Source: Candidatus Omnitrophota bacterium
GTDB taxonomy: Bacteria > Omnitrophota > Gorgyraeia > Duberdicusellales > 4484-171
Direction: 5' to 3'
Assembly: GCA_043823745.1 (NCBI GenBank)
Contig: JBDRAN010000028.1
Coordinates: 3,116-67,115, forward strand
DNA: 64,000 nucleotides
Part shown: positions 1 to 64,000 of the stretch, one piece after another
Layout of the letters: every line of letters starts with the position of its first letter
Position numbering within the stretch: the first letter of the stretch is position 1
Made by a program: the position numbers and the translations under genes
The notes under the pieces: model-generated
What the model saw: only the letters and a program-made list of their open reading frames with translations
What the model was told of the DNA's origin: nothing
Database searches by the model: none

Positions 1-576
1 CCGTAAGGTATCGGTAAAGAATTTGAATATATTGCGGGCAGATATTTTTTCTATCGGGCTGCCATGCGGGTGGGTGAGATAGAATTGGAGCATGTTTCTG
101 TAGTTACAGTATGCACGTGATACGCAGTCCAAAGCGAATTTTTCATTTCGGTGTTGATACCTTTCTTTCGGCAATGGATCGCCGTAGAGCGGTTTATACA
201 CAAAAGGAAGCTCGCATGCTCCCATGTCCCCGTAGGCAAGCCATCCCTGGATTGTTTGTCCAGTCGCTATGAGGTTGAATTCGTCAAAAAGAGGAATAAT
301 GTTTTTTAATAAGGAATGAAACTTAAAAAATCTCCGTATTCTTCGGAACTCTGTTGGCGCGTCGACATCATCGATTGTTATAATCATGTCGAGATCGCTG
401 AGGCCGGCTATAAAGTCCTTGTTGTCCAGCCCCCATTTGAGATAAATCGCCCGCGCCGGGAGCATTGCCTTGGCGAGACATAAAAATATATATAACGCCA
501 ATCGATAGATGAGCGCATAGAGCTTGTTATAAGGGAACACCAGGGCAGTTCTCTGTATAAATCTTTTAAGCACCAT
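1..576 (-). CDS. Hypothetical protein, N-terminal 192 codons only; the ORF runs off the window start. There is a possible nucleotidyltransferase-like GLSDLDMIITIDD motif.
   Basis: I translated the minus strand by hand. An ATG at 574-576 opens a frame that stays stop-free all the way to position 1. It is missing from the ORF track because it has no in-window stop codon. Confidence 0.4.
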   Translation of the reverse strand, partial: MVLKRFIQRTALVFPYNKLYALIYRLALYIFLCLAKAMLPARAIYLKWGLDNKDFIAGLSDLDMIITIDDVDAPTEFRRIRRFFKFHSLLKNIIPLFDEFNLIATGQTIQGWLAYGDMGACELPFVYKPLYGDPLPKERYQHRNEKFALDCVSRAYCNYRNMLQFYLTHPHGSPIEKISARNIFKFFTDTLR

Positions 577-811
577 TTTTTCACCAGATAATTCTTGTTT
601 ATAGTATGTCGATAGATGTAATTATACATTTTGAGTGCAAAAAGAAAAGCACTATCATGGATATCACTTAGGCGAAGGTATCAGGGGGGCCATGAGTTGA
701 TACATGAGATAGAACGAAAGATGCAGTAGAGCGCTGCTCTCGCACAGGCTTTCGGTAGGGTGAGGCTCTTTTCCTGAATTTTTATGGTGACCGTTGAACG
801 CCTGTCGTTTT

Positions 812-1831
812 TTAATCGTTATGAGGCTTGTATTGTTCGAGAAAGGAGAGTAGCGTTGAGGTATTTTCTTCTTTATCTTGCCCAAGATAGAAAACGAATG
901 TTTTTGATCCTTTGATGACTTTTAAAGAATTTCTCAGGCGTGAGAGCCCGAGTGGGATCTTCAATAATATCTCCCGGGGGCCTTTCTGAAAAATATATTC
1001 TATTCCCTGGTACAGGCCGACCCCGACAACGGAGTTTTTTATGAATTCACCAAGCGCGGCATACTTTGAAACAGGCTCTATGCTTGGGTTTCTCCCTAAA
1101 ACGCGCTTGCCGAGAATTATCAGGTGCGGCCGCGCGGGGACAGTAGAGATTTTTTCCTTAAAATACTCTACGTCGATGAGTGTTTTCGGCCAGAATTCCT
1201 GCCTTTGGAAACGGCGCAGGTATTCGTGTGGGATGCCGTCCGGTACTTCTTGTTCATTGACGCCTATTCGTAGAGGAAAGGGGAGTATATCTCCGTGAGG
1301 ATTTATGAGTGGAGAATCTTCAGAAAGTAACTTTATTGTATTGCTTAAGGAAAGTATCTTTAAAGCCATGGTAGTTTTTCCGCCGCCCATATCCATGAGC
1401 AGAAGAACAGCTTTTTGTCCAATTGTAAACCCCAGGGCGTGCACGCGGTGTAGACCCATTGCGTCGAGCTCGCTTGCGACCAGAGACATGATCGTCATGT
1501 AGCAGATTTCATGGAGGAGCGGGTAGTCGATGCTATGCATATCGCAGCGTAGTTTATCCTGGTTAAAAATAACTAAGGCTTTGCCGGAATAATCGATGTA
1601 TTTTATGTGGTTATTGTAATAGCAGATGTTGCGCGGTGAGACATAACGAGCCACCATAGGGGGAAGGCTCGCGTAAGGGGGGCGCACGAACGAGGCGCTG
1701 ATAATAATTTTTGTCGTATCTTCTTTTGATGCGAAAAAAGAAAAATCCCTTTGAATGTCGCGGGTTAGCTCTTGATTGTCGCTCTTAAAGCATACCCCAA
1801 CTCCATAAAAATTTAAATGAACGTGGTGCAT
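812..1831 (-). CDS. Hypothetical protein with a Gly-rich nucleotide-binding-like motif, possibly linked to polysaccharide biosynthesis.
   Basis: It is a 339-aa ORF carrying the motif VLLLMDMGGGKTTMAL. It sits next to the FAD oxidoreductase and the GT39-like glycosyltransferase. Confidence 0.45.
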   Translation of the reverse strand: MHHVHLNFYGVGVCFKSDNQELTRDIQRDFSFFASKEDTTKIIISASFVRPPYASLPPMVARYVSPRNICYYNNHIKYIDYSGKALVIFNQDKLRCDMHSIDYPLLHEICYMTIMSLVASELDAMGLHRVHALGFTIGQKAVLLLMDMGGGKTTMALKILSLSNTIKLLSEDSPLINPHGDILPFPLRIGVNEQEVPDGIPHEYLRRFQRQEFWPKTLIDVEYFKEKISTVPARPHLIILGKRVLGRNPSIEPVSKYAALGEFIKNSVVGVGLYQGIEYIFQKGPREILLKIPLGLSRLRNSLKVIKGSKTFVFYLGQDKEENTSTLLSFLEQYKPHND

Positions 1832-1999
1832 ATTTTTCTTTAATTAGAGTCCTTTTCGTCTATAATGATATCTAAAGTATATACAATAATAGAAGAAATG
1901 TATAGAATTTTTTCTTACGTTAAACTACTGTGGTGCACACCGTAGTGCGTCGGAATGATTCTGGACGTATAGGTACGCACAGGATGAGGTTATTGCCGC

Positions 2000-3409
2000 A
2001 TGGATAATCCTAAGATAGTTATTATTGGAGCCGGGCCCGCGGGTATGGGGTGCGCGTACACATTGGCTCACGGAGGCGTTCCTTCCGTGCTGGTAGAACA
2101 GGAGGCTGACGTTGGCGGGCTCTGCCGGACGATTGATCATTTAGGATATCTTTTTGACATCGGTGGGCACCGGTTTATTACAAAATCAGACGAAGTAAAA
2201 AAAATATGGGAAGAGGTTCTCGGAAGCGAGTTTCTTTTGGTCAAGCGCTTATCGAGAATTTATTATCGTCAAAGGTTTTTTAGCTACCCGCTTCAGTTTT
2301 TCGATGTTGTCTGGCATTTAGGCCCTCTAGAAAGCCTTTTCTGTCTTTTTAGTTATCTGCGTGCGCGGTTTTTTCCTTGTCAGAACAATGACAGTTTCGA
2401 GGGTTGGATTATCAATCATTTCGGCCGGCGACTCTATAATATTTTTTTTAAAAGTTATTCGGAAAAAGTCTGGGAAATACCGTGCAGCAGTCTTTCTTCT
2501 GATTGGGCGCGCCAGAGGATCAGAGGGCTCTCCTTACGGGTTGCGTTAAAGAATTCCATATTCGCAGGCTCGCGCGAAACGCCAAAAACGTTAATTACGC
2601 AATTCAGCTATCCTAAAAGAGGCCCCGGTCAATTCTATCAGAGTTTACGGGACGCCTGTGTTACCATGGGCGGTGATTTTTCTCTTAACACCACCGTGCG
2701 TGCGATACGCCACGATAACAATAAAATTACCGCGATCGAAACGATTTCAAAAAGCTCAGGGGAGAAAAGGGTGCAGGATGTTGAGTATCTCTTTTCCAGT
2801 ATTCCGCTTCCTGAATTGATACAGGCGTTGCAGCCCCGGCCGCCGGATGAAGTCATTGCTGCCGTTGCGTGCCTCCAGTTTAGAAGCCTGATTGTTGTTA
2901 ATATTATTCTGGACAAAGAAGATGTGTTTCCCGATCAGTGGCTATATATCCATGAACCGAACGTAAAATTAGGGCGCATCCAGAATTTTAAAAACTGGAG
3001 CCACTATATGGTTACCGATACCAAGAAAACATCACTTGGGTTGGAATATTTTTGTAATAAAGGTGATTATTTGTGGAGTATGGATGATATTGAACTCAGG
3101 AATTTTGCTTTGAAGGAATTGAGCAAAATAGGATTTACGTTACGTCACCACCTTCTCGATAGTTTCGTGGTGCGTTCCGCCAACGCGTACCCCCGCTATA
3201 CGCTCGACTATCGCGAGCATCTTTCCGTGTTGCGCGCGTACGTGGCGCAGTTTTCAAATATGCAGACCATAGGCCGCGCCGGTCTTTTTCGATACGATAA
3301 CTCTGACCGCGCGTTACTTTCGGGGGTCTATGCCGCTCGTAATTTTTTATACCAGGAAAAACATGATTTATGGCAATTTGATACGGATCGTGATTTTATG
3401 GAATCATAG
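2000..3409 (+). CDS. NAD(P)/FAD-dependent oxidoreductase (amine-oxidase/UDP-galactopyranose-mutase-like fold).
   Basis: The N-terminus has a dinucleotide-binding motif, IVIIGAGPAGMGCAY...VLVEQEADVGG, and the protein is 469 aa. Confidence 0.7.
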   Translation: MDNPKIVIIGAGPAGMGCAYTLAHGGVPSVLVEQEADVGGLCRTIDHLGYLFDIGGHRFITKSDEVKKIWEEVLGSEFLLVKRLSRIYYRQRFFSYPLQFFDVVWHLGPLESLFCLFSYLRARFFPCQNNDSFEGWIINHFGRRLYNIFFKSYSEKVWEIPCSSLSSDWARQRIRGLSLRVALKNSIFAGSRETPKTLITQFSYPKRGPGQFYQSLRDACVTMGGDFSLNTTVRAIRHDNNKITAIETISKSSGEKRVQDVEYLFSSIPLPELIQALQPRPPDEVIAAVACLQFRSLIVVNIILDKEDVFPDQWLYIHEPNVKLGRIQNFKNWSHYMVTDTKKTSLGLEYFCNKGDYLWSMDDIELRNFALKELSKIGFTLRHHLLDSFVVRSANAYPRYTLDYREHLSVLRAYVAQFSNMQTIGRAGLFRYDNSDRALLSGVYAARNFLYQEKHDLWQFDTDRDFMES

Positions 3410-3500
3410 CGCGTTCCCGGTATCGTGAAGGCTTTTTTGCGGCGGGCTTTCGAGGCCGGTATGCGGTGAGCCGCAGGATTGCGATCGTCCCCGAGGTATC

Positions 3501-5192
3501 ATGAATATCCTCAAAAGAAAAATTTCGAAACATAGTGTAGTCATCGGGCTTATCATCGCCGCTGGTTTTCTGTTGCGTTTTCGTCAATATTTCTATAACA
3601 AGTCGCTATGGCTTGATGAAGCTTCTTTGGCGCTCAACATCATACACAGGCCGTGGTGGCAACTTTTTAAACCTCTTGATTATCTTCAGGGTGCCCCTGT
3701 CGGATTTTTACTCATAGAAAAGTTCTTTATCTACCTCTTCGGTAGTGGCGAGTATGTGTTGCGGCTCTTCCCTTTCATAAGCGCTCTTGCAGCACTTTTT
3801 CTTTTTTTTAATGTTGCGCGTTTTCTGCTTGATCGCGATGCGCTTGTTCTCGCAATGACTTTAATGAGTTTTTCGGGTGTCCTCATTTATTATTCCTCCG
3901 AGTGTAAGCAGTATTCCTCAGATGTTTTTTTAGCTTTGATAGTCCTAAATATTTTTTTGCGCCCGTACCGGCCTATGATATCAGTCGTTCGCGCGTTAGC
4001 CTTGGGGCTTATGTGTGCGGTATTTATTTTCATTTCGCATCCGATATTTTTTGTTTTGCTTGGTATAGCGGTGGTTAACGTTGGTTCGTGCATACGAGAG
4101 AAAAAGTGGCTTACGATGGCCGGTTTGTTGTCTGTTTTTGTGTTTGGATTGATAAGTTTTGTGATCGCTTATTTTGTTTCGCTGCGTTCTTTGACGATGA
4201 CACAACCGCTCGTGGGCTGGAGCAGGGGGTTTGTGCCGCACCTTTCTTTTTCCCTACGTAGCTTACAATCGCTTACACAATGGTTTCAGGGTAATGACAG
4301 TCTTGGTTTTTTGATAGACGTTCGCCCCGCATGGGTGAGCCTGGGGCTTCTTGTAATCGGTAGTTACTCGATGTTCCGTGAGAGAAGACGAGATTTTTTA
4401 ATTCTCGGGCTGCCGGTGTTTTTTGTTTTCGTGGCATCAGTATTCCATAAATATCCGTTTTATCAGAGGATGCTCTTGTTCCTGATTCCATCAGTACTCA
4501 TTATATTATCAAAAGGTTTCTCAGAATTGCTTCGATTTCTTCCAAGTAACAAAGTAAAATCGATACTTATCATCTTATGCATGTGTTTTCTGCTCTTTGT
4601 TCCTGTTGTTAAGGCCATGATATCCGGTTTCTTTCCGTATGGGGCTGAGTCTCTGAAGCCGGTCCTTTCGTATGTTAGTTCGTATGCTCGCTCTTTTCCA
4701 AGGACTAATCCAACGGTCTATCTTTCGAACCGTGCGGTATCCGCGTTTCAATACTATGCCCCGCGCTATGGGCTTGATAAGAATAGATGTATTGTGATGC
4801 CGTATAAACCATCGCGCGCGGAATTTAAAAAGGATATGAATCGATTGGTAGGCACAAAAAAAGTTTGGGTGATTGCCTCGGGTATTTCTGAAGCTCGGCA
4901 GATAGAGGAAGAAAGCTTCTACCTCGGTTATCTGGATCGTAAGGGGCCGCGCCTGAGGGCTTTTAAATGTAATGATGCATCAGCCTACCTGTATGATTTA
5001 AGCCGTCCGCGTCGTGCGGGTACCAATTCTGTTCCAGCGAAAACCTTAAAAGTTGAGGGTAGCGGAAAGTATGTTCGGCGGGCGACACGGGCTCTTTGGT
5101 TCATCGAACGGGTGACCGGCTCGCGCTGTGTGCCGTGCCTTCTTATTCTTGAGCGATTTTTTAATGCGTTGCGCGCGTACGTATACAGTTAG
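3501..5192 (+). CDS. GT39 / ArnT-PMT-like polytopic membrane glycosyltransferase.
   Basis: It is 563 aa with many TM helices. An early loop carries WLDEA, and the C-terminal domain is soluble, which is typical of undecaprenyl/dolichyl-phosphate-sugar dependent glycosyltransferases. Confidence 0.55.
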   Translation: MNILKRKISKHSVVIGLIIAAGFLLRFRQYFYNKSLWLDEASLALNIIHRPWWQLFKPLDYLQGAPVGFLLIEKFFIYLFGSGEYVLRLFPFISALAALFLFFNVARFLLDRDALVLAMTLMSFSGVLIYYSSECKQYSSDVFLALIVLNIFLRPYRPMISVVRALALGLMCAVFIFISHPIFFVLLGIAVVNVGSCIREKKWLTMAGLLSVFVFGLISFVIAYFVSLRSLTMTQPLVGWSRGFVPHLSFSLRSLQSLTQWFQGNDSLGFLIDVRPAWVSLGLLVIGSYSMFRERRRDFLILGLPVFFVFVASVFHKYPFYQRMLLFLIPSVLIILSKGFSELLRFLPSNKVKSILIILCMCFLLFVPVVKAMISGFFPYGAESLKPVLSYVSSYARSFPRTNPTVYLSNRAVSAFQYYAPRYGLDKNRCIVMPYKPSRAEFKKDMNRLVGTKKVWVIASGISEARQIEEESFYLGYLDRKGPRLRAFKCNDASAYLYDLSRPRRAGTNSVPAKTLKVEGSGKYVRRATRALWFIERVTGSRCVPCLLILERFFNALRAYVYS

Positions 5193-5382
5193 AGGCTTGG
5201 GCATTTTTTATGCAGCACAAATAAGCACGCGCCCCCCATGCTGCTTTGGTATAGCCGTGATTTTACTTGCTAGTTCGAGATATAATTTGCTTGTTTCCAC
5301 CCGTACTTGGGCTATAATACAGTTTCGTATAGGGAATTTATTTATTTACGGAGCATAGGAGCGCTTGAGAGAATGAGGATTT

Positions 5383-6105
5383 ATGGCCAAAGATAAGATT
5401 TTCAGCAAAAAGCAGTCAGCGATTGACTTTAATTTTAAAAAGAAGACGGCAGCGGTCTTTGATGATATGCTTAACCGCTCGGTCCCGTTTTATCGGGAGA
5501 TCCAGCGCATGACGACCGAGATCGCCGCTGATTTTGCCTTACCCGGGACTAATGTGTATGATTTGGGTTGTTCGACAGGGACTACGCTGCTTGCGCTGGA
5601 TAAGAAATTACCGGAGGATGTTTCGTATATCGGGTTCGATTACTCTCAGGATATGCTCAATAAGGCAGAGGAGAAAATAAAAGCTCATAAGGTTAAGCGG
5701 CCGTATAAACTTTTCTGCCGCGATTTAAATAACGGGGTTCCGGTTGAGAACGCCTCAGTGGTGATTTTTACGCTTACGCTGCAGTTTGTGCGCCCCCTGG
5801 TGCGCCAGAAAGTTATCGAGGAGATCGCCCGGGGAATCAATAAGGGGGGATGCCTCATTTTGATTGAGAAAGTTTTGAGCCTTGATTCCAAGCTTAACAG
5901 GCTTTTTATTAACTATTACTATGAGTTTAAGAAGCGGCAGGGATACAGCCGGCTTGAGATCGCGCAGAAGCGCGAAGCGCTTGAGAACGTGTTGATTCCC
6001 TACCGGCCGGAGGAGAACCGCCAGCTGCTGCTTGAAAGCGGTTTTAAAGAATGCGATATGTTTTTTAAGTGGTATAACTTCTGCGGAATGCTCGCCTTAA
6101 AATAA
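5383..6105 (+). CDS. cmoA: Carboxy-S-adenosyl-L-methionine synthase CmoA.
   Basis: Similarity to E. coli CmoA is strong. Matching blocks are VFDDMLNRSVPFY, GTNVYDLGCSTG, NASVVIFTLTLQF, GYSRLEIAQKREALENV and YNFCGMLALK. Confidence 0.8.
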   Translation: MAKDKIFSKKQSAIDFNFKKKTAAVFDDMLNRSVPFYREIQRMTTEIAADFALPGTNVYDLGCSTGTTLLALDKKLPEDVSYIGFDYSQDMLNKAEEKIKAHKVKRPYKLFCRDLNNGVPVENASVVIFTLTLQFVRPLVRQKVIEEIARGINKGGCLILIEKVLSLDSKLNRLFINYYYEFKKRQGYSRLEIAQKREALENVLIPYRPEENRQLLLESGFKECDMFFKWYNFCGMLALK

Positions 6106-6106
6106 T

Positions 6107-6853
6107 ATGATAGTTGCCGCGTGGCGTACATTATTACTGACTACCGGAGCGTTTTTCTTCCGCTTCCGCAACTTTTTATTTCCCGCTTTTGTCATTATTC
6201 TGCTGGTGTTTACCAAGCCGGCGCTATTCCTGGGTCGGCGTGATCTTGATGCCATCATCGTTACGTTCGGGTTTCTTGTTGCTATGCTTGGCATATTCTT
6301 TCGGCTCTTTGTGATCGGGTTTGCCTATATTAAGCGCGGCGGCAAGGATGGCCGGGTGTATGCCGACAACCTTGTTATTGAAGGAGTGTACGCGCATGTG
6401 CGTAACCCGATGTATGTGGCTAATTTCTTTAATATCGTGGGTATCGCGTTGATTTACGGTTCGTTCTGGGTCTACGTGCTTGTCATCCCGTTTTTTACCT
6501 ATGTGTATCTCGCGATCGTTACCACGGAAGAAAATTATCTGCACAAGCGCTTTGGCGCGGAATTCGAAACATACTGCAAGGCGGTGAACCGTTTCATCCC
6601 CAATTTTTCCGGTATCAAACAAACCCTTGGGAAATTCTCCTATGATTGGACCAAGGCGCTGCGTAAAGAGTATGGAACGACCTTTGGGGTGCTCCTGGGA
6701 TGCTATGTCATGTGGCTGCGTAAGATGTATTCTTTTTACGGCGCCACCTTTAGCAGGCACACGGTATTTTTTGCGGTTGCACCCGTTGTTTTTCTCGTCC
6801 TCTTGTATTCCTTCGTGCGATACTTAAAGAAGAGCGGCCGACTTTCTTCGTAA
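6107..6853 (+). CDS. Membrane methyltransferase of the isoprenylcysteine carboxyl methyltransferase / phospholipid methyltransferase (ICMT/PEMT) family.
   Basis: It has multiple TM helices and the family motifs VRNPMYVANF and EENYLHKRFGAEFETY. It starts 1 nt after the cmoA stop. Confidence 0.65.
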   Translation: MIVAAWRTLLLTTGAFFFRFRNFLFPAFVIILLVFTKPALFLGRRDLDAIIVTFGFLVAMLGIFFRLFVIGFAYIKRGGKDGRVYADNLVIEGVYAHVRNPMYVANFFNIVGIALIYGSFWVYVLVIPFFTYVYLAIVTTEENYLHKRFGAEFETYCKAVNRFIPNFSGIKQTLGKFSYDWTKALRKEYGTTFGVLLGCYVMWLRKMYSFYGATFSRHTVFFAVAPVVFLVLLYSFVRYLKKSGRLSS

Positions 6854-7039
6854 AGAGCGAGAAGTTTCCCCGGCGCATGAACGCTTTCTTACCGGCATAT
6901 TGACAAAAAATGCTCATACAGTAAACTAACACAAAAGGAAGATCAGGTTTTTATACCGGGCCGGTCGGCAGCAGTAATACTGCGGGACTTCCAGGCAAGG
7001 GATTGACCGGGAACTATAAAAACATGGTTTTCCTTTTTT

Positions 7040-7118
7040 GTTTTGTGTAAACACAAAAAATGATTACACTGATTAGGAAATGATTACACAGATTATTAAA
7101 CACTGATTACACTGATTT
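7040..7118. promoter_or_regulatory. Perfect 8+8 palindrome TTTTGTGTaaACACAAAA at 7040-7057, followed by three direct repeats of TGATTACAC(T/A)GATT at 7061, 7081 and 7104. This is a candidate operator upstream of the P-type ATPase.
   Basis: The repeats can be read straight from the sequence. The copies are spaced 20 and 23 bp apart, and the ATPase start is 60 bp downstream. Confidence 0.4.
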
Positions 7119-7179
7119 GAATAAGATAATAAAGTCTTCACCAGTGATTTCAATCTTGTAATGTTCAAGAAGGAGACAA

Positions 7180-9729
7180 ATGCCTGTAGGTAAGAGCATC
7201 GCTAATATTCAAGGGCTCTCAGAGCGCCAGGCCCTTGAACGATTAAAAAAAGACGGCTATAACGAGCTCCCCGCTCAAAAGAAGAAGAATATTCTTTTAA
7301 TCTTATGGGGGATTCTCAGGGAGCCGATGCTGCTGCTTCTCGTCGGCAGCGGCCTGGTGTATTTATTCTTGGGTGAGGCGCAAGATGCGCTGATGCTTTT
7401 GTCGTTTGTCATTGTGGTGGTGGGTATCACGCTCTACCAGGAGCGTAAGACAGAGCGTGCCCTTGAGGCGTTACGTGATCTTTCCAGCCCCCGCGCGCTG
7501 GTTATCCGCGACGGGGAACAAAAGCGTATTGCCGGAAGATGTGTGGTACGCGATGATATTATTGTCCTATGTGAAGGCGATCGCGTTCCGGCTGATGCGA
7601 GGGTTATTTCGTGTGCTAATCTTTCGATTGATGAGTCTCTGTTGACCGGAGAATCCGCGCCGGTACGCAAAGCTGAAGGTAGCGATGCCGTGCCGGTTGC
7701 TCGGCCGGGAGGCGATGATCTGCCTTTTGTTTTCTCAGGAACCCTGGTTACCCAGGGCCATGGGTTTGCGTGTGTCTCGGCAATAGGTGTGCATACCGAG
7801 ATGGGTAAAATCGGCAAGGCTCTCGAGAATATCCGCGAAGAAGAAACGCTTCTAACAAAAGAAACCCGTCGTCTGGTCAGGAATTTTGCCGCGATCGGCC
7901 TTGTACTGTGCGTATGCGTGGTTGTTGTCTATGGCTTAAGCCGCGCCAGCTGGCTTGGAGGAATTCTTTCGGGTTTGACGCTTGGTATGGCCATGCTTCC
8001 CGAAGAGTTTCCGGTGGTACTCATGATTTTTATGGCGCTGGGGGCCTGGCGCATTTCAAAAAGTAAAGTTTTAACGCGCCGGGCTTATGCTATTGAAGCA
8101 TTGGGCGCTGCCACGGTGCTCTGCACGGATAAAACCGGGACGCTTACGGAAAATCGCATGCAATTATCAAGCTTGCATATTGCCGGGAAAGATTACGTAG
8201 TTGATGCCGCCACAATTGCCAGTTTGCCTGAGGAAACGCACGGTCTTATCGAATATGGTATTTTAGCCAGCCAGAAGGACCCGTTTGACCCTATTGAGAA
8301 AGGGATAAAAGAAATCGGAGAGTTTTATCTGGCGGCGACCGAGCACATCCATAAAAATTGGCAGATACTTAAAGAATACCCTTTGTCAAAGCAGCTTTTA
8401 GCGATTAGCCATGTCTGGGAATCTCCGGATAAGACACAGTATGTTATTGCGGCCAAGGGTTCTCCTGAAGCAATTGTTGACCTTTGTCATTTTAATGCAC
8501 AACAGCACCGGGAGCTTATCGATACCATTGAGCGTATGGCAAAGCAGGGGCTTCGCGTTCTGGGTGTGGCAAAAGCTCTATGGAAAAAAGAGAATCTTCC
8601 CGGCCTGCAGCATGATTTTGCGTTTGAGTTTGTGGGTTTGCTTGGCTTTCTTGACCCGATCAGGGAATCAGTGCCGGCATCAATTCGGGAGGCGCAAAAG
8701 GCCGGCGTTCGTGTGGTGATGATCACCGGAGATTATCCGGCAACCGCCGTGCATATTGCCCGGCAGATCGGAATTGAAAATCCTGCAGAATACATTACGG
8801 GGCCTGAAATAGAGAAGGTGGGGCATCAGGAGCTTCGAGTGCGATTGAAAATGGTGAATGTATTCGCCCGGGTTGTGCCGGAACAGAAGCTCGCGATCGT
8901 TAATGCGCTTAAGGCAAACGCTGAAGTTGTGGCGATGACCGGTGACGGGGTTAACGATGCACCGGCGCTGAAAGCCGCGCATATCGGCGTTGCCATGGGC
9001 CAGCATGGAACAGACGTGGCGCGTGAATCATCGGCGCTGGTGTTGCTTGGCGATGATTTTTCTTCAATTGTCGAGGCCGTGCGCCTGGGCAGGAGAATTT
9101 TTGATAATCTTAAAAAAGCGATCGCCTATATTTTTTCCGTGCATATCCCGATTGCGGGAATGTCTTTTTTGCCGGTCGTATTCGGGCTGCCGCTGGTGTT
9201 ACTTCCGGCGCATATCGCGTTCTTAGAATTAATCATCGACCCTGCCTGCTCAACGGTGTTTGAGTCGGTCCCGGAAGAACAAGGCATTATGAGCCGGCCC
9301 CCGCGGTCTTTGCGCGAATCGTTATTTAATAGGCGAGCGTTTATTATCAGTTTCTTGCAGGGGGTAAGCATTTTAGCGGTTGTGTTTGTTGTATATATCG
9401 TTTCGTTACGAATCCACCAGACAGAAGGTGAGTCGCGGACCTTGGCATTCGCGACACTGGTGTTCTCCAATATGATGCTTATTTTAACCAATCTTTCCTG
9501 GTCAAAGGGCCTGGTCTCGATTCTTAAAACAAAGAATAAGGCTTTATGGCTTGTCCTTTTAGGAACGCTCGCAGCCCTGGCGGCAGTCTTATATGTACCG
9601 TTTTTGCGCAGGCTATTCCATTTTTCAACGTTGTCGCTAGAGGATATCGGCATCGCGTTTGCCGCAGGCACGTTAAGCCTGGTGTGGTTTGAAGGGTTTA
9701 AGTTTATTGCGCGACGCGTCCACCGTTAA
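7180..9729 (+). CDS. Cation-transporting P-type ATPase (type II, Ca2+/Mg2+-like).
   Basis: The protein has the motifs TGES, DKTGTLT and TGDGVNDAPALKAAHIGVAMG, with 10 TM segments, and is 849 aa. Confidence 0.9.
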   Translation: MPVGKSIANIQGLSERQALERLKKDGYNELPAQKKKNILLILWGILREPMLLLLVGSGLVYLFLGEAQDALMLLSFVIVVVGITLYQERKTERALEALRDLSSPRALVIRDGEQKRIAGRCVVRDDIIVLCEGDRVPADARVISCANLSIDESLLTGESAPVRKAEGSDAVPVARPGGDDLPFVFSGTLVTQGHGFACVSAIGVHTEMGKIGKALENIREEETLLTKETRRLVRNFAAIGLVLCVCVVVVYGLSRASWLGGILSGLTLGMAMLPEEFPVVLMIFMALGAWRISKSKVLTRRAYAIEALGAATVLCTDKTGTLTENRMQLSSLHIAGKDYVVDAATIASLPEETHGLIEYGILASQKDPFDPIEKGIKEIGEFYLAATEHIHKNWQILKEYPLSKQLLAISHVWESPDKTQYVIAAKGSPEAIVDLCHFNAQQHRELIDTIERMAKQGLRVLGVAKALWKKENLPGLQHDFAFEFVGLLGFLDPIRESVPASIREAQKAGVRVVMITGDYPATAVHIARQIGIENPAEYITGPEIEKVGHQELRVRLKMVNVFARVVPEQKLAIVNALKANAEVVAMTGDGVNDAPALKAAHIGVAMGQHGTDVARESSALVLLGDDFSSIVEAVRLGRRIFDNLKKAIAYIFSVHIPIAGMSFLPVVFGLPLVLLPAHIAFLELIIDPACSTVFESVPEEQGIMSRPPRSLRESLFNRRAFIISFLQGVSILAVVFVVYIVSLRIHQTEGESRTLAFATLVFSNMMLILTNLSWSKGLVSILKTKNKALWLVLLGTLAALAAVLYVPFLRRLFHFSTLSLEDIGIAFAAGTLSLVWFEGFKFIARRVHR

Positions 9730-9936
9730 GCTTTATACGCGTTGAGCCCTCTGTGTGTTTGCGTAATTACCAGTTTCGTCTTACCGCATTGCGTTAATCG
9801 TCATCATCGTCTTTCTGCATTATCAGGATATCGCCCGATGTATACTCATCATATGCAACAGCGTATAAATTTGACAAAGTCTCCAGAAGCGATATCATAC
9901 TATTCATATATTTCATACAAACTGTAAGGAGGAAAC

Positions 9937-10179
9937 ATGCAAGCGATTTTTAGAGGTAAAACATACGGTGCCATATCGGTTGGCGAGCGAGGACAGATTG
10001 TGATTCCGGCCCAGTTGCGGAATGAGTTAAAGATAAGATCAGGGGATCGGCTCATGGTTTTTGCCAAGCCTGATCGAAGAGTAATTAGCCTTATGCCGGA
10101 GCGAGACTTCAGCCAATTTATAAAAAAAGCGGCTAAAGTAATCGATAAACTGGAAAAAGGCGTGTTAAAAAAACGATAA
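9937..10179 (+). CDS. AbrB/MazE (SpoVT-AbrB) family DNA-binding protein.
   Basis: It contains GQIVIPAQLRNELKIRSGDRL, typical of a swapped-hairpin beta-barrel. It is 80 aa and sits directly upstream of the efflux operon. Confidence 0.65.
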   Translation: MQAIFRGKTYGAISVGERGQIVIPAQLRNELKIRSGDRLMVFAKPDRRVISLMPERDFSQFIKKAAKVIDKLEKGVLKKR

Positions 10180-10189
10180 TCATATCGGT

Positions 10190-11479
10190 ATGCCTCGAAT
10201 TACGCGTTCTTCTTTATTATTTGTATTTTTGTGCGTCGGGATTCCTTTGACTGGGCATTGTGATGAGGCCATGACCTGGCAGGATTGCATTAAGGAAGCG
10301 CAGAAGTACCATCCTGATCTGATTTCCGCAGAAGAAAACGTCAAGCAATCGCAGGCAAATAAAAATATTGCCGCAAGCGGTCTTTTCCCGCAGGTTTCAA
10401 GCTCCATCAGCGCTACTATCAAAGATACCAATGCTTACTCGGCAGGCAATAAAACCCACACGGTGGCTGATACCTATAAATATGGCGGAACGGTAACGCA
10501 GCTTATTTTTGACAGTTTCAAAACCAGCTCTCATGTTAAGGCCGCCCGCGAAAATGTAAAAGCGGCTCGGTATAATTACCGTTTTACCTCATCGCAGGTG
10601 CGTTTTCGTTTACGTACCGCGTTTGTCGATCTTCTGAAAGCCCAGGAGGCAGTCACGATTGCCCAGGAAATCTATAAAATACGAAAGAGTAACCTGGACT
10701 TAATTTCTTTGCGTTACGACTCCGGTATTGAACATAAAGGAGCATTATTGACCGCCCAGGCGAATCTTGCCGAAGCAGAATTCGAAATTAGTCAAGCGCG
10801 CCGAGCGCTTGAAGTGGCACAGCGGGAGCTTCTTAAAGAAATCGGTAGAGAAAAGTTTTCAGCGCTTCGCGCAATTGGGGAATTGAGTGTTTCAAGCAAA
10901 GACTGCCAGAAGCCTGACTTTGAAGCTTTGGCGGACAATACGCCCACATTGCGAAAATTGATTGCCCAGCGTATTGCCGCTCGCTACGGAATACGAAGTG
11001 CGCAGGCAAATTTTTTACCCGAATTAAGCGCGCAAGGAGGCATCGCAAGGAGCGGCAACCGGTGGCCCACAACAAGCAGGGAATGGTCTGCGGGGCTTAC
11101 TTTGTCATTACCCTTATTTGAAGGAGGCCTGCGCCTTGCGGAACTTGCGGGCGCTCGAGCCGTTTTTAATCAGGCAAAAGCTGACGAACGAAGCGCAAAG
11201 GCAGGGATTATCCTTACGCTTGCGCAGCAATGGGCGGCGTTTCGGGATGCCGCCGAGACGGTAGAAGTGCAAAATAAATTTCTTGTTGCCGCCGAGGCAC
11301 GCGCTAAAATCGCCGAGGAACAATATTCGTTAGGATTGCTGCAATTTGATAACTGGACGATTATCGAGGATACTCTGGTCAGCGCCAAAAAGAGTTTTCT
11401 AAATGCCCAGACGAATGCCTTGTTGGCCCAGGCGAATTGGATCCAGGCGAAAGGAGAGACGTTGGAATATGTTGAATAA
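10190..11479 (+). CDS. TolC-family outer membrane efflux protein.
   Basis: It is 429 aa with a signal peptide, an internal tandem duplication and coiled-coil-rich segments, which fits the outer membrane factor (OMF) family. Confidence 0.75.
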   Translation: MPRITRSSLLFVFLCVGIPLTGHCDEAMTWQDCIKEAQKYHPDLISAEENVKQSQANKNIAASGLFPQVSSSISATIKDTNAYSAGNKTHTVADTYKYGGTVTQLIFDSFKTSSHVKAARENVKAARYNYRFTSSQVRFRLRTAFVDLLKAQEAVTIAQEIYKIRKSNLDLISLRYDSGIEHKGALLTAQANLAEAEFEISQARRALEVAQRELLKEIGREKFSALRAIGELSVSSKDCQKPDFEALADNTPTLRKLIAQRIAARYGIRSAQANFLPELSAQGGIARSGNRWPTTSREWSAGLTLSLPLFEGGLRLAELAGARAVFNQAKADERSAKAGIILTLAQQWAAFRDAAETVEVQNKFLVAAEARAKIAEEQYSLGLLQFDNWTIIEDTLVSAKKSFLNAQTNALLAQANWIQAKGETLEYVE

Positions 11480-12425
11480 AAAAATGCGGTTATTGTTTAT
11501 CATGGCGGTGGTGGTGATTATTGCGGTGGTATCGATAGCTAAGGCTATGCAGAAGAAAGCATCCGGTGACATTATTAAGGAAATACAACCGGTTATGAGT
11601 TCTATTAAAACGTTTATATCATGTACCGGGACCGTGTTGCCTAAGAATCGTTTGGAAATAAAACCACCGGTAAACGGAAGAATAGAACGTATTTTGGTTA
11701 AGGAAGGTGAGAAGGTAACCATAGGGCAGGTTCTTGTTTTGATGAGCTCGACTGAAAGGGCAGCGCTCCTGGATGCCGCGCGTGGTAAGGGCGAAGCTGC
11801 TTTTGCGTATTGGGAGGAGACGTATAAACCAATACCGTTGCCGGCACCTATTGACGGTGAAGTGATCGTAGCGACTACGCAACCAGGTCAAACCGTGACA
11901 ACCGCTGATGCGGCGGTGGTATTGTCTGATCATCTCATCGTCCGAGCGCAGGTTGATGAGACCGATATCGGAAAGATTGTATTGGGAATGAAGGCGATTA
12001 TCACGCTTGATGCCTATCCGGATGTAAAAATAAAAGCATCCGTTGAACATATGTATTACGAATCGAAAACAGTAAACAACGTAACTATGTATGAAGTGGA
12101 CCTGGTTCCGGAAAATGTACCTCAATTTTTCCGTTCGGGAATGAATGCTTCCGTTGATTTTGTACACCATGACAAAAAAAATATCTTAGTCATTCCGGTT
12201 GAGGCAGTGCATACGGATAATGGCGAATCGTATGTTTTATCAAAGCAGAAAAACAATACAGGGCCCGTAAAAACGAAGGTAGCATTAGGAGTCTCCGATG
12301 ATAAGAATGTAGAAGTAATCTCCGGAATTACTGAGGATAGCCGGATTATGGTTAAGTCGAAACGGTACGCGCTTCCTCAGAATGCTGCCGGAAAGAATCC
12401 GTTTATGCCTGGCCGGTCGCGATGA
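11469..12425 (+). CDS. macA: Periplasmic adaptor subunit (MacA/HlyD family).
   Basis: It has an N-terminal TM anchor and then a lipoyl/beta-barrel adaptor fold. The likely start, ATG 11469, overlaps the TolC stop. Confidence 0.7.
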   Translation: MLNKKMRLLFIMAVVVIIAVVSIAKAMQKKASGDIIKEIQPVMSSIKTFISCTGTVLPKNRLEIKPPVNGRIERILVKEGEKVTIGQVLVLMSSTERAALLDAARGKGEAAFAYWEETYKPIPLPAPIDGEVIVATTQPGQTVTTADAAVVLSDHLIVRAQVDETDIGKIVLGMKAIITLDAYPDVKIKASVEHMYYESKTVNNVTMYEVDLVPENVPQFFRSGMNASVDFVHHDKKNILVIPVEAVHTDNGESYVLSKQKNNTGPVKTKVALGVSDDKNVEVISGITEDSRIMVKSKRYALPQNAAGKNPFMPGRSR

Positions 12426-14395
12426 TGATTAAAGTAGATACGATACATAAAACATATCATATGGGGGTTGTCGAGGTCCGCGCCTTGCAGGGTGTGTCGC
12501 TTGAGATTGCAACCGGAGAATTTGTGGCGATCATGGGTCCTTCAGGGTCGGGGAAGTCGACATTAATGCATATTCTTGGTCTTCTTGATAGGCCTGACGC
12601 CGGTGAGTTCTATCTGGGACAAAGGAAGATTAACGATCTTTCTGATGAGGAATTATCCGCGATCCGCAATCGGCTGGTTGGGTTTGTCTTCCAGCAATTT
12701 CATTTATTACCCCGGATGACGGCTTTAGAGAACGCCGAGTTACCGCTTATTTATGCGGGTAAACGGCATTTAAAAGAAAAAGCAGAGCGGAGGATCCAAG
12801 AGGTCGGGCTCGCCACACGAATGGATCACCGGCCGAATGAGCTTTCCGGAGGCCAGCAGCAGCGGGTTGCGATCGCCCGGTCACTTGTCAATGACCCGTT
12901 AATTATTATGGCTGATGAGCCGACAGGAAACCTTGACTCAAAAAGCCAGGAAGAGATTATGGCCATCCTTGAAAATTTAAATCAAAAAGGAAAGACCATT
13001 ATTATGGTTACGCACGAAAAGGAAGTCGCGGCGCACGCGAGGCGCATCATACATATGCGCGATGGGCGTATTACTTCTGATGAGAAATCGTACACCTCTT
13101 CTCAATCGCCCGAAGAAAATCAGGCAGATGCGATCATCGATGTGGTTTTATCGAAGTCTGAAAGAAAGGCCAGGCAAACTGAGTTCTGGGATTATCTGCA
13201 CCAGGCAGCAGGCGCCATGGTATCGCATAAAATGCGTTCGTTTTTATCTATCCTGGGCATACTCATCGGGGTAGCTGCGGTTATCGCTATGCTTGCGGTC
13301 GGCCAGGGAGCGAAAGAATCGATCGAGAAACAGTTGGCGGGGCTTGGCTCTAATCTTTTAGTGGTCAGGCCCGGCTCTGCAAGGGTCCACGGGGTAGCCA
13401 TGGAGTCCGGGGCAGTAACACGTTTTACCTTACAGGATGTTGCGTCTATCGCTAAACTGAGCGATGTGGTAAAGAGGGCGAGCCCCTCGGTAGCCGGCAG
13501 AGGCCAGATGGTATATGGAAATAAAAACTGGAATACGCGGGTTGAGGGAGTAGGAGTTGATTATGCCCAGATGCGCGCCGCAAAGCCGGAAATAGGAAGA
13601 TTTTTTACCGACGACGAGGTTAAAACGAGGGAAAAGGTTATTTTGCTCGGGACCACGGTGGCTCGGGAGCTTTTTGGAGATGCGAATCCTCTGGGCGAAA
13701 CAATAAAATTGAACTTGGGTAATTTTAGGGTCATCGGGATACTGCCTTCAAAAGGAGCGAATACGTTTCACGACCAGGACGACACGGCAATCATCCCCAT
13801 CACGACCGCCATGTTCAGGGTTTTCGGTAAGGAATACGTTGACTCTATCAATGTAGAGGCAAAAAGTGCTGATCTCATTGATGCTGCGCAGGCCGCCATA
13901 TCCGGACTTATCATAAAAGAGCACCGTTTAAGCAGTAAGGACGCAGAAGATTCGTTCCAGATCCGTAACATGTCAGACATTAAAGATACGCTTGAGGCTA
14001 CCACTAAAACAATGTCGTTGCTCCTGGGGTCAATTGCCGCTATTTCGCTTTTAGTCGGAGGCATCGGCATTATGAATATCATGCTGGTATCGGTTACCGA
14101 ACGCACGCGCGAAATCGGTTTACGTAAGGCGATCGGCGCCACCAATAAAGATGTGATGGTGCAATTTCTTATTGAGGCGATTCTTATGTCGCTTATCGGC
14201 GGCGCCGGCGGCATCGTCTTGGGGACAGGGATATCGTTTCTTATAACTCTTTTTGCCGGCTGGACCGTGAGTGTTTCTTCGTCTTCAATTATTCTTGCCA
14301 CAACTTTTTCGTTAATGATTGGCGTAATTTTTGGCCTTATGCCGGCGCAAAAAGCCTCGCGGCTTGACCCTATAGAGGCTTTGCGGTATGAATAA
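12422..14395 (+). CDS. macB: MacB-type ABC transporter, with ATPase and FtsX-like permease domains fused.
   Basis: It has Walker [10 protein letters not shown], the signature [13 protein letters not shown] and Walker [15 protein letters not shown]-terminal 4-TM FtsX domain follows. The ATGA overlap with macA suggests coupling. Confidence 0.85.
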
Positions 14396-14615
14396 TACCC
14401 TTTTTATTCTTGTGGGTACTACGAGCGCTTGATGCGCGGTCGCGACAATTGCGTAACAGCCGTTCGTTATTGACGCAGTCACGATAAAGAAATTTTTGCC
14501 GGCTGATAGCGGTTTTACTTTCTATCGCGCGGGTGTTATTGTATGGTATACTGGTTTTCTTTGGGAGTACGAAAAGAGCCCTTATTGAAGAAATAATATA
14601 TACGGAGTACCTGAT

Positions 14616-15332
14616 ATGCGCAGCGTACTGAATGTTTTATTAGGTGTTATCTGCAGTATTGCGGTAGGATACTGCACCGGGCAACAGGTTTTTGCTTATG
14701 ACGGTACGGGTGAGAGAATTATTTACGTAATTTCTCCCTTTGGAACCGCTGAATATAACGATAAAGGGATCATAGAGCTTGAAGGTAAAGCGGTGCGCTT
14801 CACTACCTTTGAAACGCGCCTGACCGGATTCTCTGATTTAGAAAAGATCTATTCGGATGCGCAAAGCTTGTTGCCGTTGCGCGTAGAGCGGTTTGTTGCC
14901 TTTCCGATCGGAGCAGAATATCTGGTTGAGGAATATACCCCGGACGAAAACACGCTGGTTATAAACAAGTTTGTCGGAAAAAAGAAGGTCAAAGAATATC
15001 GTTATAAGGCCCAAGGACCGATGTATAACGCGATCATGCTCCCTTTTTATTTGCGCACGGTCCCGGATCTGGCTCTTGGGTGGTCGTTTCGCGCGCGGCT
15101 TCCCGTTCAATTCACGGTTACACTTTCCTCGATGGATGAGGTTATTGTCCCTGCCGGAACATTCCAGGCGTATCATTTTACGAGTGTACCGGCGAAATTT
15201 GAAATTTGGATCAGTGCCGATCAATATCGGATCCCTTTAAAAATAAAGGGATTAGGCGGGTATCGGTATACCTTATTTCTGAAAAAGTACTATCCTGCGA
15301 AAAAAAATACCCCACCGGCAGTTCCCGCTTAA
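14616..15332 (+). CDS. Hypothetical secreted protein (beta-rich, DUF3108-like).
   Basis: It has a signal peptide and an RBS (GGAG), and there are no competing ORFs. Confidence 0.5.
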   Translation: MRSVLNVLLGVICSIAVGYCTGQQVFAYDGTGERIIYVISPFGTAEYNDKGIIELEGKAVRFTTFETRLTGFSDLEKIYSDAQSLLPLRVERFVAFPIGAEYLVEEYTPDENTLVINKFVGKKKVKEYRYKAQGPMYNAIMLPFYLRTVPDLALGWSFRARLPVQFTVTLSSMDEVIVPAGTFQAYHFTSVPAKFEIWISADQYRIPLKIKGLGGYRYTLFLKKYYPAKKNTPPAVPA

Positions 15333-15417
15333 ATTTCCTTGCCTCTTGTGATATTGGGCTTATAATAAGTGAACGTGACCAGGTACGCATTACGCGTTGA
15401 AATGAAAAGGGGGGCGC

Positions 15418-15717
15418 TTGAAGAAGATTTTTTTTGTGTTTTTTTTATTAGCGGGAATTATCGGGTGCGCGCAGCCGGAACGCGCGGGTATTCACTCCGC
15501 GGCAGCTACGATCACGGGCAATTCCGCGAAAGAGGATCGAGCGGTTCGCGCAGCGCAGCGGCCCGCGGATACACCGGCCGTTACTGTTATTGTTTTGGAA
15601 AACGAACGGATCGCTGATGAGGGTAAGTGGGGACTTTCCGTTTATAATCCTTCAACGGGCGTTACCGAGTATTATACGAGCGGTGGCGTGTTTCTGGCAC
15701 GTAGGATGAGGAGTTAA
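15418..15717 (+). CDS. Hypothetical small lipoprotein.
   Basis: It has a signal peptide with the lipobox LLAGIIGC. Confidence 0.45.
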   Translation: MKKIFFVFFLLAGIIGCAQPERAGIHSAAATITGNSAKEDRAVRAAQRPADTPAVTVIVLENERIADEGKWGLSVYNPSTGVTEYYTSGGVFLARRMRS

Positions 15718-15735
15718 TTCAGAACGCTTTATGCT

Positions 15736-16548
15736 ATGCGTGTGTTAAAAGGAACAATTCAAACAGGACGATTCACTATACCGTACCGGCTTTATGACAA
15801 TGCCGGTCCGCGCATTATTTGCTTAAACGGTGTTCAACAATCGATGGCCATGTGGCAGACGTTTGTTCACCGGTTTGGCGACACATACGCAATCACCATT
15901 TTTGATTTTCCCAATCAAGGCAAGGGAGAGATTATTTCCGGTTCGCATTCGGTATCGCTCGATGAACAAATTGAAATTCTCGATGCCGTCATCAAGAAGA
16001 CGTTTCCTCACGGGCACCTGATTATGTGTTCCGCTTCCTGGGGCGGGGTGGTCGCAGCGGCCTATGCGGTGCGGCATCCGGCGCGCGTCAAAACATTGGT
16101 CCTGGCAAGCCTTGGAACGCGGCCCAACAAGAATATGGTTGAAACCATCAGGAGGGGAGCGCTGATTGCCGGTGAAAATCGCCGGGAAATGGCTGAAACC
16201 CTGATAAAAAGTTTCGGCGGAAATCTTCCTGATGCGATGAAAAACCGGATCATCGGCCAATTTGAGCGCATGAGCCAGGAATCATTGAGGGCGTTTTACG
16301 AACACGGTCTTTTTGTTATCTCGACGAAAGAGATAAACAAAGCGGTCAACGTGGGCGCTATCGCCTGCAGAACCATACTTTTAAACGGCGAAAAAGACAC
16401 CATTATTGATTTAGAGGACGTAAAATACCTCGCTGCCCAGATCCCTCATGCAGAATTAAGGATCATCAAAGACGTCGGGCATTTCCTGCATTTGGAAAAA
16501 GAGGAGATGCTGGATGTGTATGAGAATATTCTTGATTCATGTAAATAA
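15736..16548 (+). CDS. Alpha/beta-fold hydrolase.
   Basis: It has a nucleophile elbow, CSASWGG (GXSXG), and a C-terminal GHFLHLE histidine motif. Confidence 0.7.
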   Translation: MRVLKGTIQTGRFTIPYRLYDNAGPRIICLNGVQQSMAMWQTFVHRFGDTYAITIFDFPNQGKGEIISGSHSVSLDEQIEILDAVIKKTFPHGHLIMCSASWGGVVAAAYAVRHPARVKTLVLASLGTRPNKNMVETIRRGALIAGENRREMAETLIKSFGGNLPDAMKNRIIGQFERMSQESLRAFYEHGLFVISTKEINKAVNVGAIACRTILLNGEKDTIIDLEDVKYLAAQIPHAELRIIKDVGHFLHLEKEEMLDVYENILDSCK

Positions 16549-16607
16549 GAAATTGATTTGCTTCAAGCTACAGGCCGCAGCCCCGTTACTCATAATAATA
16601 TTATTAA

Positions 16608-16735
16608 GCTTCGGGGCGTCCCGCACCTAATTATATTACTATAGGAAACGGGACAGCACCCGTTTTCTTTAATTGTTTATCAAGGTTCGGGGCGTCCCGC
16701 ACCTAAATAAAATATTTAGGAAACGGGACAGGCTT
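16608..16735. repeat. Two tandem copies of a roughly 55-nt structured element, TTCGGGGCGTCCCGCACCTAA-N11-TAGGAAACGGGACAG, in the leader of the SMR pair.
   Basis: The copies lie at 16608-16665 and 16685-16735. Each has GTCCCG paired with CGGGAC, and the first ends in a hairpin followed by TTTTCTTT. Confidence 0.5.
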
Positions 16736-16761
16736 CAAGCCTCAGATTTGAATTCTATATA

Positions 16762-17169
16762 ATGAAAAAATTAACCTTTAAGATTTTTCTGCTTCTGATA
16801 CTGACAGATGTGCTTGAAACATCTTTGCAGTTTTGTTTCAAAAAGAGCGCCGTGTCTGCTCAAGGCGTAACGATTACCTCTAGCGGTGACCTCGCCGCCT
16901 TTATCGCAACGGTTATCGTTTCGCCTTTTTTGTGGCTGGCGCTAACCCTCGTGTTGGTTACTTTTCTTGTCTGGTCGTATGTCCTGACCAAGATTGATTT
17001 AAGCGTGGCAACTCCGGTGGCAAGCTTCAGCTATATCGGTGTACCTCTGGTGTCGATGGTATTTTTGCATGAGGTAATATCGCCGGTGCGCTGGGCAGGT
17101 ATTGTGCTTATACTGGTCGGCGTTGTGCTGGTTTCGGTAAGCGCCCGAAGTAAGAAGGTTTTGGCATGA
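16762..17169 (+). CDS. Small 4-TM transporter subunit of the SMR/EamA-like family (ArnE/Gdx-like).
   Basis: It is 135 aa with four TM helices. Its stop overlaps the start of the next gene (ATGA). Confidence 0.6.
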   Translation: MKKLTFKIFLLLILTDVLETSLQFCFKKSAVSAQGVTITSSGDLAAFIATVIVSPFLWLALTLVLVTFLVWSYVLTKIDLSVATPVASFSYIGVPLVSMVFLHEVISPVRWAGIVLILVGVVLVSVSARSKKVLA

Positions 17170-17546
17170 GCCACAATATTTTTTTAATAATCGGTCTTAT
17201 TTTTGCTACGGATCTTTTCGATACCACCTGTCAGTTGATCCTTAAATCAAGCATCAACAGGCTCGGTATTCATGTTAATAGTTTCAAATCTGCATGTATC
17301 TTTATCGGTAGGCTTATGTGTATCCCGCGGGTTTGGCTTGGGTTTTTATTCAGCACTATTTCGCTTATGCTCTGGCTCGTTGTTCTCTCCCGCGCAGACC
17401 TTAATCTTTCGTTTTCCCTTGACAGCATGCGCTATATTTTAATTGCCTTCGCTTCCGCCGCAATCCTTAGAGAAAGGATTGATCCCTTGCGCTGGGTCGG
17501 TATTTTTTGCGTTGTCTCGGGGATCACGCTTGTTGCTGTGGGGTAG
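17166..17546 (+). CDS. Small 4-TM transporter subunit, SMR/EamA-like, forming a heterodimer with the upstream gene.
   Basis: It is 126 aa with four TM helices and is translationally coupled to the gene before it. Confidence 0.6.
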   Translation: MSHNIFLIIGLIFATDLFDTTCQLILKSSINRLGIHVNSFKSACIFIGRLMCIPRVWLGFLFSTISLMLWLVVLSRADLNLSFSLDSMRYILIAFASAAILRERIDPLRWVGIFCVVSGITLVAVG

Positions 17547-17595
17547 CGATTGGGGACGTCCGCGTACGCTCGGATGTTGGACGATTACAGATAGA

Positions 17596-17680
17596 GAAGG
17601 CGTATTGAGTACAGAGTATTGAGTATTGTGCAGGGAATAGAAATAATATTTAGTAAACTCAATACCCAATACTCGATACT
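17596..17680. repeat. Palindromic repeat family A, copy A1 (AGTATTGAGTA arms, with the core AAACTCAATACCCAATACTC).
   Basis: The inverted arms GTATTGAGTA...GAGTATTGAGTATTG and CAATACCCAATACTCGATAC are visible directly. The same 20-mer occurs at about 36335 and about 42892. Confidence 0.6.
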
Positions 17681-17785
17681 TTTAATTAACTGTGGCGTAA
17701 GCTAATTCGCGGAAATTCGCGTTCCTCAATTAGCGGCAATTCGCGTTTAGCTACTTACTACTTAAAAATTGCACCAGGAGAGCCC

Positions 17786-18916
17786 TTGAATCTTCGCACC
17801 ATTGTTGTACGAAAAATTGAAGAAATTCCCCCCAAAGACTGGCTGGCTGTATTTCCGCACGTACTTGAAAATTATTATTTCTTTAAAACCCTCGATGAGT
17901 CAAGCATTGATCAGTTTTCTTTATCCTATATTATGGTTTATGACGGCGATACGCCGATAGGAGCCACCTCATGCTTCCTGATGCGTTTCCCCCTGCACAT
18001 AACGGTTACGGGCTTTCTACGAAAGTTCTATGAGGGCCTCAATAAAATTTTTCACGATCTTTTAACCCCGCGGGTATTGATGTGCGGGCTTCCGATGGGC
18101 CAAGGCAGGATCGGTGTCCGCGGCGAGCCGGCTCGCGTTATTGAGGTGATCCGTGTCGCCCTCGATGAGATTGCTTCGAGAGAAAAAGCTTCGTTGATCA
18201 TTTTTAAGGATTTTGTCGCCGCCTATGATTCTTTACTCGCACCTCTGACCAAGCGGGGTTTTTCAAAGATTGAGAGCCTTCCGTCAACGGGAATGAAGAT
18301 ATCCTGGAAGAGTTTTGATGAATATTTGAAGTCACTCAGTCGCGTCTCACGTGATGGCTTAAAAAGAAAATATAAGAAAACCGATGCCGCAGTAAAAATT
18401 GAGTGCGAAGAGCTTGGCGCGCTTGATGAGTCTACCGTCAGCGAAGTGTACGGCCTTTATATGCAAACGTTTATCAAGCTTGATATGGGGTTTGAGAAAT
18501 TGACGCCGGAATTTTTCAGACACGTTTCCGTGAATATGCCGCGCGAGGTAAAATATTTTCTTTGGAGGATAGACGGTAAGCTTGTGACCTTTGCGCTTGG
18601 TTTGGTTTCGGGAGATTATTTTATTGATTATTATCTTGGGTTTGATTACGGCGTGGCTCACGAATACAATTTGTATTTTATCCGGTTTCGTGACTTGCTT
18701 CGGTGGTGTATTCGAAACGGTATTGCTTATTATGAGATGGGCGTGACAACGTATGAGCCTAAGCGTCGCCTTGGTTTTGATTTTATCCGCCTGTATTTTT
18801 ACATGAAGCACCGCAACCGGTTCATCAATTTTTTCTTTGGCTTCTTCAGCCACTTCTTCAAGCCCGAGAACTTTGATTCTGTTTTTGACGATATGGAAGA
18901 AGAGAAGCCATCGTAG
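17786..18916 (+). CDS. GNAT-fold N-acyltransferase of the DUF482/FemAB-like type (COG3146).
   Basis: It is 376 aa, the right length and composition for that family. The start is a TTG. Confidence 0.45.
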   Translation: MNLRTIVVRKIEEIPPKDWLAVFPHVLENYYFFKTLDESSIDQFSLSYIMVYDGDTPIGATSCFLMRFPLHITVTGFLRKFYEGLNKIFHDLLTPRVLMCGLPMGQGRIGVRGEPARVIEVIRVALDEIASREKASLIIFKDFVAAYDSLLAPLTKRGFSKIESLPSTGMKISWKSFDEYLKSLSRVSRDGLKRKYKKTDAAVKIECEELGALDESTVSEVYGLYMQTFIKLDMGFEKLTPEFFRHVSVNMPREVKYFLWRIDGKLVTFALGLVSGDYFIDYYLGFDYGVAHEYNLYFIRFRDLLRWCIRNGIAYYEMGVTTYEPKRRLGFDFIRLYFYMKHRNRFINFFFGFFSHFFKPENFDSVFDDMEEEKPS

Positions 18917-19101
18917 AACGCCCGCCAGCAATAGTTGGCGAGGTCTCGCCCGAAGGCGGATGGGACTCAGCACTCAATACTCAATATGGTTTTTATACTA
19001 TGCGCTAAATCGGGGATACGGATGATAGATTCCTTTGACTTTTCCTGCCGGAGTGCTATAATTCTTTCGCTCGTCAGGTTATCTAACGATGCAATGTACC
19101 C

Positions 19102-20373
19102 ATGACCCATCACGTTACTCCACATAATCATCCTTCCGCGGCCTCCCCTCAGCCAACGGCAACGTTCTATGGCCTCGGTATCGCGCCTAAAATTCTTGAT
19201 ATTCTTGAACGTATCAAGTTTACGATCCCCACGCCTATTCAAACCAAAGCAATTCCTTTGGCAATTCAGGGGCAAGATATCGTTGGTATCGCGCAAACAG
19301 GTACTGGTAAGACCCATGCCTTCGCAATCCCTATGGTGCAGCACTTAGCACAGGGAAAAGGCAAGGGGCTTGTGCTTGCTCCTACGCGTGAGCTTGCGAT
19401 TCAAATTGATGAAGCGTTCAAGCCTCTGGCACAGGCATTTGGTATGTATACGGCCTGTCTCATCGGAGGAGCTCCCATGGAATCCCAAATTGCAGCGCTC
19501 CATAAAAAACCGCGTGTAATTATCGCGACGCCCGGAAGGCTTATTGATCATATTTGGCGGGGGAAGGTGTTGACAGATGATGTGGTAATGCTTGTGCTCG
19601 ATGAAGCGGATCGGATGCTTGATATGGGTTTTGCTCCTCAAATTGAACAGATTTTACGTTTTCTGCCGCGTGAGCGACAGACTATGCTTTTTTCCGCGAC
19701 GATCCCTAAGGAAATCATGATTATCGCGACGCAGCACATGAAGCTTCCCATAAGTGTTGAAGTAGCTCCCTCAGGAACTACCGCGGAGCGCGTTACCCAG
19801 GAGCTCTTTATCGTGCGTAGGGAAGCTAAGCTTAAATTGTTGCATAGCGTGTTGGCGCACTATCATGGTTCCGTTCTTTTATTTTCCCGCACCAAACACG
19901 GCGCCACTAAAATTGCCCGTAGTATCAGGGATATGCGCCACAGCGCCGCTGAAATACATTCCGACAGAACTCTGGGGCAGCGCAGACAGGCGCTTGAGGG
20001 TTTTAAGACAGGTAAATACCGGATACTGGTTGCTACCGATATCGCTGCCCGGGGCATTGATGTAACCGGGATTGAGCTGGTGATTAATTACGATCTCCCC
20101 GACGATGCGCAAAATTACGTGCATCGAATCGGACGCACCGGACGGGCAGGCTGTAAGGGGCATGCGATTTCTTTTGCTACACCTGAACAGAGCGATGAGG
20201 TGCGAGCGATAGAGAATGTTATCAGGGCAAACCTGCCTATTTCCCGTAATCCTGGATCTGCGCCCGAACAATTCAGCGAAGTACCACGCGTGCACCCTGC
20301 ACGGCGTTTTTCTTCCCACAACCGGAACCCACGTCAGAATTTCCACAGGCGTCCCGGTTCGTCGTCTCATTAA
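19102..20373 (+). CDS. DEAD-box ATP-dependent RNA helicase.
   Basis: It has the Q-motif, AQTGTGKT, VLDEADRMLDMGF, SAT and HRIGRTGRAG, plus a basic C-terminal tail. Confidence 0.85.
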   Translation: MTHHVTPHNHPSAASPQPTATFYGLGIAPKILDILERIKFTIPTPIQTKAIPLAIQGQDIVGIAQTGTGKTHAFAIPMVQHLAQGKGKGLVLAPTRELAIQIDEAFKPLAQAFGMYTACLIGGAPMESQIAALHKKPRVIIATPGRLIDHIWRGKVLTDDVVMLVLDEADRMLDMGFAPQIEQILRFLPRERQTMLFSATIPKEIMIIATQHMKLPISVEVAPSGTTAERVTQELFIVRREAKLKLLHSVLAHYHGSVLLFSRTKHGATKIARSIRDMRHSAAEIHSDRTLGQRRQALEGFKTGKYRILVATDIAARGIDVTGIELVINYDLPDDAQNYVHRIGRTGRAGCKGHAISFATPEQSDEVRAIENVIRANLPISRNPGSAPEQFSEVPRVHPARRFSSHNRNPRQNFHRRPGSSSH

Positions 20374-20538
20374 CAAATCGTTACTCCGAATCCCATCAGA
20401 AAAACCGCTTTTTTTAAGGGGTTGTGTCCAGCCCGTCAAAAAAATGGGTTGTGATTTTTTCTTCGGATGGTCCTTTATTTAAATAAAATAAATTGATTTG
20501 TAGTGATAAAAGGCTGGGTACGTAATTTTAATTAGACG

Positions 20539-21387
20539 TTAGGACGCTTTTGCGAATCGTCTGATGTGGTCGATAACTTCTTTGGTGGTAGCTTGGGGGG
20601 TGGAGGAGCCGGAGGTGATGCCGACGCTTGCGGCATGTGTAAACCACGCTTTGCGCAACTGGAGTTTTGAATTTACCCAGTAACTACGTTTATTTAAAGA
20701 TTTTGAGATCTCATGAAGGCGTCGGGTATTAGCGCTGGTTTTTGAGCCGATGATGATCATCACGTCGTTAGCCAGCGGCATGATTCGTATTTCTTCCTGC
20801 TTTAAACGTGTTGGGCGGCATATGGTGTTAATAAATTGCAGGTTTGGCATAAAGCGCTTGAGTGTTTCAATGAGCGCTAGTGTTTCTTTAAGGTTTTGTG
20901 TTGATTGTACTATCGCGCACGCTTTTTTTAAATTTTTAAGCGCGGCTACCGGTATGCGATCCGGGCCATCGAGGACAATAGCTTTACCTTTAAGTTGGCC
21001 GATGATCCCCCTAACTTCATCATGATTTTTGTCCCCGACGACAATGATATCATGACCCTTTTTTTCCATCGTTGCGGCTATGGTGTGTATTTCTTTAACC
21101 ATCGGGCAGGTCGCGTCGATAACGTCATAGTCCAACGTTTGCATGGTGGTGAGAGTTTTTTTGTCAATACCATGGGCGCGGATAAGGAGGGTTTTTCCTG
21201 TACCGACCCTGAGTTTTTTTACTTTTTTTATGCCGGCGTTACGGATTTGCGCGACCACATCTTCATTGTGGACGATATCACCGAGCATATAGATATTTTT
21301 TTTCTGACCGGCAGCTTTTAACGCGATATCAATCGCGCGCTGTACCCCGAAACAAAACCCGCTTGATTTGGCGATGTTTATTTTCAT
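20539..21387 (-). CDS. ispH: 4-hydroxy-3-methylbut-2-enyl diphosphate reductase.
   Basis: It has the SSGFCFGVQRAI N-terminus, DATCPMV and the conserved Cys triad for the 4Fe-4S cluster. Confidence 0.85.
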   Translation of the reverse strand: MKINIAKSSGFCFGVQRAIDIALKAAGQKKNIYMLGDIVHNEDVVAQIRNAGIKKVKKLRVGTGKTLLIRAHGIDKKTLTTMQTLDYDVIDATCPMVKEIHTIAATMEKKGHDIIVVGDKNHDEVRGIIGQLKGKAIVLDGPDRIPVAALKNLKKACAIVQSTQNLKETLALIETLKRFMPNLQFINTICRPTRLKQEEIRIMPLANDVMIIIGSKTSANTRRLHEISKSLNKRSYWVNSKLQLRKAWFTHAASVGITSGSSTPQATTKEVIDHIRRFAKAS

Positions 21388-21403
21388 AGTATAGTAGTTA
21401 ACG

Positions 21404-21600
21404 CTAATTAACGCTAATTGGAAACGCTAATTTACGCGAATCAAACGCGAATTCTCGCGAATAAATTGTCCTACGTCCAAGTGAGCCTGGCGCTCCTGCG
21501 CCGTGCGAACGAACGTCCCACGTCCTACGTCCCACATTCCCACACGTCCCAGCGTACGCTGACGTTCCACGCTTACATTTTATACTGGATATCCTAACAT
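21404..21600. repeat. Short direct-repeat region (AACGCTAATT x3, CGCGAAT x3, GTCCCACGTCC x2) in the divergent ispH/DUF134 promoter region. It is related to the repeats at 17690-17760.
   Basis: The repeats are visible in the sequence. Confidence 0.35.
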
Positions 21601-21694
21601 ACAAACCCGCCAAGCGCAAATGGGGCATGCGATGGGCTTGACAACGCCAGGGTGTCTGGTATTATGAACGCATGTTCATAACCAAGGAGCGTGC

Positions 21695-22006
21695 ATGAGG
21701 CCTAAAAAAACGCGTTGGATCAAATGCGTGCCGCAGGTTCGTTGTTTTAAGCCCCTGTGTAAGTCGTTGCGCCGCGCCGGCAAGGTATACGTAAGCCTTG
21801 ATGAGTTTGAAGCTTTGCGGCTTGCAGACTTAGAGGGCTTGGATCAGGTCAATGCGGCGGCCGCGATGCATGTTTCCCGACCGACTTTTTCCCGTATCGT
21901 TAGCGCGGCGCGTAAAAAAGTCGCCGATGGTTTAGTTAATATCAAAGTTATATGTATCGAGGGAGGCTGTTGCAAGATTAAGCGTAAGAGAAAAGACATA
22001 CGATGA
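21695..22006 (+). CDS. DUF134 (UPF0251) predicted DNA-binding protein.
   Basis: It contains the DUF134 signature LDEFEALRLADLEGLDQVNAAAAMHVSRPTFSRI and a Cys-rich C-terminus. Confidence 0.6.
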   Translation: MRPKKTRWIKCVPQVRCFKPLCKSLRRAGKVYVSLDEFEALRLADLEGLDQVNAAAAMHVSRPTFSRIVSAARKKVADGLVNIKVICIEGGCCKIKRKRKDIR

Positions 22007-22111
22007 AGGAGAGAAGGTTTTTTTGAATATTCGGGGAGTATTCTTAGCAGGTATCTATATAAAAAAAGGCAGGACTTAGGCCGCGATTACCTTAATTACA
22101 GGGGGGGGAAA

Positions 22112-22549
22112 TTGAAGAAACTATTTTTCGCTTTTCTGGTGTCTGTCGCACTAAGTAGCGGCGGCATACTATTTTCACCGTTAGCGCACGCAGCAGATGT
22201 TGCAGAAGGTACTCACGTGGTTGCGTATTATTTTCACGGGATATTTCGTTGTCCGACATGCCACAAGCTTGAGCAGTATTCAAAGGAAGCCATAGAATCT
22301 AACTTCAAAGATGCGCTTTCTTCCGGCACGTTGGAGTTTAAAGTCGTAAACATAGAAGATAAAGGCAATGAACACTACGGAAACGATTACCAGCTTTATA
22401 CTAAATCGCTCATTCTGTCATTATTTAAAGACGGTAGGGAAGTAAAGTGGAAAAACCTTAATAAGATTTGGGAATACGTCGGTAACAAACAAAGATTTAT
22501 TGATTATGTTAAGGGCGGAGTAACCGATTTCCTGAAGGAAGCTAAATGA
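22112..22549 (+). CDS. Secreted thioredoxin-like protein with a CxxC motif.
   Basis: It has a signal peptide and FRCPTCHKLE. The start is TTG. Confidence 0.5.
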   Translation: MKKLFFAFLVSVALSSGGILFSPLAHAADVAEGTHVVAYYFHGIFRCPTCHKLEQYSKEAIESNFKDALSSGTLEFKVVNIEDKGNEHYGNDYQLYTKSLILSLFKDGREVKWKNLNKIWEYVGNKQRFIDYVKGGVTDFLKEAK

Positions 22550-23235
22550 CAGAGATATTAATAGGTTTTGTATCAGCGTTATGGCTAGGAATTCTGACAT
22601 CCATTAGTCCGTGTCCTTTGGCCAGCAATGTGGCTGCAATTTCATTTCTCTCTAAGAAAATAACTCATCCGGCGCTTGTGTTTATTTCCGGTCTTGCCTA
22701 CACGCTCGGTAGAATGCTCTCGTATGCAGTTTTAGGATGGATTATTATCAATTCTTTTTTAAGTGTTCCCCTCATTGCCCAGTTTTTGCAGAAGTATATG
22801 GGGAAAGTCCTGGGGCCGCTTTTAATTCTTACCGGTTTCATTCTATTTGGGTTAATTACTATCCGTTTGCCGAAAGTGTCACTATCGCAGGGGCATCAGA
22901 ATAAACTTGCGGAGTCCGGCGCTTTGGGTGCCTTTTTACTCGGCTTTATTTTTGCTCTGGCTTTTTGTCCTATTTCTGCCGCGTTATACTTCGGGAGCAT
23001 TATCCCCTTAGCGATTAACTGTAAAGGCGGCATTGTTCTGCCGTTTATTTATGGGATAGGCACCGGGTTACCGGTTCTTGTATTTGCTGTTGCCATTGCC
23101 TTGGGGGTGACATCCTTGAGCCATTGGTTTAAAAAAATTGCACGGCTTGAATACTACACTCGTAAAATTACCGGAGCCATATTTATTATTGTGGGTTTGT
23201 ATTATATAGGAATGTATATAGTACGGTTATTTTAA
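22546..23235 (+). CDS. CcdA/DsbD-family transmembrane thiol-disulfide electron transporter.
   Basis: It has six TM helices, with Cys in TM1 (SISPCPLAS) and in TM4 (LAFCPISAA). Confidence 0.65.
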
Positions 23236-23248
23236 TGAGGAGGCACAC

Positions 23249-24457
23249 GTGGAGAGAGCTATGTATAAAAAAAGAAGCTTAAGTTTCTTTGAGAGATATC
23301 TTACGCTGTGGGTTTTTGTATGTATCGCGTTAGGTGTATTGATCGGTACGATTGCTCCGCCGGCGGCGAAATTTCTTGACGGTCTTTCGATTTATGTAAG
23401 TGGTGCGCCGGTTGTTTCTATCCCTATAGCTATTTGTCTTTTTTTTATGATGTATCCCATAATGGTAAAGATTGATTTTGCAGAAGTTATAAAAGCAGGA
23501 AAATCCCCCAAACCGGTATGGTTGACGCTTTTTGTAAATTGGGCAATAAAACCTTTTACCATGTACGGTATTGCGTTTCTGTTTTTGGGGGTCCTATTTA
23601 AAGGGTTCATCGGAGTAGAGGCGGTTGATTTTGTGAAGCTTCCTCCGGGAGCTGACTGGTTGTTGGGCTCCATACACGGCGCAGGAATGGTTGTTATGCA
23701 CGAAGGTTTAAAAATGCTTCAAGTGCCGCTCTGGCGCAGTTATTTTGCCGGGTGTATTCTGCTCGGTATTGCTCCCTGTACCGCTATGGTTTTGGTATGG
23801 GGGTTTCTTGCCAAAGGTAATGACGGCCACACGCTCATTATGGTTGCGATTAATTCGCTGACCATGCTTTTATTGTATGGAGTTTTGGGCGGATTCCTTT
23901 TAGGCGTTGGAAAAATGCCGGTTCCCTGGCAGGCGTTATTATTATCGATCGTTATCTATGTAGCGTTGCCCCTTGTGGCAGGATACTTTTCGCGCAAGCT
24001 GATAGTATCACGTAAAGGCATAGTGTGGTTTAACGAGAAGTTCCTTCATATATTGTCACCCGTTTCAATTATTGCACTTTTATTTACTCTGGTGTTGCTG
24101 TTTTCTTTTAAGGGAGAAATTATTCTTGTGCAGCCGTTAACGATTTTCTGGATAGCGATCCCGCTTTTTATCCAAACGTGTTTAATCTTCGCAATTACCT
24201 ACTGGACGGCAAAGAAATTAAAGTTACGCTACGAGGACGCGGCTCCATCGGCAATGATCGGCGCAAGCAATCACTTTGAAGTTGCTATTGCCACCGCGAC
24301 TATGCTTTTCGGGATTTCATCAGGAGCGGCGCTGGCTACCGTTGTCGGCGTTCTCATTGAAGTACCGGTTATGTTGATGCTTGTTAAATTCTGCTTACAA
24401 ACACAGAATTGGTTTACCCCGTTAGAAAGAAGGCCCCGCCCCCTGTGGGAGGGGTAA
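23249..24457 (+). CDS. acr3: ACR3-family arsenite efflux transporter.
   Basis: It has the [11 protein letters not shown]-terminus and 10 TM helices, which fits the ArsB/Acr3 family. Confidence 0.8.
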
Positions 24458-24466
24458 GATATTCAG

Positions 24467-24498
24467 AGCTCACACGGGGTTTAAAGCCCGTGTGAGCT
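24467..24498 (+). terminator. A 12-bp stem hairpin, AGCTCACACGGG-gtttaaag-CCCGTGTGAGCT, downstream of acr3.
   Basis: The inverted repeat is perfect, but the U-tract is weak (TTTC). Confidence 0.35.
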
Positions 24499-24558
24499 TT
24501 CTAACGGGGTTTACGCGCGAAAATACTTAAGAAAAGGAATAATTCGAAAGGAGGAGTC

Positions 24559-24714
24559 ATGGGAGAGAAAAAAAGTGAAAAGAGCGCCGGTAAGTGTAAA
24601 GGGTTTCTTGGACGCTTGATTGAAAAAATGGATAAAAAACTTCTCGAGAAAGCGAAAAAAAATTCCTGCTGTTGCGGGGATGACCGGACCGGAAAGGATT
24701 CATGCTGCAAGTAG
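24559..24714 (+). CDS. Small Cys-rich protein of 51 aa, [51 protein letters not shown].
   Basis: I translated it by hand. An AGGAGG RBS sits 4 nt upstream. It is below the ORF-track size cut-off. Its 3' end overlaps the start of the next gene. Confidence 0.4.
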
Positions 24715-25661
24715 CGGTTGACCGGCTGACCTATTCATTATTGGGGTTTAACCCGGCATCGCGCCTGGCGCAGGCGTTTAATTTTTTTATCTACGATTCG
24801 GTAAAAATCCTTGCGCTTCTTTTTGTGTTGATCGCAGTTATAGGATTTTTTCGCAGCTTTCTACCCGCGCGTGTTGTGAAAGCATGGCTGGTGCGCGGCA
24901 GGGGTGTTGCAAATTTTCTTGCGTCGGCTTTTGGCGCGGTAACGCCGTTTTGTTCCTGTTCCTCAATTCCTATTTTTCTAAGTTTCCTTGAGGCGGGGGT
25001 ACCCTTGGGTGTTTCCTTTTCGTTTTTGATAACCTCGCCGCTCATTAATGAGTACCTGGTGATTTTGATGGTGAGTTTTTTTGGCCGGAAGATCACCGCC
25101 GCCTATGTCGCAAGCGGTCTTCTCATGGGAACAATACTTGGGATTATTCTTGGAAAAATGAATCTTGAAAAATATCTGGTTGCCGATATCGCTGAATATG
25201 CACACGCCAACATTCGCGAAAGAGATTACCGTGGTTTTAGCGCGCGTGCGATTTTTGGTTTGAATGAAGCTATTTCAATTGTCAAAAAATTGTGGCTTTG
25301 GGTGCTTGCAGGGGTTGCGTTGGGCGCTTTTATTCATAACTATGTCCCTCAAGACGCCATTCAAGCTATTATTGCCAAGACAGGCTTGTTTTCCGTTCCA
25401 ATCGCAACCCTCCTGGGGGTACCGATGTACGCCAGCTGCGCCGCCATTGTTCCGGTCGCCGTAGTGCTCTTTTCCAAGGGTGTGCCTCTGGGCACCGCGC
25501 TTTCCTTTATGATGGCAACTGCCGCTCTTAGCCTTCCTGAAGCGGTCATGTTGCGCCGGGCGATGAAACTTACCCTTATCGCTATCTTTTTCGGGGTTAC
25601 CACGCTGGCGATTATTCTGACCGGTTATCTTTTTAATTTTCTGCAGCATATTTTATCCTAG
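24702..25661 (+). CDS. arsP: DUF318 permease, ArsP-like (organoarsenical efflux).
   Basis: It has 8-10 TM helices and the [10 protein letters not shown] motif characteristic of ArsP. Confidence 0.6.
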
Positions 25662-25761
25662 ACATTTCTTTATAACGGTATTTACTTATGTGTTCGTTCT
25701 GAGTACAATGCTCTCTTGAGTGCGTTGCGTACGTATACTTTTATAACGAAGTTTATGATGT

Positions 25762-27261
25762 ATGGAATATGATGCAATCGTAATCGGCGCCGGCGTTGGA
25801 GGATTAACGGCAGCGTTAAAGCTTGCAAAAGGAGGCAAGCGCGTTCTTGTGTTTGAGCGCCAAGCCGGCCCCGGCGGGGTCGCTACAAGTTTTAAAAGAA
25901 AAGGGTTTACCTTTGAGTCGGTTTTACACTACGTTGACTCGTTATCGGTAGGCCAGGAGGTAAGAACATTTCTTGATGAGCATGGTGTCAGTCCCGCCCT
26001 TACGTTTATCGATATTAAAGAATTCGGCCGTGTGGTGTATCCTGAACATGATTTTGTGATACGCTATGGTTTTGACGATTTAAAAAAATGGCTCATCGAA
26101 ACGTTTCCTCAAGAAAAAGATGGTCTTGAAGTCTTTTTTCACCAGATTAATAGATTTTACCGGCAATTAGATCATTTCAGTAACGCAAAGCTTCCTTTAT
26201 GGTTTAAGTTGGCTGTCTCTTTGGTTCTATATCCACAAATCGTAAAAACTTCATGCATGACGCTTGAGCAATACATGACGAAAAAAATCAAAGATAAAAA
26301 AGCGCGCGCCATTCTAGGCTCGATTTGGGGTTTTGTCGGCCTGCCGCCTCAGGAACTCTCATCGTTTTATTATTTAATTATTTTGCGGGGCTGCTGGTTT
26401 GAAAGCACCATGTTTGTCAAGGGCGGATACAGCAGGTTATTTAGCGCGATGGTAGAGCGGATACGCGAGTGTGGTTCGCAGGTCATATATAGCAGGACCG
26501 TTACCAAGATTATAACCGATTGCGGCAGGCGCGTTATCGGTGTTGTCACCGATAAGGGAGAAGAGGTTAAAGCACGCGTAATCATTTCAAACGCTAATAG
26601 TATCGATACCTTGACGAAACTTATTGATGATGACACAAGAAAAGCTGATTATGCGAAAAAATTGAAGCAAATGGAAAAATCCCTGTCAGCGGTCACGGTC
26701 TATCTAGGCTTGAGCGTGCCCGCAAAAGAAATCGGTATGCAGCAACCTTTGTTATCTATTCATCCGAGTTATGACCATACCGCAGGCTACCAGCATAGTC
26801 GTGCGGGCGATGCCGAAGAGCTTCCCATGGCGGTTGTTGATCATTCCCAGTTCGATCCTGATTTAGCGCCTGCCGGAAAATCAACGTTATGCGCAATGGT
26901 GTTTGCTGAATATAAGCAATGGGAAGGCCTTTCTCAAGAGGCGTACGACCGTAAAAAAAGCGAAGCTGCCAGACGTATCGTTAGGCAGCTTGAGCGCTAT
27001 TTGCCCGGCTTGAGTAATCATATAGAATGTATAGAGGTAGCAACACCTAAGACTATGGAGCGCTATCCGATGCTACCTGAGGGGGCGATATACGGATTTG
27101 CGGAAACGGTTCCGCAGTCAAGCATAAATCGTTTACCTCAAACCACCAAGATAAAAGGATTATTCCTCACGGGGGCCTGGACTACGCCGGGTTGTGGAGT
27201 ACATGGCTGTTTTGTGTCCGGATTCGATGCGGCGGATTTAGCTGAGCGTGATTTACGATAA
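25762..27261 (+). CDS. FAD-dependent oxidoreductase of the phytoene desaturase / amine oxidase family.
   Basis: The N-terminus reads YDAIVIGAGVGGLTAALKLAKGGKRVLVFE, and the protein is 499 aa. Confidence 0.7.
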   Translation: MEYDAIVIGAGVGGLTAALKLAKGGKRVLVFERQAGPGGVATSFKRKGFTFESVLHYVDSLSVGQEVRTFLDEHGVSPALTFIDIKEFGRVVYPEHDFVIRYGFDDLKKWLIETFPQEKDGLEVFFHQINRFYRQLDHFSNAKLPLWFKLAVSLVLYPQIVKTSCMTLEQYMTKKIKDKKARAILGSIWGFVGLPPQELSSFYYLIILRGCWFESTMFVKGGYSRLFSAMVERIRECGSQVIYSRTVTKIITDCGRRVIGVVTDKGEEVKARVIISNANSIDTLTKLIDDDTRKADYAKKLKQMEKSLSAVTVYLGLSVPAKEIGMQQPLLSIHPSYDHTAGYQHSRAGDAEELPMAVVDHSQFDPDLAPAGKSTLCAMVFAEYKQWEGLSQEAYDRKKSEAARRIVRQLERYLPGLSNHIECIEVATPKTMERYPMLPEGAIYGFAETVPQSSINRLPQTTKIKGLFLTGAWTTPGCGVHGCFVSGFDAADLAERDLR

Positions 27262-27356
27262 AACGATAGCGGGCAGGCGTGACGCTCTATTGTGCACCCG
27301 TTGTTTTTTTACATGATTTCTTTCATACATACTTTTTATCTATTCCAAGGAGGCCT

Positions 27357-28136
27357 ATGTCATTTACTCAATGGTTGATCGTTAATGTTCCGTCAGCGCT
27401 TCTTGGCGCGCTTGTGGTCGTGGTGTCGGTCGGGATATCAGCGGTAAGTTTATTTCTGGTACGCCGCTTCATTCCGCATAAAAAATTCAAGGTTCATAAT
27501 GATGTTGCCGGCGCGATGTTTGGTACAGTGGGCGTCGCCTACGCGGTGTTACTTGCGTTTGTGGCAGTCATTGTTTGGGGTGATTTTAATAAGGCAAGTG
27601 AAAACGTGGAGCGCGAGGCAAATTGCGTTGCCAGTCTTTACGCGTATACTGAAGCGTTTGCTCCTTCGTCGGCTGTGCCGATACGCGCGGCGTTAAAAAA
27701 ATATGCCCGACTGGTTACACATGAGGAGTGGCCGATGCTTGCAATAGCGCAAGAGAGCAATCGTGTGGCAGAATGCGTTCAGGAGATCGGAACGCTCTAT
27801 GCCGGCTATCTTCCGGCCGGGACGACCGATACTGTTTATTTCTCTCTTTCAGTTGAAAAATTTAACGAGCTTTGTCAATTGCGGCGCGAACGCCTGTATG
27901 CCGCGGGAAATGGTGTTCATCCGGTATTCTGGGTTGTGCTTATTGCCGGCGCCCTGGTGACCATCACCTTTACTGTTTTTTTCGGCTCGGAAAATACCGG
28001 CGCGCATCATATGATGGCATTGCTTCTCGCGACCCTTATCGGCCTTATCCTTTTTACGGTTCTGGTGTTTGATTATCCTTTTAGCGGCAGCGTGAGTATA
28101 CCTGCCCGGGCGTTTAACCGGATCCTCTCATATTAG
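27357..28136 (+). CDS. Hypothetical membrane protein (DUF4239-like: 2 TM, a soluble region, then 2 TM).
   Basis: The most plausible start is MSFTQWLIV, which has an AGGAGG RBS ahead of it. Confidence 0.45.
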   Translation: MSFTQWLIVNVPSALLGALVVVVSVGISAVSLFLVRRFIPHKKFKVHNDVAGAMFGTVGVAYAVLLAFVAVIVWGDFNKASENVEREANCVASLYAYTEAFAPSSAVPIRAALKKYARLVTHEEWPMLAIAQESNRVAECVQEIGTLYAGYLPAGTTDTVYFSLSVEKFNELCQLRRERLYAAGNGVHPVFWVVLIAGALVTITFTVFFGSENTGAHHMMALLLATLIGLILFTVLVFDYPFSGSVSIPARAFNRILSY

Positions 28137-28298
28137 TGCGCCTGCCGCCAACGAGTCAACTAAGAAATATTCTTTTGATGATGGAGGAGGCGCGTAGGTC
28201 GTCATCACTTAGCAGCGGGATAATATCTTGTCAGCGTTAAAGAAAAGCGTATAATAACGAATAGATTTATAGTGATACTAGCGGCCATATAAACACAT

Positions 28299-28844
28299 AT
28301 GTTTTCCGGGTTTGCCATTACCGCACGAGTTATTTCGTTCCTTGAGGGGGGAATTTCCCGGCGTTCGATCGCCTGGGGGGTTTGTCTTGCCATGTTCTTG
28401 GGTTTTGTTCCCCTGGCCGGGCCCATGACTATCCTGCTTACTATTGTATTCTTTATTTTTAAGTTTAACCGGATATCAACCATTATAACCTTGCCGCTTT
28501 TTAAAGTTTTGTATCTTAGCGGTATATATCGGGTGACCGAGGCCCTCGGCAGTTACCTGCTTATTAAAGCAGGCGTGCTGACCAATTTTTGGGAATGGTT
28601 CCTGGGCCTTCCGGTTATCGCACTTCTTGATATCAATAATACCTTGGTTGCCGGAGGGTTCGCGTTCTCTTTTTTGTTATGCGCGCCGGTGTATTGGCTG
28701 TCAAAAAGAGCTGCCGGATACCTGCAGGCCCGGTACGCCAAAAAAATTGCCGGTTCGCGTTTCGGTAAATGGGTTAATCGCTGTAAACTTCCGCTTCAGG
28801 TTATCGGTCGGGCCCAGCAGGTCAAAAATATCGCAGACAAATGA
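28299..28844 (+). CDS. DUF2062 membrane protein (TIGR03546-like).
   Basis: It has the block GGISRRSIAWGVCLAMFLGFVPLAGPMTILL. Confidence 0.55.
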   Translation: MFSGFAITARVISFLEGGISRRSIAWGVCLAMFLGFVPLAGPMTILLTIVFFIFKFNRISTIITLPLFKVLYLSGIYRVTEALGSYLLIKAGVLTNFWEWFLGLPVIALLDINNTLVAGGFAFSFLLCAPVYWLSKRAAGYLQARYAKKIAGSRFGKWVNRCKLPLQVIGRAQQVKNIADK

Positions 28845-30175
28845 AATATCTTAATACGAGAAATGCTATCATTGTTTTGATCATCGCTCTGTGCCTGCAT
28901 CTAGGCGTAGGATTTTTAGCCAGTCCCCTCGTAAGCCGTGTTGCGCTCAGCGCTCTCAACCAGCATACCAAGGCCAAGATAACGCTTGAAGGTTTTAACG
29001 TCTGGCCGCTTACCTTGTCTTTTTCAATGCGAGGTTTAAGTGTCTTTGACCCGCAGGATGTTTCAAAGCGCATCGTGCGTGTCAATAATGCTTCAGCGCG
29101 TCTTAGCTTTTTAGGTCTTCTTTCGCGTCGCGTGGCTATTGCCGGCGCCAACGTTGATGGCGTTGATGTAAATGTAGAAGGAGCTCCTGACGGAAGTTTC
29201 AATATTGAGAAGGTCATGAAACCGGCGAGTCCTTCTGAACCGTCCGGTCCCGTATCGGTGCCGCAAGGTCTCGATACATACAAGGATTGGTTCGGTAAAG
29301 CGCGAAGAGCGCTTGCGAAACGTTTTTCACAACAAACAACCGCACAAGAGGCGGCTCGGAAAAAAGAAGGCACCGCGGTCAAGCGCGAAGTGAGTCCGTT
29401 CCCTCGGGGTAAGCGCGTGTATTTTAAGAAATATCGTGATAGTTATATCTTTGAGGTCGGACGCCTGAATATAAAAAATGCCGTTGTCCACATTAAAACA
29501 AGTGACGGTGTCGCACTGGACGTCACCGGCATGACTTTACGTCTTTCCGGATTGGGTATTGACCCTGCCGATGGCATGCGGCTTACCCAAGCTGTACTGG
29601 AAGGCGCTGTTTCCCGGGAAAGCAAGCCCGTTGGAAACGTACGCGCGCATTTTGTAAAAAAAGCCGGCAAGGATATCAAGGAAACGTATGAGATCGCCAC
29701 GCGCGATCTTGACCTTTCGGCGATACGTTTTATCTATCAGGAATCGTTGCCGGTTAATCTGGTCAAGGGGTTCTTGACGCTTGATTCAAAAACTACCTTT
29801 GTGAACGAAAATATCAATTCACACAATAGTATCGTTCTGCGGGACCATGAGCTCGGCCCCAAAGCAGGGGTTGACGTGGGCGGATTCCTGCCCCCGGACG
29901 TTGTTTTTAAAGCCTTAAACGATGTAAATCCGCTTAATCTCGATTTTGTTATTACCGGCACGATTGATAAGCCTGAATTCAAGGGTTTTCAGCAGTCATT
30001 GATGCAGATTGTTGCGCCCTCGGCAAAAGCTATCGGTGAGGAGTTTAAGAAAAAAGGTTTAAGCATGGTCAATGATCTTCTTAAGAAAAATAGTGGTTCT
30101 TCCGGGTCTTCGAGCAATGATACGTCTTCGGACACCATCGATTCTTTCAAAAGTCTTTTCAAGAAGAAGAAATAA
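28841..30175 (+). CDS. AsmA-like/DUF748-family protein (TIGR03545-like) with an N-terminal membrane anchor.
   Basis: It is 444 aa, with an N-terminal TM helix and a C-terminal Ser-rich tail. Its ATGA overlap with the DUF2062 gene is the pairing usually seen for these two families. Confidence 0.5.
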   Translation: MKYLNTRNAIIVLIIALCLHLGVGFLASPLVSRVALSALNQHTKAKITLEGFNVWPLTLSFSMRGLSVFDPQDVSKRIVRVNNASARLSFLGLLSRRVAIAGANVDGVDVNVEGAPDGSFNIEKVMKPASPSEPSGPVSVPQGLDTYKDWFGKARRALAKRFSQQTTAQEAARKKEGTAVKREVSPFPRGKRVYFKKYRDSYIFEVGRLNIKNAVVHIKTSDGVALDVTGMTLRLSGLGIDPADGMRLTQAVLEGAVSRESKPVGNVRAHFVKKAGKDIKETYEIATRDLDLSAIRFIYQESLPVNLVKGFLTLDSKTTFVNENINSHNSIVLRDHELGPKAGVDVGGFLPPDVVFKALNDVNPLNLDFVITGTIDKPEFKGFQQSLMQIVAPSAKAIGEEFKKKGLSMVNDLLKKNSGSSGSSSNDTSSDTIDSFKSLFKKKK

Positions 30176-30185
30176 CACGTATATT

Positions 30186-30313
30186 TAGCGTGGAGCGTAG
30201 AGCGTTTGCTACAATTTAGCGTAGAGCGTGGAGCGTTTAGCGTAGAGCAAAAAATACTTAAAGTTCTACGTTCCCTCTTCCTATACGCTCTCCGCTATCC
30301 GCTCTACGCTTAT
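30186..30313. repeat. Palindromic repeat family B, copy B1 (TAGCGTAGAGCG / CGCTCTACGCT arms).
   Basis: The left arm is TTTAGCGTGGAGCGTAGAGCG...TTTAGCGTAGAGCGTGGAGCGTTTAGCGTAGAGC and the right arm is CGCTCTCCGCTATCCGCTCTACGCT. Confidence 0.6.
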
Positions 30314-30485
30314 TCCCCTCGGGGCGGTGTGGTAAAAAGTCAGAAGAAAGTAGAAAACAGCCATTGGCGGGAAAGACCCCGAAGAGTACACTGACGAGTG
30401 TAAGGGTGTGCGTGAAGATGTATGGTGGGCTCGCCGGCTCGAACGTTTTATTGTTCGCCCTCTCCTTTGGCGGCGATGAGGGAAG

Positions 30486-33446
30486 ATGTCAAATCTCATT
30501 CGTGTGCTCATTGTTGAAGATTCTGAAGATGATGCCTTACTGATTGTGCGCCATCTTAAAGCCGGCGGCTACGAGCCCCAGTGGCAGCGCGTGGACACCG
30601 TGTATGCGATGAGCGCCGCACTCGCCCAAGCCTGGGATGTGGCGATTATTGATTATTCTCTCCCGCAGTTAAACGGTATTGATGCGCTTGGCTTAATTAA
30701 GGAAACCGGCATCGACCTTCCGGCCATTATCGTTTCGGGTGTTTATGGCGAAGAGATAGCGGTTGAGGTAATGAAAGCAGGCGCTGCCGATTATGTTTTA
30801 AAAGAAAAACTTTCCCGCCTGGTTCCTGCCCTTAGCCGCGAATTGCAGCAAGCCAAAATACGAAAAGAACGTATTCATGCCCAAGAGAACTTCAACCGCG
30901 AAAAGCTTTTAAGTGAAAGTATTATCAATAATATTCCGGCCGGGGTTGCCTTTCTTGACAATAATTTTGTGCTGCGCCGCCATAACGTTGCCTACGCAAG
31001 CTTTCTGCGCCGCTATGCTCTCTATGCTCCGGAGCAGGCCATGGGGATGGCTTATTTTGATTATATGCCCGGCAGCAGGCCGCAGGTCGAAGAGTGGTTT
31101 GTCCGCGTCAGAGATTCGGGGTGCCCTGAAGTACGCTATAATTTTGAACTTTCCGTCGAGAAGAACGGAAAGAAGCAATTAACCTGGTGGGATACCAGTA
31201 TTGCGCCGGTGTTTGACGCCTATGGGGCGACTGAGGGCATTTTGCTTTTGACGCAGGATGTAACCGAGCGGGTGCAGATAACGCGGGATCGCGACCGGCT
31301 TTTTAATTTTTCCATCGATATGTTTTCTATTACCGGCTTCGACGGCTATTTCAAGGAAGTTAATCCCGCCTGGCAAAAGACTCTCGGTTTTACAAAAAAA
31401 GAATTATTAGCGAAACCCCTGATCCATTTTGTGTATCCGCTTGATCGGGCGGCAACGAAACTTGCCCTGGCGCAACTGCGCCAAGGGAGAGAAGTTGTTG
31501 GTTTTGATAGCCGGTTTTGTTGCAAAGACGGTACGTTTAAATGGATTTCCTGGAATGCGTTTCCTTTACCGGAGGAAAACGTTATTTTTTCTGTCGCGCG
31601 TGATATCTTGGTCCAGAAACTCGCGCATGAGTTATTGCAGCGCAGCGAAGCTCGCTACCGCACGTTGATTGAGCGGGCTACTGACGCCATATTCATGTAT
31701 ACTCGGCAAGGGAAAATCGTTGACGTTAACCCGGCCGCGCTTAAGAGTTTGGGGTATAGCCGTAAAGAATTGTTATCGATGTCTCTTTTTGATATTGAGG
31801 TTGATCGTAATCATACAACCATCCAAAGAATCATACGTAAGGCGTTGTCAGGGGCGCCGGTAATTTTTGAGGGGTGGTATCGGCGTAAAGATGGTTCGCG
31901 ATTTCCCGTTGAAATCAACATCGGTAGTTTTGAGGGTGACTGTGTTGGCGGCAAGGGGCTGATTGCTGTTGTTCGTGATGCGAGCGAGCGTAACCGTACG
32001 CAGGAAGCGCTTGCAGAGGCTCAACGTAAGCTTGTAACGTTGATGAGCAACCTCCCCGGTATGGCGTATCGTTGTCGTAACGATAAAAATTGGACCATGG
32101 AATTTGTCAGCCGGGGTTGCAAGGCGCTGACCGGATATAGCCCCGAGGCAATACTGGGAAATAGTGTTCTTTCCTATGCGGATATTATAGCGCCCCAATA
32201 CCGGGATTATGTGTGGAGTACGGTTCAGGAAGCTTTAAAGCTTCGAAAACCGTTCCAGCTTATTTACCGCATTAAAATCTCAAACGGAAAGATAAAATGG
32301 GTATGGGAGCAGGGTAGTGGTGTGTATGGCGAGAAAGGAGAACTTCAGGCATTAGAGGGTTTTATTACCGACATTTCTGATCGTAAGAACATGGAAGAAT
32401 CTTTACGTATTTCTGAGGAGCAGTACCGTCTTCTTTTTGAAAATAACCCGCATCCAATGTGGGTGGCCGATGCGAAGAGTTTCAGGTTTCTCGCGGTTAA
32501 TGACGCGGCCTTGCGTCACTATGGATATTCACGCCAGGAATTTCTTCGTATGGGCGCTGCGGATATCCGTCCCAAGGAAGATGTTTCCCGGTTTAACGAG
32601 TATCTAAAGGCAAAAAAGAACGATGCTGTTCGCACGTCAAGCCAGTGGCGCCACCGGAAACAAGACGGTACGGTTATTGATGTTGATGTGGCCTCGCATG
32701 CCATCGTATTTGCCGGGAAAAAAGCCCGTCTGGTGCTGGCCCAAGACATTACTGAGCGCAAACGGGTAGAAGTGATGCGTGAAGCGCTTATCCGTAATGT
32801 CTCTCATGAGCTGAAAACCCCTGTCGCGATGCTTTCGATGGTGCATGATATGGCTACGCGCGCAATAGCCGCCGGCGACATCGAACAGATTAAAAAAAGC
32901 TACAGCATTATGCATGAGTGTATTGTTCGTCTTAAAAAAGATATTTCTAATATTTTGCAAATCTCGGCTCTTGAGAAAATGAAAAAGAGTAAAACGCGCG
33001 CGTTATCGTTTGTGCGCATTGAATTACGCCGAATTATTGATAGAATGCCGTTGACGAAAAAGGGTATTTCTTTTTCCTGCACGATCCCTCCCGCAGCGGA
33101 TAAAATAGGTATTTCGGCGCATCACCTGCATACCCTTCTGTACAATCTTCTTGATAACGCGGTTAAATTTAGCACGGCAGGGAGTATAAAAATTCGGGGG
33201 CGGGGTGCCGGCAACAAGGTCATTCTTTACGTGCGGGATGCCGGTTGCGGCATGACGCGTGAGCAGCAGGGTAATGTATTCACCCGGTTTTTCAAGGCAC
33301 ATCCTTCCTTTTCGGGGACAGGATTGGGGCTTGCGATTTGCAAGGACATCGTAGATCTTTACGGTGGAAGCATTGCGGTTTCCTCAGCAGGGAAAAATAA
33401 GGGTACAACAGTGACGCTCGTGCTGCCACGGGCCCGGGGTCATTAA
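30486..33446 (+). CDS. Hybrid sensor histidine kinase: N-terminal REC, multiple PAS domains, then HisKA and HATPase_c.
   Basis: The REC domain has IVEDSEDDALL..D..IIDYSLP. There are 4-5 PAS repeats. The H-box is VSHELKTPVAM and the G-box is GTGLGLAICKDIV. Confidence 0.85.
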   Translation: MSNLIRVLIVEDSEDDALLIVRHLKAGGYEPQWQRVDTVYAMSAALAQAWDVAIIDYSLPQLNGIDALGLIKETGIDLPAIIVSGVYGEEIAVEVMKAGAADYVLKEKLSRLVPALSRELQQAKIRKERIHAQENFNREKLLSESIINNIPAGVAFLDNNFVLRRHNVAYASFLRRYALYAPEQAMGMAYFDYMPGSRPQVEEWFVRVRDSGCPEVRYNFELSVEKNGKKQLTWWDTSIAPVFDAYGATEGILLLTQDVTERVQITRDRDRLFNFSIDMFSITGFDGYFKEVNPAWQKTLGFTKKELLAKPLIHFVYPLDRAATKLALAQLRQGREVVGFDSRFCCKDGTFKWISWNAFPLPEENVIFSVARDILVQKLAHELLQRSEARYRTLIERATDAIFMYTRQGKIVDVNPAALKSLGYSRKELLSMSLFDIEVDRNHTTIQRIIRKALSGAPVIFEGWYRRKDGSRFPVEINIGSFEGDCVGGKGLIAVVRDASERNRTQEALAEAQRKLVTLMSNLPGMAYRCRNDKNWTMEFVSRGCKALTGYSPEAILGNSVLSYADIIAPQYRDYVWSTVQEALKLRKPFQLIYRIKISNGKIKWVWEQGSGVYGEKGELQALEGFITDISDRKNMEESLRISEEQYRLLFENNPHPMWVADAKSFRFLAVNDAALRHYGYSRQEFLRMGAADIRPKEDVSRFNEYLKAKKNDAVRTSSQWRHRKQDGTVIDVDVASHAIVFAGKKARLVLAQDITERKRVEVMREALIRNVSHELKTPVAMLSMVHDMATRAIAAGDIEQIKKSYSIMHECIVRLKKDISNILQISALEKMKKSKTRALSFVRIELRRIIDRMPLTKKGISFSCTIPPAADKIGISAHHLHTLLYNLLDNAVKFSTAGSIKIRGRGAGNKVILYVRDAGCGMTREQQGNVFTRFFKAHPSFSGTGLGLAICKDIVDLYGGSIAVSSAGKNKGTTVTLVLPRARGH

Positions 33447-33454
33447 GGAGCGTT

Positions 33455-33820
33455 ATGAAGAATATTCTAATTGTTGATGACGAGCCGGCGATGCATGAGT
33501 TGTATCGGGACATGTTTTCGTTGGCCCAAGATCGGTATGATATCGAGATCCAGTTTGATGCAGCTGAGGCGCTGGTCCGCGCGCATCAGAAAAAGTTTGA
33601 CCTTATCATTCTTGATATTATCATGGAGCCGATGGCGGGAGATTCTCTGCTTGTGTACTTAAGAAAAGACAGCCAGACTAAAGATATACCGGTCCTTATC
33701 GCCAGCGCCTTAAACCCGGCAATATTGCGAACGTTGCAGACGATCAATCACCTTACAATTATCCAGAAGCCTTTTAAGGCGAAAGACCTTTTTGAGAATC
33801 TTGATAGAATATTGAATTAA
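33455..33820 (+). CDS. Stand-alone single-domain response regulator (CheY-like REC).
   Basis: It has ILIVDDEPAMHELY...LIILDIIMEP and is 121 aa. Confidence 0.8.
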   Translation: MKNILIVDDEPAMHELYRDMFSLAQDRYDIEIQFDAAEALVRAHQKKFDLIILDIIMEPMAGDSLLVYLRKDSQTKDIPVLIASALNPAILRTLQTINHLTIIQKPFKAKDLFENLDRILN

Positions 33821-33877
33821 TGGGGAGAGATGGGCATCCGCATGCTTCGCAAGCTTAAGGCGCTCGTCGCAAGCAGG

Positions 33878-33950
33878 AAAATTACTAATGACTGAGCATA
33901 AATTACTAAATAAAAATATTTCGTAATTATAATTTAGTAATTAGTAATTT
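33878..33950. repeat. Inverted-repeat family C, copy C1 (AAATTACTAAT ... TTAGTAATTAGTAATT).
   Basis: It is visible in the sequence, and a second copy lies at 39425-39495. Confidence 0.45.
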
Positions 33951-34018
33951 GTTTGGCGCCTTGACGCTTGACACAATGCGTAATGCGTTTTAGGCTATAG
34001 GTATACAGGAGGGCCGAG

Positions 34019-34747
34019 GTGTCGTATACGATCCTTTTGGTTGATGATGATAAAGAGTTCAGGTCGGTGTTTAAAAAATACCTGGAGGGGTACCGGATTA
34101 TTGAAACCGATAGCGGCGCTGCGGCGCTTGCTATCTTAAAGAAACCCAACGATATTGATTTGGTGATACTTGATGTGGTAATGCCCGGCCTGCAGGGGAT
34201 CGATGTGTTGCGGGAAATTCGCAAGGTAAACGAAAAGTTGAGCGTTATCATGCTGACCGCATATGGTTCTAAAGATGTAGCGGTCGAGGCGCTGCGCAGC
34301 CACGCCGACGATTTTATCGAGAAGGGTATGTCCATCAGTGAGATAGAGAGGGTTATCACCAGGGTTATGGAGGCTCATGGCATTTCCGCGGGCATTCATG
34401 GCAACGGCCTCGCTGCGAAAATCGAAAAAGCAAAACGGTATGCCGAAATAAACTGTTATAAAAAATTTTCTTTACGGGATGCTGCCGAGAGCGTATGTTT
34501 GAGCCCGAAATATTTAAGCCGCGTGTTTAAGGAGTATGCAGGTACCGGATTTAGCGCGTATCGCCTGGCTATAAAGATAAAGGAAGCTCGCCGCCTTCTT
34601 GCGCATGCGACTTGTAACGTGAGTCAGATTGCCGATAAGCTAGGATATAAAAATGTAGAATCTTTTATTCGTCAGTTCAAGAAAATGACCGGTACCACCC
34701 CTTCGGTGTTCCGCAAGAGTAAAATCAAAAAAACTAAGCGCTCATGA
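34019..34747 (+). CDS. Response regulator with an AraC-type HTH output (REC + HTH_AraC).
   Basis: It has ILLVDDDKEFRSVF...LVILDVVMPG, and the C-terminus carries the AraC signature IADKLGYKNVESFIRQFKKMTG. Confidence 0.8.
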   Translation: MSYTILLVDDDKEFRSVFKKYLEGYRIIETDSGAAALAILKKPNDIDLVILDVVMPGLQGIDVLREIRKVNEKLSVIMLTAYGSKDVAVEALRSHADDFIEKGMSISEIERVITRVMEAHGISAGIHGNGLAAKIEKAKRYAEINCYKKFSLRDAAESVCLSPKYLSRVFKEYAGTGFSAYRLAIKIKEARRLLAHATCNVSQIADKLGYKNVESFIRQFKKMTGTTPSVFRKSKIKKTKRS

Positions 34748-35270
34748 CCGCGAACACAGGGACACGAACGAAAATAAAAAATCCCAAATCTCAAACTCAA
34801 AACAAATTCCAATTATCAAAACTATCCGCCGAAGGCGAGACCTCGCCAGCTATCGCTGACGGGCAATGTTCTAAACGGGATCATTTTTTGTCAGGCCCTT
34901 CCTTTAGTCGGAACAGGGAAGCCTACCCTTTAGGGTTATTGGATAATTGGAGTTTGGAACTTATTTATGTTTTTCCGCCCCTTTGGGCGAGATCTCGCCT
35001 ATATACACTAATTAATGTGGCGGAGGTGCTTGCCATTTGGAATTTTTTACACCCCTCGTCCGAGCGTATGCGGCCGCACGTCGTCGGATAACGAGCTTGT
35101 ATCCTGACGTTTTGGTGTCTACCGCCTCACGCTCCCCAAAAGCTCGCTGCTGAGTGCTTAGAGATAGTAGAAAAAAGTCAATAAAAAGTGGAAAACCCCT
35201 CTTTACCGGTTATGGGTAAGTTAGTAATATTTATATACTTAATTATAGTAGCGGATAGTGGTTACTGGAG

Positions 35271-35352
35271 AAAGTATTGAGTATCGAGTACAGAGCATTA
35301 AGTACGTAGTTCTAAAGCGCAACACTCAATACGCAATGCTCAATACGAAAGC
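35271..35352. repeat. Family A-related partial copy A4 (AGTATTGAGTATCGAGTACAGAGC ... ACTCAATACGCAATGCTCAATACG).
   Basis: It is visible in the sequence. Confidence 0.45.
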
Positions 35353-35505
35353 GGAATAGTTTGTGGCGTAAGGCTAACGTGGCGCGCAAGGCGCCATGTA
35401 TTCCAAAAAAATCCGTGGCTTGGGCTTTACGCCACCTGTCTTTATATAGAGATTCCAGAGATCAGGAAAAGATTACCTGTAATCATTTTTTTAATCGCTG
35501 TAATC

Positions 35506-35712
35506 TTGAGCAATATTCATTATACTAAAATGGTACAAGTTCAATGTAAAAAATGTGGCGAGATACGCTTTACTGCCTATCCGCAGATATCGGTATGCGT
35601 TTGTGGCGGGAGATTTAAAGCTATTGATTTCGACCGCCAGGACAAGGAATGCCCTGCGGAGAAAAAATGCCAACACTTGATTGATTCCTTAGAGTACCTA
35701 CGGGAAACGTAA
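35506..35712 (+). CDS. Putative small zinc-ribbon protein (CKKCG...CVCGG).
   Basis: It is a 68-aa ORF with two CxxC/CxC pairs. The RBS is weak, and it is the only ORF in a 1.1 kb gap. Confidence 0.3.
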   Translation: MSNIHYTKMVQVQCKKCGEIRFTAYPQISVCVCGGRFKAIDFDRQDKECPAEKKCQHLIDSLEYLRET

Positions 35713-35884
35713 CACGTAGCCAACCGCTCCCGCGAGTGCAAAAATTCGCTTTCTTTTTGACGCAAGCGTGTATACAATAGAAATATTATATGACTCATGC
35801 GTGGCCGATGATGCGGTTCTTGAGGCAATTCTTTTCCTGTAGGGAGGGGTTGCCTTTTTTTATTGATGGATATGTAATTGCGCA

Positions 35885-36262
35885 ATGAAGAAAACGATCC
35901 TCATAGTCGATGATGATCCGGCGATGCATGAAGTATATGGTGATATGTTTCGGCAATCAGACCGGTACCAGCTTGCGCGCGCCTATAGCGTCGAGGAGGC
36001 TTTGAAGGGATTGAAAACTCGGCGCATTGACCTGATACTGCTTGATATCATCATGGAACCGATACCGGGCTCCTATCTGTATCTTAAAGTAGCGCGGGAT
36101 AAAAAAATACAAAACGAGAAAATACCTATCATCGTCGTCAGCGTTCTTAAAGAACATGAGCTTGGCTCTTTGGGAAAACTCGACAACCTTATATTTTTTG
36201 CCAAGCCCTTTAAGAAAGAGGCGTTGATGGGGAAGATTGAGGAATTGTTGGGAAGCGATTAG
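35885..36262 (+). CDS. Stand-alone single-domain response regulator, paralogous to the one at 33455.
   Basis: It has ILIVDDDPAMHEVYGDMF...LILLDIIMEP. Confidence 0.8.
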   Translation: MKKTILIVDDDPAMHEVYGDMFRQSDRYQLARAYSVEEALKGLKTRRIDLILLDIIMEPIPGSYLYLKVARDKKIQNEKIPIIVVSVLKEHELGSLGKLDNLIFFAKPFKKEALMGKIEELLGSD

Positions 36263-36264
36263 CA

Positions 36265-36368
36265 AAAAGTATTGAGTATCGAGTATAGAGCATCGAGCAT
36301 TGAACAGGGAATAAAAAATGAGTATTTAATAAACTCAATACCCAATACTCACTGCACAATACGTAATA
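36265..36368. repeat. Repeat family A, copy A2.
   Basis: The sequence reads AAAAGTATTGAGTATCGAGTATAGAGCATCGAGC...AAACTCAATACCCAATACTCACTGCACAATACG. Confidence 0.6.
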
Positions 36369-36379
36369 AGGGGGGGAAT

Positions 36380-36745
36380 ATGCTTAAGAAAAAAATATTA
36401 GTTGTTGATGATGAACGTGATTTTCTTAATTTAATACGCATACGGCTTGAGTCAAGCAAATACGAAGTTATTACTGCTTGCGACGGCGTCGATGCGCTCT
36501 TAAAATTTGATGAATGCCCGCCGGACGCAGTCATGCTCGATATTCTCATGCCCAACATGGACGGCCTGGAAGTTTTAAAGAAAATAAGAGCCAAGGACAA
36601 AAATATCCCTATCTTCATCATTACCGCGTTTTCTAATGAGGAGCGACTGAAGCTTGCCAAGGAATTAAATGTTAACGGTTTCATGGATAAAACCGCCGAT
36701 TTAAAAACCGAAATAGAGCATGTGGCGGAAGCGCTCGGGAAATAG
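36380..36745 (+). CDS. Stand-alone single-domain response regulator.
   Basis: It has ILVVDDERDFLNLI...AVMLDILMPNMDG. Its stop codon TAG is the first TAG of the family-B repeat. Confidence 0.8.
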   Translation: MLKKKILVVDDERDFLNLIRIRLESSKYEVITACDGVDALLKFDECPPDAVMLDILMPNMDGLEVLKKIRAKDKNIPIFIITAFSNEERLKLAKELNVNGFMDKTADLKTEIEHVAEALGK

Positions 36746-36774
36746 CGTAGAGCGGATAGCGTAGAGCGTAGAGG
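36742..36774. repeat. Family B left-arm copy, B2 (ATAGCGTAGAGCGGATAGCGTAGAGCGTAGAGG).
   Basis: It is visible in the sequence. Confidence 0.5.
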
Positions 36775-36811
36775 AAGAAAAATATACAGGAATAGCGCAA
36801 AAGGAAAGAAA

Positions 36812-37162
36812 ATGGTAACAAAGAGCTTCAAAGATCTGATAGTTTGGCAGAAAGCATATGCTTTAACTATAGAGATTTATAAGGTGGCTAGTCATTTCCC
36901 TGCTGTTGAGTTGTATGGCTTGCGGCAACAGATGTGTCGTGCCGCAATATCCATACCGTCCAATATCGCTGAAGGATATGGCCGTTCGTATCGTAAGGAA
37001 TATTCACAATTTCTCTCTATAGCCTATGGGTCCTTGTGCGAGCTGGAAACGCAGTATTTATTAGCACTTGAATTTGGTTATCTCAAAAAAACCGAAACGA
37101 TTGAACTTTTAATAAAAGAAGTGGGAAGTATGCTTTATTGTATGATAAATCCCAGAAAATAG
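36812..37162 (+). CDS. Four-helix-bundle protein of the TIGR02436 / 23S rRNA intervening-sequence protein type.
   Basis: It has WQKAYALTIEIYKVASHFP...ISIPSNIAEGYGR...ELETQ, and the RBS is AAAGGAAAG. Confidence 0.75.
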   Translation: MVTKSFKDLIVWQKAYALTIEIYKVASHFPAVELYGLRQQMCRAAISIPSNIAEGYGRSYRKEYSQFLSIAYGSLCELETQYLLALEFGYLKKTETIELLIKEVGSMLYCMINPRK

Positions 37163-37165
37163 GAG

Positions 37166-37252
37166 AAAGCGGAGAGCGTAGAGAAAGAAGGAGCGTAGAA
37201 TTTTACATTATTTATTTTCCCCTCTACGCTATCCGCTCCACGCTCTACGCTA
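37166..37252. repeat. Family B, copy B3: a complete hairpin element directly downstream of the four-helix-bundle gene.
   Basis: The left arm is GCGGAGAGCGTAGAGAAAGAAGGAGCGTAGAA. The loop is TTTTACATTATTTATTTTC. The right arm is CCCTCTACGCTATCCGCTCCACGCTCTACGCTAG. Confidence 0.6.
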
Positions 37253-37268
37253 GAAAAAAGGAGGATCA

Positions 37269-37658
37269 ATGGATGCCAAGAAAAAAGTTTTGATTATTGA
37301 CGATGAAGAAAATTTTACCAAAATCATCAAACTGAACCTTGAGGCAACGGGAAAATACGATGTCTTTGTCGAGAACGATTCAATCCGGGGCTTGAGCAGT
37401 GCAAAAAAAAATATGCCTGACGTGATACTACTCGATATTCTTATGCCTAAGATTGACGGGTTTGAGCTTTTGCGTGCACTTAAGAAAGATATGCCTACAA
37501 TCGCGATCCCGGTAATTATGCTTACCGCGGTAATGGCCGATGAAGCAAAGGCTATGGCCGCCCGGTTGTATGATGAGTCGTATATGGTGAAGCCGGTTGC
37601 CGCCGAGGTGCTTGAGAAAGAAATAGAGAGAGTGTTGGCGCGCCACAGTGGTAATTAG
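37269..37658 (+). CDS. Stand-alone single-domain response regulator.
   Basis: It has VLIIDDEENFTKII...VILLDILMPKIDG. Confidence 0.8.
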   Translation: MDAKKKVLIIDDEENFTKIIKLNLEATGKYDVFVENDSIRGLSSAKKNMPDVILLDILMPKIDGFELLRALKKDMPTIAIPVIMLTAVMADEAKAMAARLYDESYMVKPVAAEVLEKEIERVLARHSGN

Positions 37659-37843
37659 GTCCTTTCATCGTCTATTCTTCGTAGTCCGTTCCCTTCGGGG
37701 ATCCCCTGACGGGGAGGCTTCGCACGGCTCCGCACTCGTTAGTCGTCCGTGACGGAATACGAACGAGTGCATAGCCTGCCGCAGGGCACGGGATACGGAA
37801 GACGGTCGACGAGATAATTATTTATTAAAGAAAGGAGCCTGCT

Positions 37844-39349
37844 ATGTTTGATTCCCAAAGTCTAAGCGCGCAACCCGAAATAATACATGTTTTACTTATT
37901 GAAGATAATCCCGGAGACGTGCGGTTGTTCAAAGAGTTGTTATCGGAGATTCCCGAGACCCCGTTTACCGTAGAATGCGTCAGCCGGCTCGGCGAGGCTT
38001 TAGCGCGCCTTGAAAAAAGGGGTATTGACGTCATTGTCGTTGATCTCGGCCTTCCTGATAGCAAGGGTATTGACACATTTAGGAGTATTTATACTACCGC
38101 GCCTCGCGTGCCGATCGTGGTTGTTACGGGAATGCATGGTCAAGCTTTGAGCGTTTTGGCTCAGGGCGCCCAGGATTATCTTATCAAAGGAAACGTCGAC
38201 GCTGCCATTATATCGCGGACATTGCGATATGCGATTGAGCGTAACAAGCTTAAAACCGCGTATGAGGATTTAGTGAATACGATCACGCATGAGTTGCGCA
38301 TCCCCCTTGGTATTGTACGGGAGGGGGTTTCCCAGATTTGCGATGGCCTGCACGGGGAGATATCCGAAAAAAGCAAAGAATTTCTGGTGCTGGCAATCCA
38401 CAATATCGACAGGCTCAAGCGGCTTATCGATAATCTTTTAGGTGTCGCCAAGCTCGATGCGGGAAAGGTGAAGTTACATAAGTCCATTTTTGATATAACC
38501 GAGCTGGCGCGCGAAATGAGCGCTATTTTTTCAACTCGTGTACAGGGGCGTGACGTGGAGTTGCGTTGTCGTTTTCCCGGCAGCGTCATTAACGTGTATG
38601 CCGATCGGGATAAGATCGTGGAAGTGTTTACCAACCTGATCGGAAACGCGCTTAAGTTTACCGAACGGGGCCTCATCGAGATTGTGCTTCTTGAGAAAGA
38701 GGATTATGTCGCCTGCGCGGTGCGTGATACCGGTTACGGTATTCCTGCGGAACACCTGCCGCATATCTTCGATAAATTTCAGCAATTCTCGCGTAAAGTA
38801 GCTTTCGGGGAAAAAGGTACCGGCCTTGGCCTTGCGATCGTGAAGGGTATTCTTGAGTTGCACGATGAAGCAATCGACGTAGAAAGCGCGATTGGAGCCG
38901 GCACAACGTTTACGTTTACGCTCCATAAGCATCTGGCGCAGCCGCCCTGCAAGGAGCACATTGATGCGTGCATTGCGCAGGCTGGGCTCAAAAACGTGTC
39001 TTTTTCTTTGATCGCGGTCTCGGGCATTAATCTGGAGACATTAAAACACGTTGCGACGCCGGAATCGGCAACGCAAATCATGACGCAGGTACACGCAATA
39101 TTTAAAAGTAGCCTGCGTCGTGCCGAGGATAGCGTTTTTGATTTAACGAGTGAGATACTCGTGCTTTTGATTGACTGTGACAAAGAGGGTGTTGGGGTGG
39201 TTAAGTCCCGGCTTGCCCAACAATTATTCAATTATCTGGCGAGCAACGGATTTTCTGATAGAATATATCTTAAATTTGGCTGTGTCACCTATCCCGATGA
39301 TGCGACCAGCCGGGAAGGGTTACTCGCTGCGGTAATATCGCAACTGTAG
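37844..39349 (+). CDS. Hybrid histidine kinase: REC, HisKA, HATPase_c, and a C-terminal degenerate GGDEF-like domain.
   Basis: The REC domain has VLLIEDNPGDVRLF..VIVVDLGLPD. The H-box is ITHELRIPLG and the G-box is GTGLGLAIVKGI. In the C-terminal roughly 150 aa the GG(D/E)EF motif is replaced by DLTSE, while the RAED (RxxD) I-site is kept. Confidence 0.8.
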   Translation: MFDSQSLSAQPEIIHVLLIEDNPGDVRLFKELLSEIPETPFTVECVSRLGEALARLEKRGIDVIVVDLGLPDSKGIDTFRSIYTTAPRVPIVVVTGMHGQALSVLAQGAQDYLIKGNVDAAIISRTLRYAIERNKLKTAYEDLVNTITHELRIPLGIVREGVSQICDGLHGEISEKSKEFLVLAIHNIDRLKRLIDNLLGVAKLDAGKVKLHKSIFDITELAREMSAIFSTRVQGRDVELRCRFPGSVINVYADRDKIVEVFTNLIGNALKFTERGLIEIVLLEKEDYVACAVRDTGYGIPAEHLPHIFDKFQQFSRKVAFGEKGTGLGLAIVKGILELHDEAIDVESAIGAGTTFTFTLHKHLAQPPCKEHIDACIAQAGLKNVSFSLIAVSGINLETLKHVATPESATQIMTQVHAIFKSSLRRAEDSVFDLTSEILVLLIDCDKEGVGVVKSRLAQQLFNYLASNGFSDRIYLKFGCVTYPDDATSREGLLAAVISQL

Positions 39350-39424
39350 TAACGCAGGGTCGTAGGGTTCAATACGTGACAATGTGCCAAGGCATCAAAG
39401 TGTCAAAGCATCAACGCGTCAGAG

Positions 39425-39495
39425 TAAATTACTAATTGCTAAATTCTAATGACGAACCATTTCCTTTTAGTAATTCGTGCTTAGTAATTAGTGAT
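39425..39495. repeat. Inverted-repeat family C, copy C2.
   Basis: It has AAATTACTAATTGCTAAATTC...TTTTAGTAATTCGTGCTTAGTAATTAGTGATT. Confidence 0.45.
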
Positions 39496-39562
39496 TTTTC
39501 TGCTCTACGTTAGACTTGATACCCTGACACTTTTCCATTGATGTTTTTCAACCAATACCTGA

Positions 39563-40552
39563 ATGGTTAATTTCTTCTACTCCATAAGCGGCTATATCTT
39601 TTTTTCCATCTTTCTTGTTTCTGTATTCTGCCTTTTATGTATCACCCTTTTTATAATTCTGAGACAGCGTAAAAAATTACAAAGTCAGTCGTTGCGCCTT
39701 TTAGCGGTGACCGAAGAAGAGCGTTTTACGCTCGAGCGGGCGCGTCATTTTGTTTACCGCCTCGATACGCGGGGGATTGCGCGCTATGTTTCTGCCTCGA
39801 TTGAAAGGATTACCGGCCGCCTGCCACAGGAGTGGCGTGCGCACTACGCTACCTTTCTTACTGATAATATCTGTAATCAGAAAGCGATCGAATATATTGA
39901 GAAGGCGCTGCGCGCCGGCGAGAAGCCCCCGGTTTTTGAGCTGGAGATGTTTCATAAAAACGGCAGGCGTATTTATCTTGAGATGAGCCTGCAGCCGACG
40001 CGTGAAGTCGGGAACGTAACCGGCATTGCGGGTATCGCGCGGGATATCAGCGAGCGCAAAGAAATGGAGAGGGAGCTGGCGAAAGCTCACGAACTTAGCC
40101 TTTCAATCATCAAAGCGCTTCCTTTCGGGATGGATATTGTAGATTATAACGGTAATATCCTGTATGCGAGCGAAAAGTTTATTGCAGCATTTGGGCATGA
40201 TATTATCGGTAAGAAGTGCTGGATTCTTTATCGGGACGATAAAAAGCAGTGCACCAGCTGTCCCCTGATAAAAGGTGTGGCGGTCGGACAGGTCCTGGTT
40301 TCAGAGGTGGGCGGTGTTTTGGACGGAAAAATATTTGAGATAACGCACGTCGGTCTTGTTTTTAACGGGGCACCCGCGGTACTTGAATTTTTTAACGATA
40401 TTACCGAGCACAAGCGTATTCAAGATGATCTTAATACAAAGGTCCAGGCGCTCCAGCGTTTCCAGAGCGTGACGATTGACCGTGAGTTAAAAATGAAAGA
40501 GCTTAAAGCGCGGATTGCCGAGCTTGAGGAGAAACTAGAAAAATATACATAG
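39563..40552 (+). CDS. Membrane-anchored tandem-PAS protein with a C-terminal coiled coil and no output domain.
   Basis: It has an N-terminal TM helix, two PAS-like segments and a final heptad-rich tail. Its stop TAG lies inside a family-B repeat. Confidence 0.65.
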   Translation: MVNFFYSISGYIFFSIFLVSVFCLLCITLFIILRQRKKLQSQSLRLLAVTEEERFTLERARHFVYRLDTRGIARYVSASIERITGRLPQEWRAHYATFLTDNICNQKAIEYIEKALRAGEKPPVFELEMFHKNGRRIYLEMSLQPTREVGNVTGIAGIARDISERKEMERELAKAHELSLSIIKALPFGMDIVDYNGNILYASEKFIAAFGHDIIGKKCWILYRDDKKQCTSCPLIKGVAVGQVLVSEVGGVLDGKIFEITHVGLVFNGAPAVLEFFNDITEHKRIQDDLNTKVQALQRFQSVTIDRELKMKELKARIAELEEKLEKYT

Positions 40553-40722
40553 CGTAGAGTCCCCTTTGGGGGAGGCTTCGCACCGTATAGCGTAGAGCGT
40601 AGAGGAAGAGAGGGTAAGTGTGAGAGGCGTAGTTTTAGAAATTTTTCTTTATTTTCTACTCTACGCTAAACGCTCCACGCTCTACGCTAAATCGTAGCAA
40701 ACGTTCTACGCTCCACGCTAGG
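40550..40722. repeat. Family B, copy B4: a long hairpin element that includes the 34-mer GTCCCCTTTGGGGGAGGCTTCGCACCGTATAGCG.
   Basis: The left arm is TAGCGTAGAGCGTAGAGGAAG. The loop is AT-rich. The right arm is ACTCTACGCTAAACGCTCCACGCTCTACGCTAAATCGTAGCAAACGTTCTACGCTCCACGCTA. Confidence 0.6.
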
Positions 40723-40739
40723 ATATGGATAACTAAATT

Positions 40740-42818
40740 ATGCTTAACCTAAAATTCGGAATCAGGCAGAAAGTAATCGTGATGATTTTTATTTCTGTTT
40801 TTGCCGCGGTTATCCTGACGGCAGGATTTTATTACTTTCTTGGGTACCGGTTCCAGGAGAAGGTTATGAGCGCGCAGTATTACCGTAGCGCCCAGATTCT
40901 TTCGCAAGCGTTAGGGAAAATGTTTAACGACCAGATGCAGTTTATACGAGTACAGGTGGCTACGTACCCATGGAACGACGACTTGGTTCGGGTCAATGCG
41001 CAGTATCAGGGTCGCGCGCAGGAATCGATTGTTGCCGAGCTTATGGAGAAAGATCAACATTGGATAGCGGATCAAGGCCAGGATGGAATCATCCGGCAAT
41101 ATTTGCAAAATCCCGCAAGCGAAAAGCTTGTGCGCCTGGTAGCTGCCGACCCTAAAATTGCGGAAATCTTTATTACCGATGCGTACGGTGGCCTAGTGGC
41201 TGCCTCGGGAAGAACTTCAGATTTTTATCAGGCGGACGAACAGTGGTGGCAGGACGGCTATGCCGGAGGAGCCGGGCGCGATTGCGTCGGTGACGTCGAG
41301 TATGACGCGTCCGCGAAGACCTTGAGTATTCCGTTTATAACGCCGGTGCGCGATGAAAAGGGGAACGTCTCAGGGGTTTGCAAGGCAGTGCTTAACCTTG
41401 AGGCGTTCCTTGAACCCCTCTCAAGCCTTTCGATCGGAAAAACCGGTCACGCCGCGTTGCTCAACGCAAACGGGCAGATCATTTTTCATCAGGGTATTAC
41501 CCCGTTAAGCCGGTTATTTTCCGACCGGAAAGATTTCAGCGTTTTCCTTGCGGAGCAACAAAAGTTCTCAATAGCGCCCTTGTCTCACGAGCAGAACGAA
41601 CGAAGGTTTTTCGTTAGCGTGCCTTTTATCTCGTCGTTATTCGCGGACAAACAAATGCGGTGGTATGTAGTGATTGAGCAGGCCGCGTCTGAGGTATTTG
41701 CACCGCTTGTTGAGCTGAACATCAAGCTTATGGCTGTTGCCGGGGTTACGCTTATTCTGATGCTGCCTTTGGGGTTTTTATTGGGGGGTGTTTTTTCCCG
41801 GCCTATCCTCGCTCTCCATAAGGCGATCACTAAAATTACCGAAGGTGTATGGGATTATGCGGTTGAGATTAAAAGCGGAGACGAGGTTGAACAATTTGCC
41901 GAAGCGTTTAAGAAAATGATTTTAACGACACGTAATAAACAGCGGGAGCTGATTGCCGCAAAAAATGAGCTTGAAGCGTTGGCAAAAAGCCTTGAAGATA
42001 AGGTCCGGGAGCGTACGGGGGAGCTTGAGCGTGTTAATAAGGCGAGCCTTAATATTCTTGAAGATCTGACCGAAGCGAAAAGAAATTTAAGCAAGTATTC
42101 CAAGGATCTTAAGGAAGCGATCATTGTTAAGTCAGACTTTACGTCTATGGTTTCTCATGAGTTACGCACGCCCCTGACCGCGATCAAAGAAGGTATTTCG
42201 ATCGTGCTTGACGGCACAACCGGGCAGCTCAACAAAGACCAGGAGAACTTTCTTTCGATAGCCAAAAGCAATGTTGACCGCCTCACGCGGCTCATTAACG
42301 ACATTCTTGATTTTCAGAAGCTCGAGGCGGGTAAATTAGAGTTTACGATGAAGGTGTATGACATAACCGAAGTTCTTTGGGAAGTTCAGAATACGATGGA
42401 ATCGGCGATTAAGGCGAAAAAGCTTACCTTTGCCTCTGAATTCCCCGGGAATCTGCCTGAATTGACCTTCGATCGCGATAGAATCATTCAGGTGATCATG
42501 AACCTTATTACCAACGCATGTAAGTTTACCGAACGCGGCGGCATTATCTTGCGCGCAGAACTGTTGGGTGAGTATGTTCGGGTATGCGTCGAGGATACCG
42601 GTTGTGGTGTTTCCGAGGGGGATATCCCTAAGCTTTTTCAGAAATTTACTCAACTGGAGACCGGTGTCAGCAGAAAAGTCGGCGGCACCGGGCTTGGCCT
42701 TGCGATCTCAAAACAAATTATCGACGCGCACGGCGGAAAAATTTGGCTTGAATCGGTAGCCGGCAAAGGCTCGAAGTTTTATTTTACCTTACCGATTAAG
42801 AAAGCGGATAGCGTATAG
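40740..42818 (+). CDS. Sensor histidine kinase with a periplasmic Cache-like domain, then HAMP, HisKA and HATPase_c.
   Basis: It has two TM helices flanking a periplasmic domain of about 280 aa. The H-box is VSHELRTPLTAIKEG and the G-box is GTGLGLAISKQII. It ends in KADSV, which is encoded by the repeat. Confidence 0.85.
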   Translation: MLNLKFGIRQKVIVMIFISVFAAVILTAGFYYFLGYRFQEKVMSAQYYRSAQILSQALGKMFNDQMQFIRVQVATYPWNDDLVRVNAQYQGRAQESIVAELMEKDQHWIADQGQDGIIRQYLQNPASEKLVRLVAADPKIAEIFITDAYGGLVAASGRTSDFYQADEQWWQDGYAGGAGRDCVGDVEYDASAKTLSIPFITPVRDEKGNVSGVCKAVLNLEAFLEPLSSLSIGKTGHAALLNANGQIIFHQGITPLSRLFSDRKDFSVFLAEQQKFSIAPLSHEQNERRFFVSVPFISSLFADKQMRWYVVIEQAASEVFAPLVELNIKLMAVAGVTLILMLPLGFLLGGVFSRPILALHKAITKITEGVWDYAVEIKSGDEVEQFAEAFKKMILTTRNKQRELIAAKNELEALAKSLEDKVRERTGELERVNKASLNILEDLTEAKRNLSKYSKDLKEAIIVKSDFTSMVSHELRTPLTAIKEGISIVLDGTTGQLNKDQENFLSIAKSNVDRLTRLINDILDFQKLEAGKLEFTMKVYDITEVLWEVQNTMESAIKAKKLTFASEFPGNLPELTFDRDRIIQVIMNLITNACKFTERGGIILRAELLGEYVRVCVEDTGCGVSEGDIPKLFQKFTQLETGVSRKVGGTGLGLAISKQIIDAHGGKIWLESVAGKGSKFYFTLPIKKADSV

Positions 42819-42834
42819 CGATTAGCGGATAGCA

Positions 42835-42928
42835 GGAAGTATTGGGTATAGAGTACAGAGTATTGAGTAGAGAATGAAAAATAAGGATTTATAAACTCAA
42901 TACCCAATACTCGTACACAATACGAACG
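42835..42928. repeat. Repeat family A, copy A3.
   Basis: It has GGAAGTATTGGGTATAGAGTACAGAGTATTGAGTAGAG...AAACTCAATACCCAATACTCGTACACAATACG. Confidence 0.6.
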
Positions 42929-42984
42929 CAAAAAACATCGTGATAATTGAGAGAAAGAGTGTATAATAACTCAATATTACAAGA

Positions 42985-43102
42985 AAGCGTTTAGCGGTTA
43001 GTCCCCTTTGGGGGAGGCTTCGCACCGTATAGCGAGAGAAAAAAGGAGTATAGAATTTCACATTCTTTATTTTCCGCCTCTATGCTACCCACTCTACGCT
43101 AG
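42985..43102. repeat. Family B, copy B5, which shares the 34-mer with B4.
   Basis: It has GCGTTTAGCGGTTAGTCCCCTTTGGGGGAGGCTTCGCACCGTATAGCG...CCTCTATGCTACCCACTCTACGCTAG. Confidence 0.6.
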
Positions 43103-43122
43103 ATCCCGGATGATGATAGTAA

Positions 43123-43539
43123 ATGCTTAACAATATGCCAAAATTAACTATATTGCTGGCTGATGATGAAAAAGATTTCCTGACTATGTTGGCTATGCGC
43201 CTTAAGGCGTGGGGGTATGAGGTCATCGTAGCGGAGGAAGGAGCAGAGGCAGTTAGGTTGGTACGCGATAAAAAACCCGATGTCGTTATCATTGACTATA
43301 TGATGCCTGAAATGGACGGTGTTGCGGCCTTGCGGGAGATTCGAAAAACCAATGCGGATGTGCCCGTTATTATGCTTACCGCGTATCCCGATAAACATTC
43401 TATCAAGGGGGCTGAAACGTTGGATGTTCTCGCGTATATACCTAAAGTGAGCGCTCATTCCGACACACAAGCGCTCCTGCGATCAGCGCTGCGTATGGCA
43501 GAGAGGGCGATCGGCAAAGGGAAAGCGGATAGCGTTTAG
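43123..43539 (+). CDS. Stand-alone single-domain response regulator.
   Basis: It has ILLADDEKDFLTML...VVIIDYMMPEMDG. It ends in KADSV plus a TAG supplied by a family-B repeat. Confidence 0.8.
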   Translation: MLNNMPKLTILLADDEKDFLTMLAMRLKAWGYEVIVAEEGAEAVRLVRDKKPDVVIIDYMMPEMDGVAALREIRKTNADVPVIMLTAYPDKHSIKGAETLDVLAYIPKVSAHSDTQALLRSALRMAERAIGKGKADSV

Positions 43540-43633
43540 CGGATAGCGCAGAGCGTAGAGGAAACGGAGAGTTTAGAAAATACTGTTCTTTTTATTCTCC
43601 ACTCTACGCTAAACGCTCCACGCTCTACGCTAG
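43524..43633. repeat. Family B, copy B6, which shares a 31-mer, ACTCTACGCTAAACGCTCCACGCTCTACGCTA, with B4.
   Basis: It has AAAGCGGATAGCGTTTAGCGGATAGCGCAGAGCGTAGAGGAAACGG...loop...ACTCTACGCTAAACGCTCCACGCTCTACGCTAG. Confidence 0.6.
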
Positions 43634-43641
43634 AATTAACA

Positions 43642-44967
43642 TTGAGGAAAATGGACGAAACAATCAGCCCCGCACAATTAGGTTCTATCAGAAGCGAAGA
43701 GGTAAGAAGGTTGTTTGAAGACATCGGCGGCCGCACCAAGCCGGTTCTGCAAAAACATGTTCTTGATCTATTGTCCGCCTATGGTGCTGGCAAAGAAGTG
43801 GCGGCTACGTTTGAGTTTAAGCGCTGCCTTGATATCCTTGTTGAAAAAATAGCGAATCTTCTTTCTGTTGAGATCGTTTCCCTGATGCTTAAGGAAAAAG
43901 GGACTGATGAGCTGGTGATGGAGATTTCCCGCGGTATAGAAAATGACGCGGCAAAAAGCGCCAAAGTAAAGATTGGCGATGGCATTGCCGGCTGGATCGC
44001 CTCAAGCGGCGAAGCGCTGCTGGTTGAGGATATAACGAAAGATGAGCGTTTCAGTTCTTGCGGCGGAAAGTATTATACTAATTCGTTATTGAGCGTGCCG
44101 CTTACCGTGAACAACGAAGTTATCGGTGTTATCAACGTTAACAATAAAACCTCAAAAACGGTTTTCTCAAGCGACGACCTCGACATATTAAGGATCGTCG
44201 CTGATCTTGCCGCGGTGGCTATTGAGAACGCTCGTTTTCGCAGGGATGCGGCCGCGCGCGAGCAGTTTAAATCAGATTTTATTTCCAACGTCTCGCATGA
44301 GCTGCGTACCCCGCTTACGGCTATCAAGGAAGCGGTGGGCATGACGTTAGACGGTATTACCGGAGAGGTGAACGATGACCAGAAGCGTTTCTTGCGCATG
44401 GCGCAGCAGAATATTGATCGTCTAAGCCGCCTGATCAGCGAGATGCTTGCGCTTGCCGCGTGTGAGTCAAGGCACACGGTACGCCGGCAGCTCTTTGACG
44501 TTGTCGAAGTCGTCAAGGATGCCGCTTTGTTTCTAAAGCCGCTGGCAAAAGAGCGAATGATTACATTCCTGGAGATGCTTCCCTCCAGTGTCATCGGAGT
44601 TTGGGCTGACCGGGATAAGATCAGCCAGGTTTTTATTAATCTTATCGGCAATGCGATCAAATATAATCGTGAACACGGACGGGTGGAGGTAGCGGTCGAG
44701 GACTCCGGCGATTTTGTTAAGATTGTAGTCTCCGATAACGGCATCGGTATCCCGGCGCAGGATCTGGAGCGTATTTTTGAGCGTTTTTACCGGGTTCAGC
44801 AGCGTGCCGAGCATAAGAACCGGGAAGGTTCCGGATTGGGCCTTGCCATTACCAAAGAAATTATCGACGCTTCAGGCGGAGAGATTTTTGTCAGCTCCCA
44901 GGTCGGGCGCGGCAGCGCGTTCACGGTAGCATTACCTAAAGATATGAGGAAGAGCGGCCATGGATAA
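43642..44967 (+). CDS. GAF-domain sensor histidine kinase (GAF, HisKA, HATPase_c).
   Basis: It has a GAF segment (IAGWIASSGEALLVEDI...VPLTVNNEVIGVINV). The H-box is VSHELRTPLTAIKEA and the G-box is GSGLGLAITKEII. Confidence 0.85.
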   Translation: MRKMDETISPAQLGSIRSEEVRRLFEDIGGRTKPVLQKHVLDLLSAYGAGKEVAATFEFKRCLDILVEKIANLLSVEIVSLMLKEKGTDELVMEISRGIENDAAKSAKVKIGDGIAGWIASSGEALLVEDITKDERFSSCGGKYYTNSLLSVPLTVNNEVIGVINVNNKTSKTVFSSDDLDILRIVADLAAVAIENARFRRDAAAREQFKSDFISNVSHELRTPLTAIKEAVGMTLDGITGEVNDDQKRFLRMAQQNIDRLSRLISEMLALAACESRHTVRRQLFDVVEVVKDAALFLKPLAKERMITFLEMLPSSVIGVWADRDKISQVFINLIGNAIKYNREHGRVEVAVEDSGDFVKIVVSDNGIGIPAQDLERIFERFYRVQQRAEHKNREGSGLGLAITKEIIDASGGEIFVSSQVGRGSAFTVALPKDMRKSGHG

Positions 44968-45334
44968 AAAAAGAATTTTGCTGGTTGATGATGAAAAAGA
45001 CCTTTCGGATACCGTACGCTTTCGTCTCCAGCATGCCGGTTACGATGTTTTGTGCGCGTATGACGGCTTAGAGGCAATTGAGTGCGCGCGTAAAGAAAAA
45101 CCCGACCTTATTATTCTTGATTTAATGCTGCCTAAGCTCGACGGCTATAAAGTGTGCCGCATGCTTAAGTTTGACGAGCAGTATAAAAAAATTCCGATAA
45201 TCCTTTTTAGCGCCAAAGCGCAAGAATCCGATAAGCAGCTGGGTAAGGAGGTAGGCGCCGATTCCTATATTACAAAACCATTTGAGCCCAGCGTACTTCT
45301 TGATAAGATTAAAGAACTGCTCGCATTACAATAG
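44960..45334 (+). CDS. Stand-alone single-domain response regulator (PilH/CheY-like) directly upstream of pilB.
   Basis: It has ILLVDDEKDLSDTV...LIILDLMLPKLDG. It overlaps the kinase stop by 8 nt. Confidence 0.8.
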   Translation: MDKKRILLVDDEKDLSDTVRFRLQHAGYDVLCAYDGLEAIECARKEKPDLIILDLMLPKLDGYKVCRMLKFDEQYKKIPIILFSAKAQESDKQLGKEVGADSYITKPFEPSVLLDKIKELLALQ

Positions 45335-45508
45335 GTGCCCGTCCGCGCGTGGCTATTGCAGCGTCTGTATAGAACGTTTTCCTCTGTTTTTGGTTTTGGT
45401 ACTATACCGTACGTATTACGGTTTTTGTCCGTATAACGGCAGCCTTTCGTCTGGTGTGCCGTATGATGTTCGTTCCCGGTGATGCCGGCGGCAGGAATCT
45501 GTGGAGGA

Positions 45509-47167
45509 ATGATGTGGCAGAAAGTCGATATTATTCAGTTATTGCTGAAACAGGGGATTATCAGCGCTGAGCAGCTTGCCAAAGCAAACGATGAAGTAAA
45601 GCGTACGGGCCTCTCGCTTGAGCGGGCACTGGAGAAGCTCGGGTTTATAAAAGAAGAAGATCTCACGAAAACAAAAGCTAATGCCCTGGGCCTTCCGTAT
45701 ATCAATTTAGAGAATTATATCGTGGATGCTGAGCTTATGAAGGTTATCCCCGAACCGGTCGCGCGCAAATACAATGCGGTCCCGCTCTTTAAGATCGGCG
45801 ATACGCTTACGGTCGGCATGATTAATCCGCAGGATATCGTAGCGCGGGATACGCTGCGCGCGCTCGCGAAGATCGAAACGATCGAGGCGGTGCTTGTATC
45901 CGAGCGGGGAATGCATACCGTTTTTGATTCTTATTATGGAGTTGTCGGTTCGATCGACGAGATCGTAAAGCTTATCGATAACGAAAAAAATCTGGGTGCC
46001 GGCGAGACGGCCGAGGCGCCCATCATTAAACTTGTTAACATGATGGTGCTGCAGGCGGTGAAGGAACGGGCTTCGGATATTCATGTAGAACCCGAAGAAG
46101 CAAGCGTGCGGATACGGTACCGTGTTGACGGCCTTCTGCATGAGATAAGCCTCCTGCCCAAGAAACTTCAAAATTCGGTTATTTCGCGCATTAAGATACT
46201 TTCGAATATGGATATCGCCGAGAGCAGAAAGCCGCAAGACGGGAGGATCCGTTTAGTCATGGAAGGGAAAGATCTCGACATACGAGTTTCTACGTTCCCG
46301 GTGGTTCATGGCGAGAACGTGGTTATGCGTCTGCTTAATAAATCGTCGGTTGTGTTGGGTCTTGAGCAGGTAGGATTCCTTGAGCGCGATGGCGCGGCTT
46401 TCGCTAAAATCATCCGCAGGCCTAACGGTATCGTGCTGATCGCAGGGCCGACCGGAAGCGGTAAAACGACTACGTTATACGCCGCATTGACGACGATCAG
46501 CACCATGGAAAAAAATATCATTACCATAGAGGATCCGGTAGAGTATGAATTACCGCTCATCCGGCAGACACAGGTTAACGTAAAGGCGGGGTTAACGTTT
46601 GCCAACGGCTTACGTAGTATCCTGCGCCAAGACCCCGATATTATTATGGTAGGAGAAATTCGCGATAAAGAAACCGCTGAGATCGCGATACAGGCCGCGT
46701 TGACCGGCCATTTGGTTTTCTCAACATTGCATACCAATGACGCTCCCAGCGCCGTAACGCGCTTGATCGATATGGGAGTCGAGCCATTTCTTATTTCAAG
46801 CTCTCTGGTCGGAATCCTGGCGCAGCGGTTGGTTCGCGTTGTGTGCCCGAAGTGTAAAGAAAAGCGCGTTGTGGCGGATGATGCGCTGCGGTCTTTAGGG
46901 ATCGCGCGCGATACGGAGCTCTATTACGGTAAAGGGTGTAGTTTTTGTAAGAATACCGGTTTTTTGGGGCGGACCGGCATTTTTGAACTATGTATTATCA
47001 CCGAAGAGGTCAAAAAATTAATCGACAGGAAAGCTTCGGCTGACGAGATAAAGGGAAAAGCTATGGAGCAGGGAATGCAAACGTTATGTGTTGACGGCGC
47101 CGTTAAGATAACGCGGGGCATCACAACGCCGGAAGAAGTCCTGCAGGTTGTTGAGACAAGCGGATGA
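45509..47167 (+). CDS. pilB: Type IV pilus assembly ATPase PilB (GspE family), with an N-terminal T2SSE_N domain.
   Basis: It has Walker A GPTGSGKTT and the Asp box, plus the His box and a tetracysteine CPKC...CSFC. An RBS GGAGGA precedes the ATG at 45509. Confidence 0.85.
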   Translation: MMWQKVDIIQLLLKQGIISAEQLAKANDEVKRTGLSLERALEKLGFIKEEDLTKTKANALGLPYINLENYIVDAELMKVIPEPVARKYNAVPLFKIGDTLTVGMINPQDIVARDTLRALAKIETIEAVLVSERGMHTVFDSYYGVVGSIDEIVKLIDNEKNLGAGETAEAPIIKLVNMMVLQAVKERASDIHVEPEEASVRIRYRVDGLLHEISLLPKKLQNSVISRIKILSNMDIAESRKPQDGRIRLVMEGKDLDIRVSTFPVVHGENVVMRLLNKSSVVLGLEQVGFLERDGAAFAKIIRRPNGIVLIAGPTGSGKTTTLYAALTTISTMEKNIITIEDPVEYELPLIRQTQVNVKAGLTFANGLRSILRQDPDIIMVGEIRDKETAEIAIQAALTGHLVFSTLHTNDAPSAVTRLIDMGVEPFLISSSLVGILAQRLVRVVCPKCKEKRVVADDALRSLGIARDTELYYGKGCSFCKNTGFLGRTGIFELCIITEEVKKLIDRKASADEIKGKAMEQGMQTLCVDGAVKITRGITTPEEVLQVVETSG

Positions 47168-47171
47168 CGGT

Positions 47172-48386
47172 ATGATTTCATTTCATTATCGTGCGCGGGA
47201 TAAATTTGGGAAGGTTGCGCGGGGAGTTATTACCGCTTCCTCGGAAGAGGACGTCGTAACGCAACTGAAGCAGGCCGGATATACCCCTGTCATTATCCTA
47301 AAAATCAAGCCGGCGGGCAGTTTCCAGAAGTTCATCAAAAGGTTCTCCGGAGTGCGTTTCGTTGATCTCAACATTTTTACGCGTCAGCTTTTTACGTTGC
47401 AGCGCGCGGGCATACCTCTTTTAAGCGCACTTCTTGCGCTCCAGGAACAGGCGACGAACGTGGTCTTAAAAGACGTTATCAGCCGCGTGGTCAAGGATAT
47501 TGAGGCTGGTACGAGTTTGTCGGGAGCCTTTGCGGCTCACCCTAAGGTTTTTAGCATTTTGTATATCAATATGATTAAAGCAGGTGAGGCCTCCGGAAGG
47601 CTCGAGGAGATATTGGAGCGCCTGGCTTTTTTAGGCGAACACGAAGAGAAAGTTCGCCAGCGTATAAGAGCGGCCATACGATACCCGATTATGGTCGTTG
47701 TCGCTATTTGCATCGCGTTTCTGACCCTTATTACCTTTGTCATTCCGCGATTCGCCAGTATTTATAGTCAATTTACCGTCGAGCTTCCGCTTCCGACCCG
47801 TATCCTTTTATTGATCAATCATATTGTCGTCTATTACTGGTGGCTGGTAGTATCGTGTGGAATCGCGGTTATTGTGTTTTTTTGGAGATTTTTCAAAACC
47901 AAAAAAGGGCGTTTGTGGCGGGATGATCTTATTCTCAAAATTCCTATCTTCGGCCCGCTTTTGCTTAAAATTATTCTTTCTCGTTTTGCGCGTATTACCG
48001 GGATCCTGTTACGCAGCGGCGTCAGACTTCTTGAAATTCTTGAGCTTACGCAGGAGGGCGTAGGCAATGTAGTCGTCGCGCGGGTTATTGACAATGTTCA
48101 TGATAGCGTTAACGCGGGGCGCGGGATGTCAGAGCCGATCCGGATCAGCGGAATGTTTCCCGCCGTCGTTGTCCAGATGATTACCGTTGGCGAAAATAGC
48201 GGTAAGCTCGACGAACTCTTATTATATATTTCCGACTACTATGATTCCGAGGTCGATTATATCATTGATAATCTTGTTTCATTGATCGAACCGATACTGG
48301 TTATTTTTTTAGGGTGCGCCGTGCTCTTTATGGCGCTGGGCATATTCTTGCCGATGTGGAATCTGATGAGCTTGTTTAAGCAGTAG
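47172..48386 (+). CDS. pilC: Type IV pilus inner-membrane platform protein PilC (GspF family).
   Basis: It has two GspF-type repeats and about 3-4 TM helices. Confidence 0.8.
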   Translation: MISFHYRARDKFGKVARGVITASSEEDVVTQLKQAGYTPVIILKIKPAGSFQKFIKRFSGVRFVDLNIFTRQLFTLQRAGIPLLSALLALQEQATNVVLKDVISRVVKDIEAGTSLSGAFAAHPKVFSILYINMIKAGEASGRLEEILERLAFLGEHEEKVRQRIRAAIRYPIMVVVAICIAFLTLITFVIPRFASIYSQFTVELPLPTRILLLINHIVVYYWWLVVSCGIAVIVFFWRFFKTKKGRLWRDDLILKIPIFGPLLLKIILSRFARITGILLRSGVRLLEILELTQEGVGNVVVARVIDNVHDSVNAGRGMSEPIRISGMFPAVVVQMITVGENSGKLDELLLYISDYYDSEVDYIIDNLVSLIEPILVIFLGCAVLFMALGIFLPMWNLMSLFKQ

Positions 48387-48389
48387 CGT

Positions 48390-48782
48390 ATGCGAAGCTT
48401 TCTGCGCGACCATAGTTCGCTCTTTGAGATTGTCGTTGCCATAACGATTATTATATTGTTAATCGGAACTTTTCTTTCATATAGTAATCGGGTCACGCGG
48501 GTGGCGAAAGAAGTCAGACTTGTGTATGAGCTGAAAGACTTTCGTCTCTGCGTAACATTATTTAAGGCGTTACGCGGTAACAATCCCGGAGATTTAAAAA
48601 TACTCATGGAGACGTCGCGCAATGCGGTGGATGCGCGCAAAGGGAATTTTCGTGAAAATTTCTTATTAACGCTCGCGCGGGATTCTGACGGCTATCCGCT
48701 TGATCCTTTCGGTAAACGGTATGGCTACAATGCGCGTACTGGGATAGTTTCCTGCCAGTCGTCGGGGTATGAAGCCTGGTGA
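48390..48782 (+). CDS. Pseudopilin-like protein with a GspG-type C-terminal motif and a non-canonical prepilin leader.
   Basis: It has a hydrophobic N-terminal helix SLFEIVVAITIIILLIG and LDPFGKRYGY, which resembles the GspG DPWGxxYxY motif. There is no Gly at -1. Confidence 0.45.
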   Translation: MRSFLRDHSSLFEIVVAITIIILLIGTFLSYSNRVTRVAKEVRLVYELKDFRLCVTLFKALRGNNPGDLKILMETSRNAVDARKGNFRENFLLTLARDSDGYPLDPFGKRYGYNARTGIVSCQSSGYEAW

Positions 48783-48791
48783 AAATGCGTT

Positions 48792-48808
48792 TGGGGTTAG
48801 GGTTTGCG
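48792..48808 (+). promoter_or_regulatory. Possible sigma-54 (-24/-12) promoter, TGGGGTTAGGGTTTGCG, upstream of pilA.
   Basis: It has GG-N10-GC spacing with a TTGC -12 element, about 35 nt upstream of the pilA start. No NtrC-type activator is present in the window. Confidence 0.25.
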
Positions 48809-48840
48809 TAAGGAGGGAGTATATAAAAAAAGGAGGGTGT

Positions 48841-49203
48841 ATGAGGAAGAAAGGGTTTACGCTCATTGAGCTTATCATGATCATTGTGATACTCGGCATT
48901 CTTGCTGCGGTGGCTATTCCTAAGTATTATGATTTATCAAGCGATGCAAAGAATGCCACCGAAAAAGGCGTCGTCGGCGGCGTGCGCGCCGGTATCTCCA
49001 CTTTTTTTGCCAACAATAAGACGTTTCCTTCGACGCTTGATAACGCTTCAAGCGCAGCCTGCACCAAGGCAAATCCTTGCTTTACCAATGTGCTTGGTCA
49101 GGGGGGGGTTACTGATGATTGGAGCAAAACTTCAGGGACCACCTATACCGGGCCGGCGAGTAACACCTATACCTACAACAGCACCGGCGGTGAGTTTAGT
49201 TGA
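48841..49203 (+). CDS. pilA: Type IV major pilin (prepilin with an N-terminal cleavage/methylation domain).
   Basis: It starts MRKKG|FTLIELIMIIVILGILAAVAIP, so it has Glu5. A C-terminal Cys pair, CTKANPC, is present. The RBS is AAGGAGGG. Confidence 0.75.
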   Translation: MRKKGFTLIELIMIIVILGILAAVAIPKYYDLSSDAKNATEKGVVGGVRAGISTFFANNKTFPSTLDNASSAACTKANPCFTNVLGQGGVTDDWSKTSGTTYTGPASNTYTYNSTGGEFS

Positions 49204-49353
49204 TAGTAGGTACCGGTTTTCCCGCGACATGAATGCTTCCTGATGCGCAAGGCGCCGCGAACGCGGATGACTCTTGTGCGCGTGCGCGTCTTTTGCCGGC
49301 AGCATACTCGTTACTGTAATCAAAACGCGTAGCTTGCCGGAATAAGGAGGAGC

Positions 49354-50148
49354 GCTCTGAAGAGAAAAGGTATCACCTTTATTGCTTCGTTGATGCTCAT
49401 TGTGTTTGTTTCGATCGCTGTTCTGGGGGTAACGGTTTTTATCGTTCAGCGCCTCCAGGGGGTAGCGTCTGAACGCAACCGCATTGCCAGTCTCTATTGC
49501 GCTCAGGCAGGCATGCATAACGTTATTTATGCGTTTCGCTATAACGATACAATTTCAAACGGTAACTTCAGCACAGGTCAGACTGCCATCGATGCCAACA
49601 ATTCTTTTGTCATCGGCCCCAACAGCACCGAGGGCCGTGACGCCTACCTGCTTGTGGTAGATAGCAACGCCACCTATCAGCCCGCTAACGAAAGAAGTCT
49701 TCTTGATCTTAGGGTCCAGGATGCGGCTCGTTCGCGTAATATTAGGCTTGCCTTTATGAATCTTAGCTGGTCAGGCTCTCCGAATAACAGAAGGTTACGA
49801 ACCATCACAATCGGCGATACTGAGGTTTGGAGCGGTAACGTGGGGTCTCCCGTCGACGCCGATATCTCTGATTTTACGCTTGATAAAGACTCAACGATCT
49901 ACCCGGTTAACGTAACATTTAATAGCCAGGTGACGCTTACTGCTTTTAACGCGACGTTTGGTATGAATGATACTTCGCGCACGGATGCTTATAAGGTTTA
50001 TCCCGCATCGAACAATAATACGTTTTTTACTTTTGAGTCAACGGGCCGAAGCGGTAACGCGTGGCGCACGATCATCGCCCGGTACAATGCGGCAACCGGT
50101 AATGTCAGTGTTATGCGCGAGAATCAGACGGTGCAGGTTTTTCCGTAA
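49354..50148 (+). CDS. PilX-like minor pilin with an atypical leader.
   Basis: It has the hydrophobic N-terminal helix ITFIASLMLIVFVSIAVLGVTVF, as in PilX_N. The in-frame start is uncertain: either CTG at 49354 after the RBS AAGGAGGA, or ATG at 49390. The remainder is Asn/Thr/Ser-rich. Confidence 0.5.
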   Translation, partial: ALKRKGITFIASLMLIVFVSIAVLGVTVFIVQRLQGVASERNRIASLYCAQAGMHNVIYAFRYNDTISNGNFSTGQTAIDANNSFVIGPNSTEGRDAYLLVVDSNATYQPANERSLLDLRVQDAARSRNIRLAFMNLSWSGSPNNRRLRTITIGDTEVWSGNVGSPVDADISDFTLDKDSTIYPVNVTFNSQVTLTAFNATFGMNDTSRTDAYKVYPASNNNTFFTFESTGRSGNAWRTIIARYNAATGNVSVMRENQTVQVFP

Positions 50149-50318
50149 TGGCTCGACAGAAGCGGTGTGACATGTATGGTATGAATTTTCAGGGCGCAAC
50201 CAGGCGCGCGTTTACCCCGTTAGAGAAAGCCACCGACAAAGTCGGTGGTGACTACCCAACAGGGTGTCCTGTTGGACTATCTAGAGCTTGCCCCGTTAGA
50301 AACTTTATTTCTAACGGG

Positions 50319-50720
50319 GTGAAAGAACGAGGTTCTCTAACGGGGTTTACCTTAATTGAGCTGATCATGACGATCGTGGTGGTGGCGATTATTGCGTTGC
50401 CGCTTTCGGTCATGCTTAGTCAGCAGGTGCAGAGTACATTTCGGTCGTCCGATTATTCGAGCGCGCTTAACTTGGCGCGCCTTGAAATGGAAAAAGTTAA
50501 TAATCTGGCGTACGACAGTATCGCCAGCGGAACGTTCGCAAGTTATGAAGGGTATCCTTTTGACGTAACGCGCACCGTAAATTTCGCTCCAGGGAGCGGT
50601 GTAATACTGTCGGAGAGCTTAAAACAGATAAAGGTCGAGGTACGCAAGGCCGGTGATGTCACCGTCTTGGCCGAATTAGTTACGTATATTGCTAGAAATG
50701 TGAATTACGGATCCCCATGA
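50319..50720 (+). CDS. Minor pilin (prepilin N-terminal domain).
   Basis: It starts at GTG 50319, giving KERGSLTG|FTLIELIMTIVVVAIIALP. The longer ORF-track extension upstream contains two strong hairpins and is unlikely to be coding. Confidence 0.65.
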   Translation: MKERGSLTGFTLIELIMTIVVVAIIALPLSVMLSQQVQSTFRSSDYSSALNLARLEMEKVNNLAYDSIASGTFASYEGYPFDVTRTVNFAPGSGVILSESLKQIKVEVRKAGDVTVLAELVTYIARNVNYGSP

Positions 50721-51256
50721 AAAAAGCATTTACTTTTATTGAATTAGTGATGGTTATCCTTATTATCGGGATCATTGCCGCCGCCGGAGCGTGGCTCCTG
50801 ATGTATGTCGTTCAAAACGCGGTGTTTATCCCCAACCGGCTTACCACCGATATGCTTGCGCAAAATGCGTTAAATGTGATCATCGAAGGAGACACCGTTG
50901 CCCGGGGCCTTCGTTTTAGCGCGAACATTACGACAAGCCAGCCCAATACATTGATCTTTACCAACCAAGACAATCAGCTGGTTAACTATACCGTGACTGG
51001 CAATAAGCTCTACCGGCAGATCAACGCGAGCGCGCCGGCGCTGTCTCCGGCGTATCAGGTGGGCGCGATCGGTGTCAGTGGCCGCAACGGTACGTTGTTT
51101 ACCTATTACGATGCTAATGATGTTGCGACAGCGACTGCTGCGAGTGTGCGGCGCGTAAGGATCGATGTTACGGTTTTGACCGGAACCGGCTCCTACGCCG
51201 ATTGGCAAAGCAGCTCGAATCAGAGTTCGTCGGTTTCAGTCAAGCGGCTTTCGTAG
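50717..51256 (+). CDS. Minor pilin (PilW/FimT-like, prepilin N-terminal domain).
   Basis: It starts MKKA|FTFIELVMVILIIGIIAAA. Confidence 0.65.
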   Translation: MKKAFTFIELVMVILIIGIIAAAGAWLLMYVVQNAVFIPNRLTTDMLAQNALNVIIEGDTVARGLRFSANITTSQPNTLIFTNQDNQLVNYTVTGNKLYRQINASAPALSPAYQVGAIGVSGRNGTLFTYYDANDVATATAASVRRVRIDVTVLTGTGSYADWQSSSNQSSSVSVKRLS

Positions 51257-51327
51257 CGAAAACCTTGTAGGGGGAGATGCTCATATATCGAGTGCGCAGT
51301 ATCTGCGCGCCAGGGGGGGGGAGGTGG

Positions 51328-51567
51328 ATGATGCTATTTTTGATTTTTTCTGGTATAATTGCGTTGGTATTCGGGATATTATTTTTATGCGCTCCGCGCA
51401 CGCTGCGCGCGTTAAGCGAAAAGACGAACAGGGCGATCCTTCTTTTGGATGAGAAATTTTTCCGTTTGCGGATCGGTATCGGCGTATCTTTAGTACTATC
51501 CTCGGTGCTTGTGTTATTTGTAGCGTATTATCTGTTTAAGAAATACGGAGTAACGATTGCAGTCTGA
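51328..51567 (+). CDS. Hypothetical small 2-TM membrane protein.
   Basis: It is an internal start (MMLFLIFSG) of the ORF at 51277, and the region is hydrophobic. Confidence 0.3.
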   Translation: MMLFLIFSGIIALVFGILFLCAPRTLRALSEKTNRAILLLDEKFFRLRIGIGVSLVLSSVLVLFVAYYLFKKYGVTIAV

Positions 51568-51592
51568 GAACCCGCAGGGAGTAATTTCCTTA

Positions 51593-53182
51593 ATGCGCGC
51601 GAAAAAAAATTTTTTAGCGTTGGAATTCGGGGAAAGCACCGCTAAGCTTGTCTGGTGCGAAAAGCAGAGAAATACGCTTATCGTACGGGCCTACGCTCTT
51701 AAAACACTGCCCTCACTGCCTGCCGAGCGGGAATCATTCCTTGCAGGCTTTGTTAAGGATTTTGTAAATCTGCACGCTCACCCGACGCATGAAGTCTATC
51801 TGGTTATTCCTGAAACGAACAATTTATTTCTCCGCAGCCTGTCCTTGCCGGTCATGCCGTCTGCGGAGATCGCGCAGGCGGCCGGTTGGCAGCTTAAGGA
51901 TGAGATCCCGTTTGCGTTACGCGATGCGGTATGTAGCTGGTATCTGATCCGTGCCTACGGTGATGCTGATGGCGCAAAAAAGAACGAAATTTTGTTCGCG
52001 GCGGCAGAGCGAAGCAGCATCGACCGTTACTGCGCCCTCGCGAGCCGTTGCGGGCTCTCGGTCGCAGGTATTACGTGCGCAAGCGTAAGCTACGCCAGTC
52101 TTTTGGGCGTCTCGGCGGCGCCGTCGTCCTGTGCCGTGATCGACATCGGGTATACCGCAACGACGTTGAGCATCTATGCGCACGATAAATTGCGCTTTAC
52201 GCGTAAACTTGTTTTTTCTTCCTCAGGCCTCACCAGCGTGCTGATGGGGACTCTTGGTTCAGACAAAGGACCCGTTACTCTTTCTCTTGTCCAGACCGAG
52301 GAGGTGAAGAATACCATTGGTATTCCGCGCGACGGATCGGCCATGATCAACGATTCGATTTCCGCCACGCACGTAATCGCCCTTATGCGGCCTTCTCTTG
52401 AGGCCCTGGTGCGCGAGCTGAAGCTTTCATTTGATTATTTTATCTCGACGCTTGAAGGCGAAAAGCCCCAGGTGTTGTACCTGGCGGGTGGCGGTGTGAA
52501 CCTTAAAAATCTTGATACCTATCTTACCGAGGAGCTTGCCGTGCCGACGGATTTTTTTCCATTGCCTGCGTGTGTTGATACCCGCGGCGTAGACGCCGAT
52601 GATTTTAGGGCGCGGCGTAACCAGCTGTGTGCGCTCCTGGGTGCGGGATTACAGGGTAAACATACGATTGACTTTTTACCTGGCGATGTAAAGTCAAGGA
52701 GAGCCGAATCGGTGCAGAAAATCTCCTTGCGCCTTATTTCATTTGTTCTCGCGGCAGTTTTTGTTGTTTTGTTCTCTTTCGTAAGACTTGAGATCGGGAA
52801 TTACCGTAACAGGCTTGGTGCGTTACGGCTTCATCTGCAGGCTACGACTTCAGTCGCAGACCTGTATCAGAAAATAGTAGCCCGCGAGCGTCTTATCGAA
52901 ACAATAGAACAAGGAAGGACTCCCTTTGAGGGAATTCTGAAGCTGGTTACCGTGCTGCAGCCGCGGGAAATAACATTGGGTGAAATGTCAATGAACCAGA
53001 ACAGCCATACGCTCTTTTTACGCGGCATCGTTGCCGCCGGAGAAGGGGAAGCGGAACGCATCGTAACCGAGTTCATACAGAAGCTTGAATCAACTCATTT
53101 TGTTGTTGAAGCGCGGCTGGTATCGATAGAAAAAGGCGACGGGAACCAACAGTTTCAGATACAAGGCGACCTCGCCCATTAG
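51593..53182 (+). CDS. pilM: PilM (actin-like ATPase) fused to PilN.
   Basis: It starts FLALEFGESTAKLVW, like PilM, and has an actin-fold region of about 370 aa. That is followed by a TM helix, ISLRLISFVLAAVFVVLF, and a PilN-like periplasmic domain. Confidence 0.7.
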   Translation: MRAKKNFLALEFGESTAKLVWCEKQRNTLIVRAYALKTLPSLPAERESFLAGFVKDFVNLHAHPTHEVYLVIPETNNLFLRSLSLPVMPSAEIAQAAGWQLKDEIPFALRDAVCSWYLIRAYGDADGAKKNEILFAAAERSSIDRYCALASRCGLSVAGITCASVSYASLLGVSAAPSSCAVIDIGYTATTLSIYAHDKLRFTRKLVFSSSGLTSVLMGTLGSDKGPVTLSLVQTEEVKNTIGIPRDGSAMINDSISATHVIALMRPSLEALVRELKLSFDYFISTLEGEKPQVLYLAGGGVNLKNLDTYLTEELAVPTDFFPLPACVDTRGVDADDFRARRNQLCALLGAGLQGKHTIDFLPGDVKSRRAESVQKISLRLISFVLAAVFVVLFSFVRLEIGNYRNRLGALRLHLQATTSVADLYQKIVARERLIETIEQGRTPFEGILKLVTVLQPREITLGEMSMNQNSHTLFLRGIVAAGEGEAERIVTEFIQKLESTHFVVEARLVSIEKGDGNQQFQIQGDLAH

Positions 53183-53195
53183 GAAGGCTATAGCT

Positions 53196-53756
53196 ATGTC
53201 ATCGGCGCAAAAAAACATACTGATTGCATTCGCGGGAATCATAGGGGTATTTACGTGCTTTTGGTTTTTTGTGTATGCGCCAAGCCGTATGCAGCTTGCA
53301 GGAATTCAGGAAGAAATTACGGTCATCGAACATAAGCTGGCGCAGGTCGCGGCAATTACCCGGGAGGCAAAAAATCTCAATGAAGGCATGCAGATGCTTG
53401 AGAAACAGTACCAGGCATTAGGGGGGATGTTTCCTACCAAGGAAGAAGAAGCGTTGCGCGTAGTATCCTCGCTGGCAAAAGAGGCAAACATTGCCGTTTT
53501 GTCGTTGCGGCCGCAATCGCGGGAAGCTTTTATCGGCATGAATGGGGAAGCATGCGGGCTTGAGGGAAAAACGTGTCAGAAAATGTCTGTTTCATTAGCA
53601 ATGACCTGCACGTATCAGGAGTTGCTGAATTTTGTAAGTGCTCTCGGAGCCCAAATCTCGGCATACACGACCATCGAAGGCTTGCGTATCACCAGGCCCC
53701 CTGAAGGTAAACGGCTTGATATCGCAATGGAGCTTAATGTGTATTTGTTGGCATAG
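53196..53756 (+). CDS. pilO: PilO-like pilus assembly protein.
   Basis: It has an N-terminal TM helix, a coiled coil and a C-terminal periplasmic domain. Its position after pilMN supports the call. Confidence 0.55.
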   Translation: MSSAQKNILIAFAGIIGVFTCFWFFVYAPSRMQLAGIQEEITVIEHKLAQVAAITREAKNLNEGMQMLEKQYQALGGMFPTKEEEALRVVSSLAKEANIAVLSLRPQSREAFIGMNGEACGLEGKTCQKMSVSLAMTCTYQELLNFVSALGAQISAYTTIEGLRITRPPEGKRLDIAMELNVYLLA

Positions 53757-53759
53757 ATT

Positions 53760-54203
53760 ATGATACAGAGTGAAAAGGTAAAACTTGGCGTAACCATTAT
53801 TCTGGTAGGCGTTTTTTTATATATGGCTGCGGGCGCGCTTAAGCGGATTCGCCTTGAATCAGCACGCCCTACGCCTTCCGCAGGAAACGTTTCGGTTAAG
53901 CCTCTCGCGGATGCCGCGGCCCGGTCCGCGCCTGCGCTGGCGTTATATAAGCGATTAGAGCAACAAACAGCGGGGATGGCGCTGGGGAGTGACCCGTTTA
54001 CGCATATGCCTCTGGGGGCCTATACGGTTAAGACGGTTAAGCTTACGGGAATCTTGTGGGATGCGCACGCCCCCAGAGCCATTGTTGCCGGAAAGTTTCT
54101 TAAAACCGGCGATCGTGTCGGCGCTATCACAATCGTTTCGATACAGCAAGACAAAGTTATCGTTAGCGACGGAAACCGTGAAATGGAATTGCGTCTTGAA
54201 TAG
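53760..54203 (+). CDS. PilP-like protein.
   Basis: It has an N-terminal TM helix or signal, and DPF...VKLTGIL...VIVSDGNREMELRL, which looks like a beta-sandwich. Confidence 0.5.
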   Translation: MIQSEKVKLGVTIILVGVFLYMAAGALKRIRLESARPTPSAGNVSVKPLADAAARSAPALALYKRLEQQTAGMALGSDPFTHMPLGAYTVKTVKLTGILWDAHAPRAIVAGKFLKTGDRVGAITIVSIQQDKVIVSDGNREMELRLE

Positions 54204-54285
54204 TTGTATAGTCCGTAGCAGGCGCCGTGCCATGTTCCTTCCTTAAGTATATCAATCGAACAAATTTTTTTGTGTAGGGAGGCCG

Positions 54286-54639
54286 ATGAGAAAAATTCTA
54301 GCGTTATCAGGAATTATTTTTATTGTTATGGGAGCCTTCCTGAGCCCGGCGGCTACGCACTTTTCAGTTTCGGGCCTTGAGATTCCTATGATCGAGGCTG
54401 TTTCTCCGGTTACCCGTGCCCATCACGTGGGCTCCAGTGAGGTGGCAACGTATCAAACGCAGGCTTCATTCGCCGAGGCGGTGCGTTTTTATAGTTCTTT
54501 TTTTTCGCAAAATAATTTTATGGTGCTGGGGAACGAGGAAGCCGGTGAATATAACGTTGCCGTAAAAAAAGAAGATGTTATGTTTACGATGCGTATCTAT
54601 CGAAACCAAGGAAAAATCTACGTGCAATGTATATGGTAA
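54286..54639 (+). CDS. Hypothetical secreted protein.
   Basis: It has a signal peptide, and the RBS is GGGAGG. Confidence 0.4.
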   Translation: MRKILALSGIIFIVMGAFLSPAATHFSVSGLEIPMIEAVSPVTRAHHVGSSEVATYQTQASFAEAVRFYSSFFSQNNFMVLGNEEAGEYNVAVKKEDVMFTMRIYRNQGKIYVQCIW

Positions 54640-55400
54640 AAAAAATTCGTTTTTTCCCGTACCTGTGCGCGCTAAGCCTGTGTCTTGGCGGTTGCGCAAC
54701 GCTTCACAATCCGGCGACAGGAAGGAATGAATTTATTCTTATTAATAGTGCCACCGAATCGGCATTGGGCAAAACGGCGGATGCCCAGATGCGTAAAGAA
54801 CATCCGGCCAGTAGCGATCGCATCGTACACGCGCGCCTTGAAAACATTGGAAAGCGCGTCGCCGCGGTCTCTGACCGCATGGACATCTCTTATAGTTTTA
54901 CGGTGCTTGCTGATCGCGAACTTAATGCGGTGACCCTCCCCGGCGGCCGCATTTATGTGAACCAAGGATTGATGAACGCGCTCGGTGACGATGAGCTTGC
55001 GTATGTCGTAGCGCACGAAACAGGCCATGTTGCGGCCCGGCACATTGCCAAAAAAATTCAGGCAAATATGGGGTATCAATTGTTGCTCAGTCTTGCGTTT
55101 GCGGCGTACGGTGAGAAGGTAGGCGATAACGCGCAGGATATCGCGCGGGGTGCGACAACCGTGTATACTATCGTCGGACTTGCGTACAGTCGAAGTGACG
55201 AATACGAGGCGGATCGGCTGGCGGTAAAATACGCTCGAGCCGCTGGTTTTGATCATTACGCGTCAATGGGGGCATTAGCTAAGCTTAAAAAATACGAAGG
55301 CCCCAATTCTAAGATCGCGGGGTATTTTCGTACTCATCCCTATGTGGATGATCGTATTGCGGCGCTGAAGAAAGAGTTAAGTGGCGTTCAGCAAAAATAG
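54627..55400 (+). CDS. M48-family zinc metallopeptidase lipoprotein.
   Basis: It has the lipobox LCLGGCA, the HEXXH motif VAHETGHV, and a downstream EADRLAV. Confidence 0.7.
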   Translation: MYMVKKIRFFPYLCALSLCLGGCATLHNPATGRNEFILINSATESALGKTADAQMRKEHPASSDRIVHARLENIGKRVAAVSDRMDISYSFTVLADRELNAVTLPGGRIYVNQGLMNALGDDELAYVVAHETGHVAARHIAKKIQANMGYQLLLSLAFAAYGEKVGDNAQDIARGATTVYTIVGLAYSRSDEYEADRLAVKYARAAGFDHYASMGALAKLKKYEGPNSKIAGYFRTHPYVDDRIAALKKELSGVQQK

Positions 55401-55488
55401 TCCACCGTCCATAGTCCACGGTTTAGAGGAGTTTATAATTGATAGCTTTTTGCGCAATACCCGATACGCATAACGCAATACGTCTTTT

Positions 55489-55689
55489 ATGTTTGGCATA
55501 GGCACTGAAGAATTAGCTTTCATTTTTTTTATCGCCTTTATTGTTTTTGGGCCAAAGCGGTTGCCTGAAATAAGCAGGTATCTGGCGCGGCTGGCCCGTC
55601 AGTATAAGCAGACAGTCAGTGCCGCGGGCTTGAGCGGTGAGGATGAGAACGTCTCGGGGAATGGGTATTCTGAGGCAAAACTTCCGTGA
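55489..55689 (+). CDS. tatA: Twin-arginine translocase subunit TatA/E.
   Basis: It has the TatA signature LAFIFFIAFIVFGPKRLPEISRYLAR. Confidence 0.7.
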   Translation: MFGIGTEELAFIFFIAFIVFGPKRLPEISRYLARLARQYKQTVSAAGLSGEDENVSGNGYSEAKLP

Positions 55690-55835
55690 GATGTGGGATA
55701 AAGGGAAGATCACAGATGATAGATCTCAGATTGCAGATAGGGGAATGAGAGACGAGGGATGACCGCTCACTTCGTTCGCTGGGACGATGGACGATAGATT
55801 CGTGTGAACTCGTGTTTCCCGATTTGTGTTAATTC

Positions 55836-56573
55836 GTGATTATGTACGAAAAAAGCCTGCCTCTTATTGTTCATTTGGCCGAATTACGCAAACGGATCAT
55901 CATTGCCTGTATCTCGGTGGTCATTGCCTCTTTTCTCGCTATGCCTTTTTCTTCCGCGTTGCTCGGTGTGCTTACCGCACCGGCTCAAAGCCTTCTGGGT
56001 AAGCTCGCTGTCTTCAGCCCCCAAGAGGCTTTGGCGGTCTATGTGCGTATTGGTATCGTAAGCGGTATTGTTGCGAGCGTCCCGGTAATTCTGTACCAGG
56101 CCTGGTTGTTTATCGTGCCGGCTCTTGGCTTGCGCACCAGGCGTTATGCGTTTTGGTTTATTGCCACAGCCGCGCTTGCGTTTTTTGCGGGTTGTATGTT
56201 CGCATATTTTATTTTAATCCCGCCGGCGCTGCGGTTTTTGCTGAGCATAGGTACGAATGATTTTATGCCGCTTATTTCGGCTTCAAAATATATCTCATTT
56301 ATCACTACGCTTATCCTTGCCTGTGGCGCGATGTTTCTGATGCCGATTATCATCTTTTTTTTGGCAAAGATCAGGATCGTCACCGCGCGGGCCTTGTGCA
56401 GGTATTTTTCCATTGCGGTAGTTGGAATGCTTATTATTGCCGCTGTTATTACGCCAACCACCGATATTTTTAATATGATGGCTCTGGCAGTGCCGATGAT
56501 AGCGTTGTATAGCGTAAGCATTGGGCTTGCCTGGTTCGCCGGCCGGGGCGAGGCGCGTAAGGAGGGTGCATGA
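55836..56573 (+). CDS. tatC: Twin-arginine translocase subunit TatC.
   Basis: It has PLIVHLAELRKRII and six TM helices. The start is GTG 55836 or ATG 55842. Confidence 0.8.
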   Translation: MIMYEKSLPLIVHLAELRKRIIIACISVVIASFLAMPFSSALLGVLTAPAQSLLGKLAVFSPQEALAVYVRIGIVSGIVASVPVILYQAWLFIVPALGLRTRRYAFWFIATAALAFFAGCMFAYFILIPPALRFLLSIGTNDFMPLISASKYISFITTLILACGAMFLMPIIIFFLAKIRIVTARALCRYFSIAVVGMLIIAAVITPTTDIFNMMALAVPMIALYSVSIGLAWFAGRGEARKEGA

Positions 56574-56694
56574 AAAAAATAATGTGTGGCTATGGCGGGT
56601 TTTTTCAAGAATTTTCTCGCGTCGTCCAGTTCTTCATGATTTTAGGCGTACGTTGTGCCGTCATGATGCTGGTTTAAGCGAGAATACATACTTC

Positions 56695-57402
56695 ATGAGG
56701 ATAACACAAAAGATTAAACAGGAATTACGAAGTTACGCGCGGCCAGAAAAAGCGCGGATTCTGGCGCGGTTTTTTAAAACCGGCCCCGGTGAATATGCCG
56801 AAGGTGACGTTTTTATCGGGGTGATGGTGCCCCAGATTCGTATGGTCGTCAACGAGTATTGCGACGTACCTCTTGAGAGCGTAAAAAGGCTGCTTACGTC
56901 AAAAATTCATGAGGAGCGTTTGTGTGCCCTTCTTATTCTGGTTAAACAATATAAGAACGCCGGCGAGCAGGGTAAAAAAGATGTCTATGAATTATATTGT
57001 ACGCATACCCGTTTTATTAATAATTGGGATTTGATTGATTTGACCGCGAAGCATATTGTGGGTGCGTTTCTTTTTGATAAGGATAAAAAACCTCTCTATG
57101 TTTTGGCGCGCTCTAAAATGCTTTGGGAGCGCCGGATCGCTATACTCGCGACCTTTCATTGTATCGAGCGCAAAGAATTTGATGATGCGTTTGCTCTTGC
57201 TCTGCTGCTGCTTTCCGATACGCACGATCTAATCCAAAAGGCAGTCGGTTGGATGCTGCGTGAGATCGGAAAACGCGACATGCGGGCAGAGGAAGTTTTC
57301 TTAAAAAAATATTATCGTATCATGCCCCGCACCATGTTGCGCTATGCGATTGAACGTTTTCCCGAGAGAAAGCGGCAGGCGTACCTTAAGGGGAGAGCGT
57401 AG
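56695..57402 (+). CDS. DNA alkylation repair protein (AlkD/AlkC-like HEAT-repeat glycosylase family).
   Basis: It has ARILARFFKTGPGEYAEGDVFIGVMVPQIR and WDLIDL, which are typical of this family. Confidence 0.6.
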   Translation: MRITQKIKQELRSYARPEKARILARFFKTGPGEYAEGDVFIGVMVPQIRMVVNEYCDVPLESVKRLLTSKIHEERLCALLILVKQYKNAGEQGKKDVYELYCTHTRFINNWDLIDLTAKHIVGAFLFDKDKKPLYVLARSKMLWERRIAILATFHCIERKEFDDAFALALLLLSDTHDLIQKAVGWMLREIGKRDMRAEEVFLKKYYRIMPRTMLRYAIERFPERKRQAYLKGRA

Positions 57403-57419
57403 AAAAAAGCTCATAGCTC

Positions 57420-57665
57420 ATAAGCTCATGAGTGCATGGAAGCGATTTACGTCTATCGGTTGGGGTTGCGAGGCTCGTTTCGGTTACGTTAAACGTCAAT
57501 CGGCTTTATTGGTAAGATATTTTTTACGCAACCTTTTACTTACGTATGACGTAACGAGCTGCACACCAGTGCGTCCCGGTGAGGGGCTGCACACCAGTGC
57601 GTTCCGTAAGGGGCTTTGCACCCCCCTTCGGGGAGGCTACGCACGGCTTCGCACCGGTTAGCGTA
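57420..57665. repeat. Composite intergenic repeat region: GCTCATAGCTCATAAGCTCATGAG, two copies of GCTGCACACCAGTGCGT, and CCCCTTCGGGGAGGCTACGCAC.
   Basis: It is visible in the sequence. The CCCCTT(C/T)GGGG-GAGGCTTCGCAC motif recurs at about 37688, 40560 and 43003. Confidence 0.4.
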
Positions 57666-57929
57666 GAGGGTTCTGCCTGGTTTGGCCAATGGTTTTCGTG
57701 ATAGTGTTGACAAGTTTCCCGGGTATGCTAAACTATAATACTATTATTAGGAATTGTAGAGGAGGGTTCGGAAATGCAGATGCATTTTCGGAGGTTATGG
57801 TGATGGTCGGGCCGCCATCGTGCATAGCGCTATGCATGGTGACGGCTTTTTGTTTCGAAACCCGTTACCGCACGGTACGTACGTAAAAAGTTTATGCGAT
57901 ATAATGATGTGATAGGGAGTGTTTCGTCT

Positions 57930-59402
57930 ATGATGCTTCACTATATTTCAATTTTTTTGAGGAGCGTGAAGATCGTTGATATCGTTGATATCGCGATCAT
58001 TTCGTTGTTGATTTATATTTTGCTGATTTGGTTTACACGCGCCCGCGCGAAATTTATGTTTATCGGCATGGCAATTGTGGGCGGTATTTATTTTGTAGCG
58101 CGCTATTTCGGTCTCTATTTGACCACCATGGCGCTCCAGGGTTTTTTTGCGTTTACCCTTATTATGATTGTGGTGATATTCCAGGATGATTTTCGCCATT
58201 TCTTTGAAAGTATTGCTATGGTGGGCGTTCAGCCTAAGCGACGTCTGTCAGCCTCGTTCAGCCAGAACATCATGAGCGTAAGTAACTCCTTTACCAATTT
58301 TTCACGAAAAAGAATAGGAGCGCTCGTTATCATACGGGGGATTGATCCTCTTGACCGGCATCTTGAGGCGGGGAATGCCCTTGACGGTATGATAAGCCAA
58401 CCGTTGCTTGAAAGCATTTTTGATCGTCATACACCGACTCACGACGGCGCGGTCATCATCGAGGGAGATCGGATCGCTCGCTTTGGATGCTATCTGCCGC
58501 TTTCTACCAATAGTGAGGCTATCGGTCGCGCCGGAACGCGTCATGCGGCCGCATTAGGGCTTGCTGAGCGCGTGGACGCATTGTGCCTCGTTGTTTCAGA
58601 AGAGGATGGCAGCATCTCCGTAGCGCAAGAAGGACGGATGAGGCATTTGCGCGATGCCGCGCATCTTGATGCGATACTTGAGGCTTTTTATCAGAGAAAA
58701 TTCCCGCGTAAAAAGGGAAACATCATTGTCAGCTTTCTTACCAGGCATATCGCAGAAAAAATTATAGCCGTTATTCTCGCCTGTGGTTTCTGGTTTACGT
58801 TTGCCCATCACACCGAGCTTATTCGTCGCGATTTTGTCGTGCCCCTTGAGTATCGCAACCTCGCGCCGGCCGCAGTCATTAAAGAGCCTAAGCCGAAAGA
58901 AGCGACCGTTACCTTAAGCGGCACGCAGCAGGAGTTTAATCTTCTTAAGCCTCAGGAGTTAAAAATATCACTTAACATGGAAAACGTCGGCGACGGTGAG
59001 CACACGATCGAGCTCACCAGGGACTCGTTGGGACCTCTTGCGGGGCTTTCGGTGGTTAACATTGAACCTGCCGCGGTTACGCTTGATGTGTATAGAATTC
59101 TTACAGTGATGGTTCCGGTAGAACTTAAGACAAAAGGCAAGGCGCCTTCAGGCGTTACGATTGCCACGATACGCCTGGAGCCTGAGGAATTGACTGCGCT
59201 CATTTCAAGCACCCTCGCCCAGAAGGCGTTTACTATTGTCACCGAGCCCATTGATCTTAAGCTGATAACGGCGGATACGACACTTACGCCCGGATTCGTG
59301 GTTCCCCCGGATATCCGTTTTCCGGATAATAAACGACCGGAAGTTAAAGTGATTGTTGATGTTGTTGAGCGTGATCAAAGCCAAACATCCGGTACCCCGT
59401 AA
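57930..59402 (+). CDS. cdaA: Diadenylate cyclase CdaA fused to a CdaR-like regulator with YbbR-type repeats.
   Basis: It has three N-terminal TM helices. The DAC domain has DGAVIIEGDRIA and GTRHAAALG (RHR-like). A C-terminal beta-rich region of about 230 aa follows. An RBS AGGGAG sits 10 nt upstream of ATG 57930. Confidence 0.75.
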   Translation: MMLHYISIFLRSVKIVDIVDIAIISLLIYILLIWFTRARAKFMFIGMAIVGGIYFVARYFGLYLTTMALQGFFAFTLIMIVVIFQDDFRHFFESIAMVGVQPKRRLSASFSQNIMSVSNSFTNFSRKRIGALVIIRGIDPLDRHLEAGNALDGMISQPLLESIFDRHTPTHDGAVIIEGDRIARFGCYLPLSTNSEAIGRAGTRHAAALGLAERVDALCLVVSEEDGSISVAQEGRMRHLRDAAHLDAILEAFYQRKFPRKKGNIIVSFLTRHIAEKIIAVILACGFWFTFAHHTELIRRDFVVPLEYRNLAPAAVIKEPKPKEATVTLSGTQQEFNLLKPQELKISLNMENVGDGEHTIELTRDSLGPLAGLSVVNIEPAAVTLDVYRILTVMVPVELKTKGKAPSGVTIATIRLEPEELTALISSTLAQKAFTIVTEPIDLKLITADTTLTPGFVVPPDIRFPDNKRPEVKVIVDVVERDQSQTSGTP

Positions 59403-59440
59403 ACGCCAACCTAAACTGATGGTTAGAGGAGGACAGCGCT

Positions 59441-60490
59441 ATGTTTGAAAGATTCTCTAAAATCATAATTTTAAATAATTCTTTACTGAGCTACGGCGTG
59501 AGCCTGCTTATTTTTTTAGCAATCGTGGTGGTTGTTGTCCTGTTTAAGAAAATTATTCTCAAGAAACTAAAACGATGGTCTGAGAAAACAACGACGACGC
59601 TCGATGATTTTTTAATTTCCCTTATGCAACGCTATCTGCACCCGGTATCATATCTGGCAGCTTTTTACGTAAGCGCGCATTATCTCGTGTTGCCCGTATC
59701 GGTCGACAAGGCGATTGGTATTATTGTAACTATCGTATTGAGTTTCTCGATAATCCGCATTGTCATCGTGACCGTCGACTATATTTTCCAAAGCTATGTG
59801 TCGGCAAAAGAAAGTTTTGGCGCGGCTGCGCGTAGTTATAAAGGTATGCTTTCGGCAATTCAGGTTATCGTCTGGGGAATTGGAATAATTTTTCTTCTTG
59901 ATAATTTAGGTTTTAAGATATCGACGATCATCGCGGGCCTTGGTATCGGCGGTGTGGCGGTTGCCCTGGCCGCCCAGGCAATTTTAGGGGACCTTTTTAG
60001 CTATGTCGCGATATTAATGGACAGGCCTTTCGAGATTGGTGATTTTATCGTCGTGGGTGATTTTATGGGCACCATTGAGAACATTGGGATCAAGACGACA
60101 AGGATTCGCAGCCTGGGTGGTGAACAAATCGTTTTTTCTAATAGTGATCTTACCGGTTCGCGCATGCGTAATTATAAGCGCATGGATAAGCGCCGCATTG
60201 TCTTTCGGCTTGGTGTTACCTATCAGACTACCAGCGCGCAGGTAAAGGAAATCCCCCTGGTGATCAGGACGATCATCGCCAACGTTAAGAATGCTCTCGT
60301 TGACCGCGTGCATTTTTTTTCTTTCGGCGATTCCAGTTTAGTCTTTGAAGTTGTTTATTATGTCCTTAGCCAGGATTACAATATCTATATGGACGTTCAA
60401 CAGGAAATTAATTTTGCCATCAAAGAAGCGCTCGAGCAGCGGAATATCGAATTTGCATACCCAACACAAACCATTCATGTCAGCAAGTAA
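59441..60490 (+). CDS. MscS-family mechanosensitive channel.
   Basis: It has three TM helices, the pore helix LGIGGVAVALAAQAILGDLFS, and a beta domain. The RBS is AGAGGAGG. Confidence 0.8.
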   Translation: MFERFSKIIILNNSLLSYGVSLLIFLAIVVVVVLFKKIILKKLKRWSEKTTTTLDDFLISLMQRYLHPVSYLAAFYVSAHYLVLPVSVDKAIGIIVTIVLSFSIIRIVIVTVDYIFQSYVSAKESFGAAARSYKGMLSAIQVIVWGIGIIFLLDNLGFKISTIIAGLGIGGVAVALAAQAILGDLFSYVAILMDRPFEIGDFIVVGDFMGTIENIGIKTTRIRSLGGEQIVFSNSDLTGSRMRNYKRMDKRRIVFRLGVTYQTTSAQVKEIPLVIRTIIANVKNALVDRVHFFSFGDSSLVFEVVYYVLSQDYNIYMDVQQEINFAIKEALEQRNIEFAYPTQTIHVSK

Positions 60491-60762
60491 CACGCAGGGT
60501 TAGAGGTGGCTTTCCGGATAGGCATAGATACAAGAGGATATTGCCCATAAAAAGAATTCTGCTCTTTCTGTTGCCAATTTTAATTATCGCGACGATCATC
60601 TCCATGCTTTTTGGAATGCTGCAGCATCGTTTAAGAGGAAGAGAAACGTATGGATCTTCATAGGAAAGCCCCGTACCTCGTACGCTCAGTATTATTTGAA
60701 AAGCCCGCGGGAAGTGGTAAAATTGTTAATACCTATCGCTGTCATGGGGAGTGACCAACAAT

Positions 60763-61446
60763 ATGCCAAAGTTCGTTAAAGCTCAAGAGCCCTTCAGATT
60801 CTATACACGGTTGCACCTATCCGAGGTAACCGGTTTTCGGGCAGCTACGCTGGAGCAGCTGGTAAGCCTTATCAAGGGAGTGCCGGGCGCCTCGATTTAT
60901 CATCATACGCATCGTTTCTTGCAGCAACATCAGTATCTTTCTCCGGAACCACCCAATGATTTTGCGTATTGGATCAGCCATGGGTTAGGGGAAGAGGAGT
61001 TGGCAGAGAGGCTTGCGAGTATTGATACGGTTCAATTCTCCACGATCCGCGCCCTGCGGAATAAAATCGCCCGCACGATTGACGACTACTTGGAAGAATA
61101 TCCTTCGGCGAAGCTTAAGTTTACGCGTTCGGATGAAGAATTTTATTTCATAAAATCAATAAGTTTCGCCCTACCCACCAAATACAACGCTACCGACCTG
61201 GGAGAATTCTTGGATATTTTAAAAAAAGTAACGATCGATTCGATATATTTTCATGTTTTCGAGTCCCGGTTACGTCTTGAAAAAGAAACAAATGACTTTT
61301 CGTATTGGATGGAGACCTCATTGGGCAAGAAAGCATGCGCCGATGAAATTGCCCGGCTGGACCCGTACACCTATACGCTTGAGGATTTGCGGAAGGCAAT
61401 TATAAAGATTATTGAGAAAAAAGGTAGCGTTTATGTCGATCATTGA
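60763..61446 (+). CDS. Hypothetical protein with an internal tandem duplication.
   Basis: The repeats are FAYWISHGLGEEELAERLASIDTV...IRALRNKIARTID and FSYWMETSLGKKACADEIARLDPY...LEDLRKAIIKIIE. The RBS GGGGAG suggests a start at 60763. Confidence 0.5.
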   Translation: MPKFVKAQEPFRFYTRLHLSEVTGFRAATLEQLVSLIKGVPGASIYHHTHRFLQQHQYLSPEPPNDFAYWISHGLGEEELAERLASIDTVQFSTIRALRNKIARTIDDYLEEYPSAKLKFTRSDEEFYFIKSISFALPTKYNATDLGEFLDILKKVTIDSIYFHVFESRLRLEKETNDFSYWMETSLGKKACADEIARLDPYTYTLEDLRKAIIKIIEKKGSVYVDH

Positions 61447-62644
61447 ACAGTATGTACCTATCGTAGGGCAAGCCATCATCGATGATCTGCAGCTATTGGG
61501 TGAGAAGCTGCAAGGGAAAATCGTTCAGAATATTAATTCTACCGCGGTCGGCGGCGGGGTTGCGGAAATTTTAACCCGCATGGTTCCGCTTCTTAAAGAA
61601 CTTGGTGTTGACGCGCGCTGGGATGTTATCAAGGGTGGAGAGCATTTTTTTGAAGTGACCAAAAAGTTCCACAACGCATTGCATGGAAAAGCCGAAGAAA
61701 TTAATAAGGGTGATTTTGATGTTTTTCTTGAAACGAGTCGGCAGAATATTGAGGCAGTAGATACCTACGGGGATATTGTTTTTGTGCACGACCCCCAGCC
61801 TATCGCGCTTATCGAGAAGAGAGCTGCCAATAAATGGATATGGCGCTGCCATATTGATGTTTCCAAGCCCAGCCGGCAGGTTTGGAAATTTTTAATGAAT
61901 TATATCGTGAAATATGACTCTGCGGTATTTTCCGCTCCCAGTTTCTGCCAAAAGCTGCCGATACGGCAATTTTTAATTTCTCCCTCGATAGACCCTTTAA
62001 GCGATAAGAATAAGGAATTGCCCCAAGCAGTCATCGATGCGGTGTTGGAAAAATATCATATTTCTGTCGACAAGCCGATCGTAACCCAGATATCGCGTTT
62101 TGACCGGCTCAAAGACCCGCTTGGAGTAATCGAGGCGTACCGGCAGGTCAAGAGGTATATTGATTGCCAGCTTATCCTGGCCGGGGGAGGGGCTACCGAT
62201 GACCCCGAAGGCATGCAGGTTTTTGAGGAAGTGAAGGAAAAGGCGCGCGCCGATCGTGATATCCATATTTTATTATTGCCGCAGAATGATATCGAGGTTA
62301 ATGCGCTACAGCGGGCATCAACGGTCATCATCCAGAAATCGTTGAAGGAGGGTTTTGGGCTTACTGTCGCCGAGGCTCTCTGGAAATCAAAGCCGGTGGT
62401 TGCCTCGAATGTCGGAGGGATACCGTTGCAGATAAAACACAAATATTCTGGTTTGCTTTGTCATTCTATTGATGGTGCCGCGTTTGCGTTAAAACAGCTT
62501 TTAAACAGCCCTGCGTACGCCACCAAGCTCGGCGAATGCGGAAAAGAACATATACGGAATAATTTCCTGCTGACCCGCCACTTACGAGAGTATATGCTGC
62601 TATTTCTGTCTCTCTATCACCAAAACGATGTTGTCTATTTGTAG
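61433..62644 (+). CDS. treT: Trehalose glycosyltransferring synthase TreT (GT4).
   Basis: It has the TreT-like blocks INSTAVGGGVAEIL, DARWDVI, FFEVTKKFHNALHG, VHDPQPIALIE and WIWRCHIDVSKPS. It overlaps the end of the upstream gene by 14 nt. Confidence 0.65.
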   Translation: MSIIEQYVPIVGQAIIDDLQLLGEKLQGKIVQNINSTAVGGGVAEILTRMVPLLKELGVDARWDVIKGGEHFFEVTKKFHNALHGKAEEINKGDFDVFLETSRQNIEAVDTYGDIVFVHDPQPIALIEKRAANKWIWRCHIDVSKPSRQVWKFLMNYIVKYDSAVFSAPSFCQKLPIRQFLISPSIDPLSDKNKELPQAVIDAVLEKYHISVDKPIVTQISRFDRLKDPLGVIEAYRQVKRYIDCQLILAGGGATDDPEGMQVFEEVKEKARADRDIHILLLPQNDIEVNALQRASTVIIQKSLKEGFGLTVAEALWKSKPVVASNVGGIPLQIKHKYSGLLCHSIDGAAFALKQLLNSPAYATKLGECGKEHIRNNFLLTRHLREYMLLFLSLYHQNDVVYL

Positions 62645-62722
62645 TACAGAGGGGCGCACGGGAATTCATTGCGTTGGTCCGCATCGCGTTTTTATGTGCG
62701 CAGAATAAAAGAAAGGAGCATC

Positions 62723-62878
62723 ATGACGCCAAGCGGTTGGATATTCTTGATATTGTCTTGGGGAAGTATTTTGAGCCTCGCGATATTTTGTTTTAGCCGC
62801 ATTCTGCGAAAAGGCCTTGGAGACAATGGCGCAGGCAAGATATCACCGCGATCAAAACGCGGGCAAGGCAAAGAGTGA
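62723..62878 (+). CDS. Hypothetical small single-TM protein of 51 aa.
   Basis: An RBS AAAGGAG sits 5 nt before ATG 62723. The hydrophobic core is WIFLILSWGSILSLAIFCF. Confidence 0.3.
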   Translation: MTPSGWIFLILSWGSILSLAIFCFSRILRKGLGDNGAGKISPRSKRGQGKE

Positions 62879-63312
62879 ACAGGACTATCGCTTCGGACTG
62901 GGGGGTTTTACTGCTCTTGGGAGCTTTTTTTGTCTTTTCCGTCCACGTCTTCACTGAAAGCAAAAAAAACTACAGAAATAATAAAACGCATAAAAAGAAA
63001 AAGTAGTGCGGGCGGCCCATTTGATTCTAAGCGATATTTTTTACACTTGTTCCCTTTACGTGGGTATTAGCTTTACATTTCAAGGCAGCAACGGGGTTTA
63101 TAAGCCGCTTTTTTCTCACGCGCGCGCCGCCGACGCGTTTTTTACCCTGTCGGTTCTTTCTAAGCCGGAGCATTACGGTTATTATTTCTCTGTCTAGTGA
63201 TATCTGCCCGCGTCTTTCTCGTTTGGAAATATCTTGAATATCGTGAGCTTTTATAGTAAGATTTACCTTGTATTTACAGGGTCTTATTCTGTCCTCAGCC
63301 TTCTGTAATGTT

Positions 63313-64000
63313 ATGTCATCTTTAACGATTGTTTATATTATCACGGGAGTTTTGAGCGTTGTCGTTGCGTTACTTCTTGTCTACTTGGGAGGGTTATCTT
63401 CCCAGAATAAATCCCGTTTCGAACACAACCTTCCGTTAGGTCACGTCACGTCTCTTTCTTCAGAGGCATCTCTTGCAGATCAAATATTGGGCGAAATCGA
63501 AAATCTGGTTGGGTCGAAGCAGCAGGGTAAAGAGATTAGCCAGCGGGTTACGGCAGTTTTGGACAAAGAGCTCCAGAAGCGTGTTGCGCGCCAGGCGCAG
63601 GAACTGGCAAAACAATACGAAACTACTATCGAGCAGAAAGAAAAATCGGAGGAAATTGCCTGGGAGAAATATAAAAAGGTTATGATTGATAAAAAACAGA
63701 CTGAGGCGGTAATACGCAGTATCGCCGATGGTCTTGTCGTGGTTGATGCAGACGGGAATGTAATTATGATGAATCCTGCGGCGGAGAAACTTCTCGGTGT
63801 TTCAAAGAAAGATAAGATCGGTAAGCCAATAACCGGTGGAGTTAAGGATGAGCAGTTGGTTTCGTTTGCTCAAGGGGGGGCTGACCAGGAGGATAAGGAT
63901 ATTGAGCTCTCCAGCGGCCAGTCCGAAACTAAAAAAATCGTGCGGGCCTCAACCGCCGTTATTGAGAACGAAAACGGAAAAACCGTCGGTATGGTTTCGG
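63313..64000 (+). CDS. Membrane-anchored PAS sensor protein, N-terminal 229 codons only; the gene runs off the window end.
   Basis: I translated it by hand from ATG 63313 and found no stop before 64000. It has a TM helix IVYIITGVLSVVVALLLVYLGG, a coiled coil, and a PAS segment SIADGLVVVDADGNVIMMNPAAEKLLG. Confidence 0.55.
   Translation, partial: MSSLTIVYIITGVLSVVVALLLVYLGGLSSQNKSRFEHNLPLGHVTSLSSEASLADQILGEIENLVGSKQQGKEISQRVTAVLDKELQKRVARQAQELAKQYETTIEQKEKSEEIAWEKYKKVMIDKKQTEAVIRSIADGLVVVDADGNVIMMNPAAEKLLGVSKKDKIGKPITGGVKDEQLVSFAQGGADQEDKDIELSSGQSETKKIVRASTAVIENENGKTVGMVS

Follow-up and report, generated by a model that had tools for sequence, protein, structure and literature searches.

An Omnitrophota histidine kinase with a degenerate GGDEF-like tail that keeps I-site-like residues and is a probable c-di-GMP sensor

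Direct sensing of c-di-GMP is known for only a few histidine kinases, namely SgmT, CckA, and ShkA, each of which uses a different site. CckA binds the nucleotide at its CA domain. In ShkA, the binding site is the pseudo-receiver domain (PMC6969517, PMC7010744). SgmT of Myxococcus xanthus harbors a degenerate GGDEF domain that binds c-di-GMP through R763xxD766; the ligand altered the localisation of the protein, not its autophosphorylation or phosphotransfer in vitro, and homologs have been reported from only six myxobacteria (PMC3509222). Here we analyzed a kinase encoded in a 64,000-nucleotide stretch of DNA from a Candidatus Omnitrophota bacterium (hereafter, the window). An earlier note on this DNA had proposed that a REC-histidine-kinase core is fused to a degenerate GGDEF domain that retains its inhibitory site (I-site). 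Judging from its sequence, the protein is probably a c-di-GMP-sensing kinase.

The gene is a genuine ORF (ORF list), and a partial protein (P0002) from a Ca. Omnitrophica MAG (GCA_018827245.1) is 100% identical to its product. Antisense ORFs of 142-166 aa within the gene (38176-39231) were discarded as shadow ORFs, the coding region itself being well supported. A promoter/terminator scan around the gene gave results no better than shuffled sequence. Pfam placed REC, HisKA, and HATPase_c domains in this order, which bears out the proposed core, and predicted no sensor in the 501-aa kinase besides REC. The REC pocket is complete, with the acidic residues E20/D21, the phospho-acceptor D67, T95, and K115; D67 and K115 are invariant across 25 orthologs, as is H149 among the orthologs compared. 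A single continuous helix (aa 120-166) is predicted to connect REC with HisKA/DHp in the full-length model. The boxes of the CA domain are likewise intact (N box, N264/N268; G1, D295xGxG; F309; G2, G325xGxG), and all residues that define a HisKA-type histidine kinase with an N-terminal receiver are present. Judged from these intact catalytic residues, both the kinase core and REC are competent.

Table 1. Features of the kinase gene and its surroundings, with positions in the window.
Feature	Position	Strand	Evidence
Stand-alone receiver, 186 bp upstream of the kinase	37269..37658	+	PF00072, E=6.7e-19
Whole gene, REC-HisKA-HATPase_c-degenerate GGDEF	37844..39349	+	501 aa; ORF list, Pfam
REC domain, aa 16-121	37889..38206	+	PF00072, E=1.5e-15
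HisKA/DHp domain, aa 141-207, with phospho-accepting H149	38264..38464	+	PF00512, E=8.8e-8
HATPase_c (CA) domain, aa 254-362	38603..38929	+	PF02518, E=5.6e-26
Truncated, degenerate GGDEF-like domain, aa 363-501 (139 aa)	38930..39346	+	6d9m, family profile, AF2, Foldseek, hhalign
I-site-like loop, L424-R425-R426-A427-E428-D429	39113..39130	+	Translation, conservation, alignments, correlated loss
Hairpin L434-T435-S436-E437-I438 at the place of GG(D/E)EF	39143..39157	+	Translation, alignments
R456, third I-site residue, on helix 447-467	39209..39211	+	Translation, conservation, alignments
Y483-P484-D485-D486 motif, inherited from canonical GGDEF domains	39290..39301	+	Translation, family conservation
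Stand-alone receiver, 145 bp upstream of pilB	44960..45334	+	PF00072, E=7.4e-28
PilB/GspE-type ATPase (T2SSE and N-domain) and PilC/GspF (T2SSF)	45479..48386	+	Pfam

The earlier note had assigned a GGDEF-like fold to the C-terminal ~150 aa, quoting the strings FSLIAVSGINLETLKHV, ILVLLIDCD, YLKFGCVTYPDDA, RAED, and DLTSE, all of which are present. The alignment to PF00990 that it proposed as a check had a mixed outcome: the query tail alone matched neither PF00990 in Pfam nor a GGDEF profile in NCBIfam, even at E<=10, whereas 45 of 50 family tails matched PF00990 (best, 1.6e-17). This missing match was not taken as a refutation of GGDEF homology, given that the PDB search with the single sequence, the profiles, and the fold all point to GGDEF. 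The query alone matched the GGDEF domain of 6d9m from Geobacter in a single-sequence phmmer search against PDB (E=1.6e-4), the family tail profile matched 42 PDB GGDEF domains (best, 1.8e-17), and hhalign aligned the tail to PleD with a probability of 96.4%. The AF2 model of the tail was of good quality (pLDDT 89.8, pTM 0.82), and the top ~48 PDB matches of Foldseek to this model were all GGDEF domains (TMq 0.66-0.78, probability 1.00). We conclude that the tail is derived from a GGDEF domain and that this homology is secure. The tail is shortened at both ends: the N-terminal DxLTGLxNR helix is missing, as is the C-terminal helix/strand on which K442/R446 lie in PleD. The Y483-P484-D485-D486 motif is highly conserved across the family (P484, 100%; Y/F483, ~97%; D/E at 485-486, >90%), and its role is probably structural.

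No GG(D/E)EF motif was found in the query tail, and GG[DE]EF was absent from all of ~95 tails among 120 homologs and present anywhere in only 1 of 138 further representatives. The earlier note was right that the motif is gone, but its replacement, given there as DLTSE, was off by one residue: the equivalent residues are LTSEI (434-438) in the alignments with 6d9m and the family profile, or TS-EI in the hhalign alignment with PleD. Across the family, conservation of the hairpin residues opposite GGDEF is weak (29-55%). The loss extends well beyond the motif, and the prediction of a catalytically dead tail is borne out by the hhalign alignment with PleD. The counterparts of D327, N335, and D344 are I395, K401, and T410, those of G368-G369-E370 are T435-S436-gap, and the protein ends near PleD position 437, hence counterparts of K442/R446 are absent. 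According to this alignment, the active site of the tail is destroyed, with the loss of all catalytic and substrate-binding features. A weak or unusual nucleotidyl-cyclase activity could be imagined from E437, which stands opposite residue 4 of GGEEF and is retained in about half of the family. However, both Gly, the metal ligand (D327), the base-recognition residues (N335/D344), and the phosphate-binding residues (K442/R446) are all missing, and WspR is inactivated by substitutions at the D/E positions alone (cited in PMC3509222). Given the complete loss of catalytic residues, we rejected residual cyclase activity as extremely improbable.

According to the alignments, the tail retains a counterpart of each of the three primary I-site residues, and these counterparts are strongly conserved across the family. 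The I-site-like loop is placed between helix 406-423 and strand 430-433. R425 and D429 align with R359 and D362 of PleD, with a one-residue insertion (RxxxD), and R456 corresponds to R390 of PleD (hhalign), R794 of SgmT, and the Arg of aeRir in 6d9m. The literal RxxD is formed by R426 and D429; this is the RAED that had been reported to sit at the canonical I-site spacing. RxxD is present and the equivalents of the triad are conserved family-wide, but the spacing and the choice of Arg did not hold: four residues (SVFD) rather than the canonical five lie between D429 and L434, at the position of GG, and the alignments pair R425, not R426, with the canonical Arg. Relative to canonical domains, the loop has gained one residue and the hairpin has lost one, and the two changes compensate each other in the alignments. 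To our knowledge, no I-site of this geometry has been characterised. The combination of a degenerate A-site with a retained RxxD and an R390-type Arg is nevertheless found here as it is in the PopA and SgmT receptors.

A single RxxD is unremarkable alone, with ~0.3 expected by chance in 139 aa (estimate). Family-wide conservation is more informative. Across samples of 99 and 138 sequences, R425 was conserved at 84-90%, R426 at 62-66%, D429 at 88-94%, and R456 at 94-99%, and in both samples these positions ranked with the best-conserved columns of the tail. Among ~240 relatives, the best-conserved tail residues fall on the inhibitory site of PleD. The complete triad occurs in 208 of 243 domains, and its loss is correlated (odds ratios 7-23, p 1e-4 to 3e-8, in statistics that ignore phylogeny).

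The same residues might be kept for structural or inter-domain salt bridges, if the tail works without a ligand, as a pseudo-enzyme module for dimerisation or CA positioning, for instance. GGDEF domains dimerise naturally, the geometry of the I-site loop is non-canonical, and the degenerate GGDEF domains of FimX and CsrD are not known to bind c-di-GMP. On the other hand, the three most conserved polar residues are exactly the three I-site residues of PleD and tend to be lost jointly, whereas the remaining surface, including the old active site, drifts freely. Moreover, Christen and colleagues reportedly found in 2006 that RxxD is carried by just about half of the canonical GGDEF domains, so the I-site residues are not required for the GGDEF fold and are dispensable for it in many cyclases that lack RxxD. 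These observations make a ligand-independent role of the tail unlikely.

The tail-bearing kinases form a large, uncharacterised family, a variant of the kinase/degenerate-GGDEF kind known from one Myxococcus protein (SgmT). Homologs were collected by a full-length search (120 homologs) and an exhaustive profile search, and the family comprises at least 212 clusters (50% identity, E<=1e-30), mostly of Omnitrophota, with generic database names such as 'ATP-binding protein'. Word-indexed homolog searches with the tail alone and with the tail profile gave zero matches, and a locus search with the full-length protein returned mostly REC-kinase matches in unrelated phyla, which were of little use for the taxonomy of the tail. 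The kinase G2 box lies upstream of the tail domain in 126 of 138 representatives, and in these 138 the median distance from the end of the domain to the C-terminus is 3 aa. The sensors of the family kinases are varied (REC, PAS, Cache, HAMP, and GAF).

In the full-length AlphaFold model, the placement of the tail relative to the kinase core was of low confidence (pTM 0.54; junction pLDDT 66). When tail-bearing and tail-less cores were compared for kinase-core residues conserved only with the tail, we found modest uncharged differences and no charged candidate for a secondary contact. Both results are consistent with a tail that binds c-di-GMP and yet controls only localisation or partners, as in SgmT and PopA, without allostery on autophosphorylation or phosphotransfer; such is the behaviour of SgmT, the sole characterised kinase with a degenerate GGDEF receptor (PMC3509222). 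In the models, however, the tail starts just three residues after the last CA strand (linker, residues 363-365), and it occupies the extreme C-terminus in about 90% of the members, whereas SgmT has an intervening receiver. The tight, invariant fusion across many sensor architectures would suggest mechanical communication with CA. We regard control of localisation or partners alone as doubtful.

The conserved neighbours of the kinase in orthologs are stand-alone receivers. The window holds six such receivers, of which the one immediately upstream is the nearest candidate phospho-partner; a REC gene is located directly upstream of the kinase in the orthologs P0003, P0029, P0013, and P0094 and one gene further up in P0012. 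The receiver at 44960-45334, which overlaps the stop of a GAF-HK gene (43642-44967), most resembles the REC that is conserved right after the kinase in orthologs (41-51% identity, 90-132 bits, BLASTP), and it was the best REC of the window against these ortholog-downstream RECs in both directions of BLASTP. The PilB/PilC genes open a type IV pilus-like operon, in which pilins, PilM, and PilO continue to about 53756. The link to pilus genes drawn in the earlier note is partial: PilB/PilC are located ~6 kb downstream of the kinase in the window and are found again near the P0083/P0094 ortholog lineage, but they are absent near six other orthologs.

The N-domain of the neighbouring PilB ATPase (45479-47167) matched Pfam MshEN (E=6.5e-16). 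The c-di-GMP-binding motif of MshEN is a tandem 24-residue RLGxx(L/V/I)(L/V/I)xxG(L/V/I)(L/V/I)xxxxLxxxLxxQ (PMC5013675). Neither the strict nor the relaxed form of this motif was found in the PilB N-domain, while a control sequence matched both, and the domain was rejected as independent evidence of c-di-GMP. Genes for a cyclase, an EAL phosphodiesterase, HD-GYP, or PilZ were not found within the 64-kb window, nor was a c-di-GMP riboswitch in an Rfam scan of it. Therefore, nothing in the window indicates that the organism makes c-di-GMP, a result that also fits the ligand-independent module considered above. The ortholog P0086, on the other hand, has a GGDEF + HD-GYP gene 33 bp after the kinase.

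The window does encode a c-di-AMP synthase (DAC domain, 57894-59402) but no diguanylate cyclase, and the loop is expanded by one residue, frequently with two Arg, compared with canonical I-sites. The remodelled site (RRxxD and R456) might accordingly recognise 3'3'-cGAMP, c-di-AMP, (p)ppGpp, GTP, or some other nucleotide in place of c-di-GMP. That GGDEF proteins are able to accommodate guanine nucleotides besides c-di-GMP is seen from the PleD structure 9g85, which contains both c-di-GMP and ppGpp. Nonetheless, classic I-sites recognise guanine through just such an Arg/Asp/Arg triad, the P0086 kinase adjoins the GGDEF + HD-GYP gene just mentioned, and sensing of GTP at the A-site is countered by the full degradation of the old GTP site. 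We consider a ligand other than c-di-GMP quite unlikely.

The reading we favor, at somewhat better than even chances, is a soluble two-input kinase that integrates REC phosphorylation with nucleotide binding at the tail, most likely of c-di-GMP, and signals to stand-alone receivers. The first input would be phosphorylation at D67, relayed via the continuous helix to the DHp helix carrying H149. The second would be the nucleotide, bound at the surface site of the pseudo-diguanylate-cyclase formed by R425/R426, D429, and R456. By analogy with PleD-type I-site cross-linking, a bound c-di-GMP dimer may tie together the two tails of a kinase dimer, or a tail and the CA/DHp core. Such a cross-link could alter CA mobility and shift the kinase/phosphatase balance, and/or change localisation. 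The output would be received by stand-alone receivers, of which the 44960-type REC would be the conserved partner; in the genome of the window, the signal may pass onward to the adjacent type IV pilus machinery. Which ligand binds, how it acts on the kinase, and whether the pili receive the output are inferences, whereas the identity of the domains, the dead active site, the conservation and joint loss of the I-site-like triad, the intact kinase and REC residues, and the conserved REC neighbours are observed. The tuning of the phosphorelay by the ligand, as envisaged in the earlier note, has no direct support; in SgmT, c-di-GMP changed localisation and neither autophosphorylation nor phosphotransfer. 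Overall, the observation in that note is sound and its interpretation plausible.

More tentatively, and with chances that we put clearly below even, the family may represent a distinct, previously unrecognised class of second-messenger-gated kinases. In this class, a ~140-aa I-site-only module with an expanded RRxxD...R, carried on the CA domain of hundreds of kinases, mainly of Omnitrophota, would allow c-di-GMP or another dinucleotide to switch the output onto receiver networks controlling type IV pili. If true, the module would be a general, portable route for placing two-component signalling under second-messenger control. Signalling in Omnitrophota is unstudied, and pili matter for their proposed host-attached lifestyle. 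If c-di-GMP binds and kinase output changes, the family would provide a modular, widespread link between second messenger and two-component systems in these uncultivated bacteria, and would also demonstrate that the I-site can accommodate one residue more; if there is no binding, the tail is merely another pseudo-enzyme domain.

SgmT resembles the present protein in several respects. Both are cytoplasmic, both are linked to type IV pilus-related biology, and both combine a kinase with a GGDEF domain whose A-site is dead (GGGVF in SgmT, LTSEI here), with the equivalents of K442/R446 missing. The I-site residues R763, D766, and R794 of SgmT correspond to R425/R426, D429, and R456. SgmT differs in its domain order, GAF-HK-REC-GGDEF with the receiver before GGDEF, whereas the order here is REC-HK-GGDEF with the tail fused straight to CA, cut short at both ends (139 aa), and altered in the I-site loop (+1 residue) and the hairpin (-1). 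The partner of SgmT is the DNA-binding regulator DigR, in place of stand-alone receivers, and its homologs are myxobacterial, whereas the present family is found mainly in Omnitrophota. With neither the GAF-HisKA-HATPase-REC-GGDEF architecture nor a DigR-type partner, the kinase is not an SgmT ortholog. The Caulobacter protein PopA, like other I-site-type degenerate GGDEF receptors, follows the same principle: with its A-site decayed and its I-site kept, a cyclase domain serves as a c-di-GMP receptor (PMC3509222, PMC12448109). PopA, however, is a REC-REC-GGDEF response regulator without a kinase, and its GGDEF domain is full-length with the canonical RxxD spacing. Cyclases of the PleD/WspR type have a homologous fold, and R359, D362, and R390 have equivalents here; their immobilisation by an intercalated c-di-GMP dimer is the analogy borrowed for the proposed mechanism. 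They are active enzymes, whereas the present tail is shortened and none of its catalytic or substrate residues remains. CckA and ShkA of Caulobacter have no GGDEF-derived module, and their binding sites are unrelated to the tail, but in both of them c-di-GMP switches the histidine kinase directly, which is the outcome proposed here (PMC6969517, PMC7010744).

The tail-kinase gene (target) lies where an earlier note, read from the sequence alone, had placed it; all peptide strings quoted there are found in the translated target, and the proposed REC-histidine-kinase core is matched by the Pfam REC, HisKA and HATPase_c domains with intact catalytic residues. The receiver residues E20/D21, D67, T95 and K115 and the kinase residues H149, N264/N268, D295xGxG, F309 and G325xGxG are invariant or nearly so across orthologs. 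REC and kinase are both predicted to be competent. A partial protein, P0002 (336 residues), from the Candidatus Omnitrophica MAG GCA_018827245.1 (contig JAHJZK010000317.1) is 100% identical to the target, and gene order on that contig is as in the window. In the full-length model (pLDDT 83, pTM 0.54; relative domain placement not confident), a single unbroken helix (aa 120-166) runs from the receiver into the H149-bearing DHp helix, and a linker of three residues (363-365) joins the last strand of the HATPase_c (CA) domain to the first tail helix. Three antisense ORFs within the gene are most likely shadow ORFs of this well-supported plus-strand coding region.

Positions of features in the window; domain positions are residues of the target
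Feature	Position	Strand	Details
Two-component cluster	30486-45334	+	four kinases, seven receiver-containing genes besides target, PAS protein
Gap, REC-AraC gene to next receiver	34744-35885		~1.1 kb
23S rRNA intervening sequence protein gene	36812-37162	+	PF05635, E=2.3e-36
Target (tail-kinase)	37844-39349	+	501 aa
REC domain of target	aa 16-121		Pfam E=1.5e-15
HisKA of target	aa 141-207		Pfam E=8.8e-8
HATPase_c of target	aa 254-362		Pfam E=5.6e-26
Antisense ORFs	38176-39231	-	three, 142-166 aa
GAF-HK	43642-44967	+
Stand-alone REC	44960-45334	+	8-nt overlap with GAF-HK stop codon; 145 bp upstream of pilB
Type IV pilus-like operon	45479 to ~53756	+	PilB/GspE ATPase, PilC/GspF, pilins, PilM, PilO
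PilB/GspE-type ATPase	45479-47167	+	N-domain matches Pfam MshEN, E=6.5e-16
PilM-like ORF	51557-53182	+	541 aa; PilM profile region aa 24-355
nhaA-I riboswitch (RF03057)	57764-57820	+	Rfam 55.8 bits vs gathering score 37, E=2.6e-8
c-di-AMP synthase gene	57894-59402	+	502 aa; CdaA N-terminal membrane region, DAC (diadenylate cyclase), YbbR-like domain

The last 139 residues of the target matched nothing in Pfam even at E<=10, and nothing in NCBIfam. Alignment to PF00990, the check proposed for the GGDEF-like fold, thus failed for the target tail itself but succeeded for 45 of 50 diverse family tails scanned singly (best 1.6e-17). We rejected the missing match as a refutation of GGDEF identity, since four independent lines of evidence overrule it. 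Searched by itself against the PDB, the target tail matches 6d9m, a GAF-containing diguanylate cyclase from Geobacter, in its GGDEF domain (E=1.6e-4 over 86 aligned residues). An equivalent tail of ~140 aa is present in ~95 of the 120 closest kinases. A profile of the 50 scanned tails matches 42 solved GGDEF domains (best 1.8e-17) and, in hhalign, the PleD cyclase domain (96.4% probability, E=1.1e-9); in the PleD sequence used, 13/13 published landmark residues stand at their published numbers. A Foldseek search of the PDB with the confident AlphaFold model of the tail (pLDDT 89.8, pTM 0.82) gave GGDEF domains for all of the ~48 best matches (TMq 0.66-0.78). The tail is therefore a divergent GGDEF domain, as its fold had been read. 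The target and P0001, which is 70% identical to it, are among the most divergent family members.

The tail domain lacks the N-terminal DxLTGLxNR helix, and opposite GG(D/E)EF stands LTSEI (aa 434-438), or TS-gap-EI in hhalign to PleD. The motif loss had been recognized correctly, but the replacing string, given as DLTSE, is one residue off. In the same hhalign alignment, the PleD metal ligand D327 is replaced by I395 and the base-recognition residues N335 and D344 by K401 and T410; the target ends near PleD residue 437, and the phosphate-binding K442 and R446 are thus absent. GG[DE]EF was found in none of the ~95 tails of the 120 closest homologs and, anywhere in the protein, in only 1 of 138 further representatives, among which conservation at the five GGDEF-equivalent columns reaches only 29-55%. 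These losses agree with the domain being catalytically dead, as had been predicted, and catalysis by the tail can be excluded with high confidence.

Conservation was assessed in two samples, one of 99 tails that the first search had yielded and one of 138 independent 50%-identity cluster representatives. Among polar tail positions it was highest at R425 (84% and 90%, respectively), R426 (62% and 66%), D429 (88% and 94%) and R456 (94% and 99%); the inherited YP(D/E)(D/E) is also kept, with P484 at 100%. R425, D429 and R456 align in hhalign with PleD R359, D362 and R390, the three primary residues of the product-inhibition site (I-site), and the functional residues R763, D766 and R794 of SgmT occupy the same three positions (PMC3509222). 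Compared with PleD or TM1788, the target has one extra residue in the loop that joins helix 406-423 to strand 430-433 and one fewer in the hairpin, so the arginine can be read in two ways, as R425-x3-D429 (homologous Arg plus insertion) or as the literal R426-A-E-D429. The RAED of the earlier note is thus present, but it stands four, not five, residues before the GG-equivalent position, one off the canonical spacing claimed for it. The whole triad (R425/D429/R456) is kept in 208 of 243 family domains. Losses were correlated in a test that ignores phylogeny: the odds ratio was 23 for R426/D429 (p=3e-8), 7 for R425/D429 (p=1e-4) and 7.6 for R425/R456 (p=0.002). In one subclade, R and D were lost jointly. 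Christen et al. reportedly found in 2006 that RxxD is confined to about half of the canonical GGDEF domains; the triad residues are therefore dispensable for the fold. The chief reason to propose a ligand site is that these residues have been selectively kept while the remaining functional surface drifts.

The tail profile search recovered 212 representatives of 50%-identity clusters at E<=1e-30 and 10,016 at E<=1e-10; the 137,836 found at E<=1e-3 amount to the wider GGDEF superfamily. Among the top 138 representatives, a kinase G2 box precedes the tail in 126, and the median distance from the end of the tail to the C-terminus is 3 residues. N-termini are diverse (REC, PAS, Cache, HAMP, GAF), and some members carry an extra C-terminal REC. 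Where names are given, the great majority of sources are Candidatus Omnitrophota, plus one example each from Aureabacteria and Acidobacteria. The I-site-only tail modules form a sizeable family centred on Omnitrophota. Database annotations of its members are generic, and a literature search found no paper describing it. In P0121 (851 aa, Ca. Omnitrophota) the tail module occurs twice in complete form, both copies with LRRKAD, and the visible C-terminal unit contains a full kinase core. In P0142 (1274 aa), seven weak GGDEF-like stretches follow one another in tandem, and one of them has an intact GGEEF.

The target belongs to a 15-kb, all-plus-strand two-component cluster that leads straight into the pilus operon. 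The cluster is unusually dense, with a REC-5xPAS-HK (986 aa), the target, a dCache-HAMP kinase, a GAF kinase and a membrane PAS protein; its seven other receiver-containing genes are six stand-alone receivers and one REC-AraC regulator. Amid the receiver-gene array lies the 23S rRNA intervening sequence protein gene, with no rRNA nearby. The gap after the REC-AraC gene holds only a weak 115-aa ORF, and no Rfam match at gathering threshold. The PilM-like ORF is far longer than its profile region; at the P0094 locus, an ORF cut by the locus end (recorded as 504 aa) has both PilM_2 and PilN matches, which suggests a PilM-PilN fusion in this lineage. Farther downstream, the nhaA-I riboswitch, of a cation-responsive class, stands 74 bp upstream of the c-di-AMP synthase gene and is thus paired with a second-messenger synthase, not a transporter; the synthase looks like a fusion of CdaA and its usual regulator CdaR.

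Within the window we found no canonical GGDEF, EAL, HD-GYP or PilZ gene and, with Rfam, no c-di-GMP riboswitch. The MshEN-matching N-domain of PilB fits neither the strict nor the relaxed RLGxx...Q c-di-GMP motif of PMC5013675 and is therefore probably a non-binding T2SSE_N variant. The window thus gives no independent evidence for c-di-GMP signalling. Among nine ortholog contexts, a direct genomic tie to c-di-GMP turnover was seen only at the P0086 locus, where a GGDEF + HD_5/HD (HD-GYP-type) gene (L087 7611-9158) begins 33 bp after the tail-kinase. What these contexts share is a neighbouring stand-alone receiver, usually directly downstream and often overlapping the kinase stop codon. The downstream receiver most resembles the window's stand-alone REC upstream of pilB (41-51% identity, 90-132 bits). 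Against every ortholog locus, that REC outscores the other RECs of the window, and at each locus its best match is one of the first two receiver genes that follow the kinase. The proposed pilus link therefore gains some support beyond mere proximity, but pilus genes are absent from six of the nine contexts; PilB/PilC recur beside the kinase in the P0083/P0094 lineage, and P0012 has a T2SSE fragment nearby. We infer a possible kinase-to-pilus link.

The target may act as a soluble two-input kinase. Another cluster kinase would phosphorylate D67, with the signal passing through the REC-DHp helix, and a nucleotide, most likely a c-di-GMP dimer, would bind the R425/R426-D429-R456 site of the pseudo-cyclase. 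As in PleD-type I-site cross-linking, the bound ligand could tie two tails together, or one tail to the CA/DHp core, altering CA mobility, localisation or both; output would go to stand-alone receivers and, possibly, to the pilus.

The degenerate GGDEF domain on the kinase SgmT is a proven c-di-GMP receptor, and c-di-GMP changed only SgmT localisation, neither autophosphorylation nor phosphotransfer (PMC3509222). As a precedent for the target, SgmT would cut both ways: its receptor role is proven and its kinase activity is unaffected. We rejected the target as an SgmT ortholog, because domain order and partners differ and it has no GAF and no receiver between kinase and GGDEF. ShkA is directly controlled by c-di-GMP through a pseudo-receiver site (PMC6969517, PMC7010744). 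That site is unrelated to the GGDEF-derived site of the target. Direct control of CckA by c-di-GMP acts through its CA domain. The concept is familiar to specialists and the family-level pattern mildly interesting; what it offers is a prediction open to clean testing, along with a possible widespread second-messenger/two-component link in an uncultivated phylum. Functionally, the target is closest to SgmT and PopA-type I-site receptors, although its tail departs from their RxxD-x5-GG spacing rule, and the tail is best described as a truncated GGDEF module that keeps only the I-site and joins the CA domain directly.
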